NCBI GenBank assembly: GCA_020722945.1
Contig: DYJV01000003.1
Location: 1,846 to 65,845, forward strand
Origin: Candidatus Methylomirabilis sp.
GTDB taxonomy: Bacteria > DYJV01
DNA: 64,000 bases
Direction: 5' to 3'
In this document: piece after piece, positions 1 to 64,000 of the stretch
Position numbering within the stretch: the stretch's first letter is position 1
Layout: each line of letters opens with the position of its first letter
Position numbers and translations under genes: made by a program
The notes under the pieces: model-generated
Told to the model about the DNA's origin: nothing
What the model saw: only the letters and a program-made list of their open reading frames with translations
The model's database searches: none

Positions 1-353
1 AAAATAAATATATCGATTACTCTATGAAACTTATAAAATCTGACTTTGATCTTGCCCTTGTTCCACTTATTGACAACAAATTTAATAGAGTAAAGAGTAG
101 CATCAAATGGCTTGAATACTCTATGTGTAAGATACCCACTATATTTTCTGATACTATACCTTATCAAAATATCGAAAATCTAAAAACTGGAATAAAAGTT
201 GTAAATATTCAAAAGGATTGGGTGGATGCAATCTCTCTTCTTATAGAGGACGATCAGTTAAGAGATGAGATATCGGAGAACGCTTACAGAAATGTCTTAT
301 CAAATCACACTTTACAGAAGAATTTTTACAAAATTCTTGAGTTTTTCCAATAA
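1..353 (+). CDS. Glycosyltransferase (GT4-like), C-terminal part; 5' end lies outside the window
   Basis: Frame is open from position 3 (NKYIDYS-MKL...). DLALVPL...FNRVKSSIKWLEYSMCKIPTIFS matches the C-terminal nucleotide-sugar-binding motif of GT-B enzymes. Confidence 0.8.
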   Translation, partial: NKYIDYSMKLIKSDFDLALVPLIDNKFNRVKSSIKWLEYSMCKIPTIFSDTIPYQNIENLKTGIKVVNIQKDWVDAISLLIEDDQLRDEISENAYRNVLSNHTLQKNFYKILEFFQ

Positions 354-375
354 TATATAATATTAGGGGGATGTA

Positions 376-3300
376 ATGGATTACAACAAAGGGATAGTAG
401 AGGATTATTACAAAAGTAGGAATTACCTTAAAGCACTTTCATACATCGAAAAATTTCTCCGTCAAAATCCTGACAATTTTGAACTAAATAATGACTATGG
501 CCTTATATACACTCTTGTATACGGTTTTGAAGCAGGAGTTGGCTACCTAAAAAAATCTATAGATTTAAAAAAAGATAATCTTGAAGCTATAACCAACATT
601 GTTGAGATATATATTCAGAATAATCTTCCATTTTCTGCTATCAAAATACTCGAAACAAGTGATATTTCTAATTATCCAAATCTTAAAGAGAAACTAAATT
701 TTCTCAAGAAAAATTTTACTCCTGAAAAAGTTTCTTTCTATATACCTGTTTATAATGTTGAAAAATATATAGTAAATTGTCTTAACGCTATATTTAATCA
801 AAGTTATCCAATACATGAAGTCATTATAGTTGATGATTCCTCTCCAGATAATTCAATTTCTAAAATCAAAGAGTTTATTGATAAATATGGTGACAAAATA
901 AAGATACTTACTCATGATACCAATAGAGGACTTGCTGCTGCACGTAATAGTGCACTCCAAAATGCAACAGGAGATTATCTCGCTACTGTTGATACTGATG
1001 CTCTCCCTGAAGAGACTTTCCTCGAGAGTATTATGATGGAGTTTTTTAAGAATAAATATGATAAAAAATTAGCAGGGATAGGTGGTAAACTTTTAGAGGC
1101 AAACTCCTTATCTCTCACTGATAGATGGCGTGAAGTTCATATGAAGCAGCATTGGGGTGACAAAAATATAGATAACCCAGAATTTTTATTTGGTAGCACA
1201 TCAGTTTATAAGATTTCTGCTTTAAAAGAGATTGGTGGTTTCAACGAATCATACAAGACAAATTATGAAGATTGCGATTTAGCTATCAGACTTAAAAAAT
1301 CAGGATACAAAATCTCTTACATAGCAAATGCAAAAGCTGTTCATTTAAGGAGTGACAATCTTTTATCTCTGATTACCACTTACTACAATTGGGTTGCTGC
1401 TCCATACAAAGGGAAATTAACATCTTTTGAATCTATAAAAGATAAACATGAATTTACATTCAATATCTTATCCAAATTTACAACTCAAGATATTTCAAAT
1501 AAAAGGTTTCATCTTCTTTATCCAGAATTTTTTTCAGCTCTTTTTTGGGTTATAAAAGATCTTGTCAACTCAGATATAGACTTTGAAGAGAAGATAGATA
1601 CTGCTTACGCTTTATCTGGAGTTATATTTTACGGATTAAATCAAAACCTTAATATCTCAGATAAACTAAAAGATTTTATATATCAAGATACTGAAAGATT
1701 CACAGATCTGCTCCAAATTAAGAAGAAAGTTTCAGAGATAGCATCTATCAAGTCAGACGATCCAAATTATATATCCTTAGCAATAGGAAGAAATTTTCCA
1801 AAAGCCAATATACAACTAATATCCTCTGTTGGTGCTACAATCTCAAAGTTTTTGGCATTTGAGCCTATGCTATACAAAATGATTGAGGTCTCAAGAGTCA
1901 GGATCGAGTATGAAGAGAATTTGGAAAATCAATCTCCAAATAAGCAAAGTAAAATTTTACTCCTAAATCTCCCTTGGAGAGATGGAACAAGATATGGGAT
2001 AAGGGCAGGTTCAAGATGGCCATTCACTAATGAAGTTCCTCAGGAAAATTGGCAAATACCACCAAGTTATGTGCCATACCCTTTTTTCCTTGGCTATGCG
2101 ACATCAATATTAAAAGAGGATGGATTTACGACTCATTTTATAGATGCTATTGCAGAAGGTGTTCTTGATGAGGAATTTTTTCAGAGGGTTAAAGGGGTCT
2201 CTCCAGATATTATATTTATAGAAACAGCTACAGCATCGATATACAACGACATAAATTATGTCCGTAAGTTAAAAACTTTCTTACCAGACTCTAAAATTAT
2301 TTTTTCAGGGACACACGTTTCATACTTTAAAGATAAATTTTTACAAGAGTATCCTTGTGTAGATGGGATAATAGTAGGAGAGATTGAACAAACTGCTCTT
2401 AAAATTGCACAATACTTTGAAAAACATCATAACTTTGAAGGATTTAATGAGAAAGGGTTTATGTTTTACGACAAAAATTCTTTAATATCGGGGAGTAGTG
2501 ATAGAGGAGAATTGGTTGAAATTGACAAATTACCACTTCCAGAAAGATTGACTACACCTGTTTATAATTATGAAGATCTTTTTGCAGGGATGCTTTTCCC
2601 TTCACTACAAATTCATTCAACAAGGGGTTGTCCATTTGGATGTATATACTGTGTTTGGCCTCAAGTATTGTATCAAAGCAGAAGTTATAGGACAAGGGAC
2701 CCAATCAAAGTTGTAGATGAGATAGAAGAGATGATAAAAATTTATGGATACAAATCTTTCTATTTTGATGACGACACCTTCAATATAGGGAAAGAGAGAA
2801 TTTTAAAAATATGTGAAGAGATAAAGAGAAGGGGTCTTGATAAAATACCTTGGAGTGCAATGTCAAGAGCTGACACATCAGATTTTGAAACATTAAAAGC
2901 AATGAAAGATGCTGGATTGGTATCGATAAAATTTGGAGTTGAATCTGCAACGCAACAGCTTGTAGATGCTTGCGGGAAGGGACTTGACTTAAACAAAGTT
3001 GAAGAGTCTGTGAGATATTGTCAAGAGCTTGGTTTAAAATACCATCTCACATTTACATTTGGACTACCTGGGGAAACAAAAGAGACAATCGAAAAATCCA
3101 TTCAATACTCATTTGAGTTGAATCCTGATACATGTCAGTTTTCACTTACCACCCCATTTCCAGGCACCAAACATTTTGATATGGCAAAAGAGAAAGGGCT
3201 GCTCCTTACAGAGGAGTGGGACAAATATGATGGGAATAGATACACTGTAATGAGAGGAGAGAATCTTACAAGAGAAGAGCTCGAGGGAGCAGTAAAAGAT

Positions 3301-4542
3301 GCCTACCAAAGATGGGACGAATTTGACAGAAAGAGAAAAGGAGCTAAATCTAAAGATCTAAGCAAATTCAAAAAACCATCTATATGTTACGACAAGAGAA
3401 ATCTAAAAGTGATTTTTGTATGCCAAGATGGATATGATCTTGCTCCTGCAAGGGTCAGATGCTACAATTTTTCAAAAGAGCTCAATAAACTTGGTATCAA
3501 AAGTGAAGTTTTGTCATTTTATGATAATTTGAAAGCCTCTGACCAAGTGGGGCCATGTGAAAATATGTCAGATTATGAGAAACTGAAATTAAATATTAAG
3601 GCCTACGAAAAACTTAAAGATGAGAAAAATGCAATTTTTTATGTTCAGAAATCTGGTTATCACTTTTTAGCTCCATATCTTGTAGCAGAAGAGAATGGGA
3701 ATAAAATAATTTTCGATTACGATGATTTTGATCTCGGATGTTACCCTTTCCAGAATTTACACAAATTTATACCATCCCTTTCTCCTGACAAATTATTTGA
3801 AGATTTGGTAAAAAAGAGTGAAATATGTATCGGCTCAAGTAAATTTCTTGTTGATCTTATGGCAAAACATAATCATAATTCCCACTATATAGTCACAGGC
3901 GTTGATATGGATAAATTTAATTATGGCAATAACAATAAAGAGAGTAATGGAACTGTAGAGATAATATGGATGGGGCATGTATGGTCATCAGATATCTTTA
4001 AAAGTTTACTTTACTGTGTTACAAATTATTTATCTATTGATAAAGAAGCAATAGATAAAAGCAGGCTCAACCTTATACTTTTCGGGACTTATAGTAAGGT
4101 TCTTGAAGAGAGTATTAAAAAATATACACCCAAATTATGCAACAGTAAGATAGTTTTTCATTCTAAAAAAGCACCTGACGAAATACCTAATATATTGAAC
4201 AAAACAGATATAGGTCTTGCTCCACTTGATACATCAAACCCATTTACAACTATGTTTAATAAATCAAAGAGCCCTACTAAAGTTTTTGAATATATGGCTT
4301 GTAAGGTTGCAGTTATTGGGACAAAGATAGGTGAAATTGAAAATCTTATAACCGATGGAAATAATGGCTATCTATTCAATAATCAAAACGAAGTTGAATT
4401 TAAGGAGAAATTAACCAAATTAATACTTGATGATAATATGAGGAGAGAGTTTCAGAACAGAGCTTACAAAAAAGTAAAAGAACATTTTTCACTTGAATCT
4501 ATAGGTAAGAAATTGGCAAAAATAATTTATTCTAATGTATAA
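376..4542 (+). CDS. Multidomain fusion: TPR + GT2 glycosyltransferase + B12-binding radical SAM + GT4 glycosyltransferase
   Basis: TPR-like N-terminus. GT2 motifs IPVYNVE, VDDSSPD, NRGLAAARN, VDTD, YEDCDL. Radical SAM TRGCPFGCIYC, YFDDDTF, FGVES, TPFPGT preceded by a B12-binding-like segment. C-terminal GT4 KSPTKVFEYMACKVAVIGT. SD AGGGGG. Confidence 0.85.
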   Translation: MDYNKGIVEDYYKSRNYLKALSYIEKFLRQNPDNFELNNDYGLIYTLVYGFEAGVGYLKKSIDLKKDNLEAITNIVEIYIQNNLPFSAIKILETSDISNYPNLKEKLNFLKKNFTPEKVSFYIPVYNVEKYIVNCLNAIFNQSYPIHEVIIVDDSSPDNSISKIKEFIDKYGDKIKILTHDTNRGLAAARNSALQNATGDYLATVDTDALPEETFLESIMMEFFKNKYDKKLAGIGGKLLEANSLSLTDRWREVHMKQHWGDKNIDNPEFLFGSTSVYKISALKEIGGFNESYKTNYEDCDLAIRLKKSGYKISYIANAKAVHLRSDNLLSLITTYYNWVAAPYKGKLTSFESIKDKHEFTFNILSKFTTQDISNKRFHLLYPEFFSALFWVIKDLVNSDIDFEEKIDTAYALSGVIFYGLNQNLNISDKLKDFIYQDTERFTDLLQIKKKVSEIASIKSDDPNYISLAIGRNFPKANIQLISSVGATISKFLAFEPMLYKMIEVSRVRIEYEENLENQSPNKQSKILLLNLPWRDGTRYGIRAGSRWPFTNEVPQENWQIPPSYVPYPFFLGYATSILKEDGFTTHFIDAIAEGVLDEEFFQRVKGVSPDIIFIETATASIYNDINYVRKLKTFLPDSKIIFSGTHVSYFKDKFLQEYPCVDGIIVGEIEQTALKIAQYFEKHHNFEGFNEKGFMFYDKNSLISGSSDRGELVEIDKLPLPERLTTPVYNYEDLFAGMLFPSLQIHSTRGCPFGCIYCVWPQVLYQSRSYRTRDPIKVVDEIEEMIKIYGYKSFYFDDDTFNIGKERILKICEEIKRRGLDKIPWSAMSRADTSDFETLKAMKDAGLVSIKFGVESATQQLVDACGKGLDLNKVEESVRYCQELGLKYHLTFTFGLPGETKETIEKSIQYSFELNPDTCQFSLTTPFPGTKHFDMAKEKGLLLTEEWDKYDGNRYTVMRGENLTREELEGAVKDAYQRWDEFDRKRKGAKSKDLSKFKKPSICYDKRNLKVIFVCQDGYDLAPARVRCYNFSKELNKLGIKSEVLSFYDNLKASDQVGPCENMSDYEKLKLNIKAYEKLKDEKNAIFYVQKSGYHFLAPYLVAEENGNKIIFDYDDFDLGCYPFQNLHKFIPSLSPDKLFEDLVKKSEICIGSSKFLVDLMAKHNHNSHYIVTGVDMDKFNYGNNNKESNGTVEIIWMGHVWSSDIFKSLLYCVTNYLSIDKEAIDKSRLNLILFGTYSKVLEESIKKYTPKLCNSKIVFHSKKAPDEIPNILNKTDIGLAPLDTSNPFTTMFNKSKSPTKVFEYMACKVAVIGTKIGEIENLITDGNNGYLFNNQNEVEFKEKLTKLILDDNMRREFQNRAYKKVKEHFSLESIGKKLAKIIYSNV

Positions 4543-4568
4543 ATTTGATATTTGCTAAGGGGCATATT

Positions 4569-5399
4569 ATGAATGAATTTGAGGAGTATAGAAGAGAGAA
4601 GTGGAAACTGCTCGACTTTGAAGATAATGAACCACCCTATATCCCTATCAGAATTAGGGCAACAATAGAAGAGGTAGAAGATTGTTATCAGAAAAACACC
4701 CTTTACTTAATAAACAATTTTGAAGAATTAAAGAGAGAGAGAGTAATCCAAATTCCAGATAAAGGTTCATTTGGAGTTCACAAGTTACTTAATTTCCCTC
4801 TGACCAAAAAAGATATATCTACTCTTACACTCGAAGAGAAACTTGATACAATTTTTAATAGATGTTCAGGTTGGATTTATCCTGATGAGGATAAATTTCT
4901 TACAGATATAGCTATAAGTTACTCCAAAACAGCTTCTTGTATAGTTGAATTGGGTAGCTACTCTGGTAAATCTGCTAACTTATTTGCATTTATCCTCTCA
5001 GATGAAGAGATAACAATTAATTGCATTGATAAATTTGATTATCCTACACACGATATTATTAAAGCACCTTTCAATACTCTTTCAGGTATTCATTTTGATC
5101 AATTTTTAAAATGGACATATTGGTTTAGAGATAAACTCAATATTATCAGATATAATACTTGGAAAGCACCAAAATTTTTTGATGATAACTCTGTTGATAT
5201 AATATTTATAGATGCTGGTCACGATTTTGACAACTGCACAAGAGATATCCTCTCTTGGATACCCAAATTAAAAAGAAATGGTCTCATGATTGGGCACGAT
5301 TATTGTCCAGAGCATCAAGATGTTATACTTGCAGTTAATTCTATCTTTGGGAAAAATTTCGACAGAGGACCAGGTCGTATCTGGTATAAAATTTTATAA
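4569..5399 (+). CDS. Class I SAM-dependent methyltransferase (Methyltransf_24-like)
   Basis: [10 protein letters not shown] motif [22 protein letters not shown]. Start placed at ATG 4569 after AAGGGG. Confidence 0.8.
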
Positions 5400-5412
5400 A
5401 AAGGGGGAACTT

Positions 5413-6486
5413 ATGTCAATTGCACTTATCACAGGTTCTGCAGGACTTATTGGTTCTGAAGCTGTAAAATTTCTAATAGAAAAGGGGTTTGATGTTGTAG
5501 GGATAGACAACAACCTTAGAGAATACTTTTTTGGTAAAGATGCCTCTACAAGGTGGAATAAAGAATTCCTGACTAAAAAATATAAAAATTACTACCATTT
5601 TGATATAGATATACGAAATGAAGAGGAGATAGCGAAAGTTTTCAAAAAGTTCAAATTTAACCTTATTATCCACACTGCAGCCCAACCATCACACGACTGG
5701 GCGGCAAATGAGCCTTTTACAGATTTTACTGTAAATGCAAATGGGACTTTGACATTGCTTGAAAATTTTAGAAAATACTCCTCTGATGCTGTTTTTATCT
5801 TTACATCTACTAATAAAGTTTACGGTGATACACCAAATAGATTACCACTTGTTGAGCTTGATAAAAGATTTGAAATTGCCGAGAATCATCCATTTTACAA
5901 AGGTATAGATGAAACTATGAGTATCGACCATACATTGCATTCACTCTTTGGGGCAAGCAAAGTAGCTGCCGATATTTTGGTCCAAGAGTATGGTAAATAT
6001 TTTAATCTCAAAACAGCATGTTTCAGAGGTGGATGTCTTACTGGACCAGCACATTCAGGGACAAAACTCCATGGATTTTTATCTTACCTTATGAGATGTT
6101 GTATATGGCAAAACAAATACTTTATTTACGGTTACAAAGGTAAACAGGTCAGGGATAACATTCACTCTTACGATTTAGTCAATATGTTCTGGAATTTTTA
6201 TCAAGCTCCGAGAAAGGGTGAAGTTTACAATGCAGGTGGATCAAGACACTCTAATTGCTCTATGCTTGAAGCTATAGAATTGTGTGAGGAGATATCTGGT
6301 GAGAAGCTCAACTACGAATATGTTGAACAAAATAGAATTGGGGATCATATATGGTATATAAGTGATGTTTCAAAGTTCAAATCGCACTACCCTGAGTGGA
6401 ATTTTAAATACAATTTAAGAGATATTTTAAATGAGATATACGATTATCAGAATTATCTCTATAAAAATGGGATAGTCGAAAAATAA
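5413..6486 (+). CDS. NAD-dependent epimerase/dehydratase, CDP-paratose 2-epimerase-like
   Basis: [36 protein letters not shown]. Catalytic motif reads FGASK. SD AAGGGGG before ATG 5413. Confidence 0.85.
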
Positions 6487-6523
6487 CTATTTTTTAATTC
6501 CAAAACTGGCAAAGGTGAATAAA

Positions 6524-7591
6524 ATGAATATTTTAATAACAGGTGGTGCTGGATTTGTAGGGAGTAATTTGGCTATCTATCTAAAAGAAAGATACAGAGA
6601 CTCCCAAATATATGTTCTTGACAACCTAAAGCGAAGAGGTAGTGAGTTTAATCTTGAAAGACTTAAAGAAAGTGGAATTATTTTTATCCATGGCGACATA
6701 AGGAGTATTGAAGATTTCTTTGAATTAAGGGATAAAGATATTAATTTACTAATAGAATGCTCTGCAGAACCCTCCGTTCTTGCTGGTTACAGCGGAAATC
6801 CTTACTATCTTGTAAATACCAACTTAAATGGACTTATCAACTGTCTTGAATTTTGCAAAGATGTAAAATCAGATATAATCTTTCTATCAACAAGCAGGGT
6901 TTACCCTTACGATACTATCAATAGCATACCGGTATCAGAAAATAGCACCAGATTTGTATGGGATAAATATGACCTTAATGGATTCTCTTCTGAATTTGGA
7001 ATAAGTGAGGAGTTCCCTCTTAACTCTCCAAGGACTCTTTATGGAGCAACAAAGCTTGCAGGAGAGTTTTTTATTCAAGAGTATGCCCAAATTTCAGGAT
7101 TCAGATATACTATAACAAGATTTGGTGTAATAGCAGGACCATGGCAGTTTGGTAAAGTTGACCAAGGTGTTTTTACTTTATGGATAATGCACCATTATTT
7201 CAAGAAAAATCTTAAATATATAGGATTTGGGGGTAACGGTAAACAGGTGAGAGATCTTCTTCATATTGACGATCTATGCGGCCTGATTGATTTACAGATA
7301 AAAAACATTGATCAATTTAACGGAAAGATTTTTAATGCTGGAGGGGGATACAATGTCAGTTTATCTCTCCTTGAGACTACTCAAATCTGCGAAGAGATCA
7401 CAGGCAACAGAATAGATATTCTCAAAGATAACAATGAGAGACCTGGTGATATTATTATTTACATTACAGACAACAGAAATTTAACTAACAAATTCAAATG
7501 GTCTCCCAAAAGATCAGCAAGAGATATTATCCAAGATACATTTTATTGGATAAAGAGTAATGAACTTAAGATAAAGAAACTTCTAAATTAA
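6524..7591 (+). CDS. NAD-dependent epimerase/dehydratase, CDP-tyvelose epimerase-like
   Basis: ITGGAGFVGS, YGATK, GPWQFGKVDQG, GKQVRDLLHIDD. Confidence 0.85.
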   Translation: MNILITGGAGFVGSNLAIYLKERYRDSQIYVLDNLKRRGSEFNLERLKESGIIFIHGDIRSIEDFFELRDKDINLLIECSAEPSVLAGYSGNPYYLVNTNLNGLINCLEFCKDVKSDIIFLSTSRVYPYDTINSIPVSENSTRFVWDKYDLNGFSSEFGISEEFPLNSPRTLYGATKLAGEFFIQEYAQISGFRYTITRFGVIAGPWQFGKVDQGVFTLWIMHHYFKKNLKYIGFGGNGKQVRDLLHIDDLCGLIDLQIKNIDQFNGKIFNAGGGYNVSLSLLETTQICEEITGNRIDILKDNNERPGDIIIYITDNRNLTNKFKWSPKRSARDIIQDTFYWIKSNELKIKKLLN

Positions 7592-7619
7592 AACTACTTA
7601 TCAACAGAGGTTTACTCAA

Positions 7620-9374
7620 ATGAGCGATGAAAGATATGAATATTGGTTACTTATAAATGATACAATCTCAAACTTTGATTCTCTGCCTAATATTGAATTA
7701 AGAGCCAATAAGATAAAGAGTTACATCATTGACAATCTTAAAACAGGAAATATTTTTGGAAGAGAGTATCTTACGGTATATTTTATCTTTAAGAGGCTTA
7801 TTCCCAAACACTCCCAACAAATAGACTCACTTATAAATTTATATATATTAGAGTATTCTAAATATCCAAAAGACTCTATTGAAGCTTTTGCCATTAATGA
7901 CAATATCTTTATACTTGAAATATTGAATGGTAATTTTAAATCTGGACTTGAAAACTACATCAAAAGGCTCTTTCTTCTTGACTATAATTTTGCAAGAAAG
8001 AATCCTCCCCAATGTCCACATAATTTTATTGGAAGTTTTCTTGTTTCTGCTAATGTCAAACCCCTATTATTCAAAATAGTTAAAGATCTTTTCTCAATAG
8101 ATTTTTACTTTTCTTTAAATAAGAGGGATAGAAGGAGTGTTGTAAACTGGGTTTGGAACACACTTTGGGGTTTTACTCCAAGAATTCTGCTAAATGAAAG
8201 AAAAGAGATAGAAGATATTTATGAGGATTTGAAAGACATTATATACAAATTAATTTCACTCGATTCAATAGATGAAGTTCTGCACTTTTCAATGTTCGTT
8301 TATAATATAGCTATCGAAGCTTTTATTCAGGGGCAAGATGAATACAAAAAATTACAAGATGAAATAGTAGCCCCATGCTCTCAATATTACAAAAAATGGA
8401 TAGAGAAAAATAAAAATGTTATTAAAGAACTCCCTTTTAAAAAGATAGAAAATGGAAAAAAGAAAAAAATAGCTCTTGTAAGACCTAATATTGGTTATTG
8501 GTCACCCTTTATAGCTGAATATTCAATTCTTAAAGGATTAAAAGAAGATAAAAAATTTAACGATAATTATGAGATAATTGTATATTCAATGGATTACTTT
8601 GAACTATGGAACTCTATGAGAGATGATTGTAGGGCAGATTCAAGAAAATGCTCAGAAATGTTAATGGAGATAGGTTCAGATTACAGAGTTCCTCTTGATG
8701 AATTTCATAAAGATCTTTTTTATAACAATCACTTAAATAAAATCATCAAATTCAGAGAAAAAATCATAGAAGATCAGATTGATATCCTCATATATTCTGA
8801 CCACCTATACTCTTGTGGAGAGTTTCTCTTTTTATCAAGAAGTGCACCAAAACAGATATATTGGGCACACTCTAATTTATGGTATGATGTCGAGGGGATT
8901 GATAAAAGAATAATTCATTTTTCACCCTATGACAATAGATTCGAAGGTAATCCTTTCAAGTGGGAGTTTTTTACTGTCACAATAGATAAAAAATTTTTAA
9001 ATCCAGAAGAGGAAACAAAAAAAAGAGAAGCTGAGAGAATAAAAAAGTATTTTCCAAAAGGGAGTATCTTTTTAGGAAGTATAGGGAGATTATCCAAAAT
9101 TAATAATTGGGAATACCTTTCAACAGTAGCAGAGATTATGAAAAGTAATCCAGAAACTGTCTATATTGCTTGCGGAACAGGGAATGAAAATGAAATAAAG
9201 GAGAAACTAAAAAAATTAGGGATATCTGATAGATTTTATATGGTTGGTTTTGTTGACCCACATATATACGGCTATGTTATAGATATATACCTCAATACAT
9301 TTCCAGAACCAAGTGGACAAAGTGTAGTAGAATTTTTGAATAAAGGTCTAAACAAATTTTTAGTGAGCTTGTGA
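7620..9374 (+). CDS. Putative GT41 (OGT/HMW1C-like) glycosyltransferase, possibly C-terminally truncated
   Basis: C-half EDQIDILI...SAPKQIYWAH...GSIGRLSKI...DIYLNTFP.SGQSVVE resembles the GT41 catalytic region; N-half is helical. Confidence 0.55.
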   Translation: MSDERYEYWLLINDTISNFDSLPNIELRANKIKSYIIDNLKTGNIFGREYLTVYFIFKRLIPKHSQQIDSLINLYILEYSKYPKDSIEAFAINDNIFILEILNGNFKSGLENYIKRLFLLDYNFARKNPPQCPHNFIGSFLVSANVKPLLFKIVKDLFSIDFYFSLNKRDRRSVVNWVWNTLWGFTPRILLNERKEIEDIYEDLKDIIYKLISLDSIDEVLHFSMFVYNIAIEAFIQGQDEYKKLQDEIVAPCSQYYKKWIEKNKNVIKELPFKKIENGKKKKIALVRPNIGYWSPFIAEYSILKGLKEDKKFNDNYEIIVYSMDYFELWNSMRDDCRADSRKCSEMLMEIGSDYRVPLDEFHKDLFYNNHLNKIIKFREKIIEDQIDILIYSDHLYSCGEFLFLSRSAPKQIYWAHSNLWYDVEGIDKRIIHFSPYDNRFEGNPFKWEFFTVTIDKKFLNPEEETKKREAERIKKYFPKGSIFLGSIGRLSKINNWEYLSTVAEIMKSNPETVYIACGTGNENEIKEKLKKLGISDRFYMVGFVDPHIYGYVIDIYLNTFPEPSGQSVVEFLNKGLNKFLVSL

Positions 9375-9782
9375 TACATTTCAAAAATAAAATGTGAATT
9401 ACCACTTAGACCGATATACCACAGAAAAGAAAACAGGATAGAGGGACATATTTTTTCAACAGTGTTTGCCTATCATCTACTTTGTGTAATCTATAGGAAA
9501 CTTAAAGAACGTGGAATAAAACACTCTTGGAATACAATCAGAACGCATATGAATAGGCATAATAGGTCAGTATTAACAATGATAAATGCTGAAGGTAAAA
9601 CAATTTACATAAAAGACACATCAGAGCCAAGTGAATTTAATGTGGAGATATACCATGCATTGGGATTGAGCGAAAAACCACTAAAACGAGTAAAAACAAT
9701 AGTTTAAGAAAATTTGTAGTGTAGAATGATTTTAAGTATCTAATAATATCAATGCTTTATAAACACTTTTAACAAACTCGGG
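9373..9782 (+). mobile_element. IS1634-family transposase remnant (3' end plus probable right end)
   Basis: Frame 9393-9707 reads CELPLRPIYHRKENRIEGHIFSTVFAYHLL...HSWNTIR...IYHALG, typical of the IS1634 C-terminus. No N-terminus or start codon. Probable terminal sequence ...aacaaactcggg near 9782. Confidence 0.75.
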
Positions 9783-9906
9783 TTAAATATTATACCTCTC
9801 ATAAATCTGTATCTAATAAACATTTTTTATATTGGATGAAAATAGAGTATAATTTCCACCAACTCAACTTTCGCAAAAAAATATTAAAAAAAATATAAAA
9901 AATAAG

Positions 9907-9935
9907 TTGACTTATCTTCTATATTAGATTATATG
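9907..9935 (+). promoter_or_regulatory. Candidate sigma70 promoter for the cold-shock gene
   Basis: TTGACT-17 bp-TATATG with an A-rich UP region. Confidence 0.4.
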
Positions 9936-9991
9936 TTCATACAGTATTATCAATGTATTTTACATTGATGGAAATTAATCAGGAGGCAAAA

Positions 9992-10192
9992 ATGCAACAA
10001 GGTAAAGTAAAATGGTTTAATGAAAAGAAAGGTTATGGTTTTATCTCTATGGACAATGGTAAAGATGTTTTTGTTCATTACTCAGCGATTCAAGGAGACG
10101 GTTTCAAAACTTTGAAAGAGGGAGATCAAGTTAGTTTTGAAATTGTAGATGGCTCAAAAGGACCTCAAGCAGATAAAGTATATAGAGCATAG
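9992..10192 (+). CDS. cspA: Cold-shock protein
   Basis: [32 protein letters not shown] before ATG 9992. Confidence 0.95.
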
Positions 10193-10196
10193 CCCT

Positions 10197-10222
10197 AATT
10201 CCCCGGGTAATCCCCGGGGTTT
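10197..10222. terminator. Hairpin between convergent csp and TauE genes (probable intrinsic terminator)
   Basis: CCCCGGG-taatc-CCCGGGG followed by TTT. Confidence 0.7.
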
Positions 10223-11057
10223 AACATATAAACTTCAAAGCAACTATCATTAAAAATCCTGCAAATATTTTTTTTAATATCTTCTGATTTAATCTTATAG
10301 CAGTATTTAATCCAAATTTACTCGTAAAAAATCCCATTGCTCCACATATCAAGACAACTGATACATCTATAAATCCTACAAATGGTGGGTTAAACCCTAC
10401 AAGCTTAAGTCCGCACATTCCATATCCTGTCATTCCACCAATTTGGTTAAACGGTATCATAGATACAGAGAAACCTTGGGCAAACATCATTGGAAAATTA
10501 AAAAATGTTGTCAATAAAGGGATAGCAATAATTCCACCACCTATACCAAAAAATCCTGAGAAAAATCCTGTAAAGAGAGCTACAAAAACAAGGGATACAA
10601 ATTTACTTTTCATATCTTCAAGTGAAAATGAATCGAGTGAACTTCTATTTTTACTTAATGGCATAAACATCTGTATACTTACAAATATAAGCAAAATTCC
10701 AAAATAGGTTTTTAGAGAGGCTGAATCAATTATAGAAGCAACTTTAGAACCACAAAAACCACCCAAAAATCCTATAAAAACAAATTTAAGAGTATTTTTA
10801 AATGAGAATAACCCTTTTTTGTAGTAGTCGTAAAAATTTTTTACAGATTGAATAAAGATAACACCATTTGTTGTCCCAAAAACAAACTGTGATAGGTATT
10901 CAGGGTGTTGAAAATTGGTAGTAGAGTATAGAAAAAAGAGGGCAGGAATTATTATTGCCCCACCCCCTATACCAAGAAGACCTGCAATAAAACCACTTAC
11001 AACCCCTATTAATATTATAAAAAGATAGAAAGTAAGAATATCTGATAGAAAAAACAT
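10221..11057 (-). CDS. Sulfite exporter TauE/SafE family membrane protein
   Basis: Duplicated GFIAGLLGIGGG / GFFSGFFGIGGG motifs; multiple TM helices. Confidence 0.88.
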   Translation of the reverse strand: MFFLSDILTFYLFIILIGVVSGFIAGLLGIGGGAIIIPALFFLYSTTNFQHPEYLSQFVFGTTNGVIFIQSVKNFYDYYKKGLFSFKNTLKFVFIGFLGGFCGSKVASIIDSASLKTYFGILLIFVSIQMFMPLSKNRSSLDSFSLEDMKSKFVSLVFVALFTGFFSGFFGIGGGIIAIPLLTTFFNFPMMFAQGFSVSMIPFNQIGGMTGYGMCGLKLVGFNPPFVGFIDVSVVLICGAMGFFTSKFGLNTAIRLNQKILKKIFAGFLMIVALKFIC

Positions 11058-11059
11058 AT

Positions 11060-12421
11060 CTATACTTCGATAATATTTATCTTTCCCTCGTTTCTCAACT
11101 GGAAGAATTCTGTGGCAACCTGAGGAAAAAGAGCATAAGACAATACATCTTCAACAGATTTTGCTTTATCTCCAATCTCTTTAGTGAGCTTCTCCATTTC
11201 AGGCTCCAAAAGGTCAGCAGGTCTGACAACAATAGGAGTATCATTTTTGAGAGCCATTTTCTGAACTTCAGGGTTAAAAGGAGCAATAGATTTACCATAC
11301 ATACCTTTTAATATATTGGTGGTTTCTTTTGTAAACATTGCATATCTTTTACCCATTAGAACATTAATTGTGGCTTGTGTCCCAACTATCTGACTGGAAG
11401 GTGTCACAAGTGGAGGGTAGCCTAAATCTTCTCTTACCCTTGGAATCTCTTTTAGAACATCTTCGAGCTTATCCAATTTCCCTTGAGATTTGAGCTGGGT
11501 TTCAAGGTTTGACATCATACCACCCGGAACCTGATAGATAAGAACATTAGTATCAACCCCAGTAAAAGCACTCTCGACATCTTTATAATTTTTTCTGACA
11601 TTTTTAAAGTATTCAGCCATTTCACCAAGAGCCCCAATATCAAGCCCTGTATCGTATGGTGTATTTTTGAGAGCAACTACAAGACTTTCAGTAGGTGGCT
11701 GAGATGTCCCAAGTGCAAGAGATGATATAGCTGTATCAATAATATCTGCACCTGCTTCAATCCCTTTGAGGTATGTCATACTCGCAAGTCCACTTGTGGA
11801 GTGGCAATGCATATGAACAGGCAATCCAACTTTCTCTTTCAACTTCTTCACTAAATCGTAAGCATCAAATGGTGAAAGCAATCCTGCCATATCTTTTATA
11901 CAGATGGTATCCACTCCAAGATTTGCAAGATCTTTAGCCATATTAACAAAATAATCGTTATTATGAACAGGACTAATAGTATAACTTAAAGCTCCTTCAG
12001 CAATTTTACCATATTTTTTAACATATTCGATAGATTTCTGCATATTTCTGACATCATTTAGAGCATCAAATATTCTGAATACATCTATACCATTTGAAGC
12101 AGAGCGTTCGATGAAAGATTGAAGGACATCATCAGCATAATGCCTATAACCAACTATATTCTGCCCCCTAAGAAGCATCTGTAACTTTGTATTTGGAAGT
12201 TTTTTTCTTAATACTCTGAGCCTATCCCAAGGATCTTCTTTTAAGAATCTCAAGCATGTATCAAAAGTTGCACCACCCCATACCTCTAATGACCAGTAAC
12301 CCATTTTATCAAGTTTTTCACAAGCTCCAAGCATATCACTGGTTTTCATTCTGGTAGATAGAAGGGACTGATGAGCATCCCTTAGAATTGTATCAGTTAT
12401 CATAACTTTTTTGTTGTTCAC
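11060..12421 (-). CDS. Pyruvate carboxylase subunit B / oxaloacetate decarboxylase alpha-type carboxyltransferase, without biotinyl domain
   Basis: LRDAHQSLL, WGGATFD, IKDMAG, HCHST, GYPPLVTPSSQIVG. No MKM motif. GTG start with SD AGGAGG. Confidence 0.9.
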   Translation of the reverse strand: MNNKKVMITDTILRDAHQSLLSTRMKTSDMLGACEKLDKMGYWSLEVWGGATFDTCLRFLKEDPWDRLRVLRKKLPNTKLQMLLRGQNIVGYRHYADDVLQSFIERSASNGIDVFRIFDALNDVRNMQKSIEYVKKYGKIAEGALSYTISPVHNNDYFVNMAKDLANLGVDTICIKDMAGLLSPFDAYDLVKKLKEKVGLPVHMHCHSTSGLASMTYLKGIEAGADIIDTAISSLALGTSQPPTESLVVALKNTPYDTGLDIGALGEMAEYFKNVRKNYKDVESAFTGVDTNVLIYQVPGGMMSNLETQLKSQGKLDKLEDVLKEIPRVREDLGYPPLVTPSSQIVGTQATINVLMGKRYAMFTKETTNILKGMYGKSIAPFNPEVQKMALKNDTPIVVRPADLLEPEMEKLTKEIGDKAKSVEDVLSYALFPQVATEFFQLRNEGKINIIEV

Positions 12422-12492
12422 ATTATCCTCCTGTAATATATTTTAATTACTTGATAATTCGATGATTGCATTTTGTATCCATAACAATAGAG

Positions 12493-12524
12493 AAAAAAAT
12501 AAAGCGCTGCTAATACACAGCGCT
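12493..12524 (-). terminator. Intrinsic terminator after the biotin carrier gene
   Basis: AGCGCTG-8 nt-CAGCGCT stem followed on the minus strand by TTATTTTTTT. Confidence 0.7.
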
Positions 12525-12547
12525 AAATTTTCCATGATTTGATAAAA

Positions 12548-12757
12548 TTACTCTATAACTGCTAAAACAGATTCTGTCTCAACAGTATCACCATCTTTTA
12601 CCTTAACTTCTTTTACTTTACCACCAGCAGGTGCAACAACAGGCATCTCCATCTTCATAGCTTCAAGTATAACTATTTCATCGCCTTCATCAACTGAATC
12701 ACCAGGCTTTACCTTAACTGATAAAATTTTCCCAACCATTGGAGCTAAAACATCCAT
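12548..12757 (-). CDS. Stand-alone biotin carboxyl carrier protein
   Basis: APMVGKI...ILEAMKMEMPVVAP biotinylation motif; 69 aa. Confidence 0.92.
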   Translation of the reverse strand: MDVLAPMVGKILSVKVKPGDSVDEGDEIVILEAMKMEMPVVAPAGGKVKEVKVKDGDTVETESVLAVIE

Positions 12758-12912
12758 AACACCCTCCTTAATAATTTAAATTTTTTGTTTCTATCATAAA
12801 GTTGATTTATTTGCAAGCAAATAGAAAGATAAAAAGAGTAAGCTCTAAAAAAATATTTCAAAAATGGAGAGAGTAAAATTAAAAAGAAAGTTTTAAAAAT
12901 TAAAAGCTGAAA

Positions 12913-14991
12913 CTAATTTTTTGAATCAAGATACTTTTGAATATGCTTGAAACCTTCAACTTTTACTTTATCGTAATAGTATTTAAAATTATTCTCTTTG
13001 TATATTTTATCCTCATAACTATTGTGACAAAATATACACTTACCGACTCTTAATATTTTGATAATATCCTCACTATTAAATACTTTGAAATTTTCATTCG
13101 AAAGACTCTGATACTGTATCTTACCATCATGGGACACAATGCTCTCAAACGGGAAATCAACATTAACTCCAGAGCTTTTGATATCGTAGATAGGTTTGAA
13201 GATTATTGTATCATTGTCAGCAAGCTCAAGATACCCCTTCCCAAGACCAACTGCCATAGGATTGTTGTGACAGTCATGACATCTTTTGCTCAATTTTGTT
13301 ACAGTGTGAGGTTGGACCGGTGCAACCGCAAATGAAGTAGTATTGTCATCATGTATAAAAACTTTATTATCAAAATTCTTATCTGGAAAAGTCAACTGGC
13401 TTTGGCAAAACTGCATTGGTGAAATTTTACCCTTTGAATTAATTCCCAGGACAGTATCCTCAAACCTAGTATAACTCCTATATTCATACCACATACCCAT
13501 ACTTTTGAAACCTGTAAGGAAATCTCGCTGAGAAAAATTTGGATTGTAACCTATATGGCAACCGTAACAGAGAGGTGTCCATTTGAAATGACATGTATAA
13601 CACTCAAAATTTTTGTTACACTGATTGGTCTTGTGTTTTGGGTCATTGCTAATAGTTTTTATTTCAAGTTTCTTATCACTTATCTTTGTAAAGAGGTAAA
13701 TTTTGTTACCTTCCCTCTTGATATGACTTAGAATACTACCTTTTTTATTTTTTAGAAGCTGATCATTTATATTTATATTATCAAAACTACTTATCAAATC
13801 ATCTCTTAAACTTGATACATCATAAAATTCAGGTTTATTTTTGTAATCACCATGGCAATCTTCGCATCTAATCTCAACCACCTGCTCCATTTTGTCATAA
13901 ATCAGACCATCACCCATAATATCATTGGATGTATGACAATCTATACACTCCATCCCTTTTTGAAAATGAACATCAGCTCCCATGTGAAAAAAATTTCTCC
14001 CACCCATCAGCTCATTTTCCGAAAGAGATCCTTGACTGTAGGGTGTCCCATAAAAATCGTTTTCCATAATCCCTACGTATGATGTTCCATATCTATTGCT
14101 TCTGTTGTGACAGTGAAGACATTGGCTGGTAGGAATTTTTTTGGTCATTTTGTGAAAGGTTGGATGCCCCTCCTCGCCTCTATCAATTGTAGGATCATCA
14201 CCCTTATATTTACTGCTGTTATCATATAGGACATGGCAAGCCGAACAACCAGATGAATGATTGCTCGTAGAGTTGGGATTATTAGCCCCTATATGACACA
14301 TACTACAAAATTTTCTAAAATGACTATCTGCTATCTCCCCAGATACTTCATACTCGTCTTGGTAAGATGGTGGAATATCATCTTTGCTGTAAAAAGGGAC
14401 TCGCTTCAGAACCCTACCCTTTTTATCCTCTATATTGTTTGTAGCATAAATAGCAGATTTACTCTTTTGAGAATTCCATTGATACCTAAGATCTGCAATT
14501 ACACCACCCATAGAGAACATAAGGGAAGTCTCTACCCTCTTGATATCATTGTCGTGGCAATCCTTTGTCCCACAGGACTTATTAACAAATTTCATGTCAG
14601 AGGGATTCCTTTTGCCAATCAAACCTTTATGGGCATCATCTTTTTTTATAGAAAGAGGGTCTCCACCATGACATACTATACATCCAAAAACATTTATAGG
14701 ATGGGATTCGCTAATCTCTTCTATTCCAATATGGCATGTTATACAATACTCCTCCCTCTTCCATTTGGATACATAGATACCCCTCTTTTCAATTTTGAAG
14801 TTTCTAAAATTTTCAATATCTTTTAGGATAGCTTCATCTTTACTCTTTTGATACTGAATTTGAAGTTTCTCTATTTTATCTCTCTTATAACGCTTCTGAT
14901 ACTTTTTCCAATCAGAGTAAGGGTCAAAATAGTAAACAGCAATAAGGGTCAAAGATAGTAGAAATATAAGTATATGCAGCAGTCTATTCAT
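12913..14991 (-). CDS. Membrane-anchored multiheme cytochrome c (11 CxxCH + 1 CX4CH)
   Basis: N-terminal hydrophobic anchor. CITCH, CIVCH, CSMCH, CSACH, CLHCH, CIDCH, CEDCH, CYTCH, CYGCH, CHDCH, CIFCH, plus CGTKDCH. Confidence 0.9.
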   Translation of the reverse strand: MNRLLHILIFLLSLTLIAVYYFDPYSDWKKYQKRYKRDKIEKLQIQYQKSKDEAILKDIENFRNFKIEKRGIYVSKWKREEYCITCHIGIEEISESHPINVFGCIVCHGGDPLSIKKDDAHKGLIGKRNPSDMKFVNKSCGTKDCHDNDIKRVETSLMFSMGGVIADLRYQWNSQKSKSAIYATNNIEDKKGRVLKRVPFYSKDDIPPSYQDEYEVSGEIADSHFRKFCSMCHIGANNPNSTSNHSSGCSACHVLYDNSSKYKGDDPTIDRGEEGHPTFHKMTKKIPTSQCLHCHNRSNRYGTSYVGIMENDFYGTPYSQGSLSENELMGGRNFFHMGADVHFQKGMECIDCHTSNDIMGDGLIYDKMEQVVEIRCEDCHGDYKNKPEFYDVSSLRDDLISSFDNININDQLLKNKKGSILSHIKREGNKIYLFTKISDKKLEIKTISNDPKHKTNQCNKNFECYTCHFKWTPLCYGCHIGYNPNFSQRDFLTGFKSMGMWYEYRSYTRFEDTVLGINSKGKISPMQFCQSQLTFPDKNFDNKVFIHDDNTTSFAVAPVQPHTVTKLSKRCHDCHNNPMAVGLGKGYLELADNDTIIFKPIYDIKSSGVNVDFPFESIVSHDGKIQYQSLSNENFKVFNSEDIIKILRVGKCIFCHNSYEDKIYKENNFKYYYDKVKVEGFKHIQKYLDSKN

Positions 14992-15053
14992 ATAAATAAA
15001 AATAACCTTTGTTGTAAAACTTGAATATAAAAAAATATACTCTATTAAGCCAG

Positions 15054-15791
15054 TTACATATACAATCCACCATTAATATGGTAAACTTGCCCTGTAATAT
15101 AATCTGAATTTTCATCAAGTAGAAAAGATACTACTCTTGCAACTTCCTCTGCTTTTCCTAATCTTTTCATAGGGATTTTACTCCTAACTTTATCAAGAGC
15201 CTCAGGTGGAACTTTGGCAACCATCTCTGTTTCGATAAAACCGGGTGCAACTGCATTTACAGTGATATTTTTTTGAGCAAGCTCAAGTGCAAGAGATTTG
15301 GTCAAACCAATTACTCCGGCTTTTGAAGCAGCATAGTTACTTTGACCAATATTTCCTGAAGCAGCAATTATAGAACTTATGTTGATTATCCTACCCCATC
15401 CATTTGCCATCATATAATCAAGAGAAGCTTTTATGCAGTAAAAACTCCCAAAAAGATTAACCTGAATAACCCTTATCCACTCTTCAAGGCTCATCTTTAT
15501 AACAGTTTTGTCGTGGGTGATACCAGCATTATTAATCAGAATATCAATTTTACCATACTTTTCAACAAGTGCTTCAACAACATGTTTTACATCGTAAAAA
15601 TTTTCAACACTACCCTGAAATATTTCAGCTTCACCACCATTTCTTAATATCTCATCTTTTACTTCAAGAGCTTTATTTGTATCTCTATTGTATCCAATAC
15701 CAACAATTATACCCCTCTTTGCAATTTCAATAGATATAGCTTTACCAATACCTCTGGCAGCACCTGTAACTAAAGCAACATGTTTACCCAT
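15054..15791 (-). CDS. phaB: Acetoacetyl-CoA reductase (PhaB-like SDR)
   Basis: TGAARGIG, NNAGITHDKT, ISSII, GQSNYAASK, KSLALELA, PGFIETEMVAKVP, INGGLYM resemble Bacillus-type PhaB as recalled; FabG is not excluded. Confidence 0.7.
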   Translation of the reverse strand: MGKHVALVTGAARGIGKAISIEIAKRGIIVGIGYNRDTNKALEVKDEILRNGGEAEIFQGSVENFYDVKHVVEALVEKYGKIDILINNAGITHDKTVIKMSLEEWIRVIQVNLFGSFYCIKASLDYMMANGWGRIINISSIIAASGNIGQSNYAASKAGVIGLTKSLALELAQKNITVNAVAPGFIETEMVAKVPPEALDKVRSKIPMKRLGKAEEVARVVSFLLDENSDYITGQVYHINGGLYM

Positions 15792-15965
15792 CTGACCCTC
15801 CTAAATTTTTTGATATATTGGTTCTAACTAAAATCTTAAGAGAAAATATCTACAACATTATTTATATATAATAATATTTCTGAAAAGGAAAATCAAATTT
15901 AAATAATTTTCTTGGAATATCCTCATTTTTATGTTAATTGGAAAGAAAAAATTTTGGGGATATTT

Positions 15966-17066
15966 ATGGGATTTAAATGTGGTATAGTAGGACTTCCCAA
16001 TGTTGGTAAGTCCACTATCTTTTCAGCTTTGACAGCCAATCAGGTTGATGCTTCAAATTACCCTTTCTGCACAATAGAACCTAATATCGGGATTGTAAAA
16101 GTATTTGACGAGAGGTTACTCAATCTTGCAAAACTAATAAACCCCGAGAAAATCATCTACACTACTATGGAATTTGTTGATATTGCAGGGCTTGTAAAGG
16201 GTGCAAGTAAAGGTGAGGGTTTGGGTAACCAATTTTTATCAAATATACGAAATGTCGATGCAATAGCTCATATCGTCAGATGTTTTGAAGATAGAGATAT
16301 AGTCCATGTTGAAGGTGATGTTGATCCTGTAAGAGACATCAAGATAATAAATCTTGAGCTTATACTTGCAGATCTTGACACAGTCTCCAAGAAGCTTGAT
16401 AGAACAGAGAGGCTTTTAAAAAAGGGAGAAAAGAGCATAAAACTTGAATATGAAATTTTATCAAAATTAAAAGATTCCCTCGATAACGAAATTCCCGCCA
16501 GATACACCAAAATCAACTCTGATAGTGAAGAGGAGGTTGCGATATTTAAGTCTCTCAATCTTCTGACTGCCAAACCTATTTTATATGTTGCAAATGTTGA
16601 TGAAAATTCCCTCTCTGGTAACCACTTTACAGAGCAGCTAATCAACTTCGTAAAAAATGAAGATTCCAAGATTATTCTGATCTCAGGTAAAATTGAAAAT
16701 GAGTTATCTTCTCTCTCTGATGATGAGAGGAAAGCTTTTATGGATGACCTCAAAATGGAGATATCAGGCTTGGATAGAATGATAAAAGAGGGTTATGATC
16801 TTCTCGGACTAATAACCTTTATCACAGCAGGCAAACCTGAAGTGAGGGGATGGACCATTACCCAAAATACCAAAGCTCCACAAGCAGCAGGGAAAATCCA
16901 TTCAGACTTTGAGAGAGGATTTATAAGAGCAGAAGTTATCTCATACGATGATTACATAAAAGCAAAAAGCGAGCATAAAGCAAAAGAGCTTGGGTATCTG
17001 AGACTTGAAGGTAAAGATTATATTATAAAAGATGGCGATATTGTCCATTTTAGATTCAACGTATAA
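15966..17066 (+). CDS. ychF: Redox-regulated ATPase YchF
   Basis: GIVGLPNVGKST, YPFCTIEPN, DIAGLVKGAS.GEGLGNQFL, C-terminal FRFNV. Confidence 0.97.
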   Translation: MGFKCGIVGLPNVGKSTIFSALTANQVDASNYPFCTIEPNIGIVKVFDERLLNLAKLINPEKIIYTTMEFVDIAGLVKGASKGEGLGNQFLSNIRNVDAIAHIVRCFEDRDIVHVEGDVDPVRDIKIINLELILADLDTVSKKLDRTERLLKKGEKSIKLEYEILSKLKDSLDNEIPARYTKINSDSEEEVAIFKSLNLLTAKPILYVANVDENSLSGNHFTEQLINFVKNEDSKIILISGKIENELSSLSDDERKAFMDDLKMEISGLDRMIKEGYDLLGLITFITAGKPEVRGWTITQNTKAPQAAGKIHSDFERGFIRAEVISYDDYIKAKSEHKAKELGYLRLEGKDYIIKDGDIVHFRFNV

Positions 17067-17077
17067 CAAAAAGTGAA

Positions 17078-17905
17078 ATGACCCGTATAACCTTATTTTT
17101 ACTATTTATATTCACATTCAGTAGCTGTAGCAGCTCATTTTTGGATAGGATCAATCCAAATATAGTTGCAAAAGTTGATAATGATCGCATTAAACTTAGC
17201 GAAATTAAAAAAAAGATAAATAAGGATAATGAGGGTTCAGACATCACCAAACCTCTAATTCTATTTTACATAAAGGAGAGAATTAACGAAATAATAATTG
17301 AAAATGAATTTAAGAAACTAAAATTTACAATTGAAGATTCTGACAGAGCTGATCTCGATATCTTCTCTAAACTGAATAAAGAGGAGCTTGAAAAGATCAT
17401 AATCTTCAAAAAAGTCAAAAATTATATCGTTAGAAAGATAACACCACCTACCGAGAAAGAGTGTATGAAGTATTACAACGATCACATAAAAGATTACGAA
17501 CAGGGTGAGCAGATAATTACAAAATATATAGTTACCAATGACGAAACCATCGCTAACGAAGTTTATAAGGTGACCAAAACTTCAGGTTTAGACAAGGCTC
17601 TAAAAGATAAGAATCTCAATTATAGTTTTAAAGGTCTAATAAAAGTTGAAAATATTCCTGATGAAATTAAAAAACAGATCAATTACCAAAAAGAGAATTC
17701 AACTTGGTTTCTAAAAACATCAGGAGATTATTTTTACATAATATATATAGAAAAATATTACTCAAAAGTTATACCTTTCGAACAACTCAAAGAGAAAATC
17801 AACAGAACACTACTTGATGATAAGCAGAATAAATATTTTAAACTTTGGCTCAAAAACCAAATTGATAATTCAAAAGTAATCATTTTTCACAACAAAATAG
17901 AGTAA
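17078..17905 (+). CDS. SurA/PrsA-like peptidyl-prolyl isomerase or chaperone lipoprotein
   Basis: Lipobox-like FSSC, VAKVDNDRI, KYYNDH, PFEQLKEKI pattern; parvulin domain is degenerate. Confidence 0.65.
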   Translation: MTRITLFLLFIFTFSSCSSSFLDRINPNIVAKVDNDRIKLSEIKKKINKDNEGSDITKPLILFYIKERINEIIIENEFKKLKFTIEDSDRADLDIFSKLNKEELEKIIIFKKVKNYIVRKITPPTEKECMKYYNDHIKDYEQGEQIITKYIVTNDETIANEVYKVTKTSGLDKALKDKNLNYSFKGLIKVENIPDEIKKQINYQKENSTWFLKTSGDYFYIIYIEKYYSKVIPFEQLKEKINRTLLDDKQNKYFKLWLKNQIDNSKVIIFHNKIE

Positions 17906-17914
17906 ATTTAATTT

Positions 17915-18907
17915 ATGAGACAAATTGGAATTACTACAACTGTTCCGATCGAAATAATTTACGCATCAGGTGCAGTTCCGATAGATCTAAATAATCTTTT
18001 TATTACTTACAGTGACCCACAAACTCTTGTAAATATCGCCGAAAACAAAGGATTCCCAAGGACTACATGCACTTGGATAAAAGGGCTATACTCAATAGCA
18101 ATGCTAAAAGGGATAAAAGAGATAATTACTGTTCTTGAAGGGGATTGCTCTAATACTCATGCACTCTCTGAAATATGGCAGCAGGAAGGTATAACAACTA
18201 TCCCATTCTCGTTCCCATACAATAAAGATTTAATTTTTTTTAAACACAACTTTAATTTTTTACAAGATTACTTTAAAGTTACCACAAAAGATATCTACAA
18301 TACAAAAGGTGAACTTGACAAGATAAGAGATAAATTGCAAATTATCGATACAATGACATACAGAGAAAATATTGTATCAGGTTTTGAAAATCATCTATTT
18401 CTGGTCAGCAGTTCAGATTTTTTATCTGATCCTAATCTTTTTGAAGGTAAGATAGATAATCTCCTTTACGATTTAAAACATAGGGAGCCTTTTCGGGAGA
18501 GAGTCCGTCTCGGGTTGATCGGGGTTCCACCCATAATATTAAACATTTACCAAGAGATAGAGAGACTTGGTGCAAGAGTTGTTTTCAACGAAATCCAACT
18601 CCAGTTTGCAATGCTGAATAATTGTCAAGACATATATGAGCAATACCTTCAATACACATACCCTTATTCAGTATTTGGCAGAATAGAGAACATAAAAAAA
18701 GAGATAGCAATAAGGAATTTAGATGGGATTATACACTATACTCAATCTTTCTGTTTCAGGAATATTCAGGATCAGATATTCAAAAAGATGATAAATATCC
18801 CAATACTTACACTTGAAGGGGATAAACCTGAACCTCTCGATCAGAGGAACAAAATTAGGCTTGAAAGTTTTATAGATATGCTTATGATAAAAAAAGAGAG
18901 AAGATAA
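17915..18907 (+). CDS. 2-hydroxyacyl-CoA dehydratase subunit D (HgdD) family
   Basis: [46 protein letters not shown]. Confidence 0.85.
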
Positions 18908-18933
18908 AATATCAAATTTATAAGGAGTTAGGT

Positions 18934-20214
18934 ATGCTTGATGTCAAATTTATCAGACAAAATATCGAAAAAGTTGAAGAGATGCTACAAAATAGAAATA
19001 CAAAAGTGAATCTAATCGAATTTAAGGATCTTGAAGAGAAGCGTAGAAAGCTTATTACCGAAGGTGAAACCTTAAAAGCGGATAAAAACAGAAGAAGCAA
19101 AGAGATAGCAGAGTCTAAAAAACAGGGTTTAATAGATGACAATCTTATAAAAGATCTGCAAATTATATCAGACAGAATTAAAATCGTTGACAATGAATTA
19201 AAAGATATAGAGGATAAATTTGAATTTATATCCCTCAACATCCCTAATATGCTGCATAGCTCAGTCCCTATTGGTAAAGATGAAAGCAGCAATACTGTTT
19301 ACAAAACTTTTGGGCAACCTCACAAATTCAATTTCACTGCAAAACCACACTGGGATATTGCAGAGAAATTGGGTATTATTGATTTTGAAAGAGCAACCAA
19401 GATTACAGGTTCAAGATTTTCACTCTACTTTGGCAACGGAGCAAAACTTGAAAGAGCTATAATAAACTTTATGCTCGATCTCCATACCACAAAACATGGC
19501 TACAAAGAGGTTTTACCACCATTTATGGTAAATAGGCAAACTATGACAGGCACAGGACAGCTTCCAAAATTTGAAGATGATCTATTTAGAATTGACTCTG
19601 TTGATTACTTCCTTATCCCCACAGCAGAAGTCCCAGTTACAAATATCTACGCAGATGAAATATTATCAGAAGATGAACTCCCTATATATTTTACAGCATA
19701 CACACCATGCTTCAGAAAAGAAGCAGGCTCTTATGGTAAAGATACAAAAGGTTTAATCAGACAACATCAATTTAATAAAGTAGAGTTAGTCAAATTTTCA
19801 AAACCGGAAGATTCATACGAAGAGCTTGAGAAACTTCTACTCAATGCAGAAGAGGTGTTGAAGTTGTTGAATATCCCTTACAGAGTTGTAACTCTTTGCA
19901 GCGGAGATACCGGGTTCTCCTCCGCCAAAACTTACGACATAGAGGTATGGTTACCGGGTCAAGATTGTTATAGGGAGATATCTTCATGTTCAAATTTTGA
20001 AGATTTTCAGGCAAGGAGAGCAAAAATAAGATTCAAAAAGAAAGGTCAAAAAGGAACTGAGTTTGTCCATACTTTAAATGGGTCGGGACTTGCAGTAGGG
20101 AGAACTTTGGTTGCTATTCTTGAAAATTACCAACAAGAAGATGGCTCTGTTGTAATACCTGAAGTTTTGAGAAAATATATGGACAACAAAGATATAATAA
20201 GAGGGGTTGTATGA
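18934..20214 (+). CDS. serS: Serine--tRNA ligase
   Basis: [44 protein letters not shown]. Confidence 0.98.
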
Positions 20215-20840
20215 TCGCTCAATATCTCACAGAAATATCTTTACTCCTAATTCCTGTTCTTGTGGCAGTTACAATTCATGAAACCGCTCATGGATATGCG
20301 GCATATTTTAGTGGGGATATGACCCCTAAATATGCTGGACGCTTGTCACTCAATCCACTCAAACATCTTGATCCAGTAGGAAGCATTGTGTTTTTAATTA
20401 CAAGAATGATAGGATGGGCCAAACCTGTCCCTATAAATCCCAATAACTTCAAAAATCTAAAAAGAGATACAGTAATTGTATCACTTGCAGGTCCACTTTC
20501 AAATATGGCACTTGCAGTAATATTTGCTTTTTTACTTAAAGGATTGACTCTTTTTCCTATTGGTTCAACATTTATCTACTATAAGATAATGGTTCCAATT
20601 GCCATAATATGTAAGCTTGCAGTCCAGATAAATATAGCTTTTGCTCTGTTTAATCTGATACCAATACCACCACTTGATGGGAGTAAGGTTTTATACGAGA
20701 TACTCCCTTATAATCTTGCTTTTCAATACCAGAAACTTGAACCTTATGGATTTATTATAATATTGGTGCTACTGATTGCAAATGTTTTTGACTACACATT
20801 ATGGCCGATTGTAAGATTTTTTACTGGAGTGTTACTGTGA
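20211..20840 (+). CDS. Site-2 protease family (M50) membrane metalloprotease
   Basis: [22 protein letters not shown]. Confidence 0.92.
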
Positions 20841-22336
20841 AAACATTAATGATACAGGGGACTGGCTCAAGTGTTGGCAAAAGCGTTATTGCAGCTGGGC
20901 TATGTAAAATATTTTCTGACCTTGGGTATAAGGTTACCCCTTTTAAATCTCAAAACATGGCTCTTAACTCCTTTATAACAAAAGATGGTAAAGAGATGGG
21001 ACGGGCACAGGTTGTTCAAGCAGAAGCAGCAGGTATAGAACCTCACTCTGACATGAATCCTATCCTGATCAAGCCAAATAGTGATACCGGTGCACAGATA
21101 ATAATACATGGTAAAGTATATGGGAATATGAGTGCAAAGGATTATCATTCATTTAAAAAAGAGGCCAAAAATTTTGTAATTGAGAGTTTTAATAGGCTGA
21201 AAAAAAATTTTGATATAATGATTATAGAGGGTGCAGGTAGCCCTGCAGAGATCAATCTTATGGATAATGATATTGTAAATATGGGAATGGCTGAAATTGC
21301 AGATGCACCTGTAATCCTTGCAGGTGATATTGACAAAGGGGGAGTTTTTGCATCTCTTGTAGGGACAATAGAGTTACTGCCAGATATCCACAAAAATAGA
21401 GTAAAAGCTTTTCTAATAAATAAATTCAGGGGTGATAAAACTCTTTTACAACCCGGTCTTGACTCAATAACATCAAGGACAAATATCCCTTTTATCGGAG
21501 TTATCCCATATATGAAGGATCTTTATATCCAAGAGGAGGATGGTGTTGTTGTTGAAAACTATCTAAAAAATGAGATAAATTTAAAAAGTATAAAGGTTGC
21601 AATTCTGAAACTCCCTCATATATCAAACTTTACAGATTTTGATGCTTTCAGCAAAGAACCTGATGTTTCAACAAAATATATTGAAATAGGTGACTCACTT
21701 GAACAATTTGACATACTTATAATTCCGGGGAGTAAAAATACAATAGAGGATCTCAGCCTGTTCAGGAGTAAAAATTTTATACCCGTGATAGAAGAGTTTG
21801 TTAGTCATGGGAAAACATTAATTGGAGTGTGTGGAGGCTTTCAAATGCTGGGTCTTAAAATATTTGATCCATATCATGTTGAAAGCAATTTAGATAATAT
21901 TAATGGACTTGGATTCCTCAAATTCACTACAACTATGGAGAGAGAGAAAACTACAAAACAGGTCAAAGTTCGAACCAACAATCTAAATAATTACTTTGCT
22001 GTTGAAGATATTTTGGAAGGTTATGAGATACATATGGGTAAAAATGATTGTTTTGAAAAAAATTTTATTTTTAAAAATATTGATGATAATTCAGAAGATG
22101 GATTATTTAGTGAAAATGGAAATATCTGGGGGACATATATACATGGAATATTTGATAATGACTCTTTCAGAAGGAAGATAATAAACTCTGTAAGGGTGAG
22201 AAAAGGTCTAAAAACTCTTCAGAAAGATGAAGCATTAAAGTATGCTTCTATGAAAAAAAGTGGGTTTGAAAAACTTGCATTATGTATAAAAGAGAATATT
22301 GATATTAAAATGCTTAACAATATCATATTTAAATAA
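20837..22336 (+). CDS. cobQ: Cobyric acid synthase
   Basis: IQGTGSSVGKS, PFKSQNMALNS, EGAGSPAEIN, GVCGGFQMLG, GTYIHGIFD. GTG start overlaps the upstream stop. Confidence 0.95.
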   Translation: MKTLMIQGTGSSVGKSVIAAGLCKIFSDLGYKVTPFKSQNMALNSFITKDGKEMGRAQVVQAEAAGIEPHSDMNPILIKPNSDTGAQIIIHGKVYGNMSAKDYHSFKKEAKNFVIESFNRLKKNFDIMIIEGAGSPAEINLMDNDIVNMGMAEIADAPVILAGDIDKGGVFASLVGTIELLPDIHKNRVKAFLINKFRGDKTLLQPGLDSITSRTNIPFIGVIPYMKDLYIQEEDGVVVENYLKNEINLKSIKVAILKLPHISNFTDFDAFSKEPDVSTKYIEIGDSLEQFDILIIPGSKNTIEDLSLFRSKNFIPVIEEFVSHGKTLIGVCGGFQMLGLKIFDPYHVESNLDNINGLGFLKFTTTMEREKTTKQVKVRTNNLNNYFAVEDILEGYEIHMGKNDCFEKNFIFKNIDDNSEDGLFSENGNIWGTYIHGIFDNDSFRRKIINSVRVRKGLKTLQKDEALKYASMKKSGFEKLALCIKENIDIKMLNNIIFK

Positions 22337-22340
22337 AGTA

Positions 22341-22355
22341 AGGGGGGTTACCCCT
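22341..22355. terminator. Short hairpin between convergent cobQ and nitroreductase genes
   Basis: AGGGG-ggtta-CCCCT; weak 5-bp stem. Confidence 0.35.
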
Positions 22356-22361
22356 CACCTT

Positions 22362-22919
22362 TTAAAATTTTTTTACACCATAACTATCTTTATAGATGAA
22401 TTCAGAGATATCTTTTCTTGGTGGACATTTTGAATCAGCCGCTGGATAACCAATAGGTGTCATCGCAACAACAGCAATATTTTCAGGAAGATTAAGTATT
22501 TTCCCAGCTTGTTCAGCATCAAACAGACCTAATATAACTGTCCCCAGCCCCATACTATGTGCAGCAAGGCATAAAGTCTGCATAGCTATTCCAGCATCAT
22601 ACATATACCAATTGTCTCCCTTATTGGTCATAGGTTCACCCTTTTTAAAACCTGATTTACCTTTAATCCCAAGCTCAACTATCATAATAGGTGCCTCAGA
22701 ACATGCCTTTCTTGCAGGATTACCTTCAGGCATACTATTTATAAGCTTATCTTTTATATGTTTGTCTGTAACAAGAACAAATTCCCATACTTGAGTATTT
22801 GCCCATGATGGAGACATTTTTACAAGGTTAAATAGCTCTTTAAGGGTCTGTTCGGAAACTAAATCACTTTTATAACTCCTTATACTTCTTCTTGATAAAA
22901 TAGCTTCTTTCAAATCCAT
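22362..22919 (-). CDS. Nitroreductase family protein
   Basis: RRSIRSY, SPSWANTQVWEF, LAAHSMGLGT, PIGYP. Confidence 0.92.
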   Translation of the reverse strand: MDLKEAILSRRSIRSYKSDLVSEQTLKELFNLVKMSPSWANTQVWEFVLVTDKHIKDKLINSMPEGNPARKACSEAPIMIVELGIKGKSGFKKGEPMTNKGDNWYMYDAGIAMQTLCLAAHSMGLGTVILGLFDAEQAGKILNLPENIAVVAMTPIGYPAADSKCPPRKDISEFIYKDSYGVKKF

Positions 22920-22947
22920 ACTTGATCCTCCTCAAAAATTATAAATA

Positions 22948-24849
22948 TTAATTTTTATTTGATTTTTTACTATCAACTTCTTTATCCATGTAGATAGATT
23001 TGAAAAGCCATTCGTAATAATTATCCCTAAACTCTCTATAAGAGTCAAGTATTGTAACTATGTTGTTGGAAATTTTATTTTCAGATATTTTGAAAAAGTT
23101 CTTTTGATCAACTTTTTGCCTATTAATCTTGATATATTCAGAGATATATTCTACTGTCTTCATAAAAGGATTTATAGAATCAGAGAAAATCAATCTTGAA
23201 AATCTTGCAGGGTGAGTCCATTTGAAAAATTCTGCAGTATATTCGTTGCAGAAAGGTTTTATGAATGGTCTCATATAGTTTTCATAAAAATATTTATTTG
23301 CTTTGGATATAAAATTAACATACTCAAAATCCTCTTTATCGTAATCTAACTTTATATCTTCAAGATTTTTCTCTATAAATTCAACTTCAAATTGAGCTTC
23401 TGAAATGTTTTTATTGAATGTTTCACTCTTTATCTTCATTTCATACAAGCCAGGGGCAAGGTTTCTTATATTTTCGATATTTTCAATTATAGCTCTATGC
23501 TCTCTATTTGCCACCTTACCTGAAACAAAGATTCCGAGATGTCCTATATCAGGATGTATAAGATAAATTATTCTCTGCCCATTATTTTTAAGGTCTTCAG
23601 TAGTCTTATAAACTTCACTTATCCACTGTAAACCCTGCTCTGGAGGCGATATATTGTCACCCTCTGATGCAAATATCACAAAAGGTTCTTTTATTTTTCT
23701 CAAATCTATCTTTTCACCAAGTGGTGAAAGCATCTCACCCTTTTCAAGCTTGTTGCCAATAAAGAGATTATTTACGATAGCAACAATTTCACTCTCAGTA
23801 AAGAAATAGAATCCTGTCCACCATTTTTCAAATTCGAGGTAACGAGAATCCTCTTTATCAACATTATGAAAAACATTAAACTCTTTCTTCCAAAATGTAT
23901 TTGCAGGATTTAACATTTCAAAATTATAAACAAGCCATGCTCCATCAAATATGCCATTACTTAAATCTGAAATAAGCATTGAGAGCCATACTCCACCTGT
24001 CAATCCACCTGTAACTCTCATCGGATTGATTTTATCCCTACCAGCCCAGTAAGATAAAGGAGTCCCATTGATAACAAGAGGACCCGTAAGATCAGGTCTC
24101 GTTGCAGCAATCATTGAAACGATCCAGCCTGCCTGACAATTTGCATAAATAACTGGTGGATTATCAGGGTGTAAATCGTGCATTATATCAATGAATGTAA
24201 GGAGAGCCAATCCAACATCATCAAGAGTCTGACCGGGACAAGGCTCTGGAAAGAAACCTACTAAATAACATTGATGCCCCTCTTGCATTGCTATACCAGC
24301 TTCTGAATCTTTCTTAAAAGCACCAATCCCAGGTCCATGCCCTGCTCTTGGATCAAATATCATAATAGGTCTTTTATTAGGGTCTATTTCAACACCCTTG
24401 TCAGGAAGAATTTTGTAGAGGATAAAATTTGCTGGTCTTTCAAATCCTCTTGCATCCATAATCTCTTCATATTTGAAGTTAACAAGTGGTGGCATACCTT
24501 TTTGGTAATGATCAAGCATTATATTACCACGCTTTCTTAGAACATCAATAAAGAGAATGTATCTCTGACAATAATCAACAAAATAGTTAATAAACTCAAT
24601 ATAGTTATCAAAAATATCTTTAAATGAATCTGTAGAAATTTTGACATAATAATCTCTTAAAATTTTATCATTAAGAGGATTTTTGTCAATCTTATCAAGT
24701 AATAGTGCAACATCAGAAGGATTTTTGTAATCAATCTTTAGTTGTTTAAAAAGATCCTCAAAAAAATTGAGAAATTTCTTGTTGTTCGGTGAAAATAACT
24801 TATCTCCTATCTGAAACGGATTTAACTTGATAATTTCATTATTCAGCAT
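22948..24849 (-). CDS. DUF3141 family PHA-synthase-like alpha/beta hydrolase
   Basis: DPRAGHGPGIG, NCQAGW (Cys lipase box), PLSYWAG, SEGDNISPP (Asp), GHLGIFVS (His). Confidence 0.85.
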   Translation of the reverse strand: MLNNEIIKLNPFQIGDKLFSPNNKKFLNFFEDLFKQLKIDYKNPSDVALLLDKIDKNPLNDKILRDYYVKISTDSFKDIFDNYIEFINYFVDYCQRYILFIDVLRKRGNIMLDHYQKGMPPLVNFKYEEIMDARGFERPANFILYKILPDKGVEIDPNKRPIMIFDPRAGHGPGIGAFKKDSEAGIAMQEGHQCYLVGFFPEPCPGQTLDDVGLALLTFIDIMHDLHPDNPPVIYANCQAGWIVSMIAATRPDLTGPLVINGTPLSYWAGRDKINPMRVTGGLTGGVWLSMLISDLSNGIFDGAWLVYNFEMLNPANTFWKKEFNVFHNVDKEDSRYLEFEKWWTGFYFFTESEIVAIVNNLFIGNKLEKGEMLSPLGEKIDLRKIKEPFVIFASEGDNISPPEQGLQWISEVYKTTEDLKNNGQRIIYLIHPDIGHLGIFVSGKVANREHRAIIENIENIRNLAPGLYEMKIKSETFNKNISEAQFEVEFIEKNLEDIKLDYDKEDFEYVNFISKANKYFYENYMRPFIKPFCNEYTAEFFKWTHPARFSRLIFSDSINPFMKTVEYISEYIKINRQKVDQKNFFKISENKISNNIVTILDSYREFRDNYYEWLFKSIYMDKEVDSKKSNKN

Positions 24850-24858
24850 GTAACCCTC

Positions 24859-25149
24859 TTATTTTTTATTTGTTGTTTTGTCATCTAAAGAAACACTCTT
24901 CTGATATACAGAATCAATATACTCCAAACCTTTTAATACCATATTTTTGTAATCACTCAGAGCCATTTCAGAATTTTTTATCCACTCTTTGTAAACCTTT
25001 AATAAATTTTCTCTATATACTTCAGGCTGTTTCTGAATAAATATCTCTACAAATTTTAACTGCTGTTTGTTTATTAGGTTGAAGTTGTCCATGGATAAAG
25101 AGTAGAATAGTTTTATATTTTTAAAAAAGTTTTCATCATAGTTCATCAT
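24859..25149 (-). CDS. Putative phasin-like protein, paralog 4
   Basis: 96 aa amphipathic helical protein sharing DNFNLIN.Q...EW..NSE.AL.DY.NMV.KGL.YI with its neighbours. SD AGGAGG. Lies in the pha cluster. Confidence 0.6.
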   Translation of the reverse strand: MMNYDENFFKNIKLFYSLSMDNFNLINKQQLKFVEIFIQKQPEVYRENLLKVYKEWIKNSEMALSDYKNMVLKGLEYIDSVYQKSVSLDDKTTNKK

Positions 25150-25232
25150 AAACCTCCTAATATCTTAATAAAGGATATAAAGTAGAAATTTTATACCCAC
25201 ATATTCAATTAAAAATATCTGTTAGTCGTTCA

Positions 25233-25505
25233 CTACCTGTTAACATCAGAAATTGCTTTCTGGTATACAAAATCAATATACTCCAAACCTTTTATTACCA
25301 TATTTTCATAATCTGTGAGTGCTAACTCAGAATTTTCTATCCACTCTTTGTATATTTTGAGTAATCTCTCCCTATCCTTTTCAGGCTGCTCTTGAATAAA
25401 TAGCTCTACAAATTTTAGCTCTTGTCTATTTATGAGATTGAAGTTATCCATAGAAAGAGCATAAAATGACTTTCTGTTCATAAAGAAGTTTTTGTCATTG
25501 TTCAT
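25233..25505 (-). CDS. Putative phasin-like protein, paralog 3
   Basis: 90 aa; same motif; SD AAGGAGG. Confidence 0.6.
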   Translation of the reverse strand: MNNDKNFFMNRKSFYALSMDNFNLINRQELKFVELFIQEQPEKDRERLLKIYKEWIENSELALTDYENMVIKGLEYIDFVYQKAISDVNR

Positions 25506-25589
25506 ATTTAACCTCCTTAAATTAGAGTTAATATGATATTCAATAAACTTCTTATAAATAAAAAATTGTCAAATATCAGGTAAAATAGA

Positions 25590-25859
25590 CTATTTTTGTT
25601 TATCTACTGCTTTTTTATAAGAAGTCTCTATGTAGTCCAAACCTTTTAGAACCATATTTTTGTAATCATTAAGTGCTATTTCAGAATTTTTTGTCCACTC
25701 CTGATAAATTTTTAATAAGTTGTCTTTGTAAGCATCAGGCTGAGTCTTTATAAAAAATTCGACCATCTGCTCCTGCTGCTTATTTATAAGATTAAAATTG
25801 TCGAGTGTAAGGTTGTAGTAATTCTTGATATTGTTAAAAAAATTGTCGTTGATCTCCAT
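25590..25859 (-). CDS. Putative phasin-like protein, paralog 2
   Basis: 89 aa; same motif; SD AAGGAG. Confidence 0.6.
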   Translation of the reverse strand: MEINDNFFNNIKNYYNLTLDNFNLINKQQEQMVEFFIKTQPDAYKDNLLKIYQEWTKNSEIALNDYKNMVLKGLDYIETSYKKAVDKQK

Positions 25860-25876
25860 ACTCGTCTCCTTATTTA

Positions 25877-26137
25877 TTAAACTTTCATGTTTTTTGTAAA
25901 TACTTCATTAAGATTGTCTAAACCTTTTAGAACAACATCTTTAAACATATCCAAACCCTTTTCAGTAGAAGTTACCCATTCGTTGTAAACTGACATCATA
26001 TAATCTGAATTTGGGACTTTACTGTTCTTAAGCATCATTTCAAAAATATTTTTCTGCTGCTCTGTAAGCATTTTAAAATTTTCAAAAGCCAACTCATAAA
26101 CATTTTTTAAATTAACAAACATATTCTCTGTTCCCAT
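25877..26137 (-). CDS. Putative phasin-like protein, paralog 1 (most divergent)
   Basis: 86 aa; ENFKML.EQQ...YNEW...VVLKGLD aligns with the other three; SD AGGAGG; directly follows phaC. Confidence 0.58.
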   Translation of the reverse strand: MGTENMFVNLKNVYELAFENFKMLTEQQKNIFEMMLKNSKVPNSDYMMSVYNEWVTSTEKGLDMFKDVVLKGLDNLNEVFTKNMKV

Positions 26138-26155
26138 GTTAAAACCTCCTATTTT

Positions 26156-27208
26156 TTATTTTAAAGAATGCTCAAATATCCATTTCCCCACAGATGGTGC
26201 TAACTCTTTCTGAGATTTTGAACTTACATATAATCCTATATGCCCACCCTTAAACGATAACATAGTCTTATCTTTTGAAGATACTAAATCGTTTAAAGGT
26301 TTTGTAGATGCAGGTGGGACAAGATGATCTTGCTCTGCATATATTGTAAGTAGTGGCATTGAAATATTTTTTAAATTCACTTTCCTTCCATTTAGAGTAA
26401 ATTCACCCTTTACAAGCTTATTACCCTGATAAAGATCTTTTAAGAACTTTCTATATGCTTCACCTGCTTGTGCAGGACTATCAAATATCCACTTCTCCAT
26501 TCTTAAAAAATTTTTTATATCTTCAACTGAAGTGGTATCCTTGACAAAATTGTAATATTTTTCAAAATTAAGCTGAAAAGGTTTAAGCATCAGATAACCA
26601 ATATTCATAAAATCACCAGAAACATTACCAGAAGAATCAACTAAGGCATCAATATCTATATATTTTGACCATACATTTAGAAGACCATCCTCAACATCAA
26701 AATCAACAGGAGTAACCATAGTAACAAGATTTTTTATCTTTTCAGGATATAAAGCTGAATAGATAACAGAGAACGTCCCACCTTGACAAACACCAAGAAG
26801 GTTGATCGCATCAAGTTTATGCTTATCTCTTAGGTAATCAACGCAATTGTTAATAAACCCATCTATATAGTCTTCCATAGTGAGGTATCTGTCAGCTCTT
26901 TCTGGGTATCCCCAATCTATTATATAGATATCTAATCCTTGGTCAAGAAGTCTCTTTATGAAACTTTTATCAGCTTGAAGATCCATCATATAATATTTGT
27001 TGACAAGGGCATATACAATAAGAAGCGGAGGGTGTGGCTTTTGGGAATCTTTGTTCTGGTCGTAATGATAAAGTTTGACATTACCAAATTCAAGTTCTGT
27101 GCTTTTTGGAGTAGGCTGAACATCTATTGTATCAATATTTTTCATATCATTCATAAGATTAAATAATTTATAGTTGATATCAAGAATATCATTAGTAAAA
27201 TTAATCAC
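26156..27208 (-). CDS. phaC: Class III poly(R)-hydroxyalkanoate synthase subunit PhaC
   Basis: PLLIVYALVN.YYMMDLQ, IDWGYP, LGVCQGG, FLRMEKWIFDSPAQAGE, QDHLVPP, GGHIG; 350 aa. Confidence 0.95.
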   Translation of the reverse strand: MINFTNDILDINYKLFNLMNDMKNIDTIDVQPTPKSTELEFGNVKLYHYDQNKDSQKPHPPLLIVYALVNKYYMMDLQADKSFIKRLLDQGLDIYIIDWGYPERADRYLTMEDYIDGFINNCVDYLRDKHKLDAINLLGVCQGGTFSVIYSALYPEKIKNLVTMVTPVDFDVEDGLLNVWSKYIDIDALVDSSGNVSGDFMNIGYLMLKPFQLNFEKYYNFVKDTTSVEDIKNFLRMEKWIFDSPAQAGEAYRKFLKDLYQGNKLVKGEFTLNGRKVNLKNISMPLLTIYAEQDHLVPPASTKPLNDLVSSKDKTMLSFKGGHIGLYVSSKSQKELAPSVGKWIFEHSLK

Positions 27209-27211
27209 TGA

Positions 27212-28183
27212 TTACTCCTCCATTTTTGTTTTCTTTACAGATTTTGCTTTTGCATCTGTAGGGACTTCACCTTTTAAAGTTTTTATAATATCTTTTAGTT
27301 CTTTAATCTCTTTTCTTATCTCCTGATTATCTTGTTTAACAATGTAAAGCTCTTTGTAAGCTCTGTCAAGTTCTGTTTTGGTAGCAATATTGGAATCCTT
27401 TAGGACTTCGTAGGTGTATCTATCAAGGGATAATTTTAGTTTGGAGCCTGCTTTTACAAGCTCTCCAAGTGTAGAGCCAAAATCTTTACTTTTAAAAAAA
27501 CTATGAAAAACAGATTCATTTTTGTTTACCCATTTTTTAAAAAATTCATCAAAATTTTCTATATTAGGATGTTTGATAATTTCATTAATAAAATCTTGGA
27601 ACCCTTTTTCAGATTCTTTGTTTATGATTGCTTTAAACTTCTCAACATTCCCCATATAAGCTTTAAAATCTTCAACAATATTTTTTATCATATCATTATA
27701 CTCCCTCGTCAAACCTATTGAAGGGAGCTTCAACATATCATCAAAAAATTCAAAATTAACTTTTGAGAAATTATTGAGAACACCAAGATTACTTTCACTA
27801 TTCTCAATAAAAAACTTTAAATTATTATAGATATTCATATCTGAAAAAGGTTTTGTAAAATCATTAAATACTTTTTCAGGAGTCAAATCAGAGAGGTTGA
27901 ATATCTTAAGAACTATATCATTATAATTTTTCTGAAAATTTTTGAATAAATTCTGATAATCAAAAACATCAAGTTTATTTTCTCTTTTAAAAAAAGCATC
28001 ATTGAAGTTTTTATAGAAACTAAATAGGTCTGTGTATACTTGTGTCCCTTTATCTATCTGAAAATAAGGGGTAAACATATCTCTCTGTATTGACGAAAGA
28101 TCAAAGTATTTATAGTTGTTTGGTTTAAAAGAATTTTGCCACATTTCAAAAAACTTTTTCTGCATTTCCGTAAAATTGTCCAT
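27212..28183 (-). CDS. phaE: Class III PHA synthase subunit PhaE
   Basis: LPSIGLTREY, FFKKWVNKNE, NIATKTELDRAYKEL followed by a coiled coil; immediately upstream of phaC. Confidence 0.88.
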   Translation of the reverse strand: MDNFTEMQKKFFEMWQNSFKPNNYKYFDLSSIQRDMFTPYFQIDKGTQVYTDLFSFYKNFNDAFFKRENKLDVFDYQNLFKNFQKNYNDIVLKIFNLSDLTPEKVFNDFTKPFSDMNIYNNLKFFIENSESNLGVLNNFSKVNFEFFDDMLKLPSIGLTREYNDMIKNIVEDFKAYMGNVEKFKAIINKESEKGFQDFINEIIKHPNIENFDEFFKKWVNKNESVFHSFFKSKDFGSTLGELVKAGSKLKLSLDRYTYEVLKDSNIATKTELDRAYKELYIVKQDNQEIRKEIKELKDIIKTLKGEVPTDAKAKSVKKTKMEE

Positions 28184-28266
28184 TGTGAAACCTCCCTTGT
28201 TGTAAAAGAAATTTTAATGAGTAAAATAAAGTATTTGAAAAAGGTATAGAATATAAGAATTAATAA

Positions 28267-28295
28267 TTTATAAAGAAATTGTAAATATTTTGCAA
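28267..28295 (-). promoter_or_regulatory. Candidate sigma70 promoter for phaEC
   Basis: TTGCAA-17 bp-TATAAA on the minus strand. Confidence 0.4.
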
Positions 28296-28297
28296 AA

Positions 28298-29059
28298 TCA
28301 TAATCTCAAACCACCATCTACTTCTATAGTTCTGCCATTAACATAGTCATTTTTAATAATAAAAAATAAAGTATCTGATATCTCTTTTTTATCTGCAAAC
28401 CTATCAGCAGGTATTGTCTTTTTGATTTTTAGTTTTATAGTTTCTGGGATAAACTCTGTCATCTCTGTATCAACATACCCTGGAGCAATAGCAACTGACC
28501 GTATCTTGTATGGTGCAAGTTCCTTTGCCCATACAACAGTCATTGCAGCTACACCTGCTTTTGAAGCAGTATAATTACTCTGTCCAAGATTTCCAACTCT
28601 CGATATAGAAGATATTGATACAATTACCCCATGTTTATTGAATTTAACCATTTGAAAAGCAGCTTCTCTCGCACATAAAAATACACCTGTAAGATTGACA
28701 TCTATAACCTTCTTCCACTTCTCAAAAGGCATTCTTACAATATTGCCGTTTTTATCGGTTTTCACCATAAAAGAATCAGCAGTAACCCCACTATTGTTTA
28801 CAGATATATCTACCCCAGAATACTTTTCAGCAACAGACTCATAAAAGTTTATTACATCATATTCAAGGCTTACATCAGCAACATAAGAGTCTACACTTAC
28901 ACCCTCTTTTTCAAAAAAAATTTCAGCATCGTGAAGATTTTTCTTACTTATGTCACATATAGATACTTTTGCACCTGCTTTGGCAAGATCTAATGCAAAT
29001 TGTCGTCCAAGTCCCCTTGCACCCCCTGTAACAATAGCTATTTTATTATTAATATTCAT
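28298..29059 (-). CDS. SDR oxidoreductase, 3-oxoacyl-(ACP/CoA) reductase-like
   Basis: TGGARGLG, NLTGVFLCAREAA, GQSNYTASK, WAKELA, EVDGGLRL. Start placed at ATG 29059 after GGAG. Confidence 0.85.
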   Translation of the reverse strand: MNINNKIAIVTGGARGLGRQFALDLAKAGAKVSICDISKKNLHDAEIFFEKEGVSVDSYVADVSLEYDVINFYESVAEKYSGVDISVNNSGVTADSFMVKTDKNGNIVRMPFEKWKKVIDVNLTGVFLCAREAAFQMVKFNKHGVIVSISSISRVGNLGQSNYTASKAGVAAMTVVWAKELAPYKIRSVAIAPGYVDTEMTEFIPETIKLKIKKTIPADRFADKKEISDTLFFIIKNDYVNGRTIEVDGGLRL

Positions 29060-29231
29060 TACCATTATCTCCAAAAAAAACATCCATTACTATTCTATAA
29101 GTAATAATAACAAGAATAGAAGTCAAGAGATATTTAATAAATTAATTAAAATTAATCACTAATTTTAGAGATAATCAAGTAATTACAAGAAAATATAAAG
29201 AAAAAAATCAGATGATAATTTAGATTGAAAT

Positions 29232-29258
29232 AAAAAAGCGGAGCAAAATGCTCCGCTT
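29232..29258 (-). terminator. Intrinsic terminator after the porin gene
   Basis: AAGCGGAGCA-aaa-TGCTCCGCTT stem with a minus-strand T tract. Confidence 0.88.
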
Positions 29259-29281
29259 AAATAAATCATAATGAGTTGGTA

Positions 29282-30694
29282 TTAGAAATTGTATCTTACC
29301 CTTGCAGTTGATACAAATATATCCTCATCTGCATTGCCATCTTTGTCAGATTCCCAATAATCCATAGCATCTCCTGCGAATAAATAACCTGCATTTATTG
29401 CAAATTCAAGATTATCGTATAGTTTGTATTTTACATAAGCATTGACTTCAAGACCAAGTGCATCATCACTCTGAGACTTGCCATTGTTGTCTTTATACTC
29501 AAGGTCTTCAGCAAGCATCATATATAAAAGACCACCACCAATTGTAGTCTTTTTAGAAGTTTTCCATGCAAATAAAAGTTCATTCATTATGAAACCTTTG
29601 TCTCCAATGTATGGGGTCTCTACAAAATAATCATCATCTGTATAAGGTCCCTCCATCAAGACAACACTATCAAATGTATCAACATCAACTGCCATATATC
29701 CATTGAAATCTGAATCATCAGAATCATCATCACCAGATGCATACCAGAATCTGTAAGTTAATTTCATATCACAGCAGAAATTATAACCTAAATCTAAACG
29801 AGCAAACCATGCATTTAGGTCATAGTTATCATCTGGAGCTGTATTACCAAGGTAATCTTTGTATGAAACTTTATCTACACTTCCACCCTGATAAATAAAA
29901 TCAAATCCTCCAAAAAAATTACCAGATTTGAAATCTCCACCAAGACCTATTGTGAATATGTCAAGCTCTGCAGCTTTCATTAGTTTAGCTTCATACCATT
30001 CACCCTGTTTTGCACTAACTCCAACAAGCTCAGAGCCACCATCGAGGTTTTTAAATAGATAATCAGCCCAAATATTCATTTTGAAATTGTCAGCAGGTTT
30101 GAAATCTACCTTAGCATAGATAGAATCAAGACTTGTAGTATCATCATTCTTTTTCACTGATCTGTATTCATCCCCTCTTGTCCATCCAAAAATAAAATTT
30201 GAACCACTAAGACCACCATAAAGTTGAACACCCATTTGAGTTTCTTCCCAGAAATATTTGTTTAGTTTGAGAGGGAAAAGACCCATTTTAACACCAAGTT
30301 TATCATTCCATGGAAGTTTGAAATCAGTATACAACCATCTTGTTTCGATGTTTACAGCATCACCAGAGAAACCACCACCTGCACTTTTACCAACGCTTCC
30401 ACCTGCACCATACTCAAGAGCTCCCCACTCTGCTGCATATACACCTTTTACTTTGCCATTGTTAGTAGAGAAATCTGCCCAAAGTCTATACTTTGCCTCA
30501 CCCCATAAATTGGTAACACTACCATCTTCAAGAGGTCCACCACCAGAACCATTAAACCACTCATCATGATTGCTGCCCAGCATAAATCTGTTGTTAAAAT
30601 CGCCATGCACTTGCATGTCAGCAGCAGAAACAAGAAGTGGAGTAACAGCCAAAGAAACAACTGCTAATAGAAAAAACAATACTCTTTTCATCAC
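29282..30694 (-). CDS. Outer-membrane beta-barrel porin (deltaproteobacterial-type)
   Basis: Signal peptide (VSA-AD), alternating aromatic beta strands, YASGDDD, C-terminal RYNF, strong SD and its own terminator. Confidence 0.8.
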   Translation of the reverse strand: MMKRVLFFLLAVVSLAVTPLLVSAADMQVHGDFNNRFMLGSNHDEWFNGSGGGPLEDGSVTNLWGEAKYRLWADFSTNNGKVKGVYAAEWGALEYGAGGSVGKSAGGGFSGDAVNIETRWLYTDFKLPWNDKLGVKMGLFPLKLNKYFWEETQMGVQLYGGLSGSNFIFGWTRGDEYRSVKKNDDTTSLDSIYAKVDFKPADNFKMNIWADYLFKNLDGGSELVGVSAKQGEWYEAKLMKAAELDIFTIGLGGDFKSGNFFGGFDFIYQGGSVDKVSYKDYLGNTAPDDNYDLNAWFARLDLGYNFCCDMKLTYRFWYASGDDDSDDSDFNGYMAVDVDTFDSVVLMEGPYTDDDYFVETPYIGDKGFIMNELLFAWKTSKKTTIGGGLLYMMLAEDLEYKDNNGKSQSDDALGLEVNAYVKYKLYDNLEFAINAGYLFAGDAMDYWESDKDGNADEDIFVSTARVRYNF

Positions 30695-30913
30695 TTTCCT
30701 CCTTTTTTAATTTAAATTAATATTACAAAAAAATAAAACACTCTCTTAAATTAAAGAAATTTAACTTCTATTAAAGAAAATGGCTCACTTTGTCAATAAG
30801 TTTTTGTTTTAACTATATACTTTTTACATTTATTTTACAAAAAAAATATTTAACAAAAAGTGGTTAACTTATAAATTCAGAGCTGTAAATAGTAGTTATT
30901 GAAGTAAAGTTTA

Positions 30914-30942
30914 TTGCTTTTATATTTTTTCTGATGTATAAT
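30914..30942 (+). promoter_or_regulatory. sigma70 promoter for the trpS-tgt operon
   Basis: TTGCTT-17 bp-TATAAT. Confidence 0.6.
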
Positions 30943-30988
30943 CAAAACTCATTATTATAATAATTAATAGCCAATATTGGAGGGATTA

Positions 30989-31975
30989 ATGAACAATGTT
31001 TTAAGTGGAATGAGACCTACCGGGAAACTTCATTTAGGTCACCTGCACGGAGTTCTCGAAAATTGGATAGAGCTACAACACAAATACAACTGTTACTATT
31101 TTGCAGCAGATTGGCACGCTCTTACAAGTGATTACAAAGATACCTCAAACATAAAAAATAATATTTATGATATGATAGCAGACTGGATAAGTGTAGGTAT
31201 CGACCCAGAAAAAGTAGCTATATTCATACAGTCTCACATAAAAGAGCATGCTGAGCTTCACCTTCTCATCTCAATGATAACACCTTTAGGCTGGCTTGAA
31301 CGAAATCCTACATACAAAGAAGTGAAAGAAGAGCTTAGTGAAAAAGATATAAACAGCTACGGTTTTTTAGGCTACCCTGTTCTTCAGACTGTTGATATAA
31401 TTTTATACAAAGCAAAATATGTCCCTATCGGAATAGACCAACTTCCACACCTTGAATTATCAAGAGAGATAGCAAGAAGATTCAATTTTTTATACAACAG
31501 GGAAGTATTTATAGAACCACAGCCACTTTTTACAAAAGTTACAAAATTATCAGGGATAGACGGAAGAAAAATGAGTAAAAGTTACGGTAACTCAATATAT
31601 ATCTCAGATTACGGGAAAACTTTATCTGACAAAGTTCTTAATCTTATTACAGATACAAATAGAGTTAGAAGAAAAGATCCTGGTGACCCAGACAAATGTA
31701 TGGCATTTGAATTCCATAAGCTATACCTATCAGAAGAAGAGATTTTAATGATAAAAAGAGAGTGTCCAACTGCTGGGATAGGTTGTTTTGACTGTAAGAA
31801 GATTCTTCTTAACAGAATTGTTGAGAAATTATCTCCTATTCACCATAAACGTGAGGAGCTTCTCTCAAAAAAAGACTACCTCAATGATATTATAGCAGAT
31901 GGGGATAAAAGAGCCAAAGCTAAAGCAAGTGAAACTCTCAAAGAGTGTCTCGAAGTTATGAATCTCAATTACTAA
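30989..31975 (+). CDS. trpS: Tryptophan--tRNA ligase
   Basis: SGMRPTGKLHLGH, VPIGIDQLPH, KMSKS. Confidence 0.97.
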   Translation: MNNVLSGMRPTGKLHLGHLHGVLENWIELQHKYNCYYFAADWHALTSDYKDTSNIKNNIYDMIADWISVGIDPEKVAIFIQSHIKEHAELHLLISMITPLGWLERNPTYKEVKEELSEKDINSYGFLGYPVLQTVDIILYKAKYVPIGIDQLPHLELSREIARRFNFLYNREVFIEPQPLFTKVTKLSGIDGRKMSKSYGNSIYISDYGKTLSDKVLNLITDTNRVRRKDPGDPDKCMAFEFHKLYLSEEEILMIKRECPTAGIGCFDCKKILLNRIVEKLSPIHHKREELLSKKDYLNDIIADGDKRAKAKASETLKECLEVMNLNY

Positions 31976-33091
<1,116 letters not shown>

Positions 33092-33225
33092 AAAGATATT
33101 AAAAAGCATATCTTATATTTATACAGCCAAAATCTAAAGCCACACAGCACTGCTCACTTTATACTTTTTGTTGTCATATAAAATTTTATATGTTAAGGTT
33201 GAAAAATTTTAACATAGGAGGATTT

Positions 33226-33603
33226 ATGTATTACCTAAAAATCACTTCCTCTTTTGCTGCTGCTCATAATCTTCTCAATTACAATGGGAAGTGTGAGGCT
33301 CTTCATGGTCATAATTGGAAAATAGAAGTAGTGGTAAGGGGGAACGACCTTGACAAATCAGGTATGGTGGTTGATTTTAAAATTTTAAAGAATATCCTTA
33401 ATGAAATAGAGGATACTCTTGACCACAAATATCTCAACGAACTTGACTGCTTTATAGGAGTTAGTCCATCTTCAGAAAATATCTCTAAATTCATCTTTGA
33501 AGAGTTTGAAAAGAGATTGAGTAAATTTAGTAAAGATGTTGAAGTTTTTGAGGTCTCAGCTTGGGAATCAGACAACGCTGTTGCTTCTTTCAGGAGGTCA
33601 TAA
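33226..33603 (+). CDS. queD: 6-carboxytetrahydropterin synthase
   Basis: FAAAH, CEALHGHNW, LDHKYLN, PSSEN. SD AGGAGG before ATG 33226. Confidence 0.93.
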   Translation: MYYLKITSSFAAAHNLLNYNGKCEALHGHNWKIEVVVRGNDLDKSGMVVDFKILKNILNEIEDTLDHKYLNELDCFIGVSPSSENISKFIFEEFEKRLSKFSKDVEVFEVSAWESDNAVASFRRS

Positions 33604-34386
33604 TTGTTACTAAAAGATATTCATAGTCAGGGAGAACATATAAAAATACCAATAGATAAAGTAGGGGTAAAAAACATCAATTACCCTATAATAGTTCTCG
33701 ACAAAACCAAAAAATACCAGCACACAATTGCTTCTATAAATATGTATGTAAACCTTCCTCACCATTTTAAAGGGACACATATGAGTAGATTTATCGAAAT
33801 ACTTAACAAATATAGAGACGAAATAAGTATAAACAACTTTCATCAAATACTTGACGATATGTTAGACAAACTTCAGTCTGAATCAGCTCACCTTGAAGTA
33901 TCCTTTCCATACTTTATAGAGAAGAAAGCACCTGTTACAGGAGCTGAAGGAGTAATGGATTATTTATGCACTTTCCTTGGAAGCAAAAATAAAAATGAAG
34001 ATATAGACTTTATGATTACAGTCAAAGCACCCGTTACATCATTATGTCCATGTTCAAAAGAGATAAGTGATTTTGGTGCCCACAATCAGAGAAGTATTGT
34101 GACTGTTTCATTTAGATTCAGAAAACTTATATGGATAGAGGATATTATCCAAATTATAGAATCTTGCTGTAGTTCCCCTGTTTACTCAATACTAAAAAGA
34201 CCAGATGAAAAATATGTCACAGAAAAAGCCTACAATACCCCAATGTTTGTTGAAGATATAGTCCGTGAGCTTGCAGAAAAGTTAAGAAATCATACTAACA
34301 TCAAATGGTTTATAGTAGAATCAGAAAATTTTGAAAGTATACACAATCATAGTGCTTACGCATCTATAGAGAGTTCTAATATATAG
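33604..34386 (+). CDS. folE2: GTP cyclohydrolase FolE2
   Basis: KGTHMSRF, SLCPCSKEIS, GAHNQR, FVEDIVR, ESIHNH. Confidence 0.95.
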   Translation: MLLKDIHSQGEHIKIPIDKVGVKNINYPIIVLDKTKKYQHTIASINMYVNLPHHFKGTHMSRFIEILNKYRDEISINNFHQILDDMLDKLQSESAHLEVSFPYFIEKKAPVTGAEGVMDYLCTFLGSKNKNEDIDFMITVKAPVTSLCPCSKEISDFGAHNQRSIVTVSFRFRKLIWIEDIIQIIESCCSSPVYSILKRPDEKYVTEKAYNTPMFVEDIVRELAEKLRNHTNIKWFIVESENFESIHNHSAYASIESSNI

Positions 34387-34393
34387 GGACAAA

Positions 34394-35932
34394 ATGATTG
34401 ATACAAAAATCTTAATCAACCACGATAAGCTTGAAACACGAATAGCTGTCCTCGAAAATAATACTCTTGTAGAGATCTATGTCGAAAGGAGGAAGGAGCT
34501 TAATCTTCTTGGAAATATATACAAGGGTAAAGTAGTAAAGATACTCCCCGGAATGCAGTCTGCTTTTGTTGACATAGGTCTTGAGAAAGCTGGTTTTTTA
34601 TATGTATCTGATGTATTTAACTATCTCAATCTGGATAATCTCTTCCTTTCAAATGAATGTATAGATGATCTTGATAATTTTGAAGAACCTCATTTAGAGA
34701 GAAATTACCATATTGAAGATCTCCTTAAAGAGGGTCAGGAGATATTAGTTCAGATAGCCAAAGAACCATTGGGAAGTAAAGGAGCAAGGCTCACATCTCA
34801 TATTACAATTCCCGGTAAACATTTAGTATTACTACCTACTCTGACTCATATAGGCATTTCAAAAAAAATATATGATGAAAAAGAGCGTGACCGCCTCAAA
34901 ATAATTCTTGAGAGTAACCGTGGCAATGACAAGTATGGTGTAATAGCAAGAACTGCAAGCGAAGGAGTTTCTCCTGAAGAGTTGAGAAATGACAAAGACT
35001 TTCTTGTAAAAATATGGGATGAAATCAAAAAAAAATATGAGCAGACTACAGGCATCTCACTACTTCATAGGGATCTTAACTTACCTTCAAGAGTAATTAG
35101 AGATTTTTACTCCGCAAATATTTCTGAGATAATAGTTGACAATAGTGAGCATTACGATACTCTCAAAAATTTTATAGATATTTATCTCCCCAAATTCAAA
35201 AATAGGATCTCTTTTTACAACGAAAAAGAGATGTTGTTTGAAAAATTTAACATAGAAATCGACTACAAAAAATTACTCAATCGAAGAATATGGCTTAAAT
35301 CAGGTGGTTATATAGTTATAGATAAGACTGAAGCTCTCACTGCAATAGATGTCAATACAGGTAAGTTTGTTGGGAAAGTAGAGCTTGAGGAGACTGTTTT
35401 CCAGACTAATATAGAAGCTGCAAAAGAGATAGCTTACCAGCTACGGCTCAGGAATATAGGTGGAATAATCGTAATAGATTTTATTGATATGCACAAGAAG
35501 GAGTATAAAGAGAAAGTTTCTAAAATATTTGAAGATGAGTTAAAAAATGATAGGAACAGAGTCAATATTCTGAAAATATCAGAACTTGGTCTTATAGAGA
35601 TGACAAGAAAGAGGACCCAAGATGACATTATAAGCAATCTTACAACCACATGCCCTATATGTGAAGGGAAGGGGCTCATCAAATCAGCAACATATATTTT
35701 ATGTTCAATCTACCGAAACATAATCAAAAATCAGTCACTATACAGAAACAGAAAACTTATACTAACTGTCCATCCATACATTGGTGAAATAATAATGGAG
35801 GATGAGAGAGATACATTAGAGTGGATTGAGAGAGAGCTTGAGATACAACTTGAAATAAAATTTTTTAAGAAAACCTTTTCAAACAATATAGAGACTTACG
35901 AAATAGAAACTGAAGAGAAAACAATCTTATAA
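34394..35932 (+). CDS. rng: Ribonuclease E/G family (RNase G-size)
   Basis: GNIYKGKV...PGMQSAFVDIG, TEALTAIDVNTG, LRLRNIGGIIVIDFIDM, CPICEGKG. Confidence 0.93.
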   Translation: MIDTKILINHDKLETRIAVLENNTLVEIYVERRKELNLLGNIYKGKVVKILPGMQSAFVDIGLEKAGFLYVSDVFNYLNLDNLFLSNECIDDLDNFEEPHLERNYHIEDLLKEGQEILVQIAKEPLGSKGARLTSHITIPGKHLVLLPTLTHIGISKKIYDEKERDRLKIILESNRGNDKYGVIARTASEGVSPEELRNDKDFLVKIWDEIKKKYEQTTGISLLHRDLNLPSRVIRDFYSANISEIIVDNSEHYDTLKNFIDIYLPKFKNRISFYNEKEMLFEKFNIEIDYKKLLNRRIWLKSGGYIVIDKTEALTAIDVNTGKFVGKVELEETVFQTNIEAAKEIAYQLRLRNIGGIIVIDFIDMHKKEYKEKVSKIFEDELKNDRNRVNILKISELGLIEMTRKRTQDDIISNLTTTCPICEGKGLIKSATYILCSIYRNIIKNQSLYRNRKLILTVHPYIGEIIMEDERDTLEWIERELEIQLEIKFFKKTFSNNIETYEIETEEKTIL

Positions 35933-36041
35933 ACCTTTAATCTGCAACATAGAATTATTTCTCACATTTTTATTTTCTATCCCCATTTGACTTTTATAAA
36001 TAAATTTTGTACCTTATAAGTATAAAAATTTTATAATGTAG

Positions 36042-36740
36042 GTGTTTATAATGCTTTACCAAACCACCTTTAAACTGACAGATGCTTCCATATTCTACCT
36101 TGAGAAAAATAATATTACCAAAAAAGATATTAATGAAATAATATCAAAATTCAAAATACCTCCACTATATAGTGATAAAGCTATTTTTATAGCTAAACTT
36201 TTTACTAATTACGAAACAAAAATCCTTATAGATTTTGCAAATGAAAATAGCTATATCAAGGAATTAACCTATACCAAAATAGACCCTTCAACACTTGATG
36301 ATCATATTATCCCCTACTCAAAAATAGCAAAGAAATCTGATGAGCATGGCTCAAATTGGGAGATAATATCTTTCGGTCAGATAAACAATATGTTTGTATC
36401 AGGATATGGAAAGGTAAAGGAGAACAACAACCTTAGAAAAAAAGAGCGGAATTATAAAGCATCTATATTGCTACTCAAGCTTATAAACATCCCCACAACA
36501 TCAAAAAATATAAATACTCTACAAGATTACCTGATAAATATCAAAAAGCTTGATGATGTATCTATCTTCCTAAATGACTTATTGGAGTGTAAAGAAAACA
36601 ATACTGAAAAGTTTTATAATGAAATTAGTAAAATATTATCCATTAGTAACTTTGAATATTCTGAAAACTTCAAAAATATAGAGGGGTGTATATCAGATAA
36701 AAAAATTATCAAAATACCAACAGGGAACTGGCAATACTAA
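36042..36740 (+). CDS. Hypothetical protein
   Basis: 232-aa ORF filling the gap, with a candidate promoter (TTGACT 35987-17 bp-TACCTT). No motif recognised; start could be ATG 36051. Confidence 0.6.
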   Translation: MFIMLYQTTFKLTDASIFYLEKNNITKKDINEIISKFKIPPLYSDKAIFIAKLFTNYETKILIDFANENSYIKELTYTKIDPSTLDDHIIPYSKIAKKSDEHGSNWEIISFGQINNMFVSGYGKVKENNNLRKKERNYKASILLLKLINIPTTSKNINTLQDYLINIKKLDDVSIFLNDLLECKENNTEKFYNEISKILSISNFEYSENFKNIEGCISDKKIIKIPTGNWQY

Positions 36741-37198
36741 TTGCCAGCTACCTGTTCCTCTTCTACTACATTAATTTTAAGATTAGCATGAACTTCAGGG
36801 TGTAATTTGATTTCTAAATTAAAATTACCAAGTGTCTTTATAGGTTCTTTAAGTAATATTTTCTTTCTGTCGATGTTAAGATCGTAATTTTGAAGTTCTT
36901 TCTCTATCATAATAGCAGTAACTGCTCCAAAAAGTTTTCCACTTTTACCTAACTTCTGTTTAATGTTAATCTCTATTGACTCTAATTTATTTTTAAGTTC
37001 TTCAGCTTGTATCTTTATTTTGTTAAGTTTTAAAGATATCATCCTTTTGTGGTGTTCAAATTCCCTTATATTTTTAGGGTCTGCTTTAACAGCAAATCCC
37101 TTAGGGATAAGGTAATTTCTTGCATAACCATCCTTTACTTTTACAGTTTCTCCGATATTACCAAGAGCTTTTACATCCTCTTTAAGTATTATTTTCAT
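36737..37198 (-). CDS. rplI: 50S ribosomal protein L9
   Basis: MKIIL...VKDGYARNYLIPKG, GKLFGAVT. Confidence 0.97.
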   Translation of the reverse strand: MKIILKEDVKALGNIGETVKVKDGYARNYLIPKGFAVKADPKNIREFEHHKRMISLKLNKIKIQAEELKNKLESIEINIKQKLGKSGKLFGAVTAIMIEKELQNYDLNIDRKKILLKEPIKTLGNFNLEIKLHPEVHANLKINVVEEEQVAGN

Positions 37199-38147
37199 CT
37201 CTGCCTCCCAAATTATTATTGTTAATTATTTTTCTAAAATTAAACCAATTGTCAAATAAACCTGCTAATGCTACTAAAATAAGTAGAAACTGTGAAAAAA
37301 ATATAAAAATATAAAAGATATTCTTCATAATCTTTGAGTAATTAAGCTTTTCAAAGCAAAACTCAATAACCGAAAATCCTTGTATCAGAAATAGATAACA
37401 ACAGAGAATCAAAATATTAAAGGTTATCCATTTGATAGGAGGATATTTTATAAGAAAAATCTCAAAACCTGCTAATATAAACACCCAGACAACCCAAAAT
37501 GGTAAGCTCCAGTTTGATATATCAACTATACCTATATCACTTTTTACTGCTCTTCTGACAATAGAGAGGTTAAGAAAAAATAAGCTACTATAAAAAATTA
37601 TCATTAGTGAAGGTAGTATCCTCACTATAAGATAACTTATCTTGCTCAGATTATTTTTGATAGTGGCAATATCTGACTCACTTACCCCTATCTCCTTGTA
37701 ACTTTGAAGAACAGCTTGAAAATTACTGTTAATGAATGAGGTGAAATCATTAGTTAGAGAGTATATATCCCATCCACTAAAAAGTAATATAAGGAGAATC
37801 GAGAGGAAAGTAGTCAATACCGATACTATAAAAATTGTATTAACACCTTTAAACCCTCTATTAAAAAATTCAAAGAGCAGAAAAAATGGCATTATATATT
37901 GTATAAGGTAAAGAGCCAAACTAAATTTTCCTGAAACAACAAACACCAAAATTGAAGATAGAGCTATACATATATATAACAAATAATTTTTGTTAGTTAC
38001 TCCAATGTAAACAAGCGGCAATGGAGCAAAAAAGTTCAAAATACCACCAACCAAAGGTGAAATCAATGCTGACAAATATAGAGATGACGACAGCAGTGAA
38101 GCAAGAAGAACATTTCTTATATCAATATCATTTCCTCTTATAATCAT
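37182..38147 (-). CDS. DUF2232/YybS family membrane protein
   Basis: Multi-TM protein, [16 protein letters not shown]; conserved position between rpsR and rplI. Confidence 0.85.
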
Positions 38148-38385
38148 TAGCAGTTGTATATGGAAGTAAAGCCATATTTCTTGCTCTCTTAATTTCTTTT
38201 GCTAATTTTCTTTGATGAGCTGCACATGTTCCTGTAATTCTACTTGGGAGAATTTTACCTCTATCAGTAATAAATCTTTTGAGTAACTCATACTTTTTGT
38301 AATCAAGTTCAGATTCTTTGTTCCCACAGAAGTAACATATCTTCTTTTTAGGAAATTTTCTTATAGCAGATGTTCTATTTAACAT
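38128..38385 (-). CDS. rpsR: 30S ribosomal protein S18
   Basis: [35 protein letters not shown]. Confidence 0.97.
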
Positions 38386-38695
38386 TTAGTTTTCCTCCTC
38401 TTTCAATAAAATTAATAGTTTCACCAATTATCTCTATTTTGGTTCTATGTTCACCACTTTTTAAAAAGAAATTTGAAAATTTAAGTTTACCTTCAACAAT
38501 TATCTTTGAATCTTTTGTAAGTTTCTCTTTACACACTTCTGCAAGTTTTGAATACACAACAACATCAAAAAAGTTAACTCTATTCTGGTTGACAACCATA
38601 ATATTCATTCTGGTCAAGGGATTATTTGATGAGTTGTAGAATATTTCAGGGTCCCTGGTAAGCATTCCTGAAATAAAAACCCTGTTTATATCCAT
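38375..38695 (-). CDS. ssb: Single-stranded DNA-binding protein, short form without acidic tail (SSB/PriB-like)
   Basis: [27 protein letters not shown] fold; between rpsF and rpsR; 106 aa. Confidence 0.8.
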
Positions 38696-39027
38696 TAACT
38701 TTCAGTTGATTCAACAGGCTCTTTACTCTCTTTAGGCTGCTCGTCACCTAAAACAACAAAGAGATATCTAAAAATATTTTCATTGATCTTAAACTTTCTC
38801 TCTATCTCTTTGACAAGCTGGTAATCAGCATTGAGGTATGCAATAAAATAGTATCCGGTATTTTTTTTGTTTATCGGATAAGCAAATCTTTTGAGACCCC
38901 ATTCATCAACTTTTACAATAGAACCTTTCATCTCTTCAACAAGAGACTTAAACTTTTCAAGCTCCTCTGTGGCAAGCTCTTTACTTAGCTCCCCATTAAC
39001 AATAAACATTAACTCATAATACTTCAT
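38695..39027 (-). CDS. rpsF: 30S ribosomal protein S6
   Basis: YELMFIV, EWGLKRFAYPINK, GYY. Confidence 0.97.
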   Translation of the reverse strand: MKYYELMFIVNGELSKELATEELEKFKSLVEEMKGSIVKVDEWGLKRFAYPINKKNTGYYFIAYLNADYQLVKEIERKFKINENIFRYLFVVLGDEQPKESKEPVESTES

Positions 39028-39032
39028 ATCAA

Positions 39033-39071
39033 CTCCTTATGGTTTTTTAGCCCTTTTTTAAAGAGCAAGGA
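39033..39071 (-). ncRNA. S6:S18 ribosomal protein leader (autoregulatory cis element)
   Basis: Minus strand UCCUU-GCUCUUU-aaa-AAAGGGC-uaaaaaa-CCA-u-AAGGAG. The outer stem sequesters the SD, there is an inner hairpin, and a CCR triplet lies next to the SD. Confidence 0.75.
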
Positions 39072-39086
39072 TAAATAGTTGGTGTC

Positions 39087-39113
39087 AATATAACAATAAA
39101 TAAAAAAAATCAA
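39087..39113 (-). promoter_or_regulatory. Candidate rpsF operon promoter
   Basis: TTGATT-15 bp-TATATT with a TGn extended -10. Confidence 0.45.
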
Positions 39114-39246
39114 GTTTTTTTAGAAAATATTTTAAATAACTATCTCTTTTTTAATATTGATATTGATAACTCTATTTTATCAAAAATCTTGTAATTTTAA
39201 TATTATTGTGGCAGAAAAGATTAAAATAATTATACAAGAGGTAAAA

Positions 39247-40344
39247 ATGGATAAAATAATAACTTCAATGCTAAAGGACCTTCAACAGTTAGCAGAACCT
39301 TCATTAAAGGAGTTTAAAACAACAGAATATATAGTGAACTTTCTAAACAAACATAATATCCCTATCGATAAAAATTTAAAAACAGGTTGTTTTGGAACAA
39401 TCAATGCAGATTCTAATAGAACTATTGCTTTTAGAGCAGATATAGATGCACTCCCTTTAGACAGAGAAAAAACAACCTACAAACATCTTTGCGGACACCA
39501 TTCTCATACCGTAGGATTACTCCTTGCCCTCAAAAATATTATCAACAGAAAAGATAGATTGAAATCCAATATACGATATATTTTCCAGCCAGCAGAGGAG
39601 ACAGGTGGAGGTGCAAAATTTATGATAGAAAATAACGCTCTAACAGATGTAGATGAGATATATGGCCTTCACGGTTATCCAAAAATGAAGTTAGGTGAGA
39701 TAGGGGTGAAAAAAGGGGAAGTCATGGCTGGCTCATGTATCTTCAAACTTGAAATATCAGGTAAAAGCACCCACGCAGCATACCCAAATCAAGGTAACGA
39801 TGTTGTTGTAGCATTGAGCGACTATATAAATCTTTGTCAAAAAATAATATCAAGGATTAAAAATCCTGTAAAAAGTGGGGTAATCTCTTTCTGCATAATA
39901 AATTGCGGTTCAGCTCCTAATATACTTCCTGAAAATATAGAAACAGAAGGAACATTCAGATACTTTGCTAAAGAGGAGAAAGAACTTATCAAAAACAGTA
40001 TGGAAAAATTCCTTCAAGCAGTAGAGATTGGTTACAATGTTAAAGGAAACCTTATCACAAGCTGCAACAATGAGCCTGTTGTCAACAACGATATTCTATC
40101 TGACAAATTAGTAAATATATTAAAAGGTAATACTGATTTTAGGATCATTGATAATTTTACCCCAGAGATGGGTGCAGAAGATTTTTCAGCTTATCTTCAA
40201 ATGGTCAATGGTGTTTATATAAAAGTAGGGATAGCTGAGAATGAGAATCATCCACCACTTCACAACAAAAATTTTTATGTTACTCAAGAGGGTGTAAAAA
40301 ATTACATTAAACTCTGGGAGGCACTATCTTTTGTTGACTTATAG
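39247..40344 (+). CDS. M20 family amidohydrolase
   Basis: FRADIDALP, HLCGH, FQPAEETGGG, GAEDFS, PLHN. Confidence 0.9.
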   Translation: MDKIITSMLKDLQQLAEPSLKEFKTTEYIVNFLNKHNIPIDKNLKTGCFGTINADSNRTIAFRADIDALPLDREKTTYKHLCGHHSHTVGLLLALKNIINRKDRLKSNIRYIFQPAEETGGGAKFMIENNALTDVDEIYGLHGYPKMKLGEIGVKKGEVMAGSCIFKLEISGKSTHAAYPNQGNDVVVALSDYINLCQKIISRIKNPVKSGVISFCIINCGSAPNILPENIETEGTFRYFAKEEKELIKNSMEKFLQAVEIGYNVKGNLITSCNNEPVVNNDILSDKLVNILKGNTDFRIIDNFTPEMGAEDFSAYLQMVNGVYIKVGIAENENHPPLHNKNFYVTQEGVKNYIKLWEALSFVDL

Positions 40345-40364
40345 GCATCACTCTTAATTTTTTT

Positions 40365-41636
40365 ATGGGAAGAAAAATTACTAAAAAAGAGCCTCTAAAA
40401 GTTTTATACATACTGTCCCAAAAACCGGGTAACACAGGGAGTGGAATTTATTTAAAATATATTACAAAGGAAGCCCTCAGATACAATATAGATATGAGGG
40501 TAATCATCGGTATTTCAGAGATAAATGAGATTTCAGAGCTTTACCATATCCCTCAAACCCAAATTTTCCCTCTAATATTTACCAAAGATATCCCTTTTAT
40601 AATCACAGGTATGAGCGATGTTATGCCTTATCCAAGCACAAAATTCTCCGATTTTACTGATGAGATGTTTTATAGCTACTGCAAAGGTTTTAAGGCTACT
40701 CTTAAATATGCAACAGAGAATTGGACTCCAGATATACTTCACTCAAATCATCTATGGGTTGTATCAGCATTAGCAAGATCTACATTTAAAGATATCCCTC
40801 TTGTTGTATCTTGCCACGGCACAGAGTTAAGACAGAGAATTACTGCAGCTAAGATAGAAAAAAAGATAGTTAAAGATTTAAAAAAAGTCGATATAATCTT
40901 GGCACTTACTGAAGAGCAGAAGAGCACTATACTCAAATGGCTCAAAATTCCTGAACAAAAAGTAGTTGTTACAGGGAGTGGGTATGCAAACGATATCTTT
41001 TACTGCAATCAAAATATTAATTTACAAAATAAAGATTTTTTCACAGTTATCTATGCAGGAAAGATAAGCTCTGCAAAAGGCGTTCCTTACCTAATTGATG
41101 CTTTTAAAGGGCTTAATGAGAAAGTGAGAAATAAAATAAAACTCTACATAGTTGGTGATTACAGCTCAGCAGAGGGTGAGAGGATAAGAAATAGTATCGT
41201 ATCAGAACATTTCCCAAATATATATTTTTTTGGAAAACTGTCTCAACAAGAGCTTGCAGATAAATTAAGAGAATCCCAGCTTTTTATTCTACCATCATTT
41301 TTTGAGGGGCTGCCACTTGTTGTAATGGAATCTATTGCCTGTGGTTGTGCTGTGGTAGTAAGTGAACTACCTGATATTTCACTATGGATAAACAGAGAGC
41401 TTGTTGACAACGAGGTTGTAAAATTTATTCAGCTACCAGAGATGGAATCAATTGACACACCTATAGATTCACAGATAGATTATTTTACAAATAATATAAA
41501 AGAAGCAATCCTTTGCTATGCAAATAAATTCTTTAATAAAGAGTATCCCGATGTAAAAAGATTTAGAAGTTTTATAACTCAACACTCTTTTGAGAATCTG
41601 TTTAAAAAAATTGTTGGGATATACAGCAGAATATAA
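40365..41636 (+). CDS. Glycosyltransferase family 4
   Basis: PDILHSNHLW, CHGTE, YAGKISSAKG, LPSFFEGLPLVVMESIACG. Confidence 0.9.
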   Translation: MGRKITKKEPLKVLYILSQKPGNTGSGIYLKYITKEALRYNIDMRVIIGISEINEISELYHIPQTQIFPLIFTKDIPFIITGMSDVMPYPSTKFSDFTDEMFYSYCKGFKATLKYATENWTPDILHSNHLWVVSALARSTFKDIPLVVSCHGTELRQRITAAKIEKKIVKDLKKVDIILALTEEQKSTILKWLKIPEQKVVVTGSGYANDIFYCNQNINLQNKDFFTVIYAGKISSAKGVPYLIDAFKGLNEKVRNKIKLYIVGDYSSAEGERIRNSIVSEHFPNIYFFGKLSQQELADKLRESQLFILPSFFEGLPLVVMESIACGCAVVVSELPDISLWINRELVDNEVVKFIQLPEMESIDTPIDSQIDYFTNNIKEAILCYANKFFNKEYPDVKRFRSFITQHSFENLFKKIVGIYSRI

Positions 41637-41639
41637 GGG

Positions 41640-41975
41640 TTACAATGAGGTAATTTTTTTTATAAAAGTATCAAAAGTCGTAACCTGAAATAAAGACTCA
41701 ACCCTCTCATTAGCACCGTAATAATACATCTGACCATTTTTCTCTTTTATATTATCATATATCTTTATGATAACACCCAAACCTGTAGAATCAAGCTCAA
41801 CCAACTCATTAAAAATAAATACTACTTTTACATCGTGCCTGCTATCCAACCATAGAGATATATCTTTTTTCATTTTATCAAGAGTTTCAATAGTATCTAC
41901 TGTCATAGATGATGCAACTGTAACATTAAGGGTATTATAATCTTTCTCTTTTAATGAATACAAATGATTAACCAT
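41640..41975 (-). CDS. STAS-domain anti-sigma factor antagonist
   Basis: ELDSTGLGVII, ERVESLFQVT. Confidence 0.85.
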   Translation of the reverse strand: MVNHLYSLKEKDYNTLNVTVASSMTVDTIETLDKMKKDISLWLDSRHDVKVVFIFNELVELDSTGLGVIIKIYDNIKEKNGQMYYYGANERVESLFQVTTFDTFIKKITSL

Positions 41976-42012
41976 TTCTAACTTATATTAGTTAAGATAC
42001 AAACTATAAGCC

Positions 42013-42357
42013 TTATAAACTTTTTAATGCATCATCAAGAGAATCATAACATTTTATGAGATTATCCATTGTGGTCATCTCTAATAAAACTTTGATCTTT
42101 TCATTAATGTTGCACATCTTAAAAACTCCATTTTTTCTTCTTAGCTGCTCATATATCCTTATAAGATTTCCAAGACCTGTAGAATCAATAAAATCACACT
42201 CTTCAAGATTCATAATAACATTAGGATTTTCCTTTTTACTCAGCCATGAAAGGATTTCATTCTTCATCTCCTGAACAAGCTCAAGATTTTGAATCTCAAT
42301 GTTAAATTTAGGAGTTATTATAATCGAATTTTGGTCATGCTCTTTCTTTGTGAACAT
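42013..42357 (-). CDS. STAS-domain anti-sigma factor antagonist
   Basis: FIDSTGLGNLI, KIKVLLEMT...YDSLDDAL. Confidence 0.88.
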   Translation of the reverse strand: MFTKKEHDQNSIIITPKFNIEIQNLELVQEMKNEILSWLSKKENPNVIMNLEECDFIDSTGLGNLIRIYEQLRRKNGVFKMCNINEKIKVLLEMTTMDNLIKCYDSLDDALKSL

Positions 42358-42427
42358 AAAAATCCCCCTTGTTTATTATATTTTTTGGTATATATAAAAA
42401 ATTTTACAAATTTCAACAAAAAATGTT

Positions 42428-43114
42428 TCATTTGAGTCTGTTTATTTTATAAATAAGTGGATCTTCAAACCCTGCATCTTTAAAGCCTTTAAGTCTGATA
42501 AGACAGCTATCACATACTCCGCAAGGTCGCCCTATATTATCAGGATTGTAGCAGCTTGTCGTTATCCCAAAATCTACACCAAGCTCCAAACCTCTCTTTA
42601 TAATCTGACTTTTCCCAAGTTTTATCAAAGGCGTGTGTATAACCACCCCTTTATCTTCAACTCCTATCTTAGTTCCGAGATTGACACTCTTTTGAAAAGA
42701 TTCTATAAACATAGGTGTGCAGTCAGGATAATTTGAGAAATCAATAGCATTAACACCTATAAATATATCTGAAATATTGTTGGCTTCAGCAATACTTACA
42801 GCATAAGATAAAAAAATAATATTCCTTGCAGGGACATATGTAGCTGGTATCCCCTCCCTATTTAACTTCCCAGCAGGGACATCAATACTTCTATCTGTAA
42901 GAGCAGAACCACCAATATCTTCAAGAGGGACCTTTAAGATAATATGCTTCTTTACACCAAAAAATTTTGCAACTTCTGAAGCTCTGGTAAGCTCAAACTT
43001 ATGTCTCTGATTGTAATCAAAAGATAGTGAAATTATATCAAATCCCAAATCTTTGGCAATCGCGATTACGACTGTTGAATCCAAACCTCCACTTGATAAA
43101 ACAATAGAGTCCAT
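42428..43114 (-). CDS. queC: 7-cyano-7-deazaguanine synthase
   Basis: SSGGLDST, TYVPARN, YPDC, SCY...CGVCDSC. Confidence 0.96.
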   Translation of the reverse strand: MDSIVLSSGGLDSTVVIAIAKDLGFDIISLSFDYNQRHKFELTRASEVAKFFGVKKHIILKVPLEDIGGSALTDRSIDVPAGKLNREGIPATYVPARNIIFLSYAVSIAEANNISDIFIGVNAIDFSNYPDCTPMFIESFQKSVNLGTKIGVEDKGVVIHTPLIKLGKSQIIKRGLELGVDFGITTSCYNPDNIGRPCGVCDSCLIRLKGFKDAGFEDPLIYKINRLK

Positions 43115-43118
43115 TGTG

Positions 43119-44876
43119 CTAAATAGTGAGCTTGATAGATAGCTCTTTTAGTTGCTTTGAATCAACATCAGAAGGTGCATCAGTCATCATACAAGTAGCT
43201 TTTTGGGTTTTCGGAAAAGCAATAATATCTCTTATAGAATCAGCTCCTACAAGAAACATCATCAATCTATCAAAACCCAAAGCTATACCGCCATGAGGTG
43301 GAGCTCCAAACTGAAGAGCTTCAAGTAGGAAACCAAATTTTAAATTTGCCTCCTCCTCATTTATCTTAAGCAGATTAAATATCTTCTCCTGAATATCTCT
43401 TCTATGTATTCTTATACTACCACCTCCGATTTCTATCCCATTAAGGACAAGATCGTAAGCTTTCGCCCTTACTTTTAGTGGGTCTGATGATAACATATCG
43501 ATATCTTCATCAAAAGGCATTGTAAATGGATGGTGCTTAGAAGCATAGCGTTTCTCATCTTCGTCCCATTCAAATAGAGGAAATTCTGTAACCCATGCAA
43601 AACAAAATTCATCATCATTTATCAAATTAATCCTCTTTGCTATCTCTTTTCTCAAACGTCCTAACGACTCATTTACAACATTATAAGAATCTGAACCAAA
43701 AATAACCAAATCGTTAACTTTGAGCTCAAGTCTCTCTTTAAGAGTATCTTTTTCGTAATCAGTAAAAAACTTAACAATCGGCGATTGCCATTCACTCTCT
43801 TGGATTTTGATCCACGCCATCCCTTTTGCACCGTAAACTTTTACAAACTCTGTAAGTTCGTCAAGGTCTTTCCTTGTAAAACTTGCACCATTTGAGATTT
43901 TGAGTGCTTTGATTACTCCACCATTTTTGACTGTGGTTTCAAAAACTTTAAAAGTAGTAGCTTTAAAAATATCTGTAACTTCAACAAGTGGAAGCTCAAA
44001 TCTAAGATCGGGAGCATCCAGACCATATTTGTCCATAGCTTCATTGTAAGGTATTCTTGGGAAAGGTTTGTCAAATTTGATACCTCTAATATCTGAAAAT
44101 AGTTTCTTTATCATCTGCTCCATAATGTTCATAATATCTTCAGTATCAACAAATGAAAGCTCCATATCGACCTGAGTAAATTCAGGTTGCCTATCAGCTC
44201 TCAGATCCTCATCCCTAAAACATTTTACAATCTGATAATATCTATCAAAACCAGACACCATAAGAAGTTGTTTAAAGAGCTGAGGAGATTGTGGAAGTGC
44301 ATAAAATTTACCAGGGTTGACCCTGCTTGGAACAAGATAATCTCTCGCACCTTCAGGTGTGCTTTTGGTAAGGAAAGGGGTCTCTATCTCAAGAAAATCG
44401 TTTTCATTAAGGAAATTCCTCATTATTTGAGCACTTTTGTGTCTTGTGATTAAATTTTTCTGCATAGATGGTCTTCGTAGGTCAAGATATCTGTATTTTA
44501 GTCTAAGGTTTTCTGTAGTATACATATTGTCATCAGTAGAAATAGGCGGAGTTTTAGAAGTATTTAGTAGTTCAACTTTATTCACAATAACTTCAATTTC
44601 ACCTGTAGATAGTTTGGGGTTGGTGGTGCCATCAGGACGCTTCTCAACTACCCCTTCAACCTCAATAACATATTCACTTCTGAAATCTTTAGCCTTTTCA
44701 AAAACATTGTTTTTGGCATCAGGATTAAAAAGTATCTGGGTAACTCCGTAACGGTCCCTCAGATCTATAAATATTATTCCGCCATGATCACGCCAATTTT
44801 CAACCCAGCCACATAAAGTGACCTGCTCCCCTCTATTTGATAACTTAAGAGCTCCGCAAGTATGGGATCTTTTCAT
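43119..44876 (-). CDS. aspS: Aspartate--tRNA ligase (probably non-discriminating)
   Basis: RDHGG, KSTPEGARDY, FRDEDLRADRQPEFTQ, GAPPHGG. The His in RDHGG is typical of ND-AspRS. Confidence 0.97.
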   Translation of the reverse strand: MKRSHTCGALKLSNRGEQVTLCGWVENWRDHGGIIFIDLRDRYGVTQILFNPDAKNNVFEKAKDFRSEYVIEVEGVVEKRPDGTTNPKLSTGEIEVIVNKVELLNTSKTPPISTDDNMYTTENLRLKYRYLDLRRPSMQKNLITRHKSAQIMRNFLNENDFLEIETPFLTKSTPEGARDYLVPSRVNPGKFYALPQSPQLFKQLLMVSGFDRYYQIVKCFRDEDLRADRQPEFTQVDMELSFVDTEDIMNIMEQMIKKLFSDIRGIKFDKPFPRIPYNEAMDKYGLDAPDLRFELPLVEVTDIFKATTFKVFETTVKNGGVIKALKISNGASFTRKDLDELTEFVKVYGAKGMAWIKIQESEWQSPIVKFFTDYEKDTLKERLELKVNDLVIFGSDSYNVVNESLGRLRKEIAKRINLINDDEFCFAWVTEFPLFEWDEDEKRYASKHHPFTMPFDEDIDMLSSDPLKVRAKAYDLVLNGIEIGGGSIRIHRRDIQEKIFNLLKINEEEANLKFGFLLEALQFGAPPHGGIALGFDRLMMFLVGADSIRDIIAFPKTQKATCMMTDAPSDVDSKQLKELSIKLTI

Positions 44877-44978
44877 ATTTTTCCTCTCTTTTATAAAAAT
44901 CTGTTTTTACTAAAATTTTTTGTTATCTCTGTCAAGAAGAAAAGAGATAAATCTTTTAAATATAATACTTTTAGCAGA

Positions 44979-45413
44979 TTATTTTTCTCGTCTCTGTTCC
45001 CTTTCGATATCCCTCTTCTTTATATCTTCACGCTTATCCCGGACATTTTTACCTTTACACAAACCAAGCTCAATTTTTATAAGCCCTTTATTAACATAGA
45101 CTTTAATAGGTATTAATGTGAGTCCCTTCTCCTTTATCTTGCCTGTAATTTTGTCAATCTCTGAACGATGTAGGAGTAATTTTCTTGTTCTTGTAGGTTC
45201 ATGATTATAAATATTCCCATGATTGTAAGGACTTATGTGGGCATTAAATAATAATATCTCCCCATCCTTTATATTAGCATAGCTATCTTTAAGATTTATC
45301 TTACCTTGCTTAGCAGCTTTAACCTCTGTCCCCTGCAAAACCACTCCAGCCTCAAATTTATCAAGAATAAAATACTCAAAATAAGCTTTCCTATTATCAG
45401 TTAATACTTTCAC
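44979..45413 (-). CDS. smpB: SsrA-binding protein
   Basis: NRKAYFEY, EAGVVLQGTEVK, RTRKLLLH, DKREDIK. Confidence 0.97.
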   Translation of the reverse strand: MKVLTDNRKAYFEYFILDKFEAGVVLQGTEVKAAKQGKINLKDSYANIKDGEILLFNAHISPYNHGNIYNHEPTRTRKLLLHRSEIDKITGKIKEKGLTLIPIKVYVNKGLIKIELGLCKGKNVRDKREDIKKRDIEREQRREK

Positions 45414-45536
45414 AGATTCTGCTTATAACATTAATGAAAATTTTTCAAGATTGATTTAATAAAAAATTAGTTGAATAATGTTTACTAATTTGTTAGTTTA
45501 GATACTCTTATTAAAAAATAGGGAGTTTAGTAAAAA

Positions 45537-48155
45537 ATGGAACATTACGATTTTAACAAAATTGAGAGTAAGTGGTACAAATTTTGGGAAGATAACGGTT
45601 TTTTCAAAGGAGATGAGAACTCTCCAAAACCACCCTACTCTATTGTGATACCTCCACCTAATGTTACAGGTTCACTACATATGGGGCATGCACTCAACAA
45701 TACACTTCAAGATGCTCTCTGTCGCTACAAAAGATTAAAAGGCTTCAATGTTCTCTGGGTCCCCGGGACAGACCATGCTGGCATTGCAACTCAAAATGTT
45801 GTTGAGAGAAATCTTGCAAACGACAAAATATCAAGACACGACCTTGGAAGAGATAAATTTATAGACAAAATCTGGGAGTGGCGGGAAAAGTATGGACACA
45901 CTATCATAAACCAGCTCAAAAGACTTGGAGCATCGTGCGACTGGGAAAGAGAAAGATTTACAATGGATGAAGGCTTATCAAAAGCAGTAAGGGAAGTCTT
46001 TGTCAATCTTTATGAACAAGGATTAATCTACAAAGGTGATTACATAATAAATTGGTGTCCAAGATGTCACACCGCACTCTCTGACCTCGAAGTTGAGATG
46101 GATGAAGGGAGCAATGGCTATTTATGGTATATAAAATATCCAATCAAAGATCAAACTTCCTCTCTTGTTGTTGCAACTACACGACCAGAGACAATCCTTG
46201 GAGATACAGCAGTAGCAGTCAATCCATCTGATGAAAGATACAAAGATCTTGTGGGTAAAAGCGTTATTTTACCAATAATCAACAGAGAAATTCCAATAAT
46301 AGCAGACGACTATGTGGAGAAAGATTTTGGAACAGGTGTTGTCAAAATAACTCCAGCACACGATTTTAACGATTTTATGGTTGCACAGAGGCACAATCTC
46401 CCTTCAATCAATGTTATGACAAACGATGCAGTTATGAATGAGAATGCAGATAAGTTTGAAGGTCTTGATAGATTTGAATGCAGAAAAAAGATTATTGAAG
46501 ATTTGAAGCATCTTGGAATGATTGATAAAATAGAAGATTACAAACTTGTAGTCGGACACTGTTACAGGTGTAAGAGTATTGTTGAACCAAGATTATCAAA
46601 ACAGTGGTTTGTCAAAATCAAACCACTTGCAGAAAAAGCTATAGATGCAGTAAAAAAAGGTGAAACAAGAATCATCCCTGAACAGTGGGAGAACAACTAT
46701 TTTGGCTGGATGGAAAATATCAGGGATTGGTGTATCTCAAGACAGATATGGTGGGGGCATAGGATACCTGCATGGCTCTGTTCCGATTGTGGGAAATACT
46801 CTGTTTCAAAATCAGATATAAAAAAATGTTTACATTGCAATAGCAGTAATATTTCTCAAGAGGATGATGTCCTCGATACTTGGTTTAGTTCTGCTCTTTG
46901 GCCATTTTCCACAATGGGCTGGCCAAACAGAACAAAAGAGCTTGAAGTTTACTACCCTACATCAGTTTTGGTGACAGGTTTTGACATACTTTTTTTCTGG
47001 GTTGCAAGAATGATGATGATGGGATTATGTTTTATGAAAGATGTCCCTTTTCGCCATGTTTATATCCATGCATTAGTTAGGGACGAGAATGGTGAGAAGA
47101 TGTCTAAATCAAAAGGGAATGTTATCGATCCACTTGTTGTCATAGATAAGTTTGGGGCTGACTCACTAAGGCTTACGTTATCTGCATTTGCTGCACAAGG
47201 TAGGGATATTAAGCTATCAGAGAGTAGAGTAGCTGGTTACAAAAATTTTATAAACAAAATATGGAATGCTACAAAGTTTATCCTGATAAATACTCAAGAT
47301 TACAAAGATACTGAAGTAGCCACCGATAATCTTTCAATTATTGACAAATGGATACTCCATTCATTAAAGGAGACTATTACAAATTACGAAGCCTCATTAG
47401 AAGAGTATAGATTTAATGATGCTGTTTCAACAATTTATCAATTCGCATGGTATGAATTTTGTGATTGGTTTATTGAAGCATCCAAAATAAATTTAAGTAA
47501 TGATAACTCAAAGTATCCAACACAAAAGACACTGATAAATGTTTTTAAACAAATTTTACAGATGCTCCACCCATTCACCCCTTTTGTAACAGAAGAGCTA
47601 TGGCAGAATTTTGATAAATCTTCAATAATGCTCTCAACCTTGCCATCAGCTTCAGATCTTGACGATTATCCTGAAGAGTTCAAAAAGATGGAGAAGATAA
47701 AACATCTAATCAGCGGCATTAGGAATATCAGGGGGGAGTTGAATATATCTCCATCCCGTTTCTTAAATTTATACTTCTACTGTGAGGATCAAGAAACAAA
47801 TAGTTTAATACAGGAGAACAGCAGTTATATCAACAAACTTGCAAATCTCAAATTTATAAAGTTTAAAGATGGTGAGCTAACCATCAAAACAATTAAAGAT
47901 ATTGTTGATAAAATTGAAGTTTTTATAGATATCGAAGGTGCAATTGATATAAGTGAAGAGACCAAAAGATTATCAAAAGAGATTGACAAAACAAGGGATG
48001 AGCTTGCAAAACTCGAAAATAAATTAAGAAATGACGATTTTATAGCAAAGGCAAAACCTGATATTGTAGAGAAGAGCAAAGAGAAATATAATGAGCTCTC
48101 TTTAAAATTAGAGAAAGCCGAACAGAGCCTTTCAAGAATTAAAAATTTAAATTAA
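45537..48155 (+). CDS. valS: Valine--tRNA ligase
   Basis: PPPNVTGSLHMGH, DWCISRQIWWGH, KMSKS, C-terminal coiled coil. Confidence 0.98.
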   Translation: MEHYDFNKIESKWYKFWEDNGFFKGDENSPKPPYSIVIPPPNVTGSLHMGHALNNTLQDALCRYKRLKGFNVLWVPGTDHAGIATQNVVERNLANDKISRHDLGRDKFIDKIWEWREKYGHTIINQLKRLGASCDWERERFTMDEGLSKAVREVFVNLYEQGLIYKGDYIINWCPRCHTALSDLEVEMDEGSNGYLWYIKYPIKDQTSSLVVATTRPETILGDTAVAVNPSDERYKDLVGKSVILPIINREIPIIADDYVEKDFGTGVVKITPAHDFNDFMVAQRHNLPSINVMTNDAVMNENADKFEGLDRFECRKKIIEDLKHLGMIDKIEDYKLVVGHCYRCKSIVEPRLSKQWFVKIKPLAEKAIDAVKKGETRIIPEQWENNYFGWMENIRDWCISRQIWWGHRIPAWLCSDCGKYSVSKSDIKKCLHCNSSNISQEDDVLDTWFSSALWPFSTMGWPNRTKELEVYYPTSVLVTGFDILFFWVARMMMMGLCFMKDVPFRHVYIHALVRDENGEKMSKSKGNVIDPLVVIDKFGADSLRLTLSAFAAQGRDIKLSESRVAGYKNFINKIWNATKFILINTQDYKDTEVATDNLSIIDKWILHSLKETITNYEASLEEYRFNDAVSTIYQFAWYEFCDWFIEASKINLSNDNSKYPTQKTLINVFKQILQMLHPFTPFVTEELWQNFDKSSIMLSTLPSASDLDDYPEEFKKMEKIKHLISGIRNIRGELNISPSRFLNLYFYCEDQETNSLIQENSSYINKLANLKFIKFKDGELTIKTIKDIVDKIEVFIDIEGAIDISEETKRLSKEIDKTRDELAKLENKLRNDDFIAKAKPDIVEKSKEKYNELSLKLEKAEQSLSRIKNLN

Positions 48156-48171
48156 GAGAAAAATTTCAAAG

Positions 48172-48900
48172 ATGTTAAAAATCAAAATTTTTTTTATTAT
48201 CACTCTTGCTATATTTATATCCTCTTGTATTGGAGTAAAAGAAGTTATCAAATACAAAACTTACACCTTCAACGAGTATATCCAGCTCCAATCACTCAAA
48301 TTCAAACCATTTATAAGTGATGATTCATTTAAAGCCAAAATCAAGCTAACTCTTGCAAGCGGGAAAAGTTACTCCTTTTACGGAATGATCTACCTTGACA
48401 GGAGTGGCAATATCTACAGAATATTTACATATTCACTATTTGGTAAAAATATAATCGACATATTTTTTGACAAAGATAAAAACTATGTTACCCTTGAAAA
48501 AGAGGAGATACTCTATGTAGTCGAAACAGACAACAAGGTTGATTCTGAAAAAAGTTTATTTTACTTCCTCAAAAATATCCTTGCAGGGATAAAAGTAGAA
48601 AATGCAATTATAGAAAACTCTTGTGTATCTGGATATTTTCAAGATTTTTATGTAAAGAGCTGTGAAATAGACAACTATAAAAAGATATTTTTCTACAAAA
48701 ACTCCCAACTTGAAAAATATTTTGAATTTCCAGATGATAAAGAGATGATTTTTGAGATAGGGAGTGAAAAATTAGAGATAGAGCTAAAAGATAAGATAGA
48801 AAATAAAGATTTTGTGAGCAATTTTCTTAATTATACAAAAAATTTTAAGATTGTTAAGCAGGAGAGCCTAAAAGAACTTGAAGATAGAATATTGAAGTAA
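48172..48900 (+). CDS. Hypothetical lipoprotein
   Basis: Signal peptide with lipobox ISSC; beta-rich; translationally coupled in the operon. Confidence 0.6.
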   Translation: MLKIKIFFIITLAIFISSCIGVKEVIKYKTYTFNEYIQLQSLKFKPFISDDSFKAKIKLTLASGKSYSFYGMIYLDRSGNIYRIFTYSLFGKNIIDIFFDKDKNYVTLEKEEILYVVETDNKVDSEKSLFYFLKNILAGIKVENAIIENSCVSGYFQDFYVKSCEIDNYKKIFFYKNSQLEKYFEFPDDKEMIFEIGSEKLEIELKDKIENKDFVSNFLNYTKNFKIVKQESLKELEDRILK

Positions 48901-48901
48901 A

Positions 48902-49876
48902 ATGGAAAAATCAGACATCATAAATTATGCAAAAAATATCATAAAAACAGAGATAGAGGCATTATCACCACTTATCGAATCTATCGATGACAATTTTTGC
49001 AACATATTGGAAACAATACTTAATTGCAAAGGGAAGATAATACTCACAGGCATTGGGAAATCTGGATTAGTCTGTCAGAAAATATCTGCCACTTTATCAA
49101 GCACAGGGACACCCTCATTCTTCCTTCACCCAGCAGAAGCAATACATGGAGATATTGGTGCAGTTGATAAAAAAGATATAGTAATAGCTGTATCATCAAG
49201 TGGAGAGACAGAGGAGCTTCTTATAATAATTCCTATTCTAAAAATCTTATCAGATAAAGTTATAGCAATTACTTCAAAGAGTGATTCAAGGCTTGCAAAA
49301 ACTGCTGATTACCTCTTTGTCATACCAGCCTCAAAAGAGGCGTGCCATCTCAATCTCGCCCCTTCAAGCTCAAGCACAGCCACACTTGTTTTTGGAGATA
49401 CACTTGCTTTATCTCTATCTTGGTTAAAGGGTTTTAGCTACGAAGATTTTGCACTTCGACATACAGGTGGGTTGATCGGGAAGAAACTAATCCTCAAAAT
49501 AGAGGATATTATGCATTCAGGCTCAGATATTCCAAAAGTGAAAGAAGCAACATTGATAAAAGATGTTATTATTGAAATGAGCAGCAAACGACTTGGATGT
49601 GTGGGAGTATTTGACGATCAAGGTTCTTTTAAGGGTATCATAACAGATGGAGATTTGAGAAGAGCAATGGAGAAGCATAAAAATATTATCGAGTTAAAAG
49701 CAGCAGATATTATGACCATAAATCCAAAAACAATATTTGAAGATGAACGTGCACTCAACGGTCTAATTTTAATGGAGAAATACTCTATAACCACCCTATT
49801 TGTAAAAAATAAAGATGGTGCGATAAATGGTGTGGTTCATCTACACGATCTTCTAAAATCAGGATTGAAACTTTAA
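48902..49876 (+). CDS. kdsD: Arabinose-5-phosphate isomerase (KpsF/GutQ), SIS + CBS domains
   Basis: TGIGKSG, LHPAEAIHGD, APSSSS, GIITDGDLRR. Confidence 0.93.
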   Translation: MEKSDIINYAKNIIKTEIEALSPLIESIDDNFCNILETILNCKGKIILTGIGKSGLVCQKISATLSSTGTPSFFLHPAEAIHGDIGAVDKKDIVIAVSSSGETEELLIIIPILKILSDKVIAITSKSDSRLAKTADYLFVIPASKEACHLNLAPSSSSTATLVFGDTLALSLSWLKGFSYEDFALRHTGGLIGKKLILKIEDIMHSGSDIPKVKEATLIKDVIIEMSSKRLGCVGVFDDQGSFKGIITDGDLRRAMEKHKNIIELKAADIMTINPKTIFEDERALNGLILMEKYSITTLFVKNKDGAINGVVHLHDLLKSGLKL

Positions 49877-49877
49877 T

Positions 49878-50867
49878 ATGCTTTCACTCGGCATCGAAAC
49901 ATCTTGCGATGAAACCGCTGTTGCAGTTGTTGATAACAACTTTAACATCTTAAGCAATGAGCTCTACTCTCAAATAAAGGAACATTCAGCATTTGGAGGA
50001 GTTGTCCCTGAAATTGCATCAAGGAAACATATAGAGAAAATAGATATCATCGCCAATCTATCATTAGAAAAAGCAGGGATCAAAGTAAAAGATATCGATA
50101 TAATAGCAGTAACAGTCGGTCCAGGTCTGATAGGTTCAATACTTGTAGGGCTCAATTTTGCAAAAGGTCTTGCATATGCAACTAAAAAACCTCTATACCC
50201 TATTCACCATATAGAGGGACATATATTATCACTTCTTTTCGATAATAATTTAGATTTTCCATTTATATCACTTGTTGCTTCAGGGGGACACACTAACCTT
50301 TTCTTAGTAAATAGTATAGGGAATTACACACTACTTGGGAAAACTCTCGATGATGCAGCCGGTGAAGCCTTTGATAAAGTTGCAAAGATGCTTAACCTTG
50401 GGTATCCTGGTGGACCTATCATCGAAAAACTCGCATTAAAAGGGAAAAACTGTATAAAATTGCCCCAATCATTCATCGTAAAGGAGAACTTAAATTTTAG
50501 TTTTAGCGGAATAAAAACCTCTGTTCTTAACTTCATAAAAAACAACAGTTTCAAAATTGAAGACCTATGTGCATCATTCCAAAATAGCATTGCAGAAACT
50601 TTTATCTTCAAACTTCAGGAAGCATCAAGAATTTTTGGAGTTAAAAACATTGCATTAGCAGGCGGGGTTTCCTGTAACTCTTTTATCCGGAATAAAATAT
50701 CAGAATTTGCAAAGAATACAGGGAAGAAATTATACCTTCCCTCAAAATCCCTCTCCACAGACAATGCTGCAATGATAGCAGCTGCTGGAATATCAAAGCA
50801 TTCAAGAGATAGTATCAACTTTCCATTTGACTTTACACTCAATGCAAAATCAAGATTAAATATTTGA
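49878..50867 (+). CDS. tsaD: tRNA t6A threonylcarbamoyltransferase
   Basis: GIETSCDET, GGVVPEIASR, HHIEGH, SGGHT, DNAAMI. Confidence 0.97.
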   Translation: MLSLGIETSCDETAVAVVDNNFNILSNELYSQIKEHSAFGGVVPEIASRKHIEKIDIIANLSLEKAGIKVKDIDIIAVTVGPGLIGSILVGLNFAKGLAYATKKPLYPIHHIEGHILSLLFDNNLDFPFISLVASGGHTNLFLVNSIGNYTLLGKTLDDAAGEAFDKVAKMLNLGYPGGPIIEKLALKGKNCIKLPQSFIVKENLNFSFSGIKTSVLNFIKNNSFKIEDLCASFQNSIAETFIFKLQEASRIFGVKNIALAGGVSCNSFIRNKISEFAKNTGKKLYLPSKSLSTDNAAMIAAAGISKHSRDSINFPFDFTLNAKSRLNI

Positions 50868-50884
50868 ATATAGAGTAACTTCAA

Positions 50885-51691
50885 ATGGACAAAACAAGAT
50901 ATTTTAAAAGAAGTCTTGGTCAAAACTTTCTTATTGATAACAATATCAAATCTAAGATAGTTCAAGCTCTTGAAATAAAGAGTGGCAATGAAAATGTAAT
51001 AGAGGTAGGTCCTGGAAATGGAGCTCTTACAGAAAAGATAGTTTTACTTACAAATTCAGTTATACTTGTTGAAAAAGATGACTCACTTATTGATGAGCTT
51101 AAAAGTAAATTTCCAAATTTACAAATTATCAATCAAGATTTTCTTGATTGGGAATTTCCAAAAGACCTTAAAAATATTAATATCATAGGAAATCTACCTT
51201 ACAATATTGCCTCTCAGATTATATTTAAAGTATTAAGGAATAGTCAAATATTCACTAAAGCTATCTTCATGGTTCAGAAAGAGGTTGCAGAGAGAATTAC
51301 ATCTAAAAATACAAATAAAGATTACTCTCTTCTTTCAGTTATATGCCAAACATTTTCCAATCCAATAAAATTGTTTAATGTTTCCCCAAACTGTTTCTTC
51401 CCCAAACCTAAAGTAACTTCAACAGTTTTAAAGTTTGAGATAAAAAAAGAGGATATCCCAGATAACTTTGATCTATTTCTCATCTTTTGTAAATCACTAT
51501 TTTATACAAAGAGAAAAAAATTACTTAACACATTGAAACAAAATCCATTTTTAACTTACAACAGCAAGTTTTTTGAATATTTAGAAGAGAATTTTGATAA
51601 AAATATCCGTATTTCAGATATACCAAAAGATGATATTTTAAAAGCTTACAACTACTATACAAAAATTATTGATAACCCTATCTCAAAATAA
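50885..51691 (+). CDS. rsmA: 16S rRNA m6,2A dimethyltransferase
   Basis: LGQNFL, EVGPGNG, GNLPYNI, MVQKEVAER, FFPKPKV. Confidence 0.96.
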   Translation: MDKTRYFKRSLGQNFLIDNNIKSKIVQALEIKSGNENVIEVGPGNGALTEKIVLLTNSVILVEKDDSLIDELKSKFPNLQIINQDFLDWEFPKDLKNINIIGNLPYNIASQIIFKVLRNSQIFTKAIFMVQKEVAERITSKNTNKDYSLLSVICQTFSNPIKLFNVSPNCFFPKPKVTSTVLKFEIKKEDIPDNFDLFLIFCKSLFYTKRKKLLNTLKQNPFLTYNSKFFEYLEENFDKNIRISDIPKDDILKAYNYYTKIIDNPISK

Positions 51692-51877
51692 TCAAAAAAA
51701 TATAGTTAAAAAATATCTTTATATAGCTATACCAAAAAGAGTGAATATTAAAATAACAAATTAATTACATATAGTTACAAAAATAACAGATATTATACAA
51801 TTTTAAGTTTTAAAATTTAAATTATAAAGCAAATCTTTTATGTTGAATTTTTGTTCAAAATTTTATAATGCTTGACT

Positions 51878-53134
51878 ATGGATAAAATAATTATTGAAGG
51901 GTGCAGCAGGCTTTTTGGTGAAGTTGAGATAAGTGGCTCCAAAAATGCCGTTCTACCTATAATATCAGCATCAATTCTCCTCGATTCACCTATAGTTATA
52001 AAGAATGTCCCTTATCTTAGAGATGTAGTTACATTTATGAAGCTTCTTGAAATACTTGGTGCTAAAATCAATTACGACAAAAAATCTTTATTCATAGACC
52101 CAACTACGATAAACAACTTTGAAGCCCCATACGATCTGGTCAAAACAATGAGGGCATCAATTTTAGTTTTAGGACCACTTGCTGCCAAATTTGGCAAAGC
52201 CAAAGTCTCTCTTCCCGGAGGTTGTGCTATTGGTGCAAGACCTGTAAATTTTCACGTTTCAGCAATGAAGAAGTTTGGTGCTAATGTTGAAATTGAAGAT
52301 GGCTACATAAATTTAAATTCAAAGAAACTTAATGGCTGTTTCTACTGCTTTGATATCCCTTCTGTTACAGGCACCGAAAATGTAATGATGGCTGGAACAC
52401 TCGCTGACGGGGATACAATCATAGAAAATGCAGCTACAGAACCAGAAGTTACAGATCTTGCCAATTTTCTTGTTGCCTCTGGAGCAAAAATTGACGGGAT
52501 AGGGACAAACAAATTAACTATCAAAGGTGTTACAAAGCTCAAGCCTAAAAAAGATTACTCCGTAATAGCTGACAGGATAGAAACTGCTACATTTATGATT
52601 GCTTCAGCTATTACAGAAGGGAACATCTTAATTAAAAACTCAAATATAAACCACCTCGATGCTGTAGTCAACAAACTTAGAGATGTTGGTGTAAAAATAA
52701 CCAAAGAATCTGATGGCATAAGGGTAGTTGGTCCAGGAGTTATAAAATCTGTCGATATTCAAACATCCCCTTACCCCGGTTTCCCAACAGATGTTCAAGC
52801 TCAACTTATGGCTCTAATGTGTTTCTCAAAAGGTTTATCAGTAATAAAAGAGACTATCTTTGAAAATAGATTTATGCACTCCAACGAATTAATGAGGATG
52901 GATGCAGATATACAAATTCAGGGCAATACAGCAATTGTCCGTGGCAAAGAATCACTCACCGGAGCCAAAGTGATGGCTTCAGATCTAAGGGCAAGTGCCT
53001 CACTTATCCTTGCAGGATTAAGAGCTAAGGGGAAAACTGAAGTTTCGAGGATATACCATCTTGATAGGGGGTATGAAAGATTCGATCTCAAATTAGAGAA
53101 GCTAAATGCAAAGATAGAGCGTTCAAAAGAGTAA
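51878..53134 (+). CDS. murA: UDP-N-acetylglucosamine 1-carboxyvinyltransferase
   Basis: SGSKNAVLP, MRASILVLG, LPGGCAIGARP, PGFPTDVQ, HLDRGYE. Confidence 0.98.
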   Translation: MDKIIIEGCSRLFGEVEISGSKNAVLPIISASILLDSPIVIKNVPYLRDVVTFMKLLEILGAKINYDKKSLFIDPTTINNFEAPYDLVKTMRASILVLGPLAAKFGKAKVSLPGGCAIGARPVNFHVSAMKKFGANVEIEDGYINLNSKKLNGCFYCFDIPSVTGTENVMMAGTLADGDTIIENAATEPEVTDLANFLVASGAKIDGIGTNKLTIKGVTKLKPKKDYSVIADRIETATFMIASAITEGNILIKNSNINHLDAVVNKLRDVGVKITKESDGIRVVGPGVIKSVDIQTSPYPGFPTDVQAQLMALMCFSKGLSVIKETIFENRFMHSNELMRMDADIQIQGNTAIVRGKESLTGAKVMASDLRASASLILAGLRAKGKTEVSRIYHLDRGYERFDLKLEKLNAKIERSKE

Positions 53135-53167
53135 CATCTATATACTTTATAACCCCAGAGGCTTTAA

Positions 53168-54364
53168 ATGCCATACAAAAAGATTGTTGAAAATTCTATC
53201 TCATTTCTCCAGCTCAACGATTATGACACTGTATTAGAAACCATCCTTACAGAAACCAAGCAATTCCTTAACGCAGATGCAGGGACAATATACATAGCTG
53301 AAGATGGTAATTTAATTTTTCAATACACACAAAATGATACATTACAGTTCAAAAGATCAGAAGTAAGTGCACTAAAATACTCCAACAAAAAGATCAAGAT
53401 AGATGATTCATCTATTGCAGGTTATTCCGCTCACTACTTACAAACATTGAATATCCCTGATGCTTACAACTTAAACCCTGCTCTACCCTTCAAATTTAAC
53501 AAAAATTTTGATAAAACATCAGGATACAAAACAATTTCTATTCTAACATCCCCAATTACAAATTCTGCCAATAAACTTTTAGGTGTTATACAAGTAATAA
53601 ATAAAAAGGATACTTATGGCAAGATTATCCCATTTTCAGAAGATGATGAGAAGATCATAATAAAATATTTTGGAATTCAATCAGGTATTGCTATTCAAAG
53701 AGCCAAACTCACATCAGAGATAATATACAGAATGGTAAGAATGGCAGAGCTGCGAGACCCAAAAGAGACAGGCAGCCATGTCAAAAGAGTAAGTAACTAC
53801 TCTGCTGTTATTTATAGAAACTTATCAGAACAAATGGGACTTAATCAAAAGGAGATTACAAAAAACATAGACATTATAAAATCTGCCTCCCTCCTTCACG
53901 ATGTAGGTAAAGTAGGTATCCCTGATGCCATTCTAAAAAAGAGTGGGAAACTATCTGAAGATGAGTATAAATATATGAAAATGCATACTGTTTTTGGAGC
54001 TAAATTGTTTGACAATACATCTGAACCATTGGATATTGCTTCTAAAGATATTGCTCTTAACCATCACGAACGATGGGATGGGAAAGGTTATCCCGGTGAT
54101 ATTGATATAACAAATGCTCAGATCAACGATATCTCCGCTAAACCCAAAAAAGGGGAGGAAATCCCTTTATTTGCAAGGATAGTAGCAGTTGCTGATGTAT
54201 TTGATGCACTCACTTCAAATAGATCATATAAAAATTCTTGGACATTTGAAGATTCTGTAAATGAAATAAATAGAAATTCAGGGACCCAATTTGATCCGCT
54301 AATTGTTAGAATTTTTAACGATTCGCTAAGTGAGATAAAAAATATTTTAGAGTATTATTTATAA
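53168..54364 (+). CDS. GAF + HD-GYP c-di-GMP phosphodiesterase
   Basis: GAF (IAGY...NIPDAY...FD...GY.T.SIL, QVINKK). HDVGK, HHERWDGKGYP, ADVFDAL. Confidence 0.92.
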   Translation: MPYKKIVENSISFLQLNDYDTVLETILTETKQFLNADAGTIYIAEDGNLIFQYTQNDTLQFKRSEVSALKYSNKKIKIDDSSIAGYSAHYLQTLNIPDAYNLNPALPFKFNKNFDKTSGYKTISILTSPITNSANKLLGVIQVINKKDTYGKIIPFSEDDEKIIIKYFGIQSGIAIQRAKLTSEIIYRMVRMAELRDPKETGSHVKRVSNYSAVIYRNLSEQMGLNQKEITKNIDIIKSASLLHDVGKVGIPDAILKKSGKLSEDEYKYMKMHTVFGAKLFDNTSEPLDIASKDIALNHHERWDGKGYPGDIDITNAQINDISAKPKKGEEIPLFARIVAVADVFDALTSNRSYKNSWTFEDSVNEINRNSGTQFDPLIVRIFNDSLSEIKNILEYYL

Positions 54365-55056
54365 TGAAAAGTAGTCTAAATATATTAAATTTTTTAAAAA
54401 AAGTAATCTTATTCTCAAACTTTTCAGATGATGAGGCACTTCTTATATCAAATATCCTAAAAATTATAAAGGTATCAAAAAAAGAGATAATTTTTGAAGA
54501 TGGTGGAGAAGCATCTGGTTTCTATATTGTTTATAATGGGAAAATCAAAATATTCAAAACATCTTACGAAGGAAAGGAGCATATTTTACATATTTTTGGT
54601 CCTTCCCAGATATTTGGAGAGGTTCCTGTATTTTCAAACAAAAATTTTCCCGCATCTGCACTTGCTATTGAAGATTCAGAGCTTTTATTTATACCAAAAG
54701 ATGATTTTATAAATCTGATTAACAAATATCCAAAGTTAGCATTAAATATGTTGTCAGTCTTATCTCTAAGGTTACACACTTTTACTAATGTAATTGAAGA
54801 GCTTTCATTAAAGGATGTCCCTGCAAGGCTCGCCTCTTACCTCTTACTCGTAAAAGATAGCAGTAAATCTCAAACTTTCGAGCTTGACATCACCAAAAAT
54901 CAACTTGCATCTTTACTTGGGACTATTCCTGAAACATTATCAAGAGTATTAAACAAATTTCTGCAAAGTGGCATTATTGAATATAATGGAAAGAGTATAA
55001 TTCTAAAAGATATTGAAACAATTGATAATATATCAAAAGGTTTTGAAAAGATATGA
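54364..55056 (+). CDS. Crp/Fnr family transcriptional regulator (no Fe-S cysteines; HcpR/Dnr-like)
   Basis: cNMP-binding fold FGEVP; HTH LASLLGTIPETLSR. Confidence 0.9.
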   Translation: MKSSLNILNFLKKVILFSNFSDDEALLISNILKIIKVSKKEIIFEDGGEASGFYIVYNGKIKIFKTSYEGKEHILHIFGPSQIFGEVPVFSNKNFPASALAIEDSELLFIPKDDFINLINKYPKLALNMLSVLSLRLHTFTNVIEELSLKDVPARLASYLLLVKDSSKSQTFELDITKNQLASLLGTIPETLSRVLNKFLQSGIIEYNGKSIILKDIETIDNISKGFEKI

Positions 55057-55108
55057 TGAAAGGTAATTAACAACAATATTTTTTTCAATACAAGGAGAAT
55101 TATAATTT

Positions 55109-56095
55109 ATGAGTAATATATTAGTTGAGGTTACAAGAGGTGAATTTCCTGAAAATATTCACAGAGGGCATATATGTGTAGTCAACCATGACAATTATGT
55201 AACAAAATCTATAGGAGATATCAATTTTCTTACATTTTTACGCTCGTGTGCCAAACCTATCCAAGCAATCCCTGTAATTACTTCTGGAGCTATGGAAAAG
55301 TTCAGAATAACTGAAAAGGAGATTACTATATTTTCAGGGTCTCTAAATGGTCAATGTTTCCAAATTGAGATTCTAAAAGCAATACTGAATAAACTCGGAT
55401 TAGATGAAAATGCACTCCAATGTGGAATTCATCCACCTTCACATATCGAAACAAGGAAAAATACACCTAAATTTTCAGTTTTACACAACAACTGTGCAGG
55501 CAAACATATTGCTATGCTGACATTGTGCCAATTTTACAATTTTCCTATAGAAAATTACTACAAAATTGAACATCCTGTTCAACAGATAATACTTGATGAA
55601 ATTTCATATTTTACAGAAGTTCCAAAAAATGAGATTAAAATTGGGATTGATGGATGCGGAGTCCCAGTCTTTGCAGTTCCTATCTTTAATTTTGCTTCTG
55701 CTTACCAAAAATTATCTGATCCAGAAAAGATATCTGACACAAAAAAGTCATCTGCAGTGAAACTTTTAATAAAAAATAGTATCAAATACCCTGAATTAAT
55801 TGCTGGTGATGAGCGAATATGCACTGAACTTATGAGAGTTAAAAGCAACCTTTTCGCTAAAGTTGGAGCAGATGGGAGTTATGGTATTGCAATCCCAAAG
55901 GAGAAAATTGGGATTGCAATAAAAATAGAAAGTGGTAATATGACTGTTCTTCATTTAGTAGTCTTGGAAACCTTAAAACAACTTAAAATTCTTAACGATA
56001 ATGACATCGACAAATTAAAAATTTTCTACGACATAAAAGTAACAAACCACAGAAAAGAGATAGTTGGGATGTTTAAACCTATATTCAAACTTTAA
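55109..56095 (+). CDS. L-asparaginase II (Rhizobium-type)
   Basis: RSCAKPIQA, HNNCAGKH, DGCGVP, AKVGADG. Confidence 0.88.
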   Translation: MSNILVEVTRGEFPENIHRGHICVVNHDNYVTKSIGDINFLTFLRSCAKPIQAIPVITSGAMEKFRITEKEITIFSGSLNGQCFQIEILKAILNKLGLDENALQCGIHPPSHIETRKNTPKFSVLHNNCAGKHIAMLTLCQFYNFPIENYYKIEHPVQQIILDEISYFTEVPKNEIKIGIDGCGVPVFAVPIFNFASAYQKLSDPEKISDTKKSSAVKLLIKNSIKYPELIAGDERICTELMRVKSNLFAKVGADGSYGIAIPKEKIGIAIKIESGNMTVLHLVVLETLKQLKILNDNDIDKLKIFYDIKVTNHRKEIVGMFKPIFKL

Positions 56096-56115
56096 AAAGG
56101 ATTAAATATTTTTGT

Positions 56116-58632
56116 TTATGTATGGAGAAGATCTGTCTCATACAAAAACTCTTGAAGTCTCATCTCAATATCATCAGGATTGGCATTTATTCTTGCAACA
56201 CCCATCTCTATAGCTTTTTTGGCAACTGCTGAGGCAACTTTTATAGGAACTTTAAGGTCTAAACCATTTGGGATAATGTGATTCGGAGATAATCTACAAA
56301 GTGCAAGTTTTGAAATTGCCTCTGCAGCCTCTATTTTCATCTCATCATTAATCTCCTTTGCTCTTACATCAAGAGCACCTCTGAATATTCCTGGAAAAGC
56401 AAGACAGTTGTTTACCTGATTCGGAAAATCTGAACGACCAGTAGCTATAATCTTCGCACCACCAGCTTTTGCTTCCTCTGGCATTATCTCAGGGGCAGGA
56501 TTGGCAAGAGCAAAAACAATAGCATCCTTATTCATACTCTTAACATGATCTTTTGTAAGAAGATTTGCTTTTGAAAGACCTATAAAAACATCAGCACCCT
56601 TAATAACATCATAGATAGTGCCCTTCTCCTTATTAAGATTTGTCACTTTAGCCATTTCATCTTTATAAGGATTCATACCTTCAGCCCTACCTTCATAGAT
56701 AGCTCCATTTGTGTCACACATAATAAGATTCTTGCACCCTGCTTTAAGTATTAATTTTGAGACAGCAGTTGCCCCAGCTCCTGCTCCATTTACAACCACT
56801 CTAACAGCATCAATTTGCTTATTTACTATTTTAAGAGCATTTTTAAGACCAGCCAAAACTACAATAGCTGTCCCATGCTGATCATCATGAAAAACAGGGA
56901 TATCAAGTAGTTTTTTTAGCTCTGATTCAACATGAAAACATCTCGGAGCAGATATATCTTCAAGGTTAATACCACCAAAATTAACAGATATAGCTTCAAC
57001 TGTCTGAATTATCTCTCTTGGATTTTGAGTTTTTATACATATAGGAAAAGCTTCAACTCCACCAAAGGTTTTAAATAGGAGTGCTTTACCCTCCATAACC
57101 GGCATACCTGCCTCAGCTCCTATATTTCCAAGTCCAAGAACTGCAGAACCATCTGAAATAACAGCAACAAGATTACTCTTACAAGTATATTCATAAACTT
57201 TTTCAATATCTTTTGATATTAGTTTGCATGTTTCTGAAGCAGTTTTAGAGGAGTAGAGAAGATTAAATATATATTTATCTCTTATTGGAAGTTTATTTTT
57301 TATCTCTATAACACCAGTATGTCTTCTGTGCAAAATAACTGATTCTCTATTTACATCAACTTTTTCATCAAATCTAAATCTTAGCTTCTCTTTACTCTCA
57401 AAGTTCTCTCCCTCATATAAAAGATTAAACAATCTTTTGGTAACAAGCTCAGGGTCTATATCTATCCTATTGATTTTACACTCTATGGCTTTCTTTGCTA
57501 CAACACCTGCAATAACAGGTGAAACACGAAAATCAAAAAGATCAGGAAGGATATTGATGTCATTTAGGTTGTCACCTACAAGAGCTGCCAAAGCCTCTGC
57601 TGCTGCAATTTTTATATCATAATTAATCTCAATTGCTCCAACATCAAGGATACCTCTCATAAAACCAGGTATTATAAGGGCTGATGTAAAGTGATTGGGG
57701 TAATCAACCCTACTTGTAGCAACTATCTTAGCACCTGCATCCTTTGCATCACGATAATTTATTTCAGGCTCAGGACTTGAAAGAGCAAATACAATAGGAT
57801 CTTTTTTCATCAATTTAATCATATCGTATTGGACAACTTTACCAATAGAAACACCTATAAAAACATCAGCATTCTTAAGAGCATCTTTTAACTCACCCTT
57901 TTCTTGAGAAATATTTATACTTTTTGATATTTCACTTTTAACCCAGTTCATATTGTAAGGTCTATCTCTGTAAATTATACCCTTATTATCACATAGAAGA
58001 ATATTTTTTATTCCGTAGTATAGAAGCAACTTTGTGATACCTATCCCAGCAGCACCTGCTCCATTTATTACAACTTTTATTTTATCTTTCTTTTTACCTA
58101 TTATTTTTAGAGCGTTGATTAAGGCAGCAAGAACAACCATAGCATTAGCATCTTGGTCTCCATGAATAACAGGGACAGATAGACATTTTCTCAACATATC
58201 TTCAATTACAAAACAGTTAGGCGATCTTATATCTTCAAGGTAAAACCCTCCAAATGTAGGCTCAAGGTTCCTTATGCTGTCAATAATACTATTTTCATCT
58301 TTACCTTTAATAGCAAGGGGTAGTGCATCGATATTTGCAAATGTCTTAAAAAAAACAGAGTAACCCTCAAGCATAGGTATAGCACCGGATGGAGTAACAT
58401 TACCTATCCCAAACACAGATGTCCCATCTGAAATTATTCCGATAGTATTGCCCCTGCATGTAAGTTTGAATGACTCAACACTATTTTTTTCAATCTCTCT
58501 ACAGCACTCAGCAACTCCTGGTGTATATACCAAACTCAAAATAGAGCTATCTCTCAATTCTACTTTACTATTTATACCTATAAGACCTCTAAATTTTTTT
58601 CTCAATTCAAGAGATGTTTTTTCCATTTTCAT
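56116..58632 (-). CDS. NAD(P)-dependent malic enzyme, tandem two-domain fusion
   Basis: Two ~410-aa malic enzyme units. C-unit has MEGKALLFK, NLEDI, HDDQHGT, GAGAG, PNQVNN. N-unit has YTPGV and GAGAAG but degenerate core motifs. Confidence 0.92.
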   Translation of the reverse strand: MKMEKTSLELRKKFRGLIGINSKVELRDSSILSLVYTPGVAECCREIEKNSVESFKLTCRGNTIGIISDGTSVFGIGNVTPSGAIPMLEGYSVFFKTFANIDALPLAIKGKDENSIIDSIRNLEPTFGGFYLEDIRSPNCFVIEDMLRKCLSVPVIHGDQDANAMVVLAALINALKIIGKKKDKIKVVINGAGAAGIGITKLLLYYGIKNILLCDNKGIIYRDRPYNMNWVKSEISKSINISQEKGELKDALKNADVFIGVSIGKVVQYDMIKLMKKDPIVFALSSPEPEINYRDAKDAGAKIVATSRVDYPNHFTSALIIPGFMRGILDVGAIEINYDIKIAAAEALAALVGDNLNDINILPDLFDFRVSPVIAGVVAKKAIECKINRIDIDPELVTKRLFNLLYEGENFESKEKLRFRFDEKVDVNRESVILHRRHTGVIEIKNKLPIRDKYIFNLLYSSKTASETCKLISKDIEKVYEYTCKSNLVAVISDGSAVLGLGNIGAEAGMPVMEGKALLFKTFGGVEAFPICIKTQNPREIIQTVEAISVNFGGINLEDISAPRCFHVESELKKLLDIPVFHDDQHGTAIVVLAGLKNALKIVNKQIDAVRVVVNGAGAGATAVSKLILKAGCKNLIMCDTNGAIYEGRAEGMNPYKDEMAKVTNLNKEKGTIYDVIKGADVFIGLSKANLLTKDHVKSMNKDAIVFALANPAPEIMPEEAKAGGAKIIATGRSDFPNQVNNCLAFPGIFRGALDVRAKEINDEMKIEAAEAISKLALCRLSPNHIIPNGLDLKVPIKVASAVAKKAIEMGVARINANPDDIEMRLQEFLYETDLLHT

Positions 58633-59129
58633 TGTTTATCATCCTTTTAATGCGTTTTTAAAAAATCAAGTGAGAAAATTACATTTTATCAATTAACTAA
58701 AGCAAATTAAATATTTGAAAGATTATTCATATTAAAACCATAAACATTCATAAAAAATATGAAAGCAACAAGCATACCACAACAACAAGAAGAGAATAAA
58801 TTTAAAACTACCTGTAATTATTAAAAACATTAACTAAATGCAAAAAATATAAAATCTTTTATAGTGAGAGATTACAACAGTAGTATAATTTTTTCATCAA
58901 AAGATATTTTTGAATTAACTGTTTCAAGTATTGAAACAAAATAGAAATACCAAATTATAATTCTCAACCAGATCAAAATATCATTTTATAAAAAATTTTT
59001 TATTACTCTACATTAAGAGCAGGTGGATTAAACATCGATTAAATTATTAAGAATAAGGGAAATAGAGTTAAATTATTTAAAATTTTAAAAATATTGGGAA
59101 ATTTTGCTATAATAATAGCCAAACACATC

Positions 59130-59158
59130 TTGACATTCAAAAATTTTTAATATATCTA
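59130..59158 (+). promoter_or_regulatory. Candidate promoter for yebC-ruvCAB
   Basis: Perfect TTGACA at 59130 with a weak -10 (TATATC/TATCTA) 15-17 bp downstream. Confidence 0.4.
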
Positions 59159-59272
59159 TTTCTCTCTTTTATTTTATTAATGAGCAGTTTATTATCTATC
59201 TGCTTAAACAAACTACTCCAAACATAAAAATTATATTACTTTTTTTCTTTATATAAATATATAGGAGGTTCT

Positions 59273-60028
59273 ATGTCAGGTCACAGTAAATGGAGCACAA
59301 TAAAGCGTAAAAAAGCAGATATTGACTCTAAACGAGGTAAGCTATTCACCAAAATAATCAAAGAGATTACAGTTGCAGCAAAAACAGGTGGAGGCGTTCC
59401 AGAGTCAAATCCCCAGTTAAGAACAGCTATTTTGGCAGCAAAAGAGGTAAATATGCCAAAAGACAATATAGAAAAAGCAATTAAAAGAGGGACAGGCGAG
59501 CTTGAGGGTGTTTCTTATGAGGAGATTATCTATGAGGGTTACGGACCGGGCGGAGCTGCTGTTCTTGTTCATTCACTTACAGACAATAGAAATAGAGCAG
59601 CATCAGATATAAGAAATATCTTTACGAAATGCAATGGAGCATTGGGTGAAGCAGGCTGCGTAGGTTGGCTCTTCCAGCGTAAAGGGTTTATCACTGTTCC
59701 TGCAAACGGGGTAGAGGAGAGTAAACTTTTTGATTTAGTTATAGAAGCAGGGGCTGAAGATATGAAACTTGATGATGATTCTGCTTATTTTGAGATTTTA
59801 TCTTCACCATCTGACTTTGAAAATGTAAAGCAAATACTTTCAGAGAACAAAATCACATTTGATAGTGCAGAAGTTACAATGCTTCCACAAAACACAATAA
59901 AACTTACAGGGAAAGATGCTGAAAATATGCTCAAACTAATGGATACTCTTGAAGATTGCGATGATGTCCAGAAAGTTTACTCTAATTTTGATATTGATGA
60001 CACTTTTTTAGAGCAGTTTTCAAAATAG
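59273..60028 (+). CDS. yebC: YebC/PmpR family protein
   Basis: [34 protein letters not shown]. Confidence 0.96.
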
Positions 60029-60519
60029 TGGTTGTAATAGGGATCGACCCCGGCTCAAAGATAACAGGCTTTGGAATAATAAGAAAATCGGGGCAAGATA
60101 TTGACTATCTTTCAAGCGGCACTATTAATTTAGAAAATATCAGCGATACACAACTGAAACTAAAAAAAATTTATAATGAATTCTCATCTCTGATAAAGAT
60201 ACATCATCCAGAATCAGTGGCTGTTGAGGATATTTTTTATGCCACCAATGTTAAATCAACCATCAAGCTTGGGTATGTAAAAGGGGTCATACTTCTTGCT
60301 GCAATAGACAACAATCTACAAACTTTTGAATACTCCCCCACAAATATCAAGTCTGCTGTTACTGGTAATGGAAGAGCAGACAAAGAATCTGTTAAAAATA
60401 TGCTCAGATATCTCGTAAAAGGATTGCCTGATACATTTCATTATACTGATGAAAGTGATGCAATAGCAATAGCATACTGTCATATTAATACTATATCTTT
60501 TAATAGAAGAGTCCAATGA
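60028..60519 (+). CDS. ruvC: Holliday junction resolvase
   Basis: IGIDPGS, VTGNGRADK, DESDAIAIA. Confidence 0.96.
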   Translation: MVVIGIDPGSKITGFGIIRKSGQDIDYLSSGTINLENISDTQLKLKKIYNEFSSLIKIHHPESVAVEDIFYATNVKSTIKLGYVKGVILLAAIDNNLQTFEYSPTNIKSAVTGNGRADKESVKNMLRYLVKGLPDTFHYTDESDAIAIAYCHINTISFNRRVQ

Positions 60520-61115
60520 TTGCTTTTTTAAAAGGTGAGATCTTACAAAAAAATCTCGATTCTCTTATTCTCAATGTCAATAATGTCGGTTACGAACTAT
60601 TTTCTCCCCTCTCTACCCTCTCAGTGCTCGAAAATAGCAGTAAAAGTGAAGTCCAACTTTATGTAAAAACAGTTGTTCGTGAAGATTCAATTACTTTATA
60701 CGGTTTCCTTACAGAGGAGGAGAAAAATCTTTTCAATATGCTGCTCTCTGTCTCCAAAGTAGGACCCAAACTTGCACTCTCAATCTTGTCAGGATTGGCA
60801 CCCAAAAAAATAATTAGAGCAATAAAAGAGAGAGATATCAAATTATTATCATCTATTCCGGGTCTTGGAAGTAAAATAGCCGAGAGAGTATGTTTTGATC
60901 TAAAAGACAAACTTCAAGGTGTCGATATATCACCTGATGACCGTCAACCATCTTCCACGGAGGGTAAAGAGCAGGATCTGATCTCTGCACTTCTGAATCT
61001 TGGCTACAAACTATCAGAGATAAAACTTTTAGTCTCAAAAATAGTGAAAAGTCATCCTGAAAAGAGCATTGAAAATTTACTTAAAGAGATCCTCAACGAG
61101 CTTTACAATGTATAA
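60516..61115 (+). CDS. ruvA: Holliday junction branch migration protein
   Basis: [34 protein letters not shown]. Confidence 0.96.
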
Positions 61116-62103
61116 AAAAGATTTAGTCCTCAAAGATGAATTTGACGACAAATTAAGACCTCAAAAGATAGACAATTTTATTGGACAGGAGAAACTGAAA
61201 AAAAATCTGAAAACTTTTATACAAGCAGCAATAAAAAGAAATGAAGCTCTTGACCATCTTTTATTCTATGGTCCTCCAGGTCTTGGGAAAACTACACTTG
61301 CAAATATAATCGCATCAGAGCTTAATGTAAATATCCATACAACATCAGGTCCCATATTGGAACGTGGTGGAGATTTGGCGGCAATACTTACAAATCTTGG
61401 AAATCATGATGTTCTATTTATTGACGAGATACATAGAATGAATAGAGTAGTAGAGGAGATACTCTACCCTGCTATGGAAGATTTTAAAATAGATCTGATA
61501 ATAGGTAGCGGACCAAGTGCAAAAAGTGTCAAACTTAATTTAAACAGCTTTACTCTCATAGGGGCAACTACACGGGCAGGGCTTCTTACATCACCTCTTA
61601 GAGATAGATTTGGATATATAGGTAGACTCGAATATTACGATCTTGAAGACCTTGAAGGGATAATAAAAAGATCAGCCAAAATTCTGAAAATAGAGATTAA
61701 AACTGACGGTGCAGTTGAAATAGCAAGAAGATCAAGGGGCACTCCAAGAATAGCCAACAAACTATTACGAAGAGTTAGAGATTTTGCAGAGATACATGGC
61801 GAGGGGATCATTGACCAAAAAATAGCTGATTTTGCTCTCAAACATCTCGATATTGACCAAAAAGGTCTCGACTCTATGGATAGAAAATTTATCCTATCAA
61901 TAATCGAGAAATTCAATAATGGTCCAGTAGGTATCGATACCATCTCTACTTACCTTGATGAGGAGAAAGACACAATAGAGGATGTTTATGAGCCTTACCT
62001 CATTCAGATAGGATTTTTAAAAAGAACATCGAGAGGCAGGGTAGTCACAAATCATGCTCTTGAATATTTCGGCAAAAATGTAAAACAGGGGATATTTGAG
62101 TAA
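61108..62103 (+). CDS. ruvB: Holliday junction branch migration ATPase
   Basis: [35 protein letters not shown] 61108 overlaps the end of ruvA. Confidence 0.97.
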
Positions 62104-62108
62104 TAGTT

Positions 62109-62765
62109 ATGAAATACTTTATTACAGGCACAGATACAGGTGTTGGAAAAACTTTTGTTACAATTCTTCTTGCTAAACACTTTACAAGTCAAGGTTTAAA
62201 AACAGGAGTTATCAAACCCATAGAAACAGGCATTGGAAATAACCCCTCCCCAGATTTCAAACTCATAGCAAAAGCTATAGATGACAAGATAAAAAGTATT
62301 TACAATTTTAAAGAACCTCTTGCACCATACATTGCTTCATCACTTGAAAATATAGATATAGATATTTCCAAAATAGTAAAGTTTATACACAACGACATAC
62401 TTGAAAATAGTTATCAGGTATATCTTGTTGAAGGTGCAGGTGGCTTATTAGTTCCTCTTACATCTGATAAGTTGATTATTGATCTAATAAAAGCACTACA
62501 ATTTGAAGTCATACTTGTAAGTAGGAGCAATCTTGGCACAGTCAATCACACTCTCCTTTCAATCGAAGCATTAAAAACAAGGGGTATTAAAATAAAAGAG
62601 GTTATACTAAATGAAGTTGTCCCAACATCTGACTCTGAAATATCACAGAATATCAATATGATAGAGAAGTTTTCAGGGATAAAAGTAAGAAACATTATCA
62701 GGCATACTAATTTAAATATAGAGGAAATTCTAAAAAATAAAAAAAGCAGGATAATTTGGGACTAA
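62109..62765 (+). CDS. bioD: Dethiobiotin synthase
   Basis: ITGTDTGVGKT, KPIETG, VEGAGGLLVP, LGTVNHT. Confidence 0.95.
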   Translation: MKYFITGTDTGVGKTFVTILLAKHFTSQGLKTGVIKPIETGIGNNPSPDFKLIAKAIDDKIKSIYNFKEPLAPYIASSLENIDIDISKIVKFIHNDILENSYQVYLVEGAGGLLVPLTSDKLIIDLIKALQFEVILVSRSNLGTVNHTLLSIEALKTRGIKIKEVILNEVVPTSDSEISQNINMIEKFSGIKVRNIIRHTNLNIEEILKNKKSRIIWD

Positions 62766-63958
62766 AATTACTCTTTAATACCCTTAATTTTGATTATGTT
62801 CCTAAAAATGAGATATATTCAAGGATAAAATCTATCCAGAATATATTACAGGTAAAAAATTTAGATGTTCTTATTATAACTTCAAAAGTCAACAATTACT
62901 ATTTTACGGGGACAAATCAAGAACAGATACTAATTATCCCTGCCAATGACCCGCCTACCCTTTTTGTAAAGAGAGACCTCGAAAGAGCAAAGATTGAATC
63001 TCCACTTAATATTCGCAATTTTAAAGGGTTTAAAGATATATTGTCAGTAATAGGTAGCAATAAAAAAATTGGACTCGAATACAACTATCTGACAGTCAAA
63101 GAGTTCTTCAAACTTCAGGAGATATTTGGGAGTAACACTACTGATATCAGCAGAGATATAAGTTTATTAAGAGCAGTAAAATCTGAATGGGAGATTAAAA
63201 CCACCAAAAAAGCAGCGGCAATAGCCGAAACTACCTACACTGAAGCAGCAAATTATCTCAAATCAGGAATCAGAGAGATAGAGTTTGGCTCCATACTATT
63301 TTCAATAGCCCAAAAAAATGGACACGAGGGATTTTTAAGGAGTGCTTCTTCACATTTTGAACCTGTTTCTTGGCATATATTGAGCGGAATATCTGGGTGT
63401 ATCCATGGTCAATACGATGCACCAGCATCTGGACTTGGATTATCCCCTGCTTTTCCAAATAGTGCGAGCAACAAAAAGATAGAGCCAAACGAACCTATAA
63501 TGGTTGATTTTGGGATTTCATATATGGGGTATCAGGTTGATACAACAAGGATGTATTCTATCGGAGAGCCTGACGAAAAATTTTACCAAATTTTTCAAAA
63601 AGCAGAAAAACTACAAGAAGTAGCTTTGAGAGAGCTTACTCCGGGTAAACCTGTAAAAACTGCTTTCCAAAAAAGTATTGAAAAAGCAGAAGAGCTAAAT
63701 ATATTGGGAAATTTTCTTGGAATAGGTAAAAATAGGAAAAAGTTTATCGGTCACGGAATCGGGCTTGAAACCACTGAATATCCTATAATTGCAGAGAGCT
63801 TTGAAGATATTGTTCAAGAAAATATGTTGATAGCCATAGAACCAAAAATAGTTATCGAAAATTTTGGAATCATAGGTATAGAAAATACAAATTTAGTTAG
63901 TAGAGATTCTACCACATCTATTACAAATTTTCTCAATAACATCATAAAAGTAAGATAA
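62756..63958 (+). CDS. M24 Xaa-Pro peptidase family protein
   Basis: NYYFTGT, LRAVKSEWEI, metal ligands VDFG, VDTTR, GHGIG, IEPK, GIEN. Confidence 0.88.
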   Translation: MGLKLLFNTLNFDYVPKNEIYSRIKSIQNILQVKNLDVLIITSKVNNYYFTGTNQEQILIIPANDPPTLFVKRDLERAKIESPLNIRNFKGFKDILSVIGSNKKIGLEYNYLTVKEFFKLQEIFGSNTTDISRDISLLRAVKSEWEIKTTKKAAAIAETTYTEAANYLKSGIREIEFGSILFSIAQKNGHEGFLRSASSHFEPVSWHILSGISGCIHGQYDAPASGLGLSPAFPNSASNKKIEPNEPIMVDFGISYMGYQVDTTRMYSIGEPDEKFYQIFQKAEKLQEVALRELTPGKPVKTAFQKSIEKAEELNILGNFLGIGKNRKKFIGHGIGLETTEYPIIAESFEDIVQENMLIAIEPKIVIENFGIIGIENTNLVSRDSTTSITNFLNNIIKVR

Positions 63959-63967
63959 GGAGATGAA

Positions 63968-64000
63968 ATGTTATTTTCAAGAGATGATGTCCAAAGAGAA
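63968..64000 (+). CDS. Start of a CDS running off the window (MLFSRDDVQRE...)
   Basis: SD AAGGAG at ~63957, ATG 63968, frame open to the end. Confidence 0.5.
   Translation, partial: MLFSRDDVQRE

Follow-up and report, generated by a model that had tools for sequence, protein, structure and literature searches.

A probable class III PHA operon with a rare family of small proteins and an adjoining DUF3141 gene in an uncultured low-GC bacterium

The window, a 64,000-nucleotide stretch of DNA, derives from an uncultured low-GC bacterium of a small, isolated order. Its ORF list contains nine minus-strand genes in one orientation, coding in turn for an SDR, PhaE, PhaC, four small proteins (S1 to S4), a DUF3141 protein and a nitroreductase. 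Between phaE and the DUF3141 gene, neighbouring genes are separated by 3, 18, 17, 84, 83 and 9 bp; the gaps between the SDR gene and phaE and between the DUF3141 and nitroreductase genes are 114 and 28 bp, respectively. An earlier note on this DNA had described the same run, and its coordinates and gaps match exactly with the ORF list and the recomputed distances. The first reading frame is open to 29083, and the SDR probably starts at 29059, since its relatives begin at the equivalent methionine and a GGAGA sequence is found 9 nt upstream. Upstream, the transcription unit is probably bounded by a terminator-like hairpin between the porin and SDR genes (29236..29258, minus strand; 10-pair stem with six GC pairs and a T-run; consensus match only). 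Another, weak one (22340..22355, minus strand; 5-pair stem; again a consensus match only) lies 3' of the nitroreductase gene; five sites of this kind were observed against 3.2 expected.

The phaC product (26156..27208, minus strand) scores 475.1 bits against TIGR01836, above the cut-off of 365.3, and thus belongs with the class III catalytic subunits. Its nucleophile lies in a G-x-C-x-G box (GVC141QGG) and is accompanied by Asp294 and His323; in the comparison with the solved PhaC 5hz2 (E-value=1.6e-22) the nucleophile, Asp and His motifs align. The phaE gene (27212..28183, minus strand) is located 3 bp upstream. Its product exceeds the PF09712 cut-off (77.3 versus 25.7 bits) but not that of TIGR01834 (60.2 versus 154.95 bits, over the C-terminal half only), and is therefore considered a divergent PhaE. 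The adjacency and scores of the two genes uphold the class III PhaEC locus proposed in the earlier note, and by family membership PhaE and PhaC are assigned as the two parts of the synthase. The FabG-like SDR (28298..29059, minus strand) passes NF006072, a FabG-like subfamily model (314.6 bits; cut-off 298), and falls below TIGR01829 for acetoacetyl-CoA reductase (159.2 versus 302.1 bits) and TIGR01830 for FabG (219 versus 297.75 bits). It is distinct from the housekeeping FabG, a separate equivalog at 15054-15791, and probably serves the operon as a dedicated (R)-3-ketoacyl-CoA reductase, analogous to PhaB. The SDR would convert 3-ketoacyl-CoA, supplied by thiolases encoded elsewhere, to (R)-3-hydroxyacyl-CoA, which PhaEC would polymerise. 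With these assignments we regard the locus, with high confidence, as a putative PHA synthesis operon.

The genome to which the window belongs is 98% complete. Thiolases are encoded in it away from the operon, and searches for Phasin_2, Phasin, PHA_gran_rgn and PhaP_Bmeg found none in the genome. Likewise, no known PhaR family was found there, and PF06850 (PHB_depo_C) matched PhaC alone genome-wide. The absence of phaA, phaR and phaZ from the window, which the earlier note had reported, agrees with a Pfam scan of the 48 other window ORFs.

Class III synthase loci of the PhaE-PhaC type are known from Allochromatium vinosum and Desulfococcus multivorans. The present locus resembles them in the adjoining phaE and phaC genes and in its PhaC, which is about 350 amino acids long and has both the G-x-C-x-G box and the Asp/His pair. 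It differs in its divergent PhaE, in the FabG-like SDR that leads the run in place of a typical PhaB, in having no linked thiolase, and in the two to four small-family genes after phaC, followed here by DUF3141. Five other genomes of the order were compared, three from the window's own family and two from a sister family. The order SDR-PhaE-PhaC-A-B, A and B being the two types of small protein, is kept in all five with 34-77% protein identity, and the arrangement is therefore more than chance. The operon's first gene is an SDR in every case, 58-64% identical to that of the window. S1 shares 57-61% identity with the first small protein encoded after phaC in G001, G003 and G004, and 37-41% in G002 and G005. 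The synteny envisaged in the earlier note, phaE-phaC-small ORFs-DUF3141, holds across the order only as far as the small genes: DUF3141 follows them directly, as in the window, in all three own-family relatives, but lies apart from phaEC in both sister-family genomes and is therefore no obligate part of the module. With this, and with the thiolase located elsewhere in the genome, the description "complete granule-building module" could not be maintained. A literature search found no description of an SDR-phaEC-small genes-DUF3141 arrangement, in line with the note's statement that its author was not aware of this architecture being characterised. In the sister family, PhaR consists of the DNA-binding domain only.

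The four small genes, all on the minus strand, code for S1 (25877..26137; 86 aa), which is of type A, and for S2 (25590..25859; 89 aa), S3 (25233..25505; 90 aa) and S4 (24859..25149; 96 aa), which are of type B. Each is preceded by a strong AGGAG-type ribosome-binding site (AGGAGG for S1 and S4, AAGGAG for S2). That they are paralogs, as first suggested in the earlier note, was substantiated: they are 26-71% identical pairwise, and they occupy the position where phasin genes often stand. In 6/6 paralog pairs pN is far below pS, indicating purifying selection; for S3/S4 the values are 0.16 and 0.69 (dN/dS ~0.10). The tree separates a type A clade containing S1 (split support 97/89) and unites S3 and S4 as sisters within clade B (100/94). 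We infer that the family has two old subtypes, A and B, which form a pair in all six genomes of the order without exception. In the window's genome this conserved A/B pair has been expanded locally to four genes, B being tripled.

The family is very rare. Out of 5.8 billion proteins the searches gave 33, and a set of 1.84 billion contained 19 cluster representatives (E<=1e-3). Its signature is an invariant E-W and K-G-L-D/E-Y pattern, and after the conserved Trp comes x-x-N or x-x-T instead of x-G. S1 to S4 matched no Pfam or NCBIfam family, and hhalign found no match between the small family and DUF3141. The sole confident genome match outside the order (G192, E-value=3.6e-10) is situated 470 bp upstream of PhaE-PhaC, and a metagenome contig (L027) carries a small-family fragment approximately 2.3 kb downstream of PhaE-PhaC. 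At all loci with readable context, namely those of the six order genomes, G192 and L027, phaE and phaC are thus adjacent or within ~2.3 kb. The 86-aa ORF after phaC in L027, used as a protein query, matched only itself. Around a weak match in G359, PHA genes are absent over 5 kb on inspection. Weak matches to 615/616-aa PEP-utilising-type ORFs of G004 and G005, and matches to long ORFs in G086, G132, G221, G261 and G356 (E-values of 5e-5 to 9e-3), were read as chance.

We consider it reasonably probable that the small proteins are granule-associated or phasin-like, in which case they would sit on the granule surface and coat the nascent polyester. Phasins determine how large granules become, and they find use as tags and surfactants. 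Like them, the small proteins are approximately 10 kDa, predicted to be helical, encoded beside phaC and present as multiple paralogs; unlike the phasins of PF09361, PF05597 and PF09602, they form a separate sequence family with a fixed A/B pair. Among distant members of the family, the best Pfam match was Phasin_2 for P0050 (E-value=2e-4) and P0051 (E-value=5.5e-3) and Phasin for the G192 member (E-value=7.5e-3), all below cut-off. S1 to S4 themselves matched none of the phasin models PF09361, PF05597, PF09602 and PF09650 in a Pfam scan at E<=1 that took in 25 small-family members, nor any in NCBIfam at E<=0.5. The term "phasin-like", as originally applied to them, is therefore narrowed to context and sub-threshold similarity. 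Atlas models of the family are predicted to be helical (pLDDT 0.71-0.75), and the helical hydrophobic moment exceeds that of shuffled sequences by ~1.5-2 sd in S1 and S2 but not in S3 and S4. Protein-language-model comparison, which provides leads only, named clusters of PHB_acc, Phasin_2, PhaE and PhaP_Bmeg (0.81-0.87) as look-alikes of S1 and S2.

The nearest of these named clusters is a stand-alone PHB_acc domain (0.85-0.87), which raises the question of whether the A/B pair might instead be an accessory or regulatory partner of PhaEC, acting as activator, primer or PHB-sensing module, and not a structural phasin. The co-occurrence of A and B in 6/6 genomes would suit such a partner, as would a weak hhalign match of the family to PhaE residues 185-229 (probability 11.8%, E-value=0.0025) and the reduction of the sister-family PhaR to its DNA-binding domain. 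However, these similarities all lie under any accepted threshold, PF05233 is absent among the Pfam matches listed, and amplification to three B copies would be more typical of abundant structural proteins; we judge the partner role unlikely. Far less probable still is that the family consists of generic helical hairpins, of the WXG100 kind or a comparable one, with no relation to PHA. One source labels a small-family member "YukE", P0052 gives a weak match to TIGR03930 (E-value=0.023), and a WXG100 cluster appears among the structural look-alikes, but for short helical hairpins high TM-scores are common against many different folds. Moreover, WXG100 (PF06013) is absent among the Pfam matches listed for the 25 members at E<=1, the W-x-G turn is missing, and phaE and phaC occur near every locus whose context could be read.

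The DUF3141 protein (22948..24849, minus strand; 633 aa) scores 688.1 bits against PF11339 (cut-off 29.7), covering profile positions 1-544 of 582, and is a PhaC-related alpha/beta-hydrolase. BLASTP aligns it with the window's PhaC (E-value=3e-12) such that Cys141/Asp294/His323 correspond to Cys238/Asp398/His437, confirming the proposal that both enzymes keep a Cys-Asp-His triad and that DUF3141 is a PhaC relative. The triad motifs are retained in 11/11 aligned homologues. We know of no activity assigned to DUF3141. The family was found in 6/6 genomes of the order and in 1/395 other genomes sampled; the single exception, G124, has two PhaC genes, and a Phasin_2 search of 41 of its relatives gave three matches only. 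Proteobacterial DUF3141 proteins on plasmids belong to the same Pfam family, are 35-48% identical to the window copy and have identical NCQAGW, GDN and GHLG motifs; they differ in length, being ~740-800 aa in 5/7 copies and 516 and 592 aa in the others. Within the limits of the incomplete PLSDB gene tables, the DUF3141 gene heads a pta-ackA(-fabI) operon in 3/7 plasmid contexts, adjoins phaC in 0/7, and has no PHA or pta-ackA gene near it in 4/7. A bioRxiv preprint (10.1101/2025.03.12.642780) places DUF3141 in Pseudomonas islands beside class I phaC, phaR and phaP, whereas the window copy stands behind class III phaEC.

We think it fairly likely that DUF3141 is active in PHA metabolism, where it would share the acyl-thioester or polyester chemistry of PhaC. 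If it had no such role, it could be a general acyl-thioester enzyme that has come to lie beside phaEC in one family by chance. Its separation from phaEC in 2/2 sister-family genomes, and the 4/7 plasmid contexts with no PHA or acyl-CoA genes near, are what one would then expect. Several observations make this improbable: the restriction of DUF3141 to the order's six genomes and one PhaC carrier among the 395 others, its start 9 bp after the small genes in the window and its position directly behind them in 3/3 family relatives. The Pseudomonas neighbours reported in the preprint (bioRxiv 10.1101/2025.03.12.642780) argue in the same direction. The alpha/beta-hydrolases A0671 and B1632 of Ralstonia eutropha, reportedly found on PHB granules, may be of the DUF3141 family and would then point the same way.

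A more specific proposal, contained in the earlier note, was that of a second synthase-like enzyme and hence of two polyester-active enzymes. Homology to the PhaC catalytic domain and the aligned triad speak for this: DUF3141 might polymerise hydroxyacyl-CoA, either by itself or jointly with PhaE, and might accept a different range of substrates. Its sole NCBIfam match is PHA_synth_I (E-value=0.0016), its best PDB match is a PHA synthase (E-value=0.09), and a classification paper groups DUF3141 with PHA synthase (PMC11878206). On the other hand, it has no PhaC_N match, and the residue after the catalytic Asp, a His in PhaC (EQDH), is Asn in the order's DUF3141 proteins (EGDN) and Asn, Thr or Ser, never His, in the aligned homologues. 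In the sister family its gene lies apart from phaE, and the proteobacterial copies neighbour pta-ackA-fabI (3/7) and not phaC (0/7) or monomer-supply genes. The claim of two polyester-active enzymes was not supported in its original wording. PhaZ-type depolymerases have the same Cys-Asp-His triad as PHA synthase, so that the triad cannot separate the two roles. A second synthase seems doubtful to us, and less likely than a depolymerase.

Since the genome is without a recognisable PhaZ, DUF3141 would most likely be the mobilising enzyme, either a CoA-dependent (thiolytic) or a hydrolytic depolymerase, although we put forward the depolymerase assignment itself only tentatively. As in PHB depolymerases of the PhaZa1 type, it is a PhaC-related alpha/beta-hydrolase with a Cys nucleophile; unlike them, it matches neither TIGR01849 nor PF06850 (at E<=0.01). 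Uchino and co-workers are said to have observed, in 2007, thiolytic release of 3HB-CoA by an intracellular PHB depolymerase of the PhaZa1 type. An acyl-CoA product would fit the position of DUF3141 at the head of pta-ackA(-fabI) operons. However, tblastn found no pta or ackA in the window's genome, and the proteobacterial context therefore does not carry over.

Taken as a whole, we give somewhat better than even odds to the reading that this PHA operon encodes a new phasin-like family together with a Cys enzyme related to PhaC, which may be the mobilising enzyme otherwise missing. While much is known about PHA storage in aerobic Proteobacteria, deep-branching uncultured anaerobes have received far less study. 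Being compact and conserved, the locus lends itself to testing a candidate new family of phasins, and it places DUF3141, a family that occurs in PHA gene clusters, in a clean genetic setting. Should DUF3141 prove to carry out mobilisation, it would supply the step missing from genomes in which a synthase is encoded but no known depolymerase. It is a long shot, but conceivable, that A/B form a heterodimeric coat and a fifth sequence class of phasins, specific to the class III synthases of anaerobes, with DUF3141 as the CoA-dependent PHA depolymerase of such organisms. Such an enzyme would release hydroxyacyl-CoA, saving the thioester bond for ATP formation, and would also explain the proteobacterial DUF3141-pta-ackA-fabI operons.

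The last gene of the run (22362..22919, minus strand) codes for a nitroreductase-family protein (PF00881, 99.3 bits) and is loosely linked: a nitroreductase gene follows DUF3141 in G001 and G003, and a YgjP-like gene takes its place in G002.

We identify this locus as a class III PHA operon that brings its own dedicated reductase, a conserved pair of rare small proteins grown here to four members, and a linked PhaC-like Cys enzyme. The ORF listing gives nine minus-strand ORFs, all co-oriented, between 22362 and 29083, in the order SDR, phaE, phaC, four small genes (S1–S4), DUF3141 and nitroreductase. From phaE to DUF3141 the intergenic gaps are 3, 18, 17, 84, 83 and 9 bp; when recomputed, these gaps and the coordinates were exactly as claimed in an earlier note. 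The outer gaps are 114 bp (SDR-phaE) and 28 bp (DUF3141-nitroreductase). An AGGAG-type ribosome-binding site precedes each small ORF and DUF3141, and the SDR probably starts at 29059, since the equivalent Met is the start in relatives and GGAGA lies 9 nt upstream. By consensus match only, a strong terminator-like hairpin (29258–29236) is located between the upstream porin-like gene and the SDR gene, and a weak one 3' of the nitroreductase gene. The same note had read the locus as a complete granule-building module with class III PhaEC; the class III PHA operon holds, and "complete" does not, as the window lacks part of the set.

Gene families were assigned by Pfam and NCBIfam scans, with bit scores compared to each model's cut-off. 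PhaC matches the class III model TIGR01836 (475.1 vs 365.3 bits), the DUF3141 protein PF11339 (688.1 vs 29.7) and the nitroreductase PF00881 (99.3 vs 23.5). PhaE matches PF09712 (77.3 vs 25.7) and scores under TIGR01834 (60.2 vs 154.95). The SDR exceeds the cut-off of the FabG-like subfamily NF006072 (314.6 vs 298) and is under those for FabG (TIGR01830; 219 vs 297.75) and acetoacetyl-CoA reductase (TIGR01829; 159 vs 302). A second SDR (15054–15791, minus strand), just over the FabG equivalog cut-off (298.5 vs 297.75), is likely the housekeeping FabG, which sets the operon SDR apart as a dedicated paralog. S1–S4 (86–96 aa) found no family match in these scans. Among the papers found, none gives a description of the small-protein family or of the gene arrangement.

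According to the kinship labels of the genome sample, the order comprises two families and holds, besides the window's genome, those of five other species, with anything more distant in the sample labelled just "same domain"; by their record titles, all six genomes are metagenome-assembled and uncultured. The synteny search proposed earlier for this arrangement recovered SDR-PhaE-PhaC-A-B, where A and B are the two small-protein types, as a conserved core in all five relatives; the linkage of DUF3141 to it was found in one family only. In the window's own family, G001 and G003 carry SDR-PhaE-PhaC-A-B-DUF3141-nitroreductase, and in G002 a YgjP-like gene follows DUF3141. The sister family (G004 and G005) has SDR-PhaE-PhaC-A-B only, with DUF3141 on other contigs amid unrelated genes. 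DUF3141 itself is present in six of six genomes. Just upstream of the operon, and divergent from it in both sister-family genomes, is a gene for a 114–122 aa PhaR with the PHB_acc_N DNA-binding domain only (L024:2673-3017 and L025:4519-4887; 74.6 and 83.8 bits); a second SDR beside it runs divergently in G005 and in the direction of the operon in G004. A genome search for a PHB_acc_N regulator found none in the window's genome.

In a maximum-likelihood tree built from the four paralogs with 33 relatives from databases, two clades emerge, A and B (split support 97/89), A including S1 and B including S2, S3 and S4. S3 and S4 are sisters (100/94), joined weakly by S2 (91/30). The four-gene array is thus a local tripling of B within an old A/B pair. 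In all six paralog pairs pN is well under pS (for S3/S4, 0.16 and 0.69; dN/dS ~0.10), and synonymous sites are near saturation, which marks the copies as old and under constraint. Members of the family are very scarce: a search of 5.8 billion proteins, with 1496 candidates scored, gave 33 at E≤1e-3, and an exhaustive HMMER search of 1.84 billion gave 19 cluster representatives at E≤1e-3, 12 of them at E≤1e-10. A wider family profile added proteins from "Deltaproteobacteria bacterium" MAGs. Every member found is without a precomputed Pfam domain, and an NCBIfam scan of 20 members returned nothing meaningful.

Several weak, indirect signals point to the small proteins as phasins, and we hypothesize that they might act as such. 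In the Pfam and NCBIfam scans S1–S4 matched no phasin model. For the remotest relatives that the family profile still picks up significantly, the best Pfam matches are phasins, all under the gathering score: Phasin_2 for P0050 (E 2e-4; 21.9 vs 24.9 bits) and P0051 (E 5.5e-3), and Phasin (PF05597) for the member in G192, a genome outside the order (E 7.5e-3). Language-model look-alikes of S1 and S2 that carry names belong to PHB_acc, Phasin_2, PhaE and PhaP_Bmeg clusters (scores 0.81–0.87), and phasin clusters occur among the structural look-alikes next to many other helical hairpins, e.g. RRF, WXG100 and Acb2/Tad1; both sets are leads only. For S1 and S2 the helical hydrophobic moment lies 1.5–2 sd over that of shuffles; S3 and S4 show no such excess. 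The 98%-complete genome contains no match to Phasin_2, Phasin, PHA_gran_rgn or PhaP_Bmeg, the last blank saying little as control genomes also lacked a match. Perhaps the small proteins act as a PhaE-like partner, as their profile weakly matches PhaE residues 185–229 (E 0.0025, probability 11.8%).

Across a sample of 401 genomes the family profile matched the six of the order (E≤1e-27) and, confidently, G192 (E 3.6e-10), where PhaE (PF09712, 121 bits) and a PhaC 55% identical to that of the window follow 470 bp downstream of an 87-aa member. Six other matches were weak (E 5e-5 to 9e-3) and mostly within long ORFs; the sole one inspected, in G359, is without a PHA gene inside 5 kb. A marine metagenome contig (L027) carries PhaE, PhaC, an 85–105 aa ORF and a 610-aa ORF, followed in frame, right after the stop of the latter, by a C-terminal small-family fragment. 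In this stretch (L027:5165-7160) the fragment may stem from gene decay, read-through or a join made in assembly.

PhaC and the DUF3141 protein are related (BLASTP E 3e-12, 26% identity over 231 residues), with PhaC Cys141, Asp294 and His323 aligned opposite DUF3141 Cys238, Asp398 and His437. The same three PhaC motifs align with the solved Cupriavidus PhaC catalytic domain (5hz2; E 1.6e-22). No relative of DUF3141 has a solved structure, and the best PDB match is a PHA synthase at E 0.09. We aligned 11 DUF3141 proteins, namely that of the window, two from its order, one from G124 (outside the order) and seven proteobacterial plasmid copies (35–48% identity). All 11 retain the N-C-Q-A-G box of the nucleophile together with the acid Asp and catalytic His; a D-P-R-A-G-H-G-P-G-I-G motif (residues 166–176) is retained in eight and altered in Bradyrhizobium, Rhizobium phaseoli and G124. 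Unlike PhaC, in which His follows the catalytic Asp (EQDH), the aligned DUF3141 proteins have Asn, Thr or Ser, never His.

At least four full-length thiolase genes occur elsewhere in the genome, outside the window, and a genome search for PHB_depo_C matched only PhaC; synthesis is therefore accounted for and mobilisation is not. DUF3141 is the genome's only PhaC-like enzyme without an assigned role. A less likely hypothesis would make it a second synthase. On Ralstonia eutropha PHB granules, two alpha/beta-hydrolases have reportedly been detected that may be of the DUF3141 family.

Among the sampled genomes DUF3141 occurs in seven of 401, the six of the order and G124, which has two PhaC genes and PhaR. 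In this low-GC genome (L052; G124:C10:20000-38000) the run is PhaR, a 127-aa ORF, PhaC, SDR, an alpha/beta-hydrolase, a 102-aa ORF weakly matching the PhaE C terminus, and the second PhaC, which looks like two synthases with putative miniature partner subunits.

A plasmid collection (PLSDB) holds DUF3141 homologues in 180 records, of which seven contexts were inspected. In three (Azospirillum L036, Ralstonia L037 and Sinorhizobium L038) DUF3141 is the first gene of a conserved run that continues with phosphate acetyltransferase and acetate/propionate kinase; Pta is fused to enoyl-CoA hydratase in Azospirillum, and FabI comes next in the other two. The remaining four have neither a pta-ackA run nor PHA genes, and in the PLSDB gene tables, which are incomplete, none of the seven has phaC inside 6 kb. 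These runs suggest a route from acyl-CoA to ATP tied to DUF3141, a partnership that would fit an acyl-CoA-producing enzyme such as a thiolytic depolymerase. Neither pta nor ackA was found by tblastn in the window's genome, so this reading is not directly transferable to it. Taken jointly, a new phasin class and DUF3141 as a CoA-dependent depolymerase strike us as an improbable combination.

In passages of published work, DUF3141 is reported beside class I phaC, phaR, phaP and phbB in Pseudomonas, one island type having eutD, ackA and fabI in addition (10.1101/2025.03.12.642780); the domain is termed PhaC-like or likened to Abhydrolase_1 (10.1101/693432; PMC8601165), and the protein is entered as "phaZ" (PMC8050969) or placed with a Cys-Asp-His PHA synthase cluster (PMC11878206). 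Those passages give no enzymatic activity for it.

Among other genes in the window, that upstream of the SDR (29282–30694, minus strand) encodes a porin-like protein of the outer membrane that matches the Desulfovibrio-type porin model NF033939 over its full length but under threshold (77.1 vs 250 bits); this supports a diderm envelope. An 838-aa malic-enzyme protein (56116–58632, minus strand) has its malic domains from residue 458 onward, its N-terminal 450 residues being without a Pfam match at E≤1e-5. A 1388-aa fusion (376–4542, plus strand) joins a family-2 glycosyltransferase, a B12-binding radical SAM domain and a family-1 glycosyltransferase. The protein encoded at 12913–14991 (minus strand), a multihaem c-type cytochrome of 692 aa, resembles ExtM from the operon for selenite/tellurite reduction, scoring 405.8 bits under a cut-off of 800.

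What the first reader, a model, noticed from the sequence alone, without database searches (positions are those of the whole stretch)
56116..58632. Fused pseudo-dimeric malic enzyme with complementary loss of catalytic motifs
Seen: the 838-aa protein is two malic enzyme copies, not the MaeB ME-PTA fusion. The N-unit keeps the hook motif LVYTPGVAECC and GAGAAG, but has EGY for EGK (catalytic Lys lost), HGDQDAN for HDDQHGT, SSPEPE for ANPxPE and PNHFTS for PNQVNN. The C-unit keeps all of those but its hook has decayed to LLYSSKTASETC. Known (as recalled): small bacterial malic enzymes are dimers in which the N-terminal Tyr of one subunit completes the partner's active site. Inference: one chain forms a single composite site (N-unit Tyr plus C-unit Lys and metal ligands), while the dead site may be an allosteric nucleotide/metabolite sensor.
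Basis: partly seen in the sequence, partly recalled or inferred. Interest (0 to 1): 0.8.

Follow-up and report, generated by a model that had tools for sequence, protein, structure and literature searches.

The report
Fused double malic enzyme, one site
This gene joins two copies of a small bacterial malic enzyme in one chain; the crippled first copy most likely survives to lend its catalytic tyrosine arm to the intact second copy, a widespread layout I could not find described.

Summary
The ORF at 56116-58632 (-) encodes 838 aa made of two full malic-enzyme units, 43% identical, with no PTA domain. One correction: the C-unit hook keeps its Tyr (Y460) and has lost only the PGV part.

The layout is not an artefact. 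It defines a large family: 120 of 123 and 97 of 99 full-length doubles show the same reciprocal pattern. They occur in Chloroflexota, Methylomirabilota, Nitrospirota, Desulfobacterota and other phyla.

Two structural papers confirm that small malic enzymes take the catalytic Tyr from the partner subunit. An AlphaFold2 model is confident (pLDDT 91.8, pTM 0.91). All 31 non-swapped large malic enzymes superpose on a stretch starting in the N-unit hook and ending with the C-unit.

Best reading: a single-chain pseudo-heterodimer with one composite active site.

New here: the dead N-unit keeps the adenosine-2'-phosphate half of its NADP pocket in 121/121 and 99/99 sequences, so it probably still binds nucleotide.

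Two earlier scan reports on other genomes reached the same core reading. Six paper searches found no description.

The parts
56116..58632 (-). Whole gene, 838 codons plus stop: tandem double malic enzyme
   Evidence: This is the only malic-enzyme gene found in the 2.51-Mb genome.
57409..58632 (-). N-unit (residues 1-408): complete malic-enzyme fold with a catalytically dead body
   Evidence: Aligns end to end with 5cee, E = 4.9e-96. pLDDT is mostly above 90.
58501..58533 (-). N-unit hook LVYTPGVAECC (34-44), carrying Tyr36, the proposed catalytic Tyr of the single active site
   Evidence: YTPGV is present in 121/121 and 99/99 unit-1 sequences. Large malic enzymes superpose from model residues 21-23 onward.
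58360..58362 (-). Tyr91, in place of the catalytic Lys of the EGK motif in the N-unit
   Evidence: Lys-to-Tyr occurs only in the window's own clade, P0001-P0009.
58153..58164 (-). N-unit HGDQ (157-160): the triad Asp is replaced by Gly158, and the metal-ligand Asp159 is kept
   Evidence: The triad Asp is present in only 4 of 123 unit-1 sequences. Residue roles come from the EhME paper.
58045..58062 (-). N-unit GAGAAG (191-196), Rossmann dinucleotide motif, retained
   Evidence: G-G-G is kept in 121/121 and 99/99 unit-1 sequences.
57937..57990 (-). N-unit Asp215, Arg224 and Lys232: equivalents of MaeB D233, R242 and K250 (NADP 2'-phosphate site), retained
   Evidence: Counts: D 121/121, R 120/121, K 121/121. 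Residue roles come from Harding 2021.
57682..57780 (-). N-unit SSP (285-287) and PNHFTS (312-317): nicotinamide- and substrate-side Asn residues lost
   Evidence: The ANP Asn is kept in 24/121 unit-1 sequences against 121/121 unit-2. The last Asn of the NN pair is kept in 1/123.
57361..57408 (-). Linker (residues 409-424)
   Evidence: Residues 411-424 are the only internal stretch with pLDDT below 50. The gap between unit envelopes across the family has a median of 28 residues, range 20-45.
56119..57360 (-). C-unit (residues 425-838): catalytically complete malic-enzyme body
   Evidence: Superposes on 5cee at 1.0 A over 386 of 387 residues. All catalytic columns are invariant.
57226..57261 (-). 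C-unit hook LLYSSKTASETC (458-469): Tyr460 kept, TPGV decayed
   Evidence: A canonical Y[TS]PG[VI] hook occurs in 1/121 unit-2 sequences. The Tyr is kept in 114/123.
56407..57087 (-). C-unit catalytic set: Lys516, Glu558/Asp559, Asp583/Asp584, GAGAGA 616-621, Asp640, Arg649, Lys657, Asn711, Asn741/742

Best explanation
The protein is a single-chain pseudo-heterodimer of two small-type malic-enzyme units.

In ordinary small malic enzymes, two identical subunits exchange an N-terminal arm. Each arm places the catalytic Tyr of YTPGV into the partner's active site, giving two sites per dimer.

Here an ancestral duplication and fusion froze that dimer into one chain, and the two sites then diverged. 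The N-unit arm (Tyr36) reaches into the C-unit, which keeps the following:
- the rest of the triad (Lys516, Asp583);
- the metal ligands (Glu558, Asp559, Asp584);
- the substrate- and nicotinamide-side Asn residues (711, 741, 742);
- an NADP-type pocket.
This is the one working site for malate oxidative decarboxylation.

The reciprocal site is catalytically dead. It would be built from the N-unit body and the C-unit arm. It lacks the Lys (Tyr91), the triad Asp (Gly158) and the Asn residues.

The N-unit body persists as the scaffold that holds the arm and the dimer-like interface. It keeps the adenosine-2'-phosphate half of its NADP pocket, so it probably still binds NADP(H) or a related adenine nucleotide, as a structural or regulatory ligand.

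What is shown: the architecture, the residue pattern, its conservation and the predicted fold. What is inferred: the arm exchange within this chain, activity at the C-site only, and nucleotide binding by the N-unit.
For: 1. Two full units, 43% identical.

2. Literature. The opposing monomer donates the catalytic Tyr in MaeB (Y52) and in EhME, where Tyr65' OH lies 2.8 A from Lys120 NZ. The EhME authors state that the entangled dimer interface is inherent to prokaryotic malic enzymes.

3. Reciprocal pattern across the family.
- 120 of 123 full-length doubles have a unit-1 YTP hook with a non-canonical body, and a canonical unit-2 body with a non-YTP hook.
- With a 5-residue hook, unit 1 is canonical in 121/121 and unit 2 in 1/121.
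- A second set gives 97/99.
- All 43 double ORFs among the 90 genome loci examined conform.

4. Quantified conservation. In the hook region, mean pairwise identity is 0.61 for N-units and 0.43 for C-units. In the body it is 0.55 and 0.67.

5. phmmer aligns 5cee to N-unit residues 2-51 and then to C-unit residues 477-814.

6. Relatives with a sequence-eroded or shortened N-part. 22 of 23 keep the unit-1 Tyr, but only 2 of 23 keep the unit-2 Tyr. 20 of 21 have no plausible Rossmann motif in the N-part.

7. P0138 has the mirror order: an active body with a dead hook comes first, then YTPGV with a dead body.

8. Structure. The AlphaFold2 model has pLDDT 91.8 and pTM 0.91, with only the linker disordered. 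The ESM Atlas model of the same protein has pTM 0.90. In one search:
- all 17 small or hybrid malic-enzyme entries superpose on one contiguous unit;
- all 31 large, non-swapped entries superpose with 336-390 aligned residues on a range starting at residues 21-23 and ending at 835-838, which I read as N-hook plus C-body.

9. N-unit nucleotide pocket: GxGxxG 121/121, Asp 121/121, Arg 120/121 and Lys 121/121. The same Lys is present in 106/121 C-units and 87/109 single enzymes. The six-residue signature is kept in 99/99 of the second set.

10. This is the only malic-enzyme gene found in the genome.
Against: There is no biochemical or structural experiment on any member.

The fold search reports only the first and last aligned residue. 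The reading 'N-hook plus C-body' therefore rests on the aligned length and the range, not on a residue list.

AlphaFold2 was trained on swapped malic-enzyme dimers, so it may reproduce that geometry by likeness.

The C-unit hook keeps its Tyr in 114/123 doubles, and the N-unit keeps its metal ligands. In 80/123 relatives it also keeps the Lys. The second site is therefore less dead across the family than in this window, and it may retain a function that this model does not explain.

Intermolecular pairing of units between two chains is not excluded.

Invariance of the N-unit nucleotide motifs could reflect fold stability alone.
Confidence: 0.8

Rival explanations
1. The composite catalytic site is as described, but the N-unit body is a pure scaffold. 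It binds no ligand, and its conserved Rossmann residues are kept only for folding and for the interface.
For: Eroded relatives manage without any recognisable Rossmann motif in the N-part: 20 of 21 lack a plausible one. Nothing here shows binding.
Against: The Lys equivalent to MaeB K250 contacts the 2'-phosphate and has no obvious folding role. It is invariant in the dead unit (121/121, 99/99) but variable in catalytic units (106/121) and in single enzymes (87/109). The GxGxxG region is at least as conserved in N-units as in C-units, 0.72 against 0.67.
Confidence: 0.3
2. The units pair between chains rather than within one chain. The result would be a dimer or polymer of doubles, with the N-arm of one chain feeding the C-unit of another. 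Each chain still has one active site, but a different quaternary structure.
For: The linker is flexible and 20-45 residues long. Some small malic enzymes form tetramers (EhME paper passage).
Against: Two independent single-chain models place the units against each other with pTM 0.90-0.91. Fusion is most simply explained as fixing the intramolecular pair.
Confidence: 0.1
3. Both sites work. The N-unit site catalyses a different reaction, or uses another substrate, with altered residues.
For: Across the family the N-site often keeps Lys (80/123), the metal ligands (E 120/123, D 100/123) and a partner Tyr (114/123).
Against: In this window two of the three triad residues are gone (Lys to Tyr91, Asp to Gly158). 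The triad Asp is present in only 4/123 unit-1 sequences and the last substrate Asn in 1/123. A near relative, P0271, has also lost two metal ligands.
Confidence: 0.05
4. The C-unit is self-sufficient through its own Tyr460, and the N-unit is an evolutionary leftover or unrelated regulatory appendage.
For: Tyr460 is present here and in most relatives.
Against: The motif around it is non-canonical in 120/121 unit-2 sequences, whereas single enzymes keep Y[TS]PG[VI] in 96/109. Eroded relatives lose this Tyr but keep the N-unit Tyr. In the model the C-unit arm superposes on the extended, swapped arm of 5cee at 1.0 A.
Confidence: 0.04

Closest known systems
Small-type ('minimal') prokaryotic malic enzymes, e.g. 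Candidatus Phytoplasma ME (PDB 5cee), T. maritima TM0542 (1vl6), P. horikoshii PH1275 (1ww8/2dvm), E. histolytica ME (3nv9)
   Same: Each unit has this fold. The C-unit superposes on 5cee at 1.0 A over 386 residues, Z 39.3. The sequence E-values are 2e-121 for the whole protein and 5e-96 for the N-unit. The arm-exchange logic, with the partner Tyr completing the site, is the same.
   Different: Those enzymes are homodimers of about 390-490 aa with two equivalent sites. Here the two partners are fused, have diverged to 43% identity, and only one site keeps a full catalytic set.
Hybrid-type malic enzyme MaeB (malic-enzyme domain plus PTA-like domain; PDB 6zng, 9krw, 8jzo)
   Same: Both are about 750-840 aa and built on the swapped small-type malic-enzyme core. 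Both carry a second enzyme-derived domain. In MaeB that domain binds acetyl-CoA as the allosteric inhibitor (Harding 2021 abstract and passages). That the MaeB PTA domain itself lacks PTA activity is recalled, not taken from a call.
   Different: There is no PTA domain here. The extra module is a dead copy of the malic enzyme itself, placed N-terminally, and it supplies a catalytic residue. MaeB still forms symmetric malic-enzyme dimers with two sites.
Large (eukaryote-type) malic enzymes, e.g. human ME2, pigeon ME, E. coli MaeA (6ags)
   Same: Tyr and body lie on one chain. These chains superpose on the model's N-hook plus C-body with Z 26-30 and 336-390 aligned residues.
   Different: In large enzymes the Tyr helices fold back intramolecularly, attributed to sequence insertions (EhME paper). 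Here one-chain delivery is achieved by keeping a whole second unit as the carrier.
Trypanosomatid 'prozyme' systems (deoxyhypusine synthase, AdoMetDC, PRMT1 with catalytically dead paralogs)
   Same: A dead paralog is indispensable for the activity of the live one. For DHS, activity rises 3000-fold in a heterotetramer of impaired and dead subunits (abstract of PMC3663545 as shown in the listing).
   Different: Those are separate gene products in eukaryotic parasites. Here the dead paralog is fused in cis, is bacterial, and is proposed to donate a catalytic side chain directly.

Membership tests
Malic enzyme superfamily (Pfam malic + Malic_M) | N-terminal 'malic' domain followed by the NAD-binding 'Malic_M' domain | tested here: met
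   Both families score above their cut-offs with two stretches each: 128.1 and 124.9 bits against cut-offs of 23.1 and 23.5.
Small-type prokaryotic malic enzyme | Catalytic triad Tyr (YTPGV/YSPGV), Lys (EGK) and Asp (first D of HDDQ), as defined for EhME | tested here: met
   The triad is met only as a composite. Lys516 and Asp583 are in the C-unit, and the canonical YTPGV Tyr36 is in the N-unit. Neither unit has all three in canonical form.
Small-type prokaryotic malic enzyme | Metal ligands Glu, Asp (LEDI) and Asp (second D of HDDQ) | tested here: met
   C-unit: E558, D559, D584. N-unit: E133, D134, D159.
Small-type prokaryotic malic enzyme | Homodimer of identical subunits with two equivalent swapped active sites | tested here: not met
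   The two units are fused and only 43% identical. The site built on the N-unit body lacks the Lys, the triad Asp and three Asn residues.
Small-type prokaryotic malic enzyme | NAD(P)-dependent oxidative decarboxylation of malate | not testable with these tools
   Requires an enzyme assay.
Hybrid-type malic enzyme MaeB | C-terminal phosphotransacetylase-like domain | tested here: not met
   No PTA family appears among the Pfam hits. The NCBIfam MaeB-type model NF009501 scores 647.8 bits against a cut-off of 1178.
Malolactic enzyme | Reaches the NCBIfam NF041582 cut-off | tested here: not met
   94.3 bits against a cut-off of 850.
Tandem double malic-enzyme family (unnamed; defined here) | About 815-970 aa; unit 1 has a YTPGV hook and lacks the triad Asp; unit 2 has a full catalytic set and a non-canonical hook; unit 1 keeps the G-G-G-D-R-K nucleotide signature | tested here: met
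   The window protein fits all of these. It clusters inside the family tree in both halves.

The most novel reading that the evidence does not exclude
The dead N-unit is a built-in NADP(H) sensor: a pseudoenzyme domain that keeps only the adenosine-2'-phosphate half of its cofactor pocket. It would tune the single catalytic site to the cell's redox or nucleotide state through the shared arm-exchange interface.

In addition, the family records a stepwise natural reduction. It would run from a two-site swapped homodimer, through a one-site fused pseudo-dimer, to short forms in which little more than the Tyr arm of the first unit remains. That would be an independent bacterial route to the one-chain active site of eukaryotic malic enzymes.
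Probability: 0.3. Interest if true: 0.8.

Novelty: new variant of a known kind. Interest (0 to 1): 0.62.

Why it matters
Malic enzyme sits at the malate-pyruvate node and is a textbook enzyme. Its prokaryotic classes are usually given as small, large and hybrid.

This family would add a fourth architecture. Public records name its members simply 'NADP-dependent malic enzyme' or 'malic enzyme-like NAD(P)-binding protein'. It is present in environmentally important groups, including Methylomirabilota, Nitrospirota, Brocadiales, Desulfobacterota and Thermomicrobia.

It offers three things:
- A natural experiment on why small malic enzymes are obligate arm-swapped dimers.
- A clean system for asking what a retained cofactor pocket does in a pseudoenzyme domain.
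- A single-chain, single-site scaffold that could be useful in enzyme engineering.

Annotation pipelines that count active sites or infer stoichiometry from domain counts would overstate this protein by a factor of two.

Tried and rejected
- **G007 "tandem".** One frame of 1323 aa had two matches, but these are two adjacent genes, a 453-aa ME and a 751-aa MaeB.
- **Genome-collection scans.** The scan with the full-length alignment chose generic patterns and returned single-unit enzymes only. The first scan gave 2 doubles among 80 loci.
- **Independent origin of P0138.** The free tree places both its units among single enzymes (SH-aLRT 95). The AU tests do not reject joining its dead unit to the N-clade (p = 0.33) or its active unit to the C-clade (p = 0.216). 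P0138 has no relatives beyond its own cluster. The 97-row AU test did not finish in time.
- **Stand-alone N-unit proteins.** Of 143 further proteins, 9 are single-unit with a non-canonical body. Several are marked 'partial' by their source, and contigs could not be inspected. I found no convincing unfused family.
- **Synteny.** None of the six window neighbours recurs next to the gene in the 16 loci examined.
- **RNA and promoter scans.** Rfam and tRNA scans of the window found nothing. Promoter-like sites were no more frequent than in shuffles.
- **Expression.** No RNA holder is listed.
- **Complex prediction.** Not used. A pass for two halves of a known dimer fold would not have changed my odds.
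- **Paper searches.** Searches found no paper on a tandem or double malic enzyme. The library holds open-access PMC and bioRxiv only. The original 5cee paper was not read.
Full report
**1. The observation**

The minus-strand ORF at 56116..58632 encodes 838 residues. An AAGGA ribosome-binding site lies about 10 nt upstream of the ATG. Pfam finds the 'malic' and 'Malic_M' domains twice each and no phosphotransacetylase domain. NCBIfam's MaeB-type and malolactic models both fall far below their cut-offs.

The two halves align over 404 residues with 175 identities (43%), E = 7e-121. Aligning the N-unit alone to the solved Phytoplasma enzyme 5cee (E = 4.9e-96) places the substitutions on the catalytic Lys, the HDDQ motif, the ANP Asn and the NN pair.

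Two details need correcting. The C-unit hook keeps its Tyr (Y460) and has lost only the TPGV part. The N-unit keeps all three metal ligands (E133, D134, D159).

GC content is even across the gene. A separately assembled 5,673-base contig of the one public run that holds the gene spans the unit junction without a difference. That run may be the source of the window, so it is not independent support.

**2. It is a family, not an accident**

All three genomes of the window's own family carry the fused gene at 70-74% identity, whereas the two same-order genomes gave only single-unit matches. This is the only malic-enzyme gene found in the 2.51-Mb genome.

I built an HMM from 49 single-unit enzymes, cut every retrieved protein into units and read the key columns.

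- Among 123 full-length two-unit proteins, 120 have a unit-1 YTP hook with a non-canonical body, and a canonical unit-2 body with a non-YTP hook. The three exceptions are one protein with YTP in both hooks, P0122 and P0138.
- For the five-residue hook count I set aside P0122 and P0138. Y[TS]PG[VI] is then present in 121/121 unit-1 hooks and 1/121 unit-2 hooks, against 96/109 single-unit enzymes.
- A second, non-overlapping set of 99 doubles gave 97 conforming. The other 2 have canonical hooks in both units but still a dead N-body.
- Of 90 genome loci examined, 43 hold a complete double, and all 43 conform. Three of these are probably the same genomes fetched twice.
- Named carriers include a cultured Thermomicrobium isolate, Sphaerobacteraceae, Chloroflexia, Methylomirabilota, Nitrospirota, Desulfobacca, Desulfobaccales and Desulfobacteraceae. 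A Brocadiales record also carries it.

The reciprocity can be put in numbers. Mean pairwise identity in the hook region is 0.61 for N-units and 0.43 for C-units. In the body it is 0.55 and 0.67 (1500 random pairs).

**3. One origin**

In a 97-row tree all 29 N-units form one group (SH-aLRT 98). They join the C-units, to the exclusion of all but two 'single' rows that look like fragments. The same subclades recur in both halves.

A careful 45-row tree separates N-units (bootstrap/SH-aLRT 100/100), C-units (98/94) and single enzymes (97/93). N-units evolve faster: the path from P0001 to P0041 is 1.13 for N-units against 0.74 for C-units. Both trees are unrooted, so the sister relation of N and C is inferred from the split, not proven.

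**4. Why the pattern means one composite site**

Passages read in two structural papers establish the premise.

[quoted passage not shown] - In E. histolytica ME the triad is Tyr65 (65-YTPGV-69), Lys120 and Asp193. Tyr65 of one monomer contacts Lys120 NZ of the other at 2.8 A. The metal ligands are Glu168, Asp169 and Asp194. The authors describe the entangled interface as inherent to prokaryotic malic enzymes (PMC11944484).

Mapped onto the window protein, the N-unit arm (Tyr36) would serve the C-unit body, which has everything else. The C-unit arm would serve a body that lacks the Lys (Tyr91) and the triad Asp (Gly158).

phmmer shows the same thing on its own. It aligns 5cee to query residues 2-51 and then to 477-814.

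**5. Natural deletion experiments**

Among the 50%-identity cluster representatives are 23 proteins of about 480-1136 aa. Their first unit is recognisable only over its first 60-260 positions, or is otherwise degenerate, and a complete canonical second unit follows.

- 22 of 23 keep the unit-1 Tyr (21 YTP, 1 YSP).
- Only 2 of 23 keep a Tyr in the unit-2 hook, against 114/123 full doubles.
- Of the 21 examined for it, 20 have no plausibly placed GxGxx[GA] in the N-part.
- P0125's cluster has 12 members of 781-812 aa from several sources, so these are real proteins.
- In the tree, 17 of the 23 sit on the double-family side of the split from single enzymes, in several groups. Kinship makes these counts non-independent.

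The ESM Atlas reports that 710- and 729-aa clusters still superpose on the window protein's model over residues 2-838, with 679-685 residues aligned. The erosion is therefore largely in sequence.

The arm is what selection holds on to.

**6. A mirror-image case**

P0138 is 848 aa, and its cluster was seen on 35 contigs. It has the active body with a dead hook first, and a YTPGV hook with a dead body second.

The free tree puts its two units together among single enzymes. The AU tests do not reject a common origin with the main family (p = 0.33 and 0.216). It has no relatives beyond its own cluster. It shows that unit order is not essential to the logic. It does not prove convergence.

**7. Structure**

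AlphaFold2, run with the 39-sequence family alignment and no templates, gave mean pLDDT 91.8 and pTM 0.91. Only residues 1-3, 411-424 (the linker) and 834-838 fall below 50. The ESM Atlas holds its own model of the identical sequence with pTM 0.90.

I re-aligned Foldseek's best 1000 PDB chains. There are 17 entries of small or hybrid, arm-swapped malic enzymes. All superpose on one contiguous unit, 13 on the C-unit and 4 on the N-unit. For example, 5cee fits at 1.0 A over 386 of 387 residues on 427-814. This means the C-unit arm adopts the extended, swapped pose.

All 31 entries of large malic enzymes, whose Tyr helices are intramolecular, superpose with 336-390 aligned residues. The range starts at residues 21-23 and ends at 835-838. 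The tool gives only the first and last residue. About 380 aligned residues cannot fill an 817-residue range, and sequence order allows only an early piece plus a late piece. I therefore read this as N-unit arm plus C-unit body. That is the geometry the composite site requires.

Two caveats apply. This is an inference from ranges. And the predictor has seen swapped malic-enzyme dimers in training.

**8. What the dead unit may still do**

Harding et al. name the NADP contacts of MaeB. They are GAGASA 207-212, D233, and R242 and K250 for 2'-phosphate recognition, plus N300 and V330 at the nicotinamide. Using the alignment (chain index = paper number + 11; E45 and Y52 check out), I mapped them as follows:
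- D233 to the Rossmann Asp;
- R242 and K250 to the Arg and Lys of the GR..MN..K stretch;
- N300 to the ANP Asn;
- V330 to the Val of PNQVNN.

In 121 doubles the N-unit keeps G-G-G 121/121, Asp 121/121, Arg 120/121 and Lys 121/121. The same Lys is present in 106/121 catalytic C-units and 87/109 single enzymes. The nicotinamide-side Asn survives in only 24/121 N-units, against 121/121 C-units. The six-residue signature is present in 99/99 of the second set.

The dead unit has therefore shed the chemistry half of its pocket and kept the adenosine-2'-phosphate half. This is what one expects of a domain that still binds NADP(H) or a related nucleotide without turning it over. Whether that ligand is structural or regulatory is open.

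The fact that unit-2's Tyr is kept while an N-body exists, and is lost when the N-body erodes, also hints that the second site is not wholly idle in full-length doubles.

In the window's own clade the decay has gone further. Lys-to-Tyr occurs only in P0001-P0009, and a near relative, P0271, has also lost two metal ligands.

**9. Context**

The gene is monocistronic. It is convergent with an asparaginase II gene and divergent from yebC-ruvC-ruvA across a 640-bp AT-rich gap. None of these neighbours is conserved beside the gene in the 16 loci examined. The genome also has one Ldh_1_C-family gene and two Lyase_1-family genes. I draw no pathway conclusion from these.

**10. Comparison and novelty**

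Each unit is a member of the small-type malic-enzyme fold. The protein as a whole fails that family's defining quaternary feature, two equivalent sites in a homodimer. It also fails MaeB's defining PTA domain.

It works like a prozyme pair fused in cis. In trypanosomatid deoxyhypusine synthase, a dead paralog raises activity 3000-fold (abstract of PMC3663545, as shown in the listing). It also recalls MaeB, where a second enzyme-derived domain serves regulation.

Six searches of open-access PMC and bioRxiv found no description of a tandem malic enzyme. The latest classification paper I read in passages treats hybrid enzymes only. Subscription-only papers, supplements and the original 5cee paper were not seen.

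Two earlier reports of this scan, on other genomes, reached the same core reading and also found no paper (e1-3585523 and e1-5105910). The scan has therefore found this before on other DNA.

I rate it a new variant of a known kind.

Noticed in passing
P0122 (860 aa, cluster representative): A double malic enzyme in which both hooks lack the Tyr (SAPGI and ATPGV) and both bodies are non-canonical. It groups with the double family in the trees. It may have left malic-enzyme chemistry altogether.
   Followed up: partly
P0125-P0129, P0132, P0133, P0136, P0147, P0149, P0152, P0157, P0167 and shorter forms: A series of about 480-812-aa relatives. The first unit is reduced or unrecognisable apart from its YTPGV arm, and the second unit has lost its own hook Tyr. 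The ESM Atlas lists Ciliophora as the commonest known phylum of one 710-aa cluster (11 members with a phylum). That could indicate transfer to ciliates or contamination.
   Followed up: partly
P0138 (848 aa; cluster seen on 35 contigs): A reversed-order double: the active body with a dead hook comes first, then a YTPGV hook with a dead body. It also has an extra N-terminal extension of about 78 residues of unknown nature. It has no relatives beyond its own 90% cluster.
   Followed up: partly
window 58633-59272: A 640-bp intergenic gap, with GC falling to 0.26-0.29 in the overlapping 1-kb windows, lies between the divergently transcribed malic-enzyme gene and yebC-ruvC-ruvA. There is no Rfam match, and promoter-like sites are no more frequent than in shuffles.
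   Followed up: partly
window 56800 and 57028-57118: The one run holding the gene shows a T>C difference at 56800 and a low-depth variant bubble (depth 4-38 against about 425) inside the C-unit coding region. This is consistent with minor strain variants in the sample.
   Followed up: no
Other scan notes (e1-1374111 and two more) describe tandem tyrosine phenol-lyases with one shared site. If confirmed, 'fuse the oligomer and keep one site' may be a recurrent theme. These are unchecked AI notes.
   Followed up: no
window N-unit residues 11, 19, 54: Three residues are fixed in N-units (R 96%, G 99%, S 96%) where C-units and single enzymes have other residues (His 98%/83%, Glu, variable). All lie in the exchanged N-terminal arm. 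Their role is unknown.
   Followed up: no
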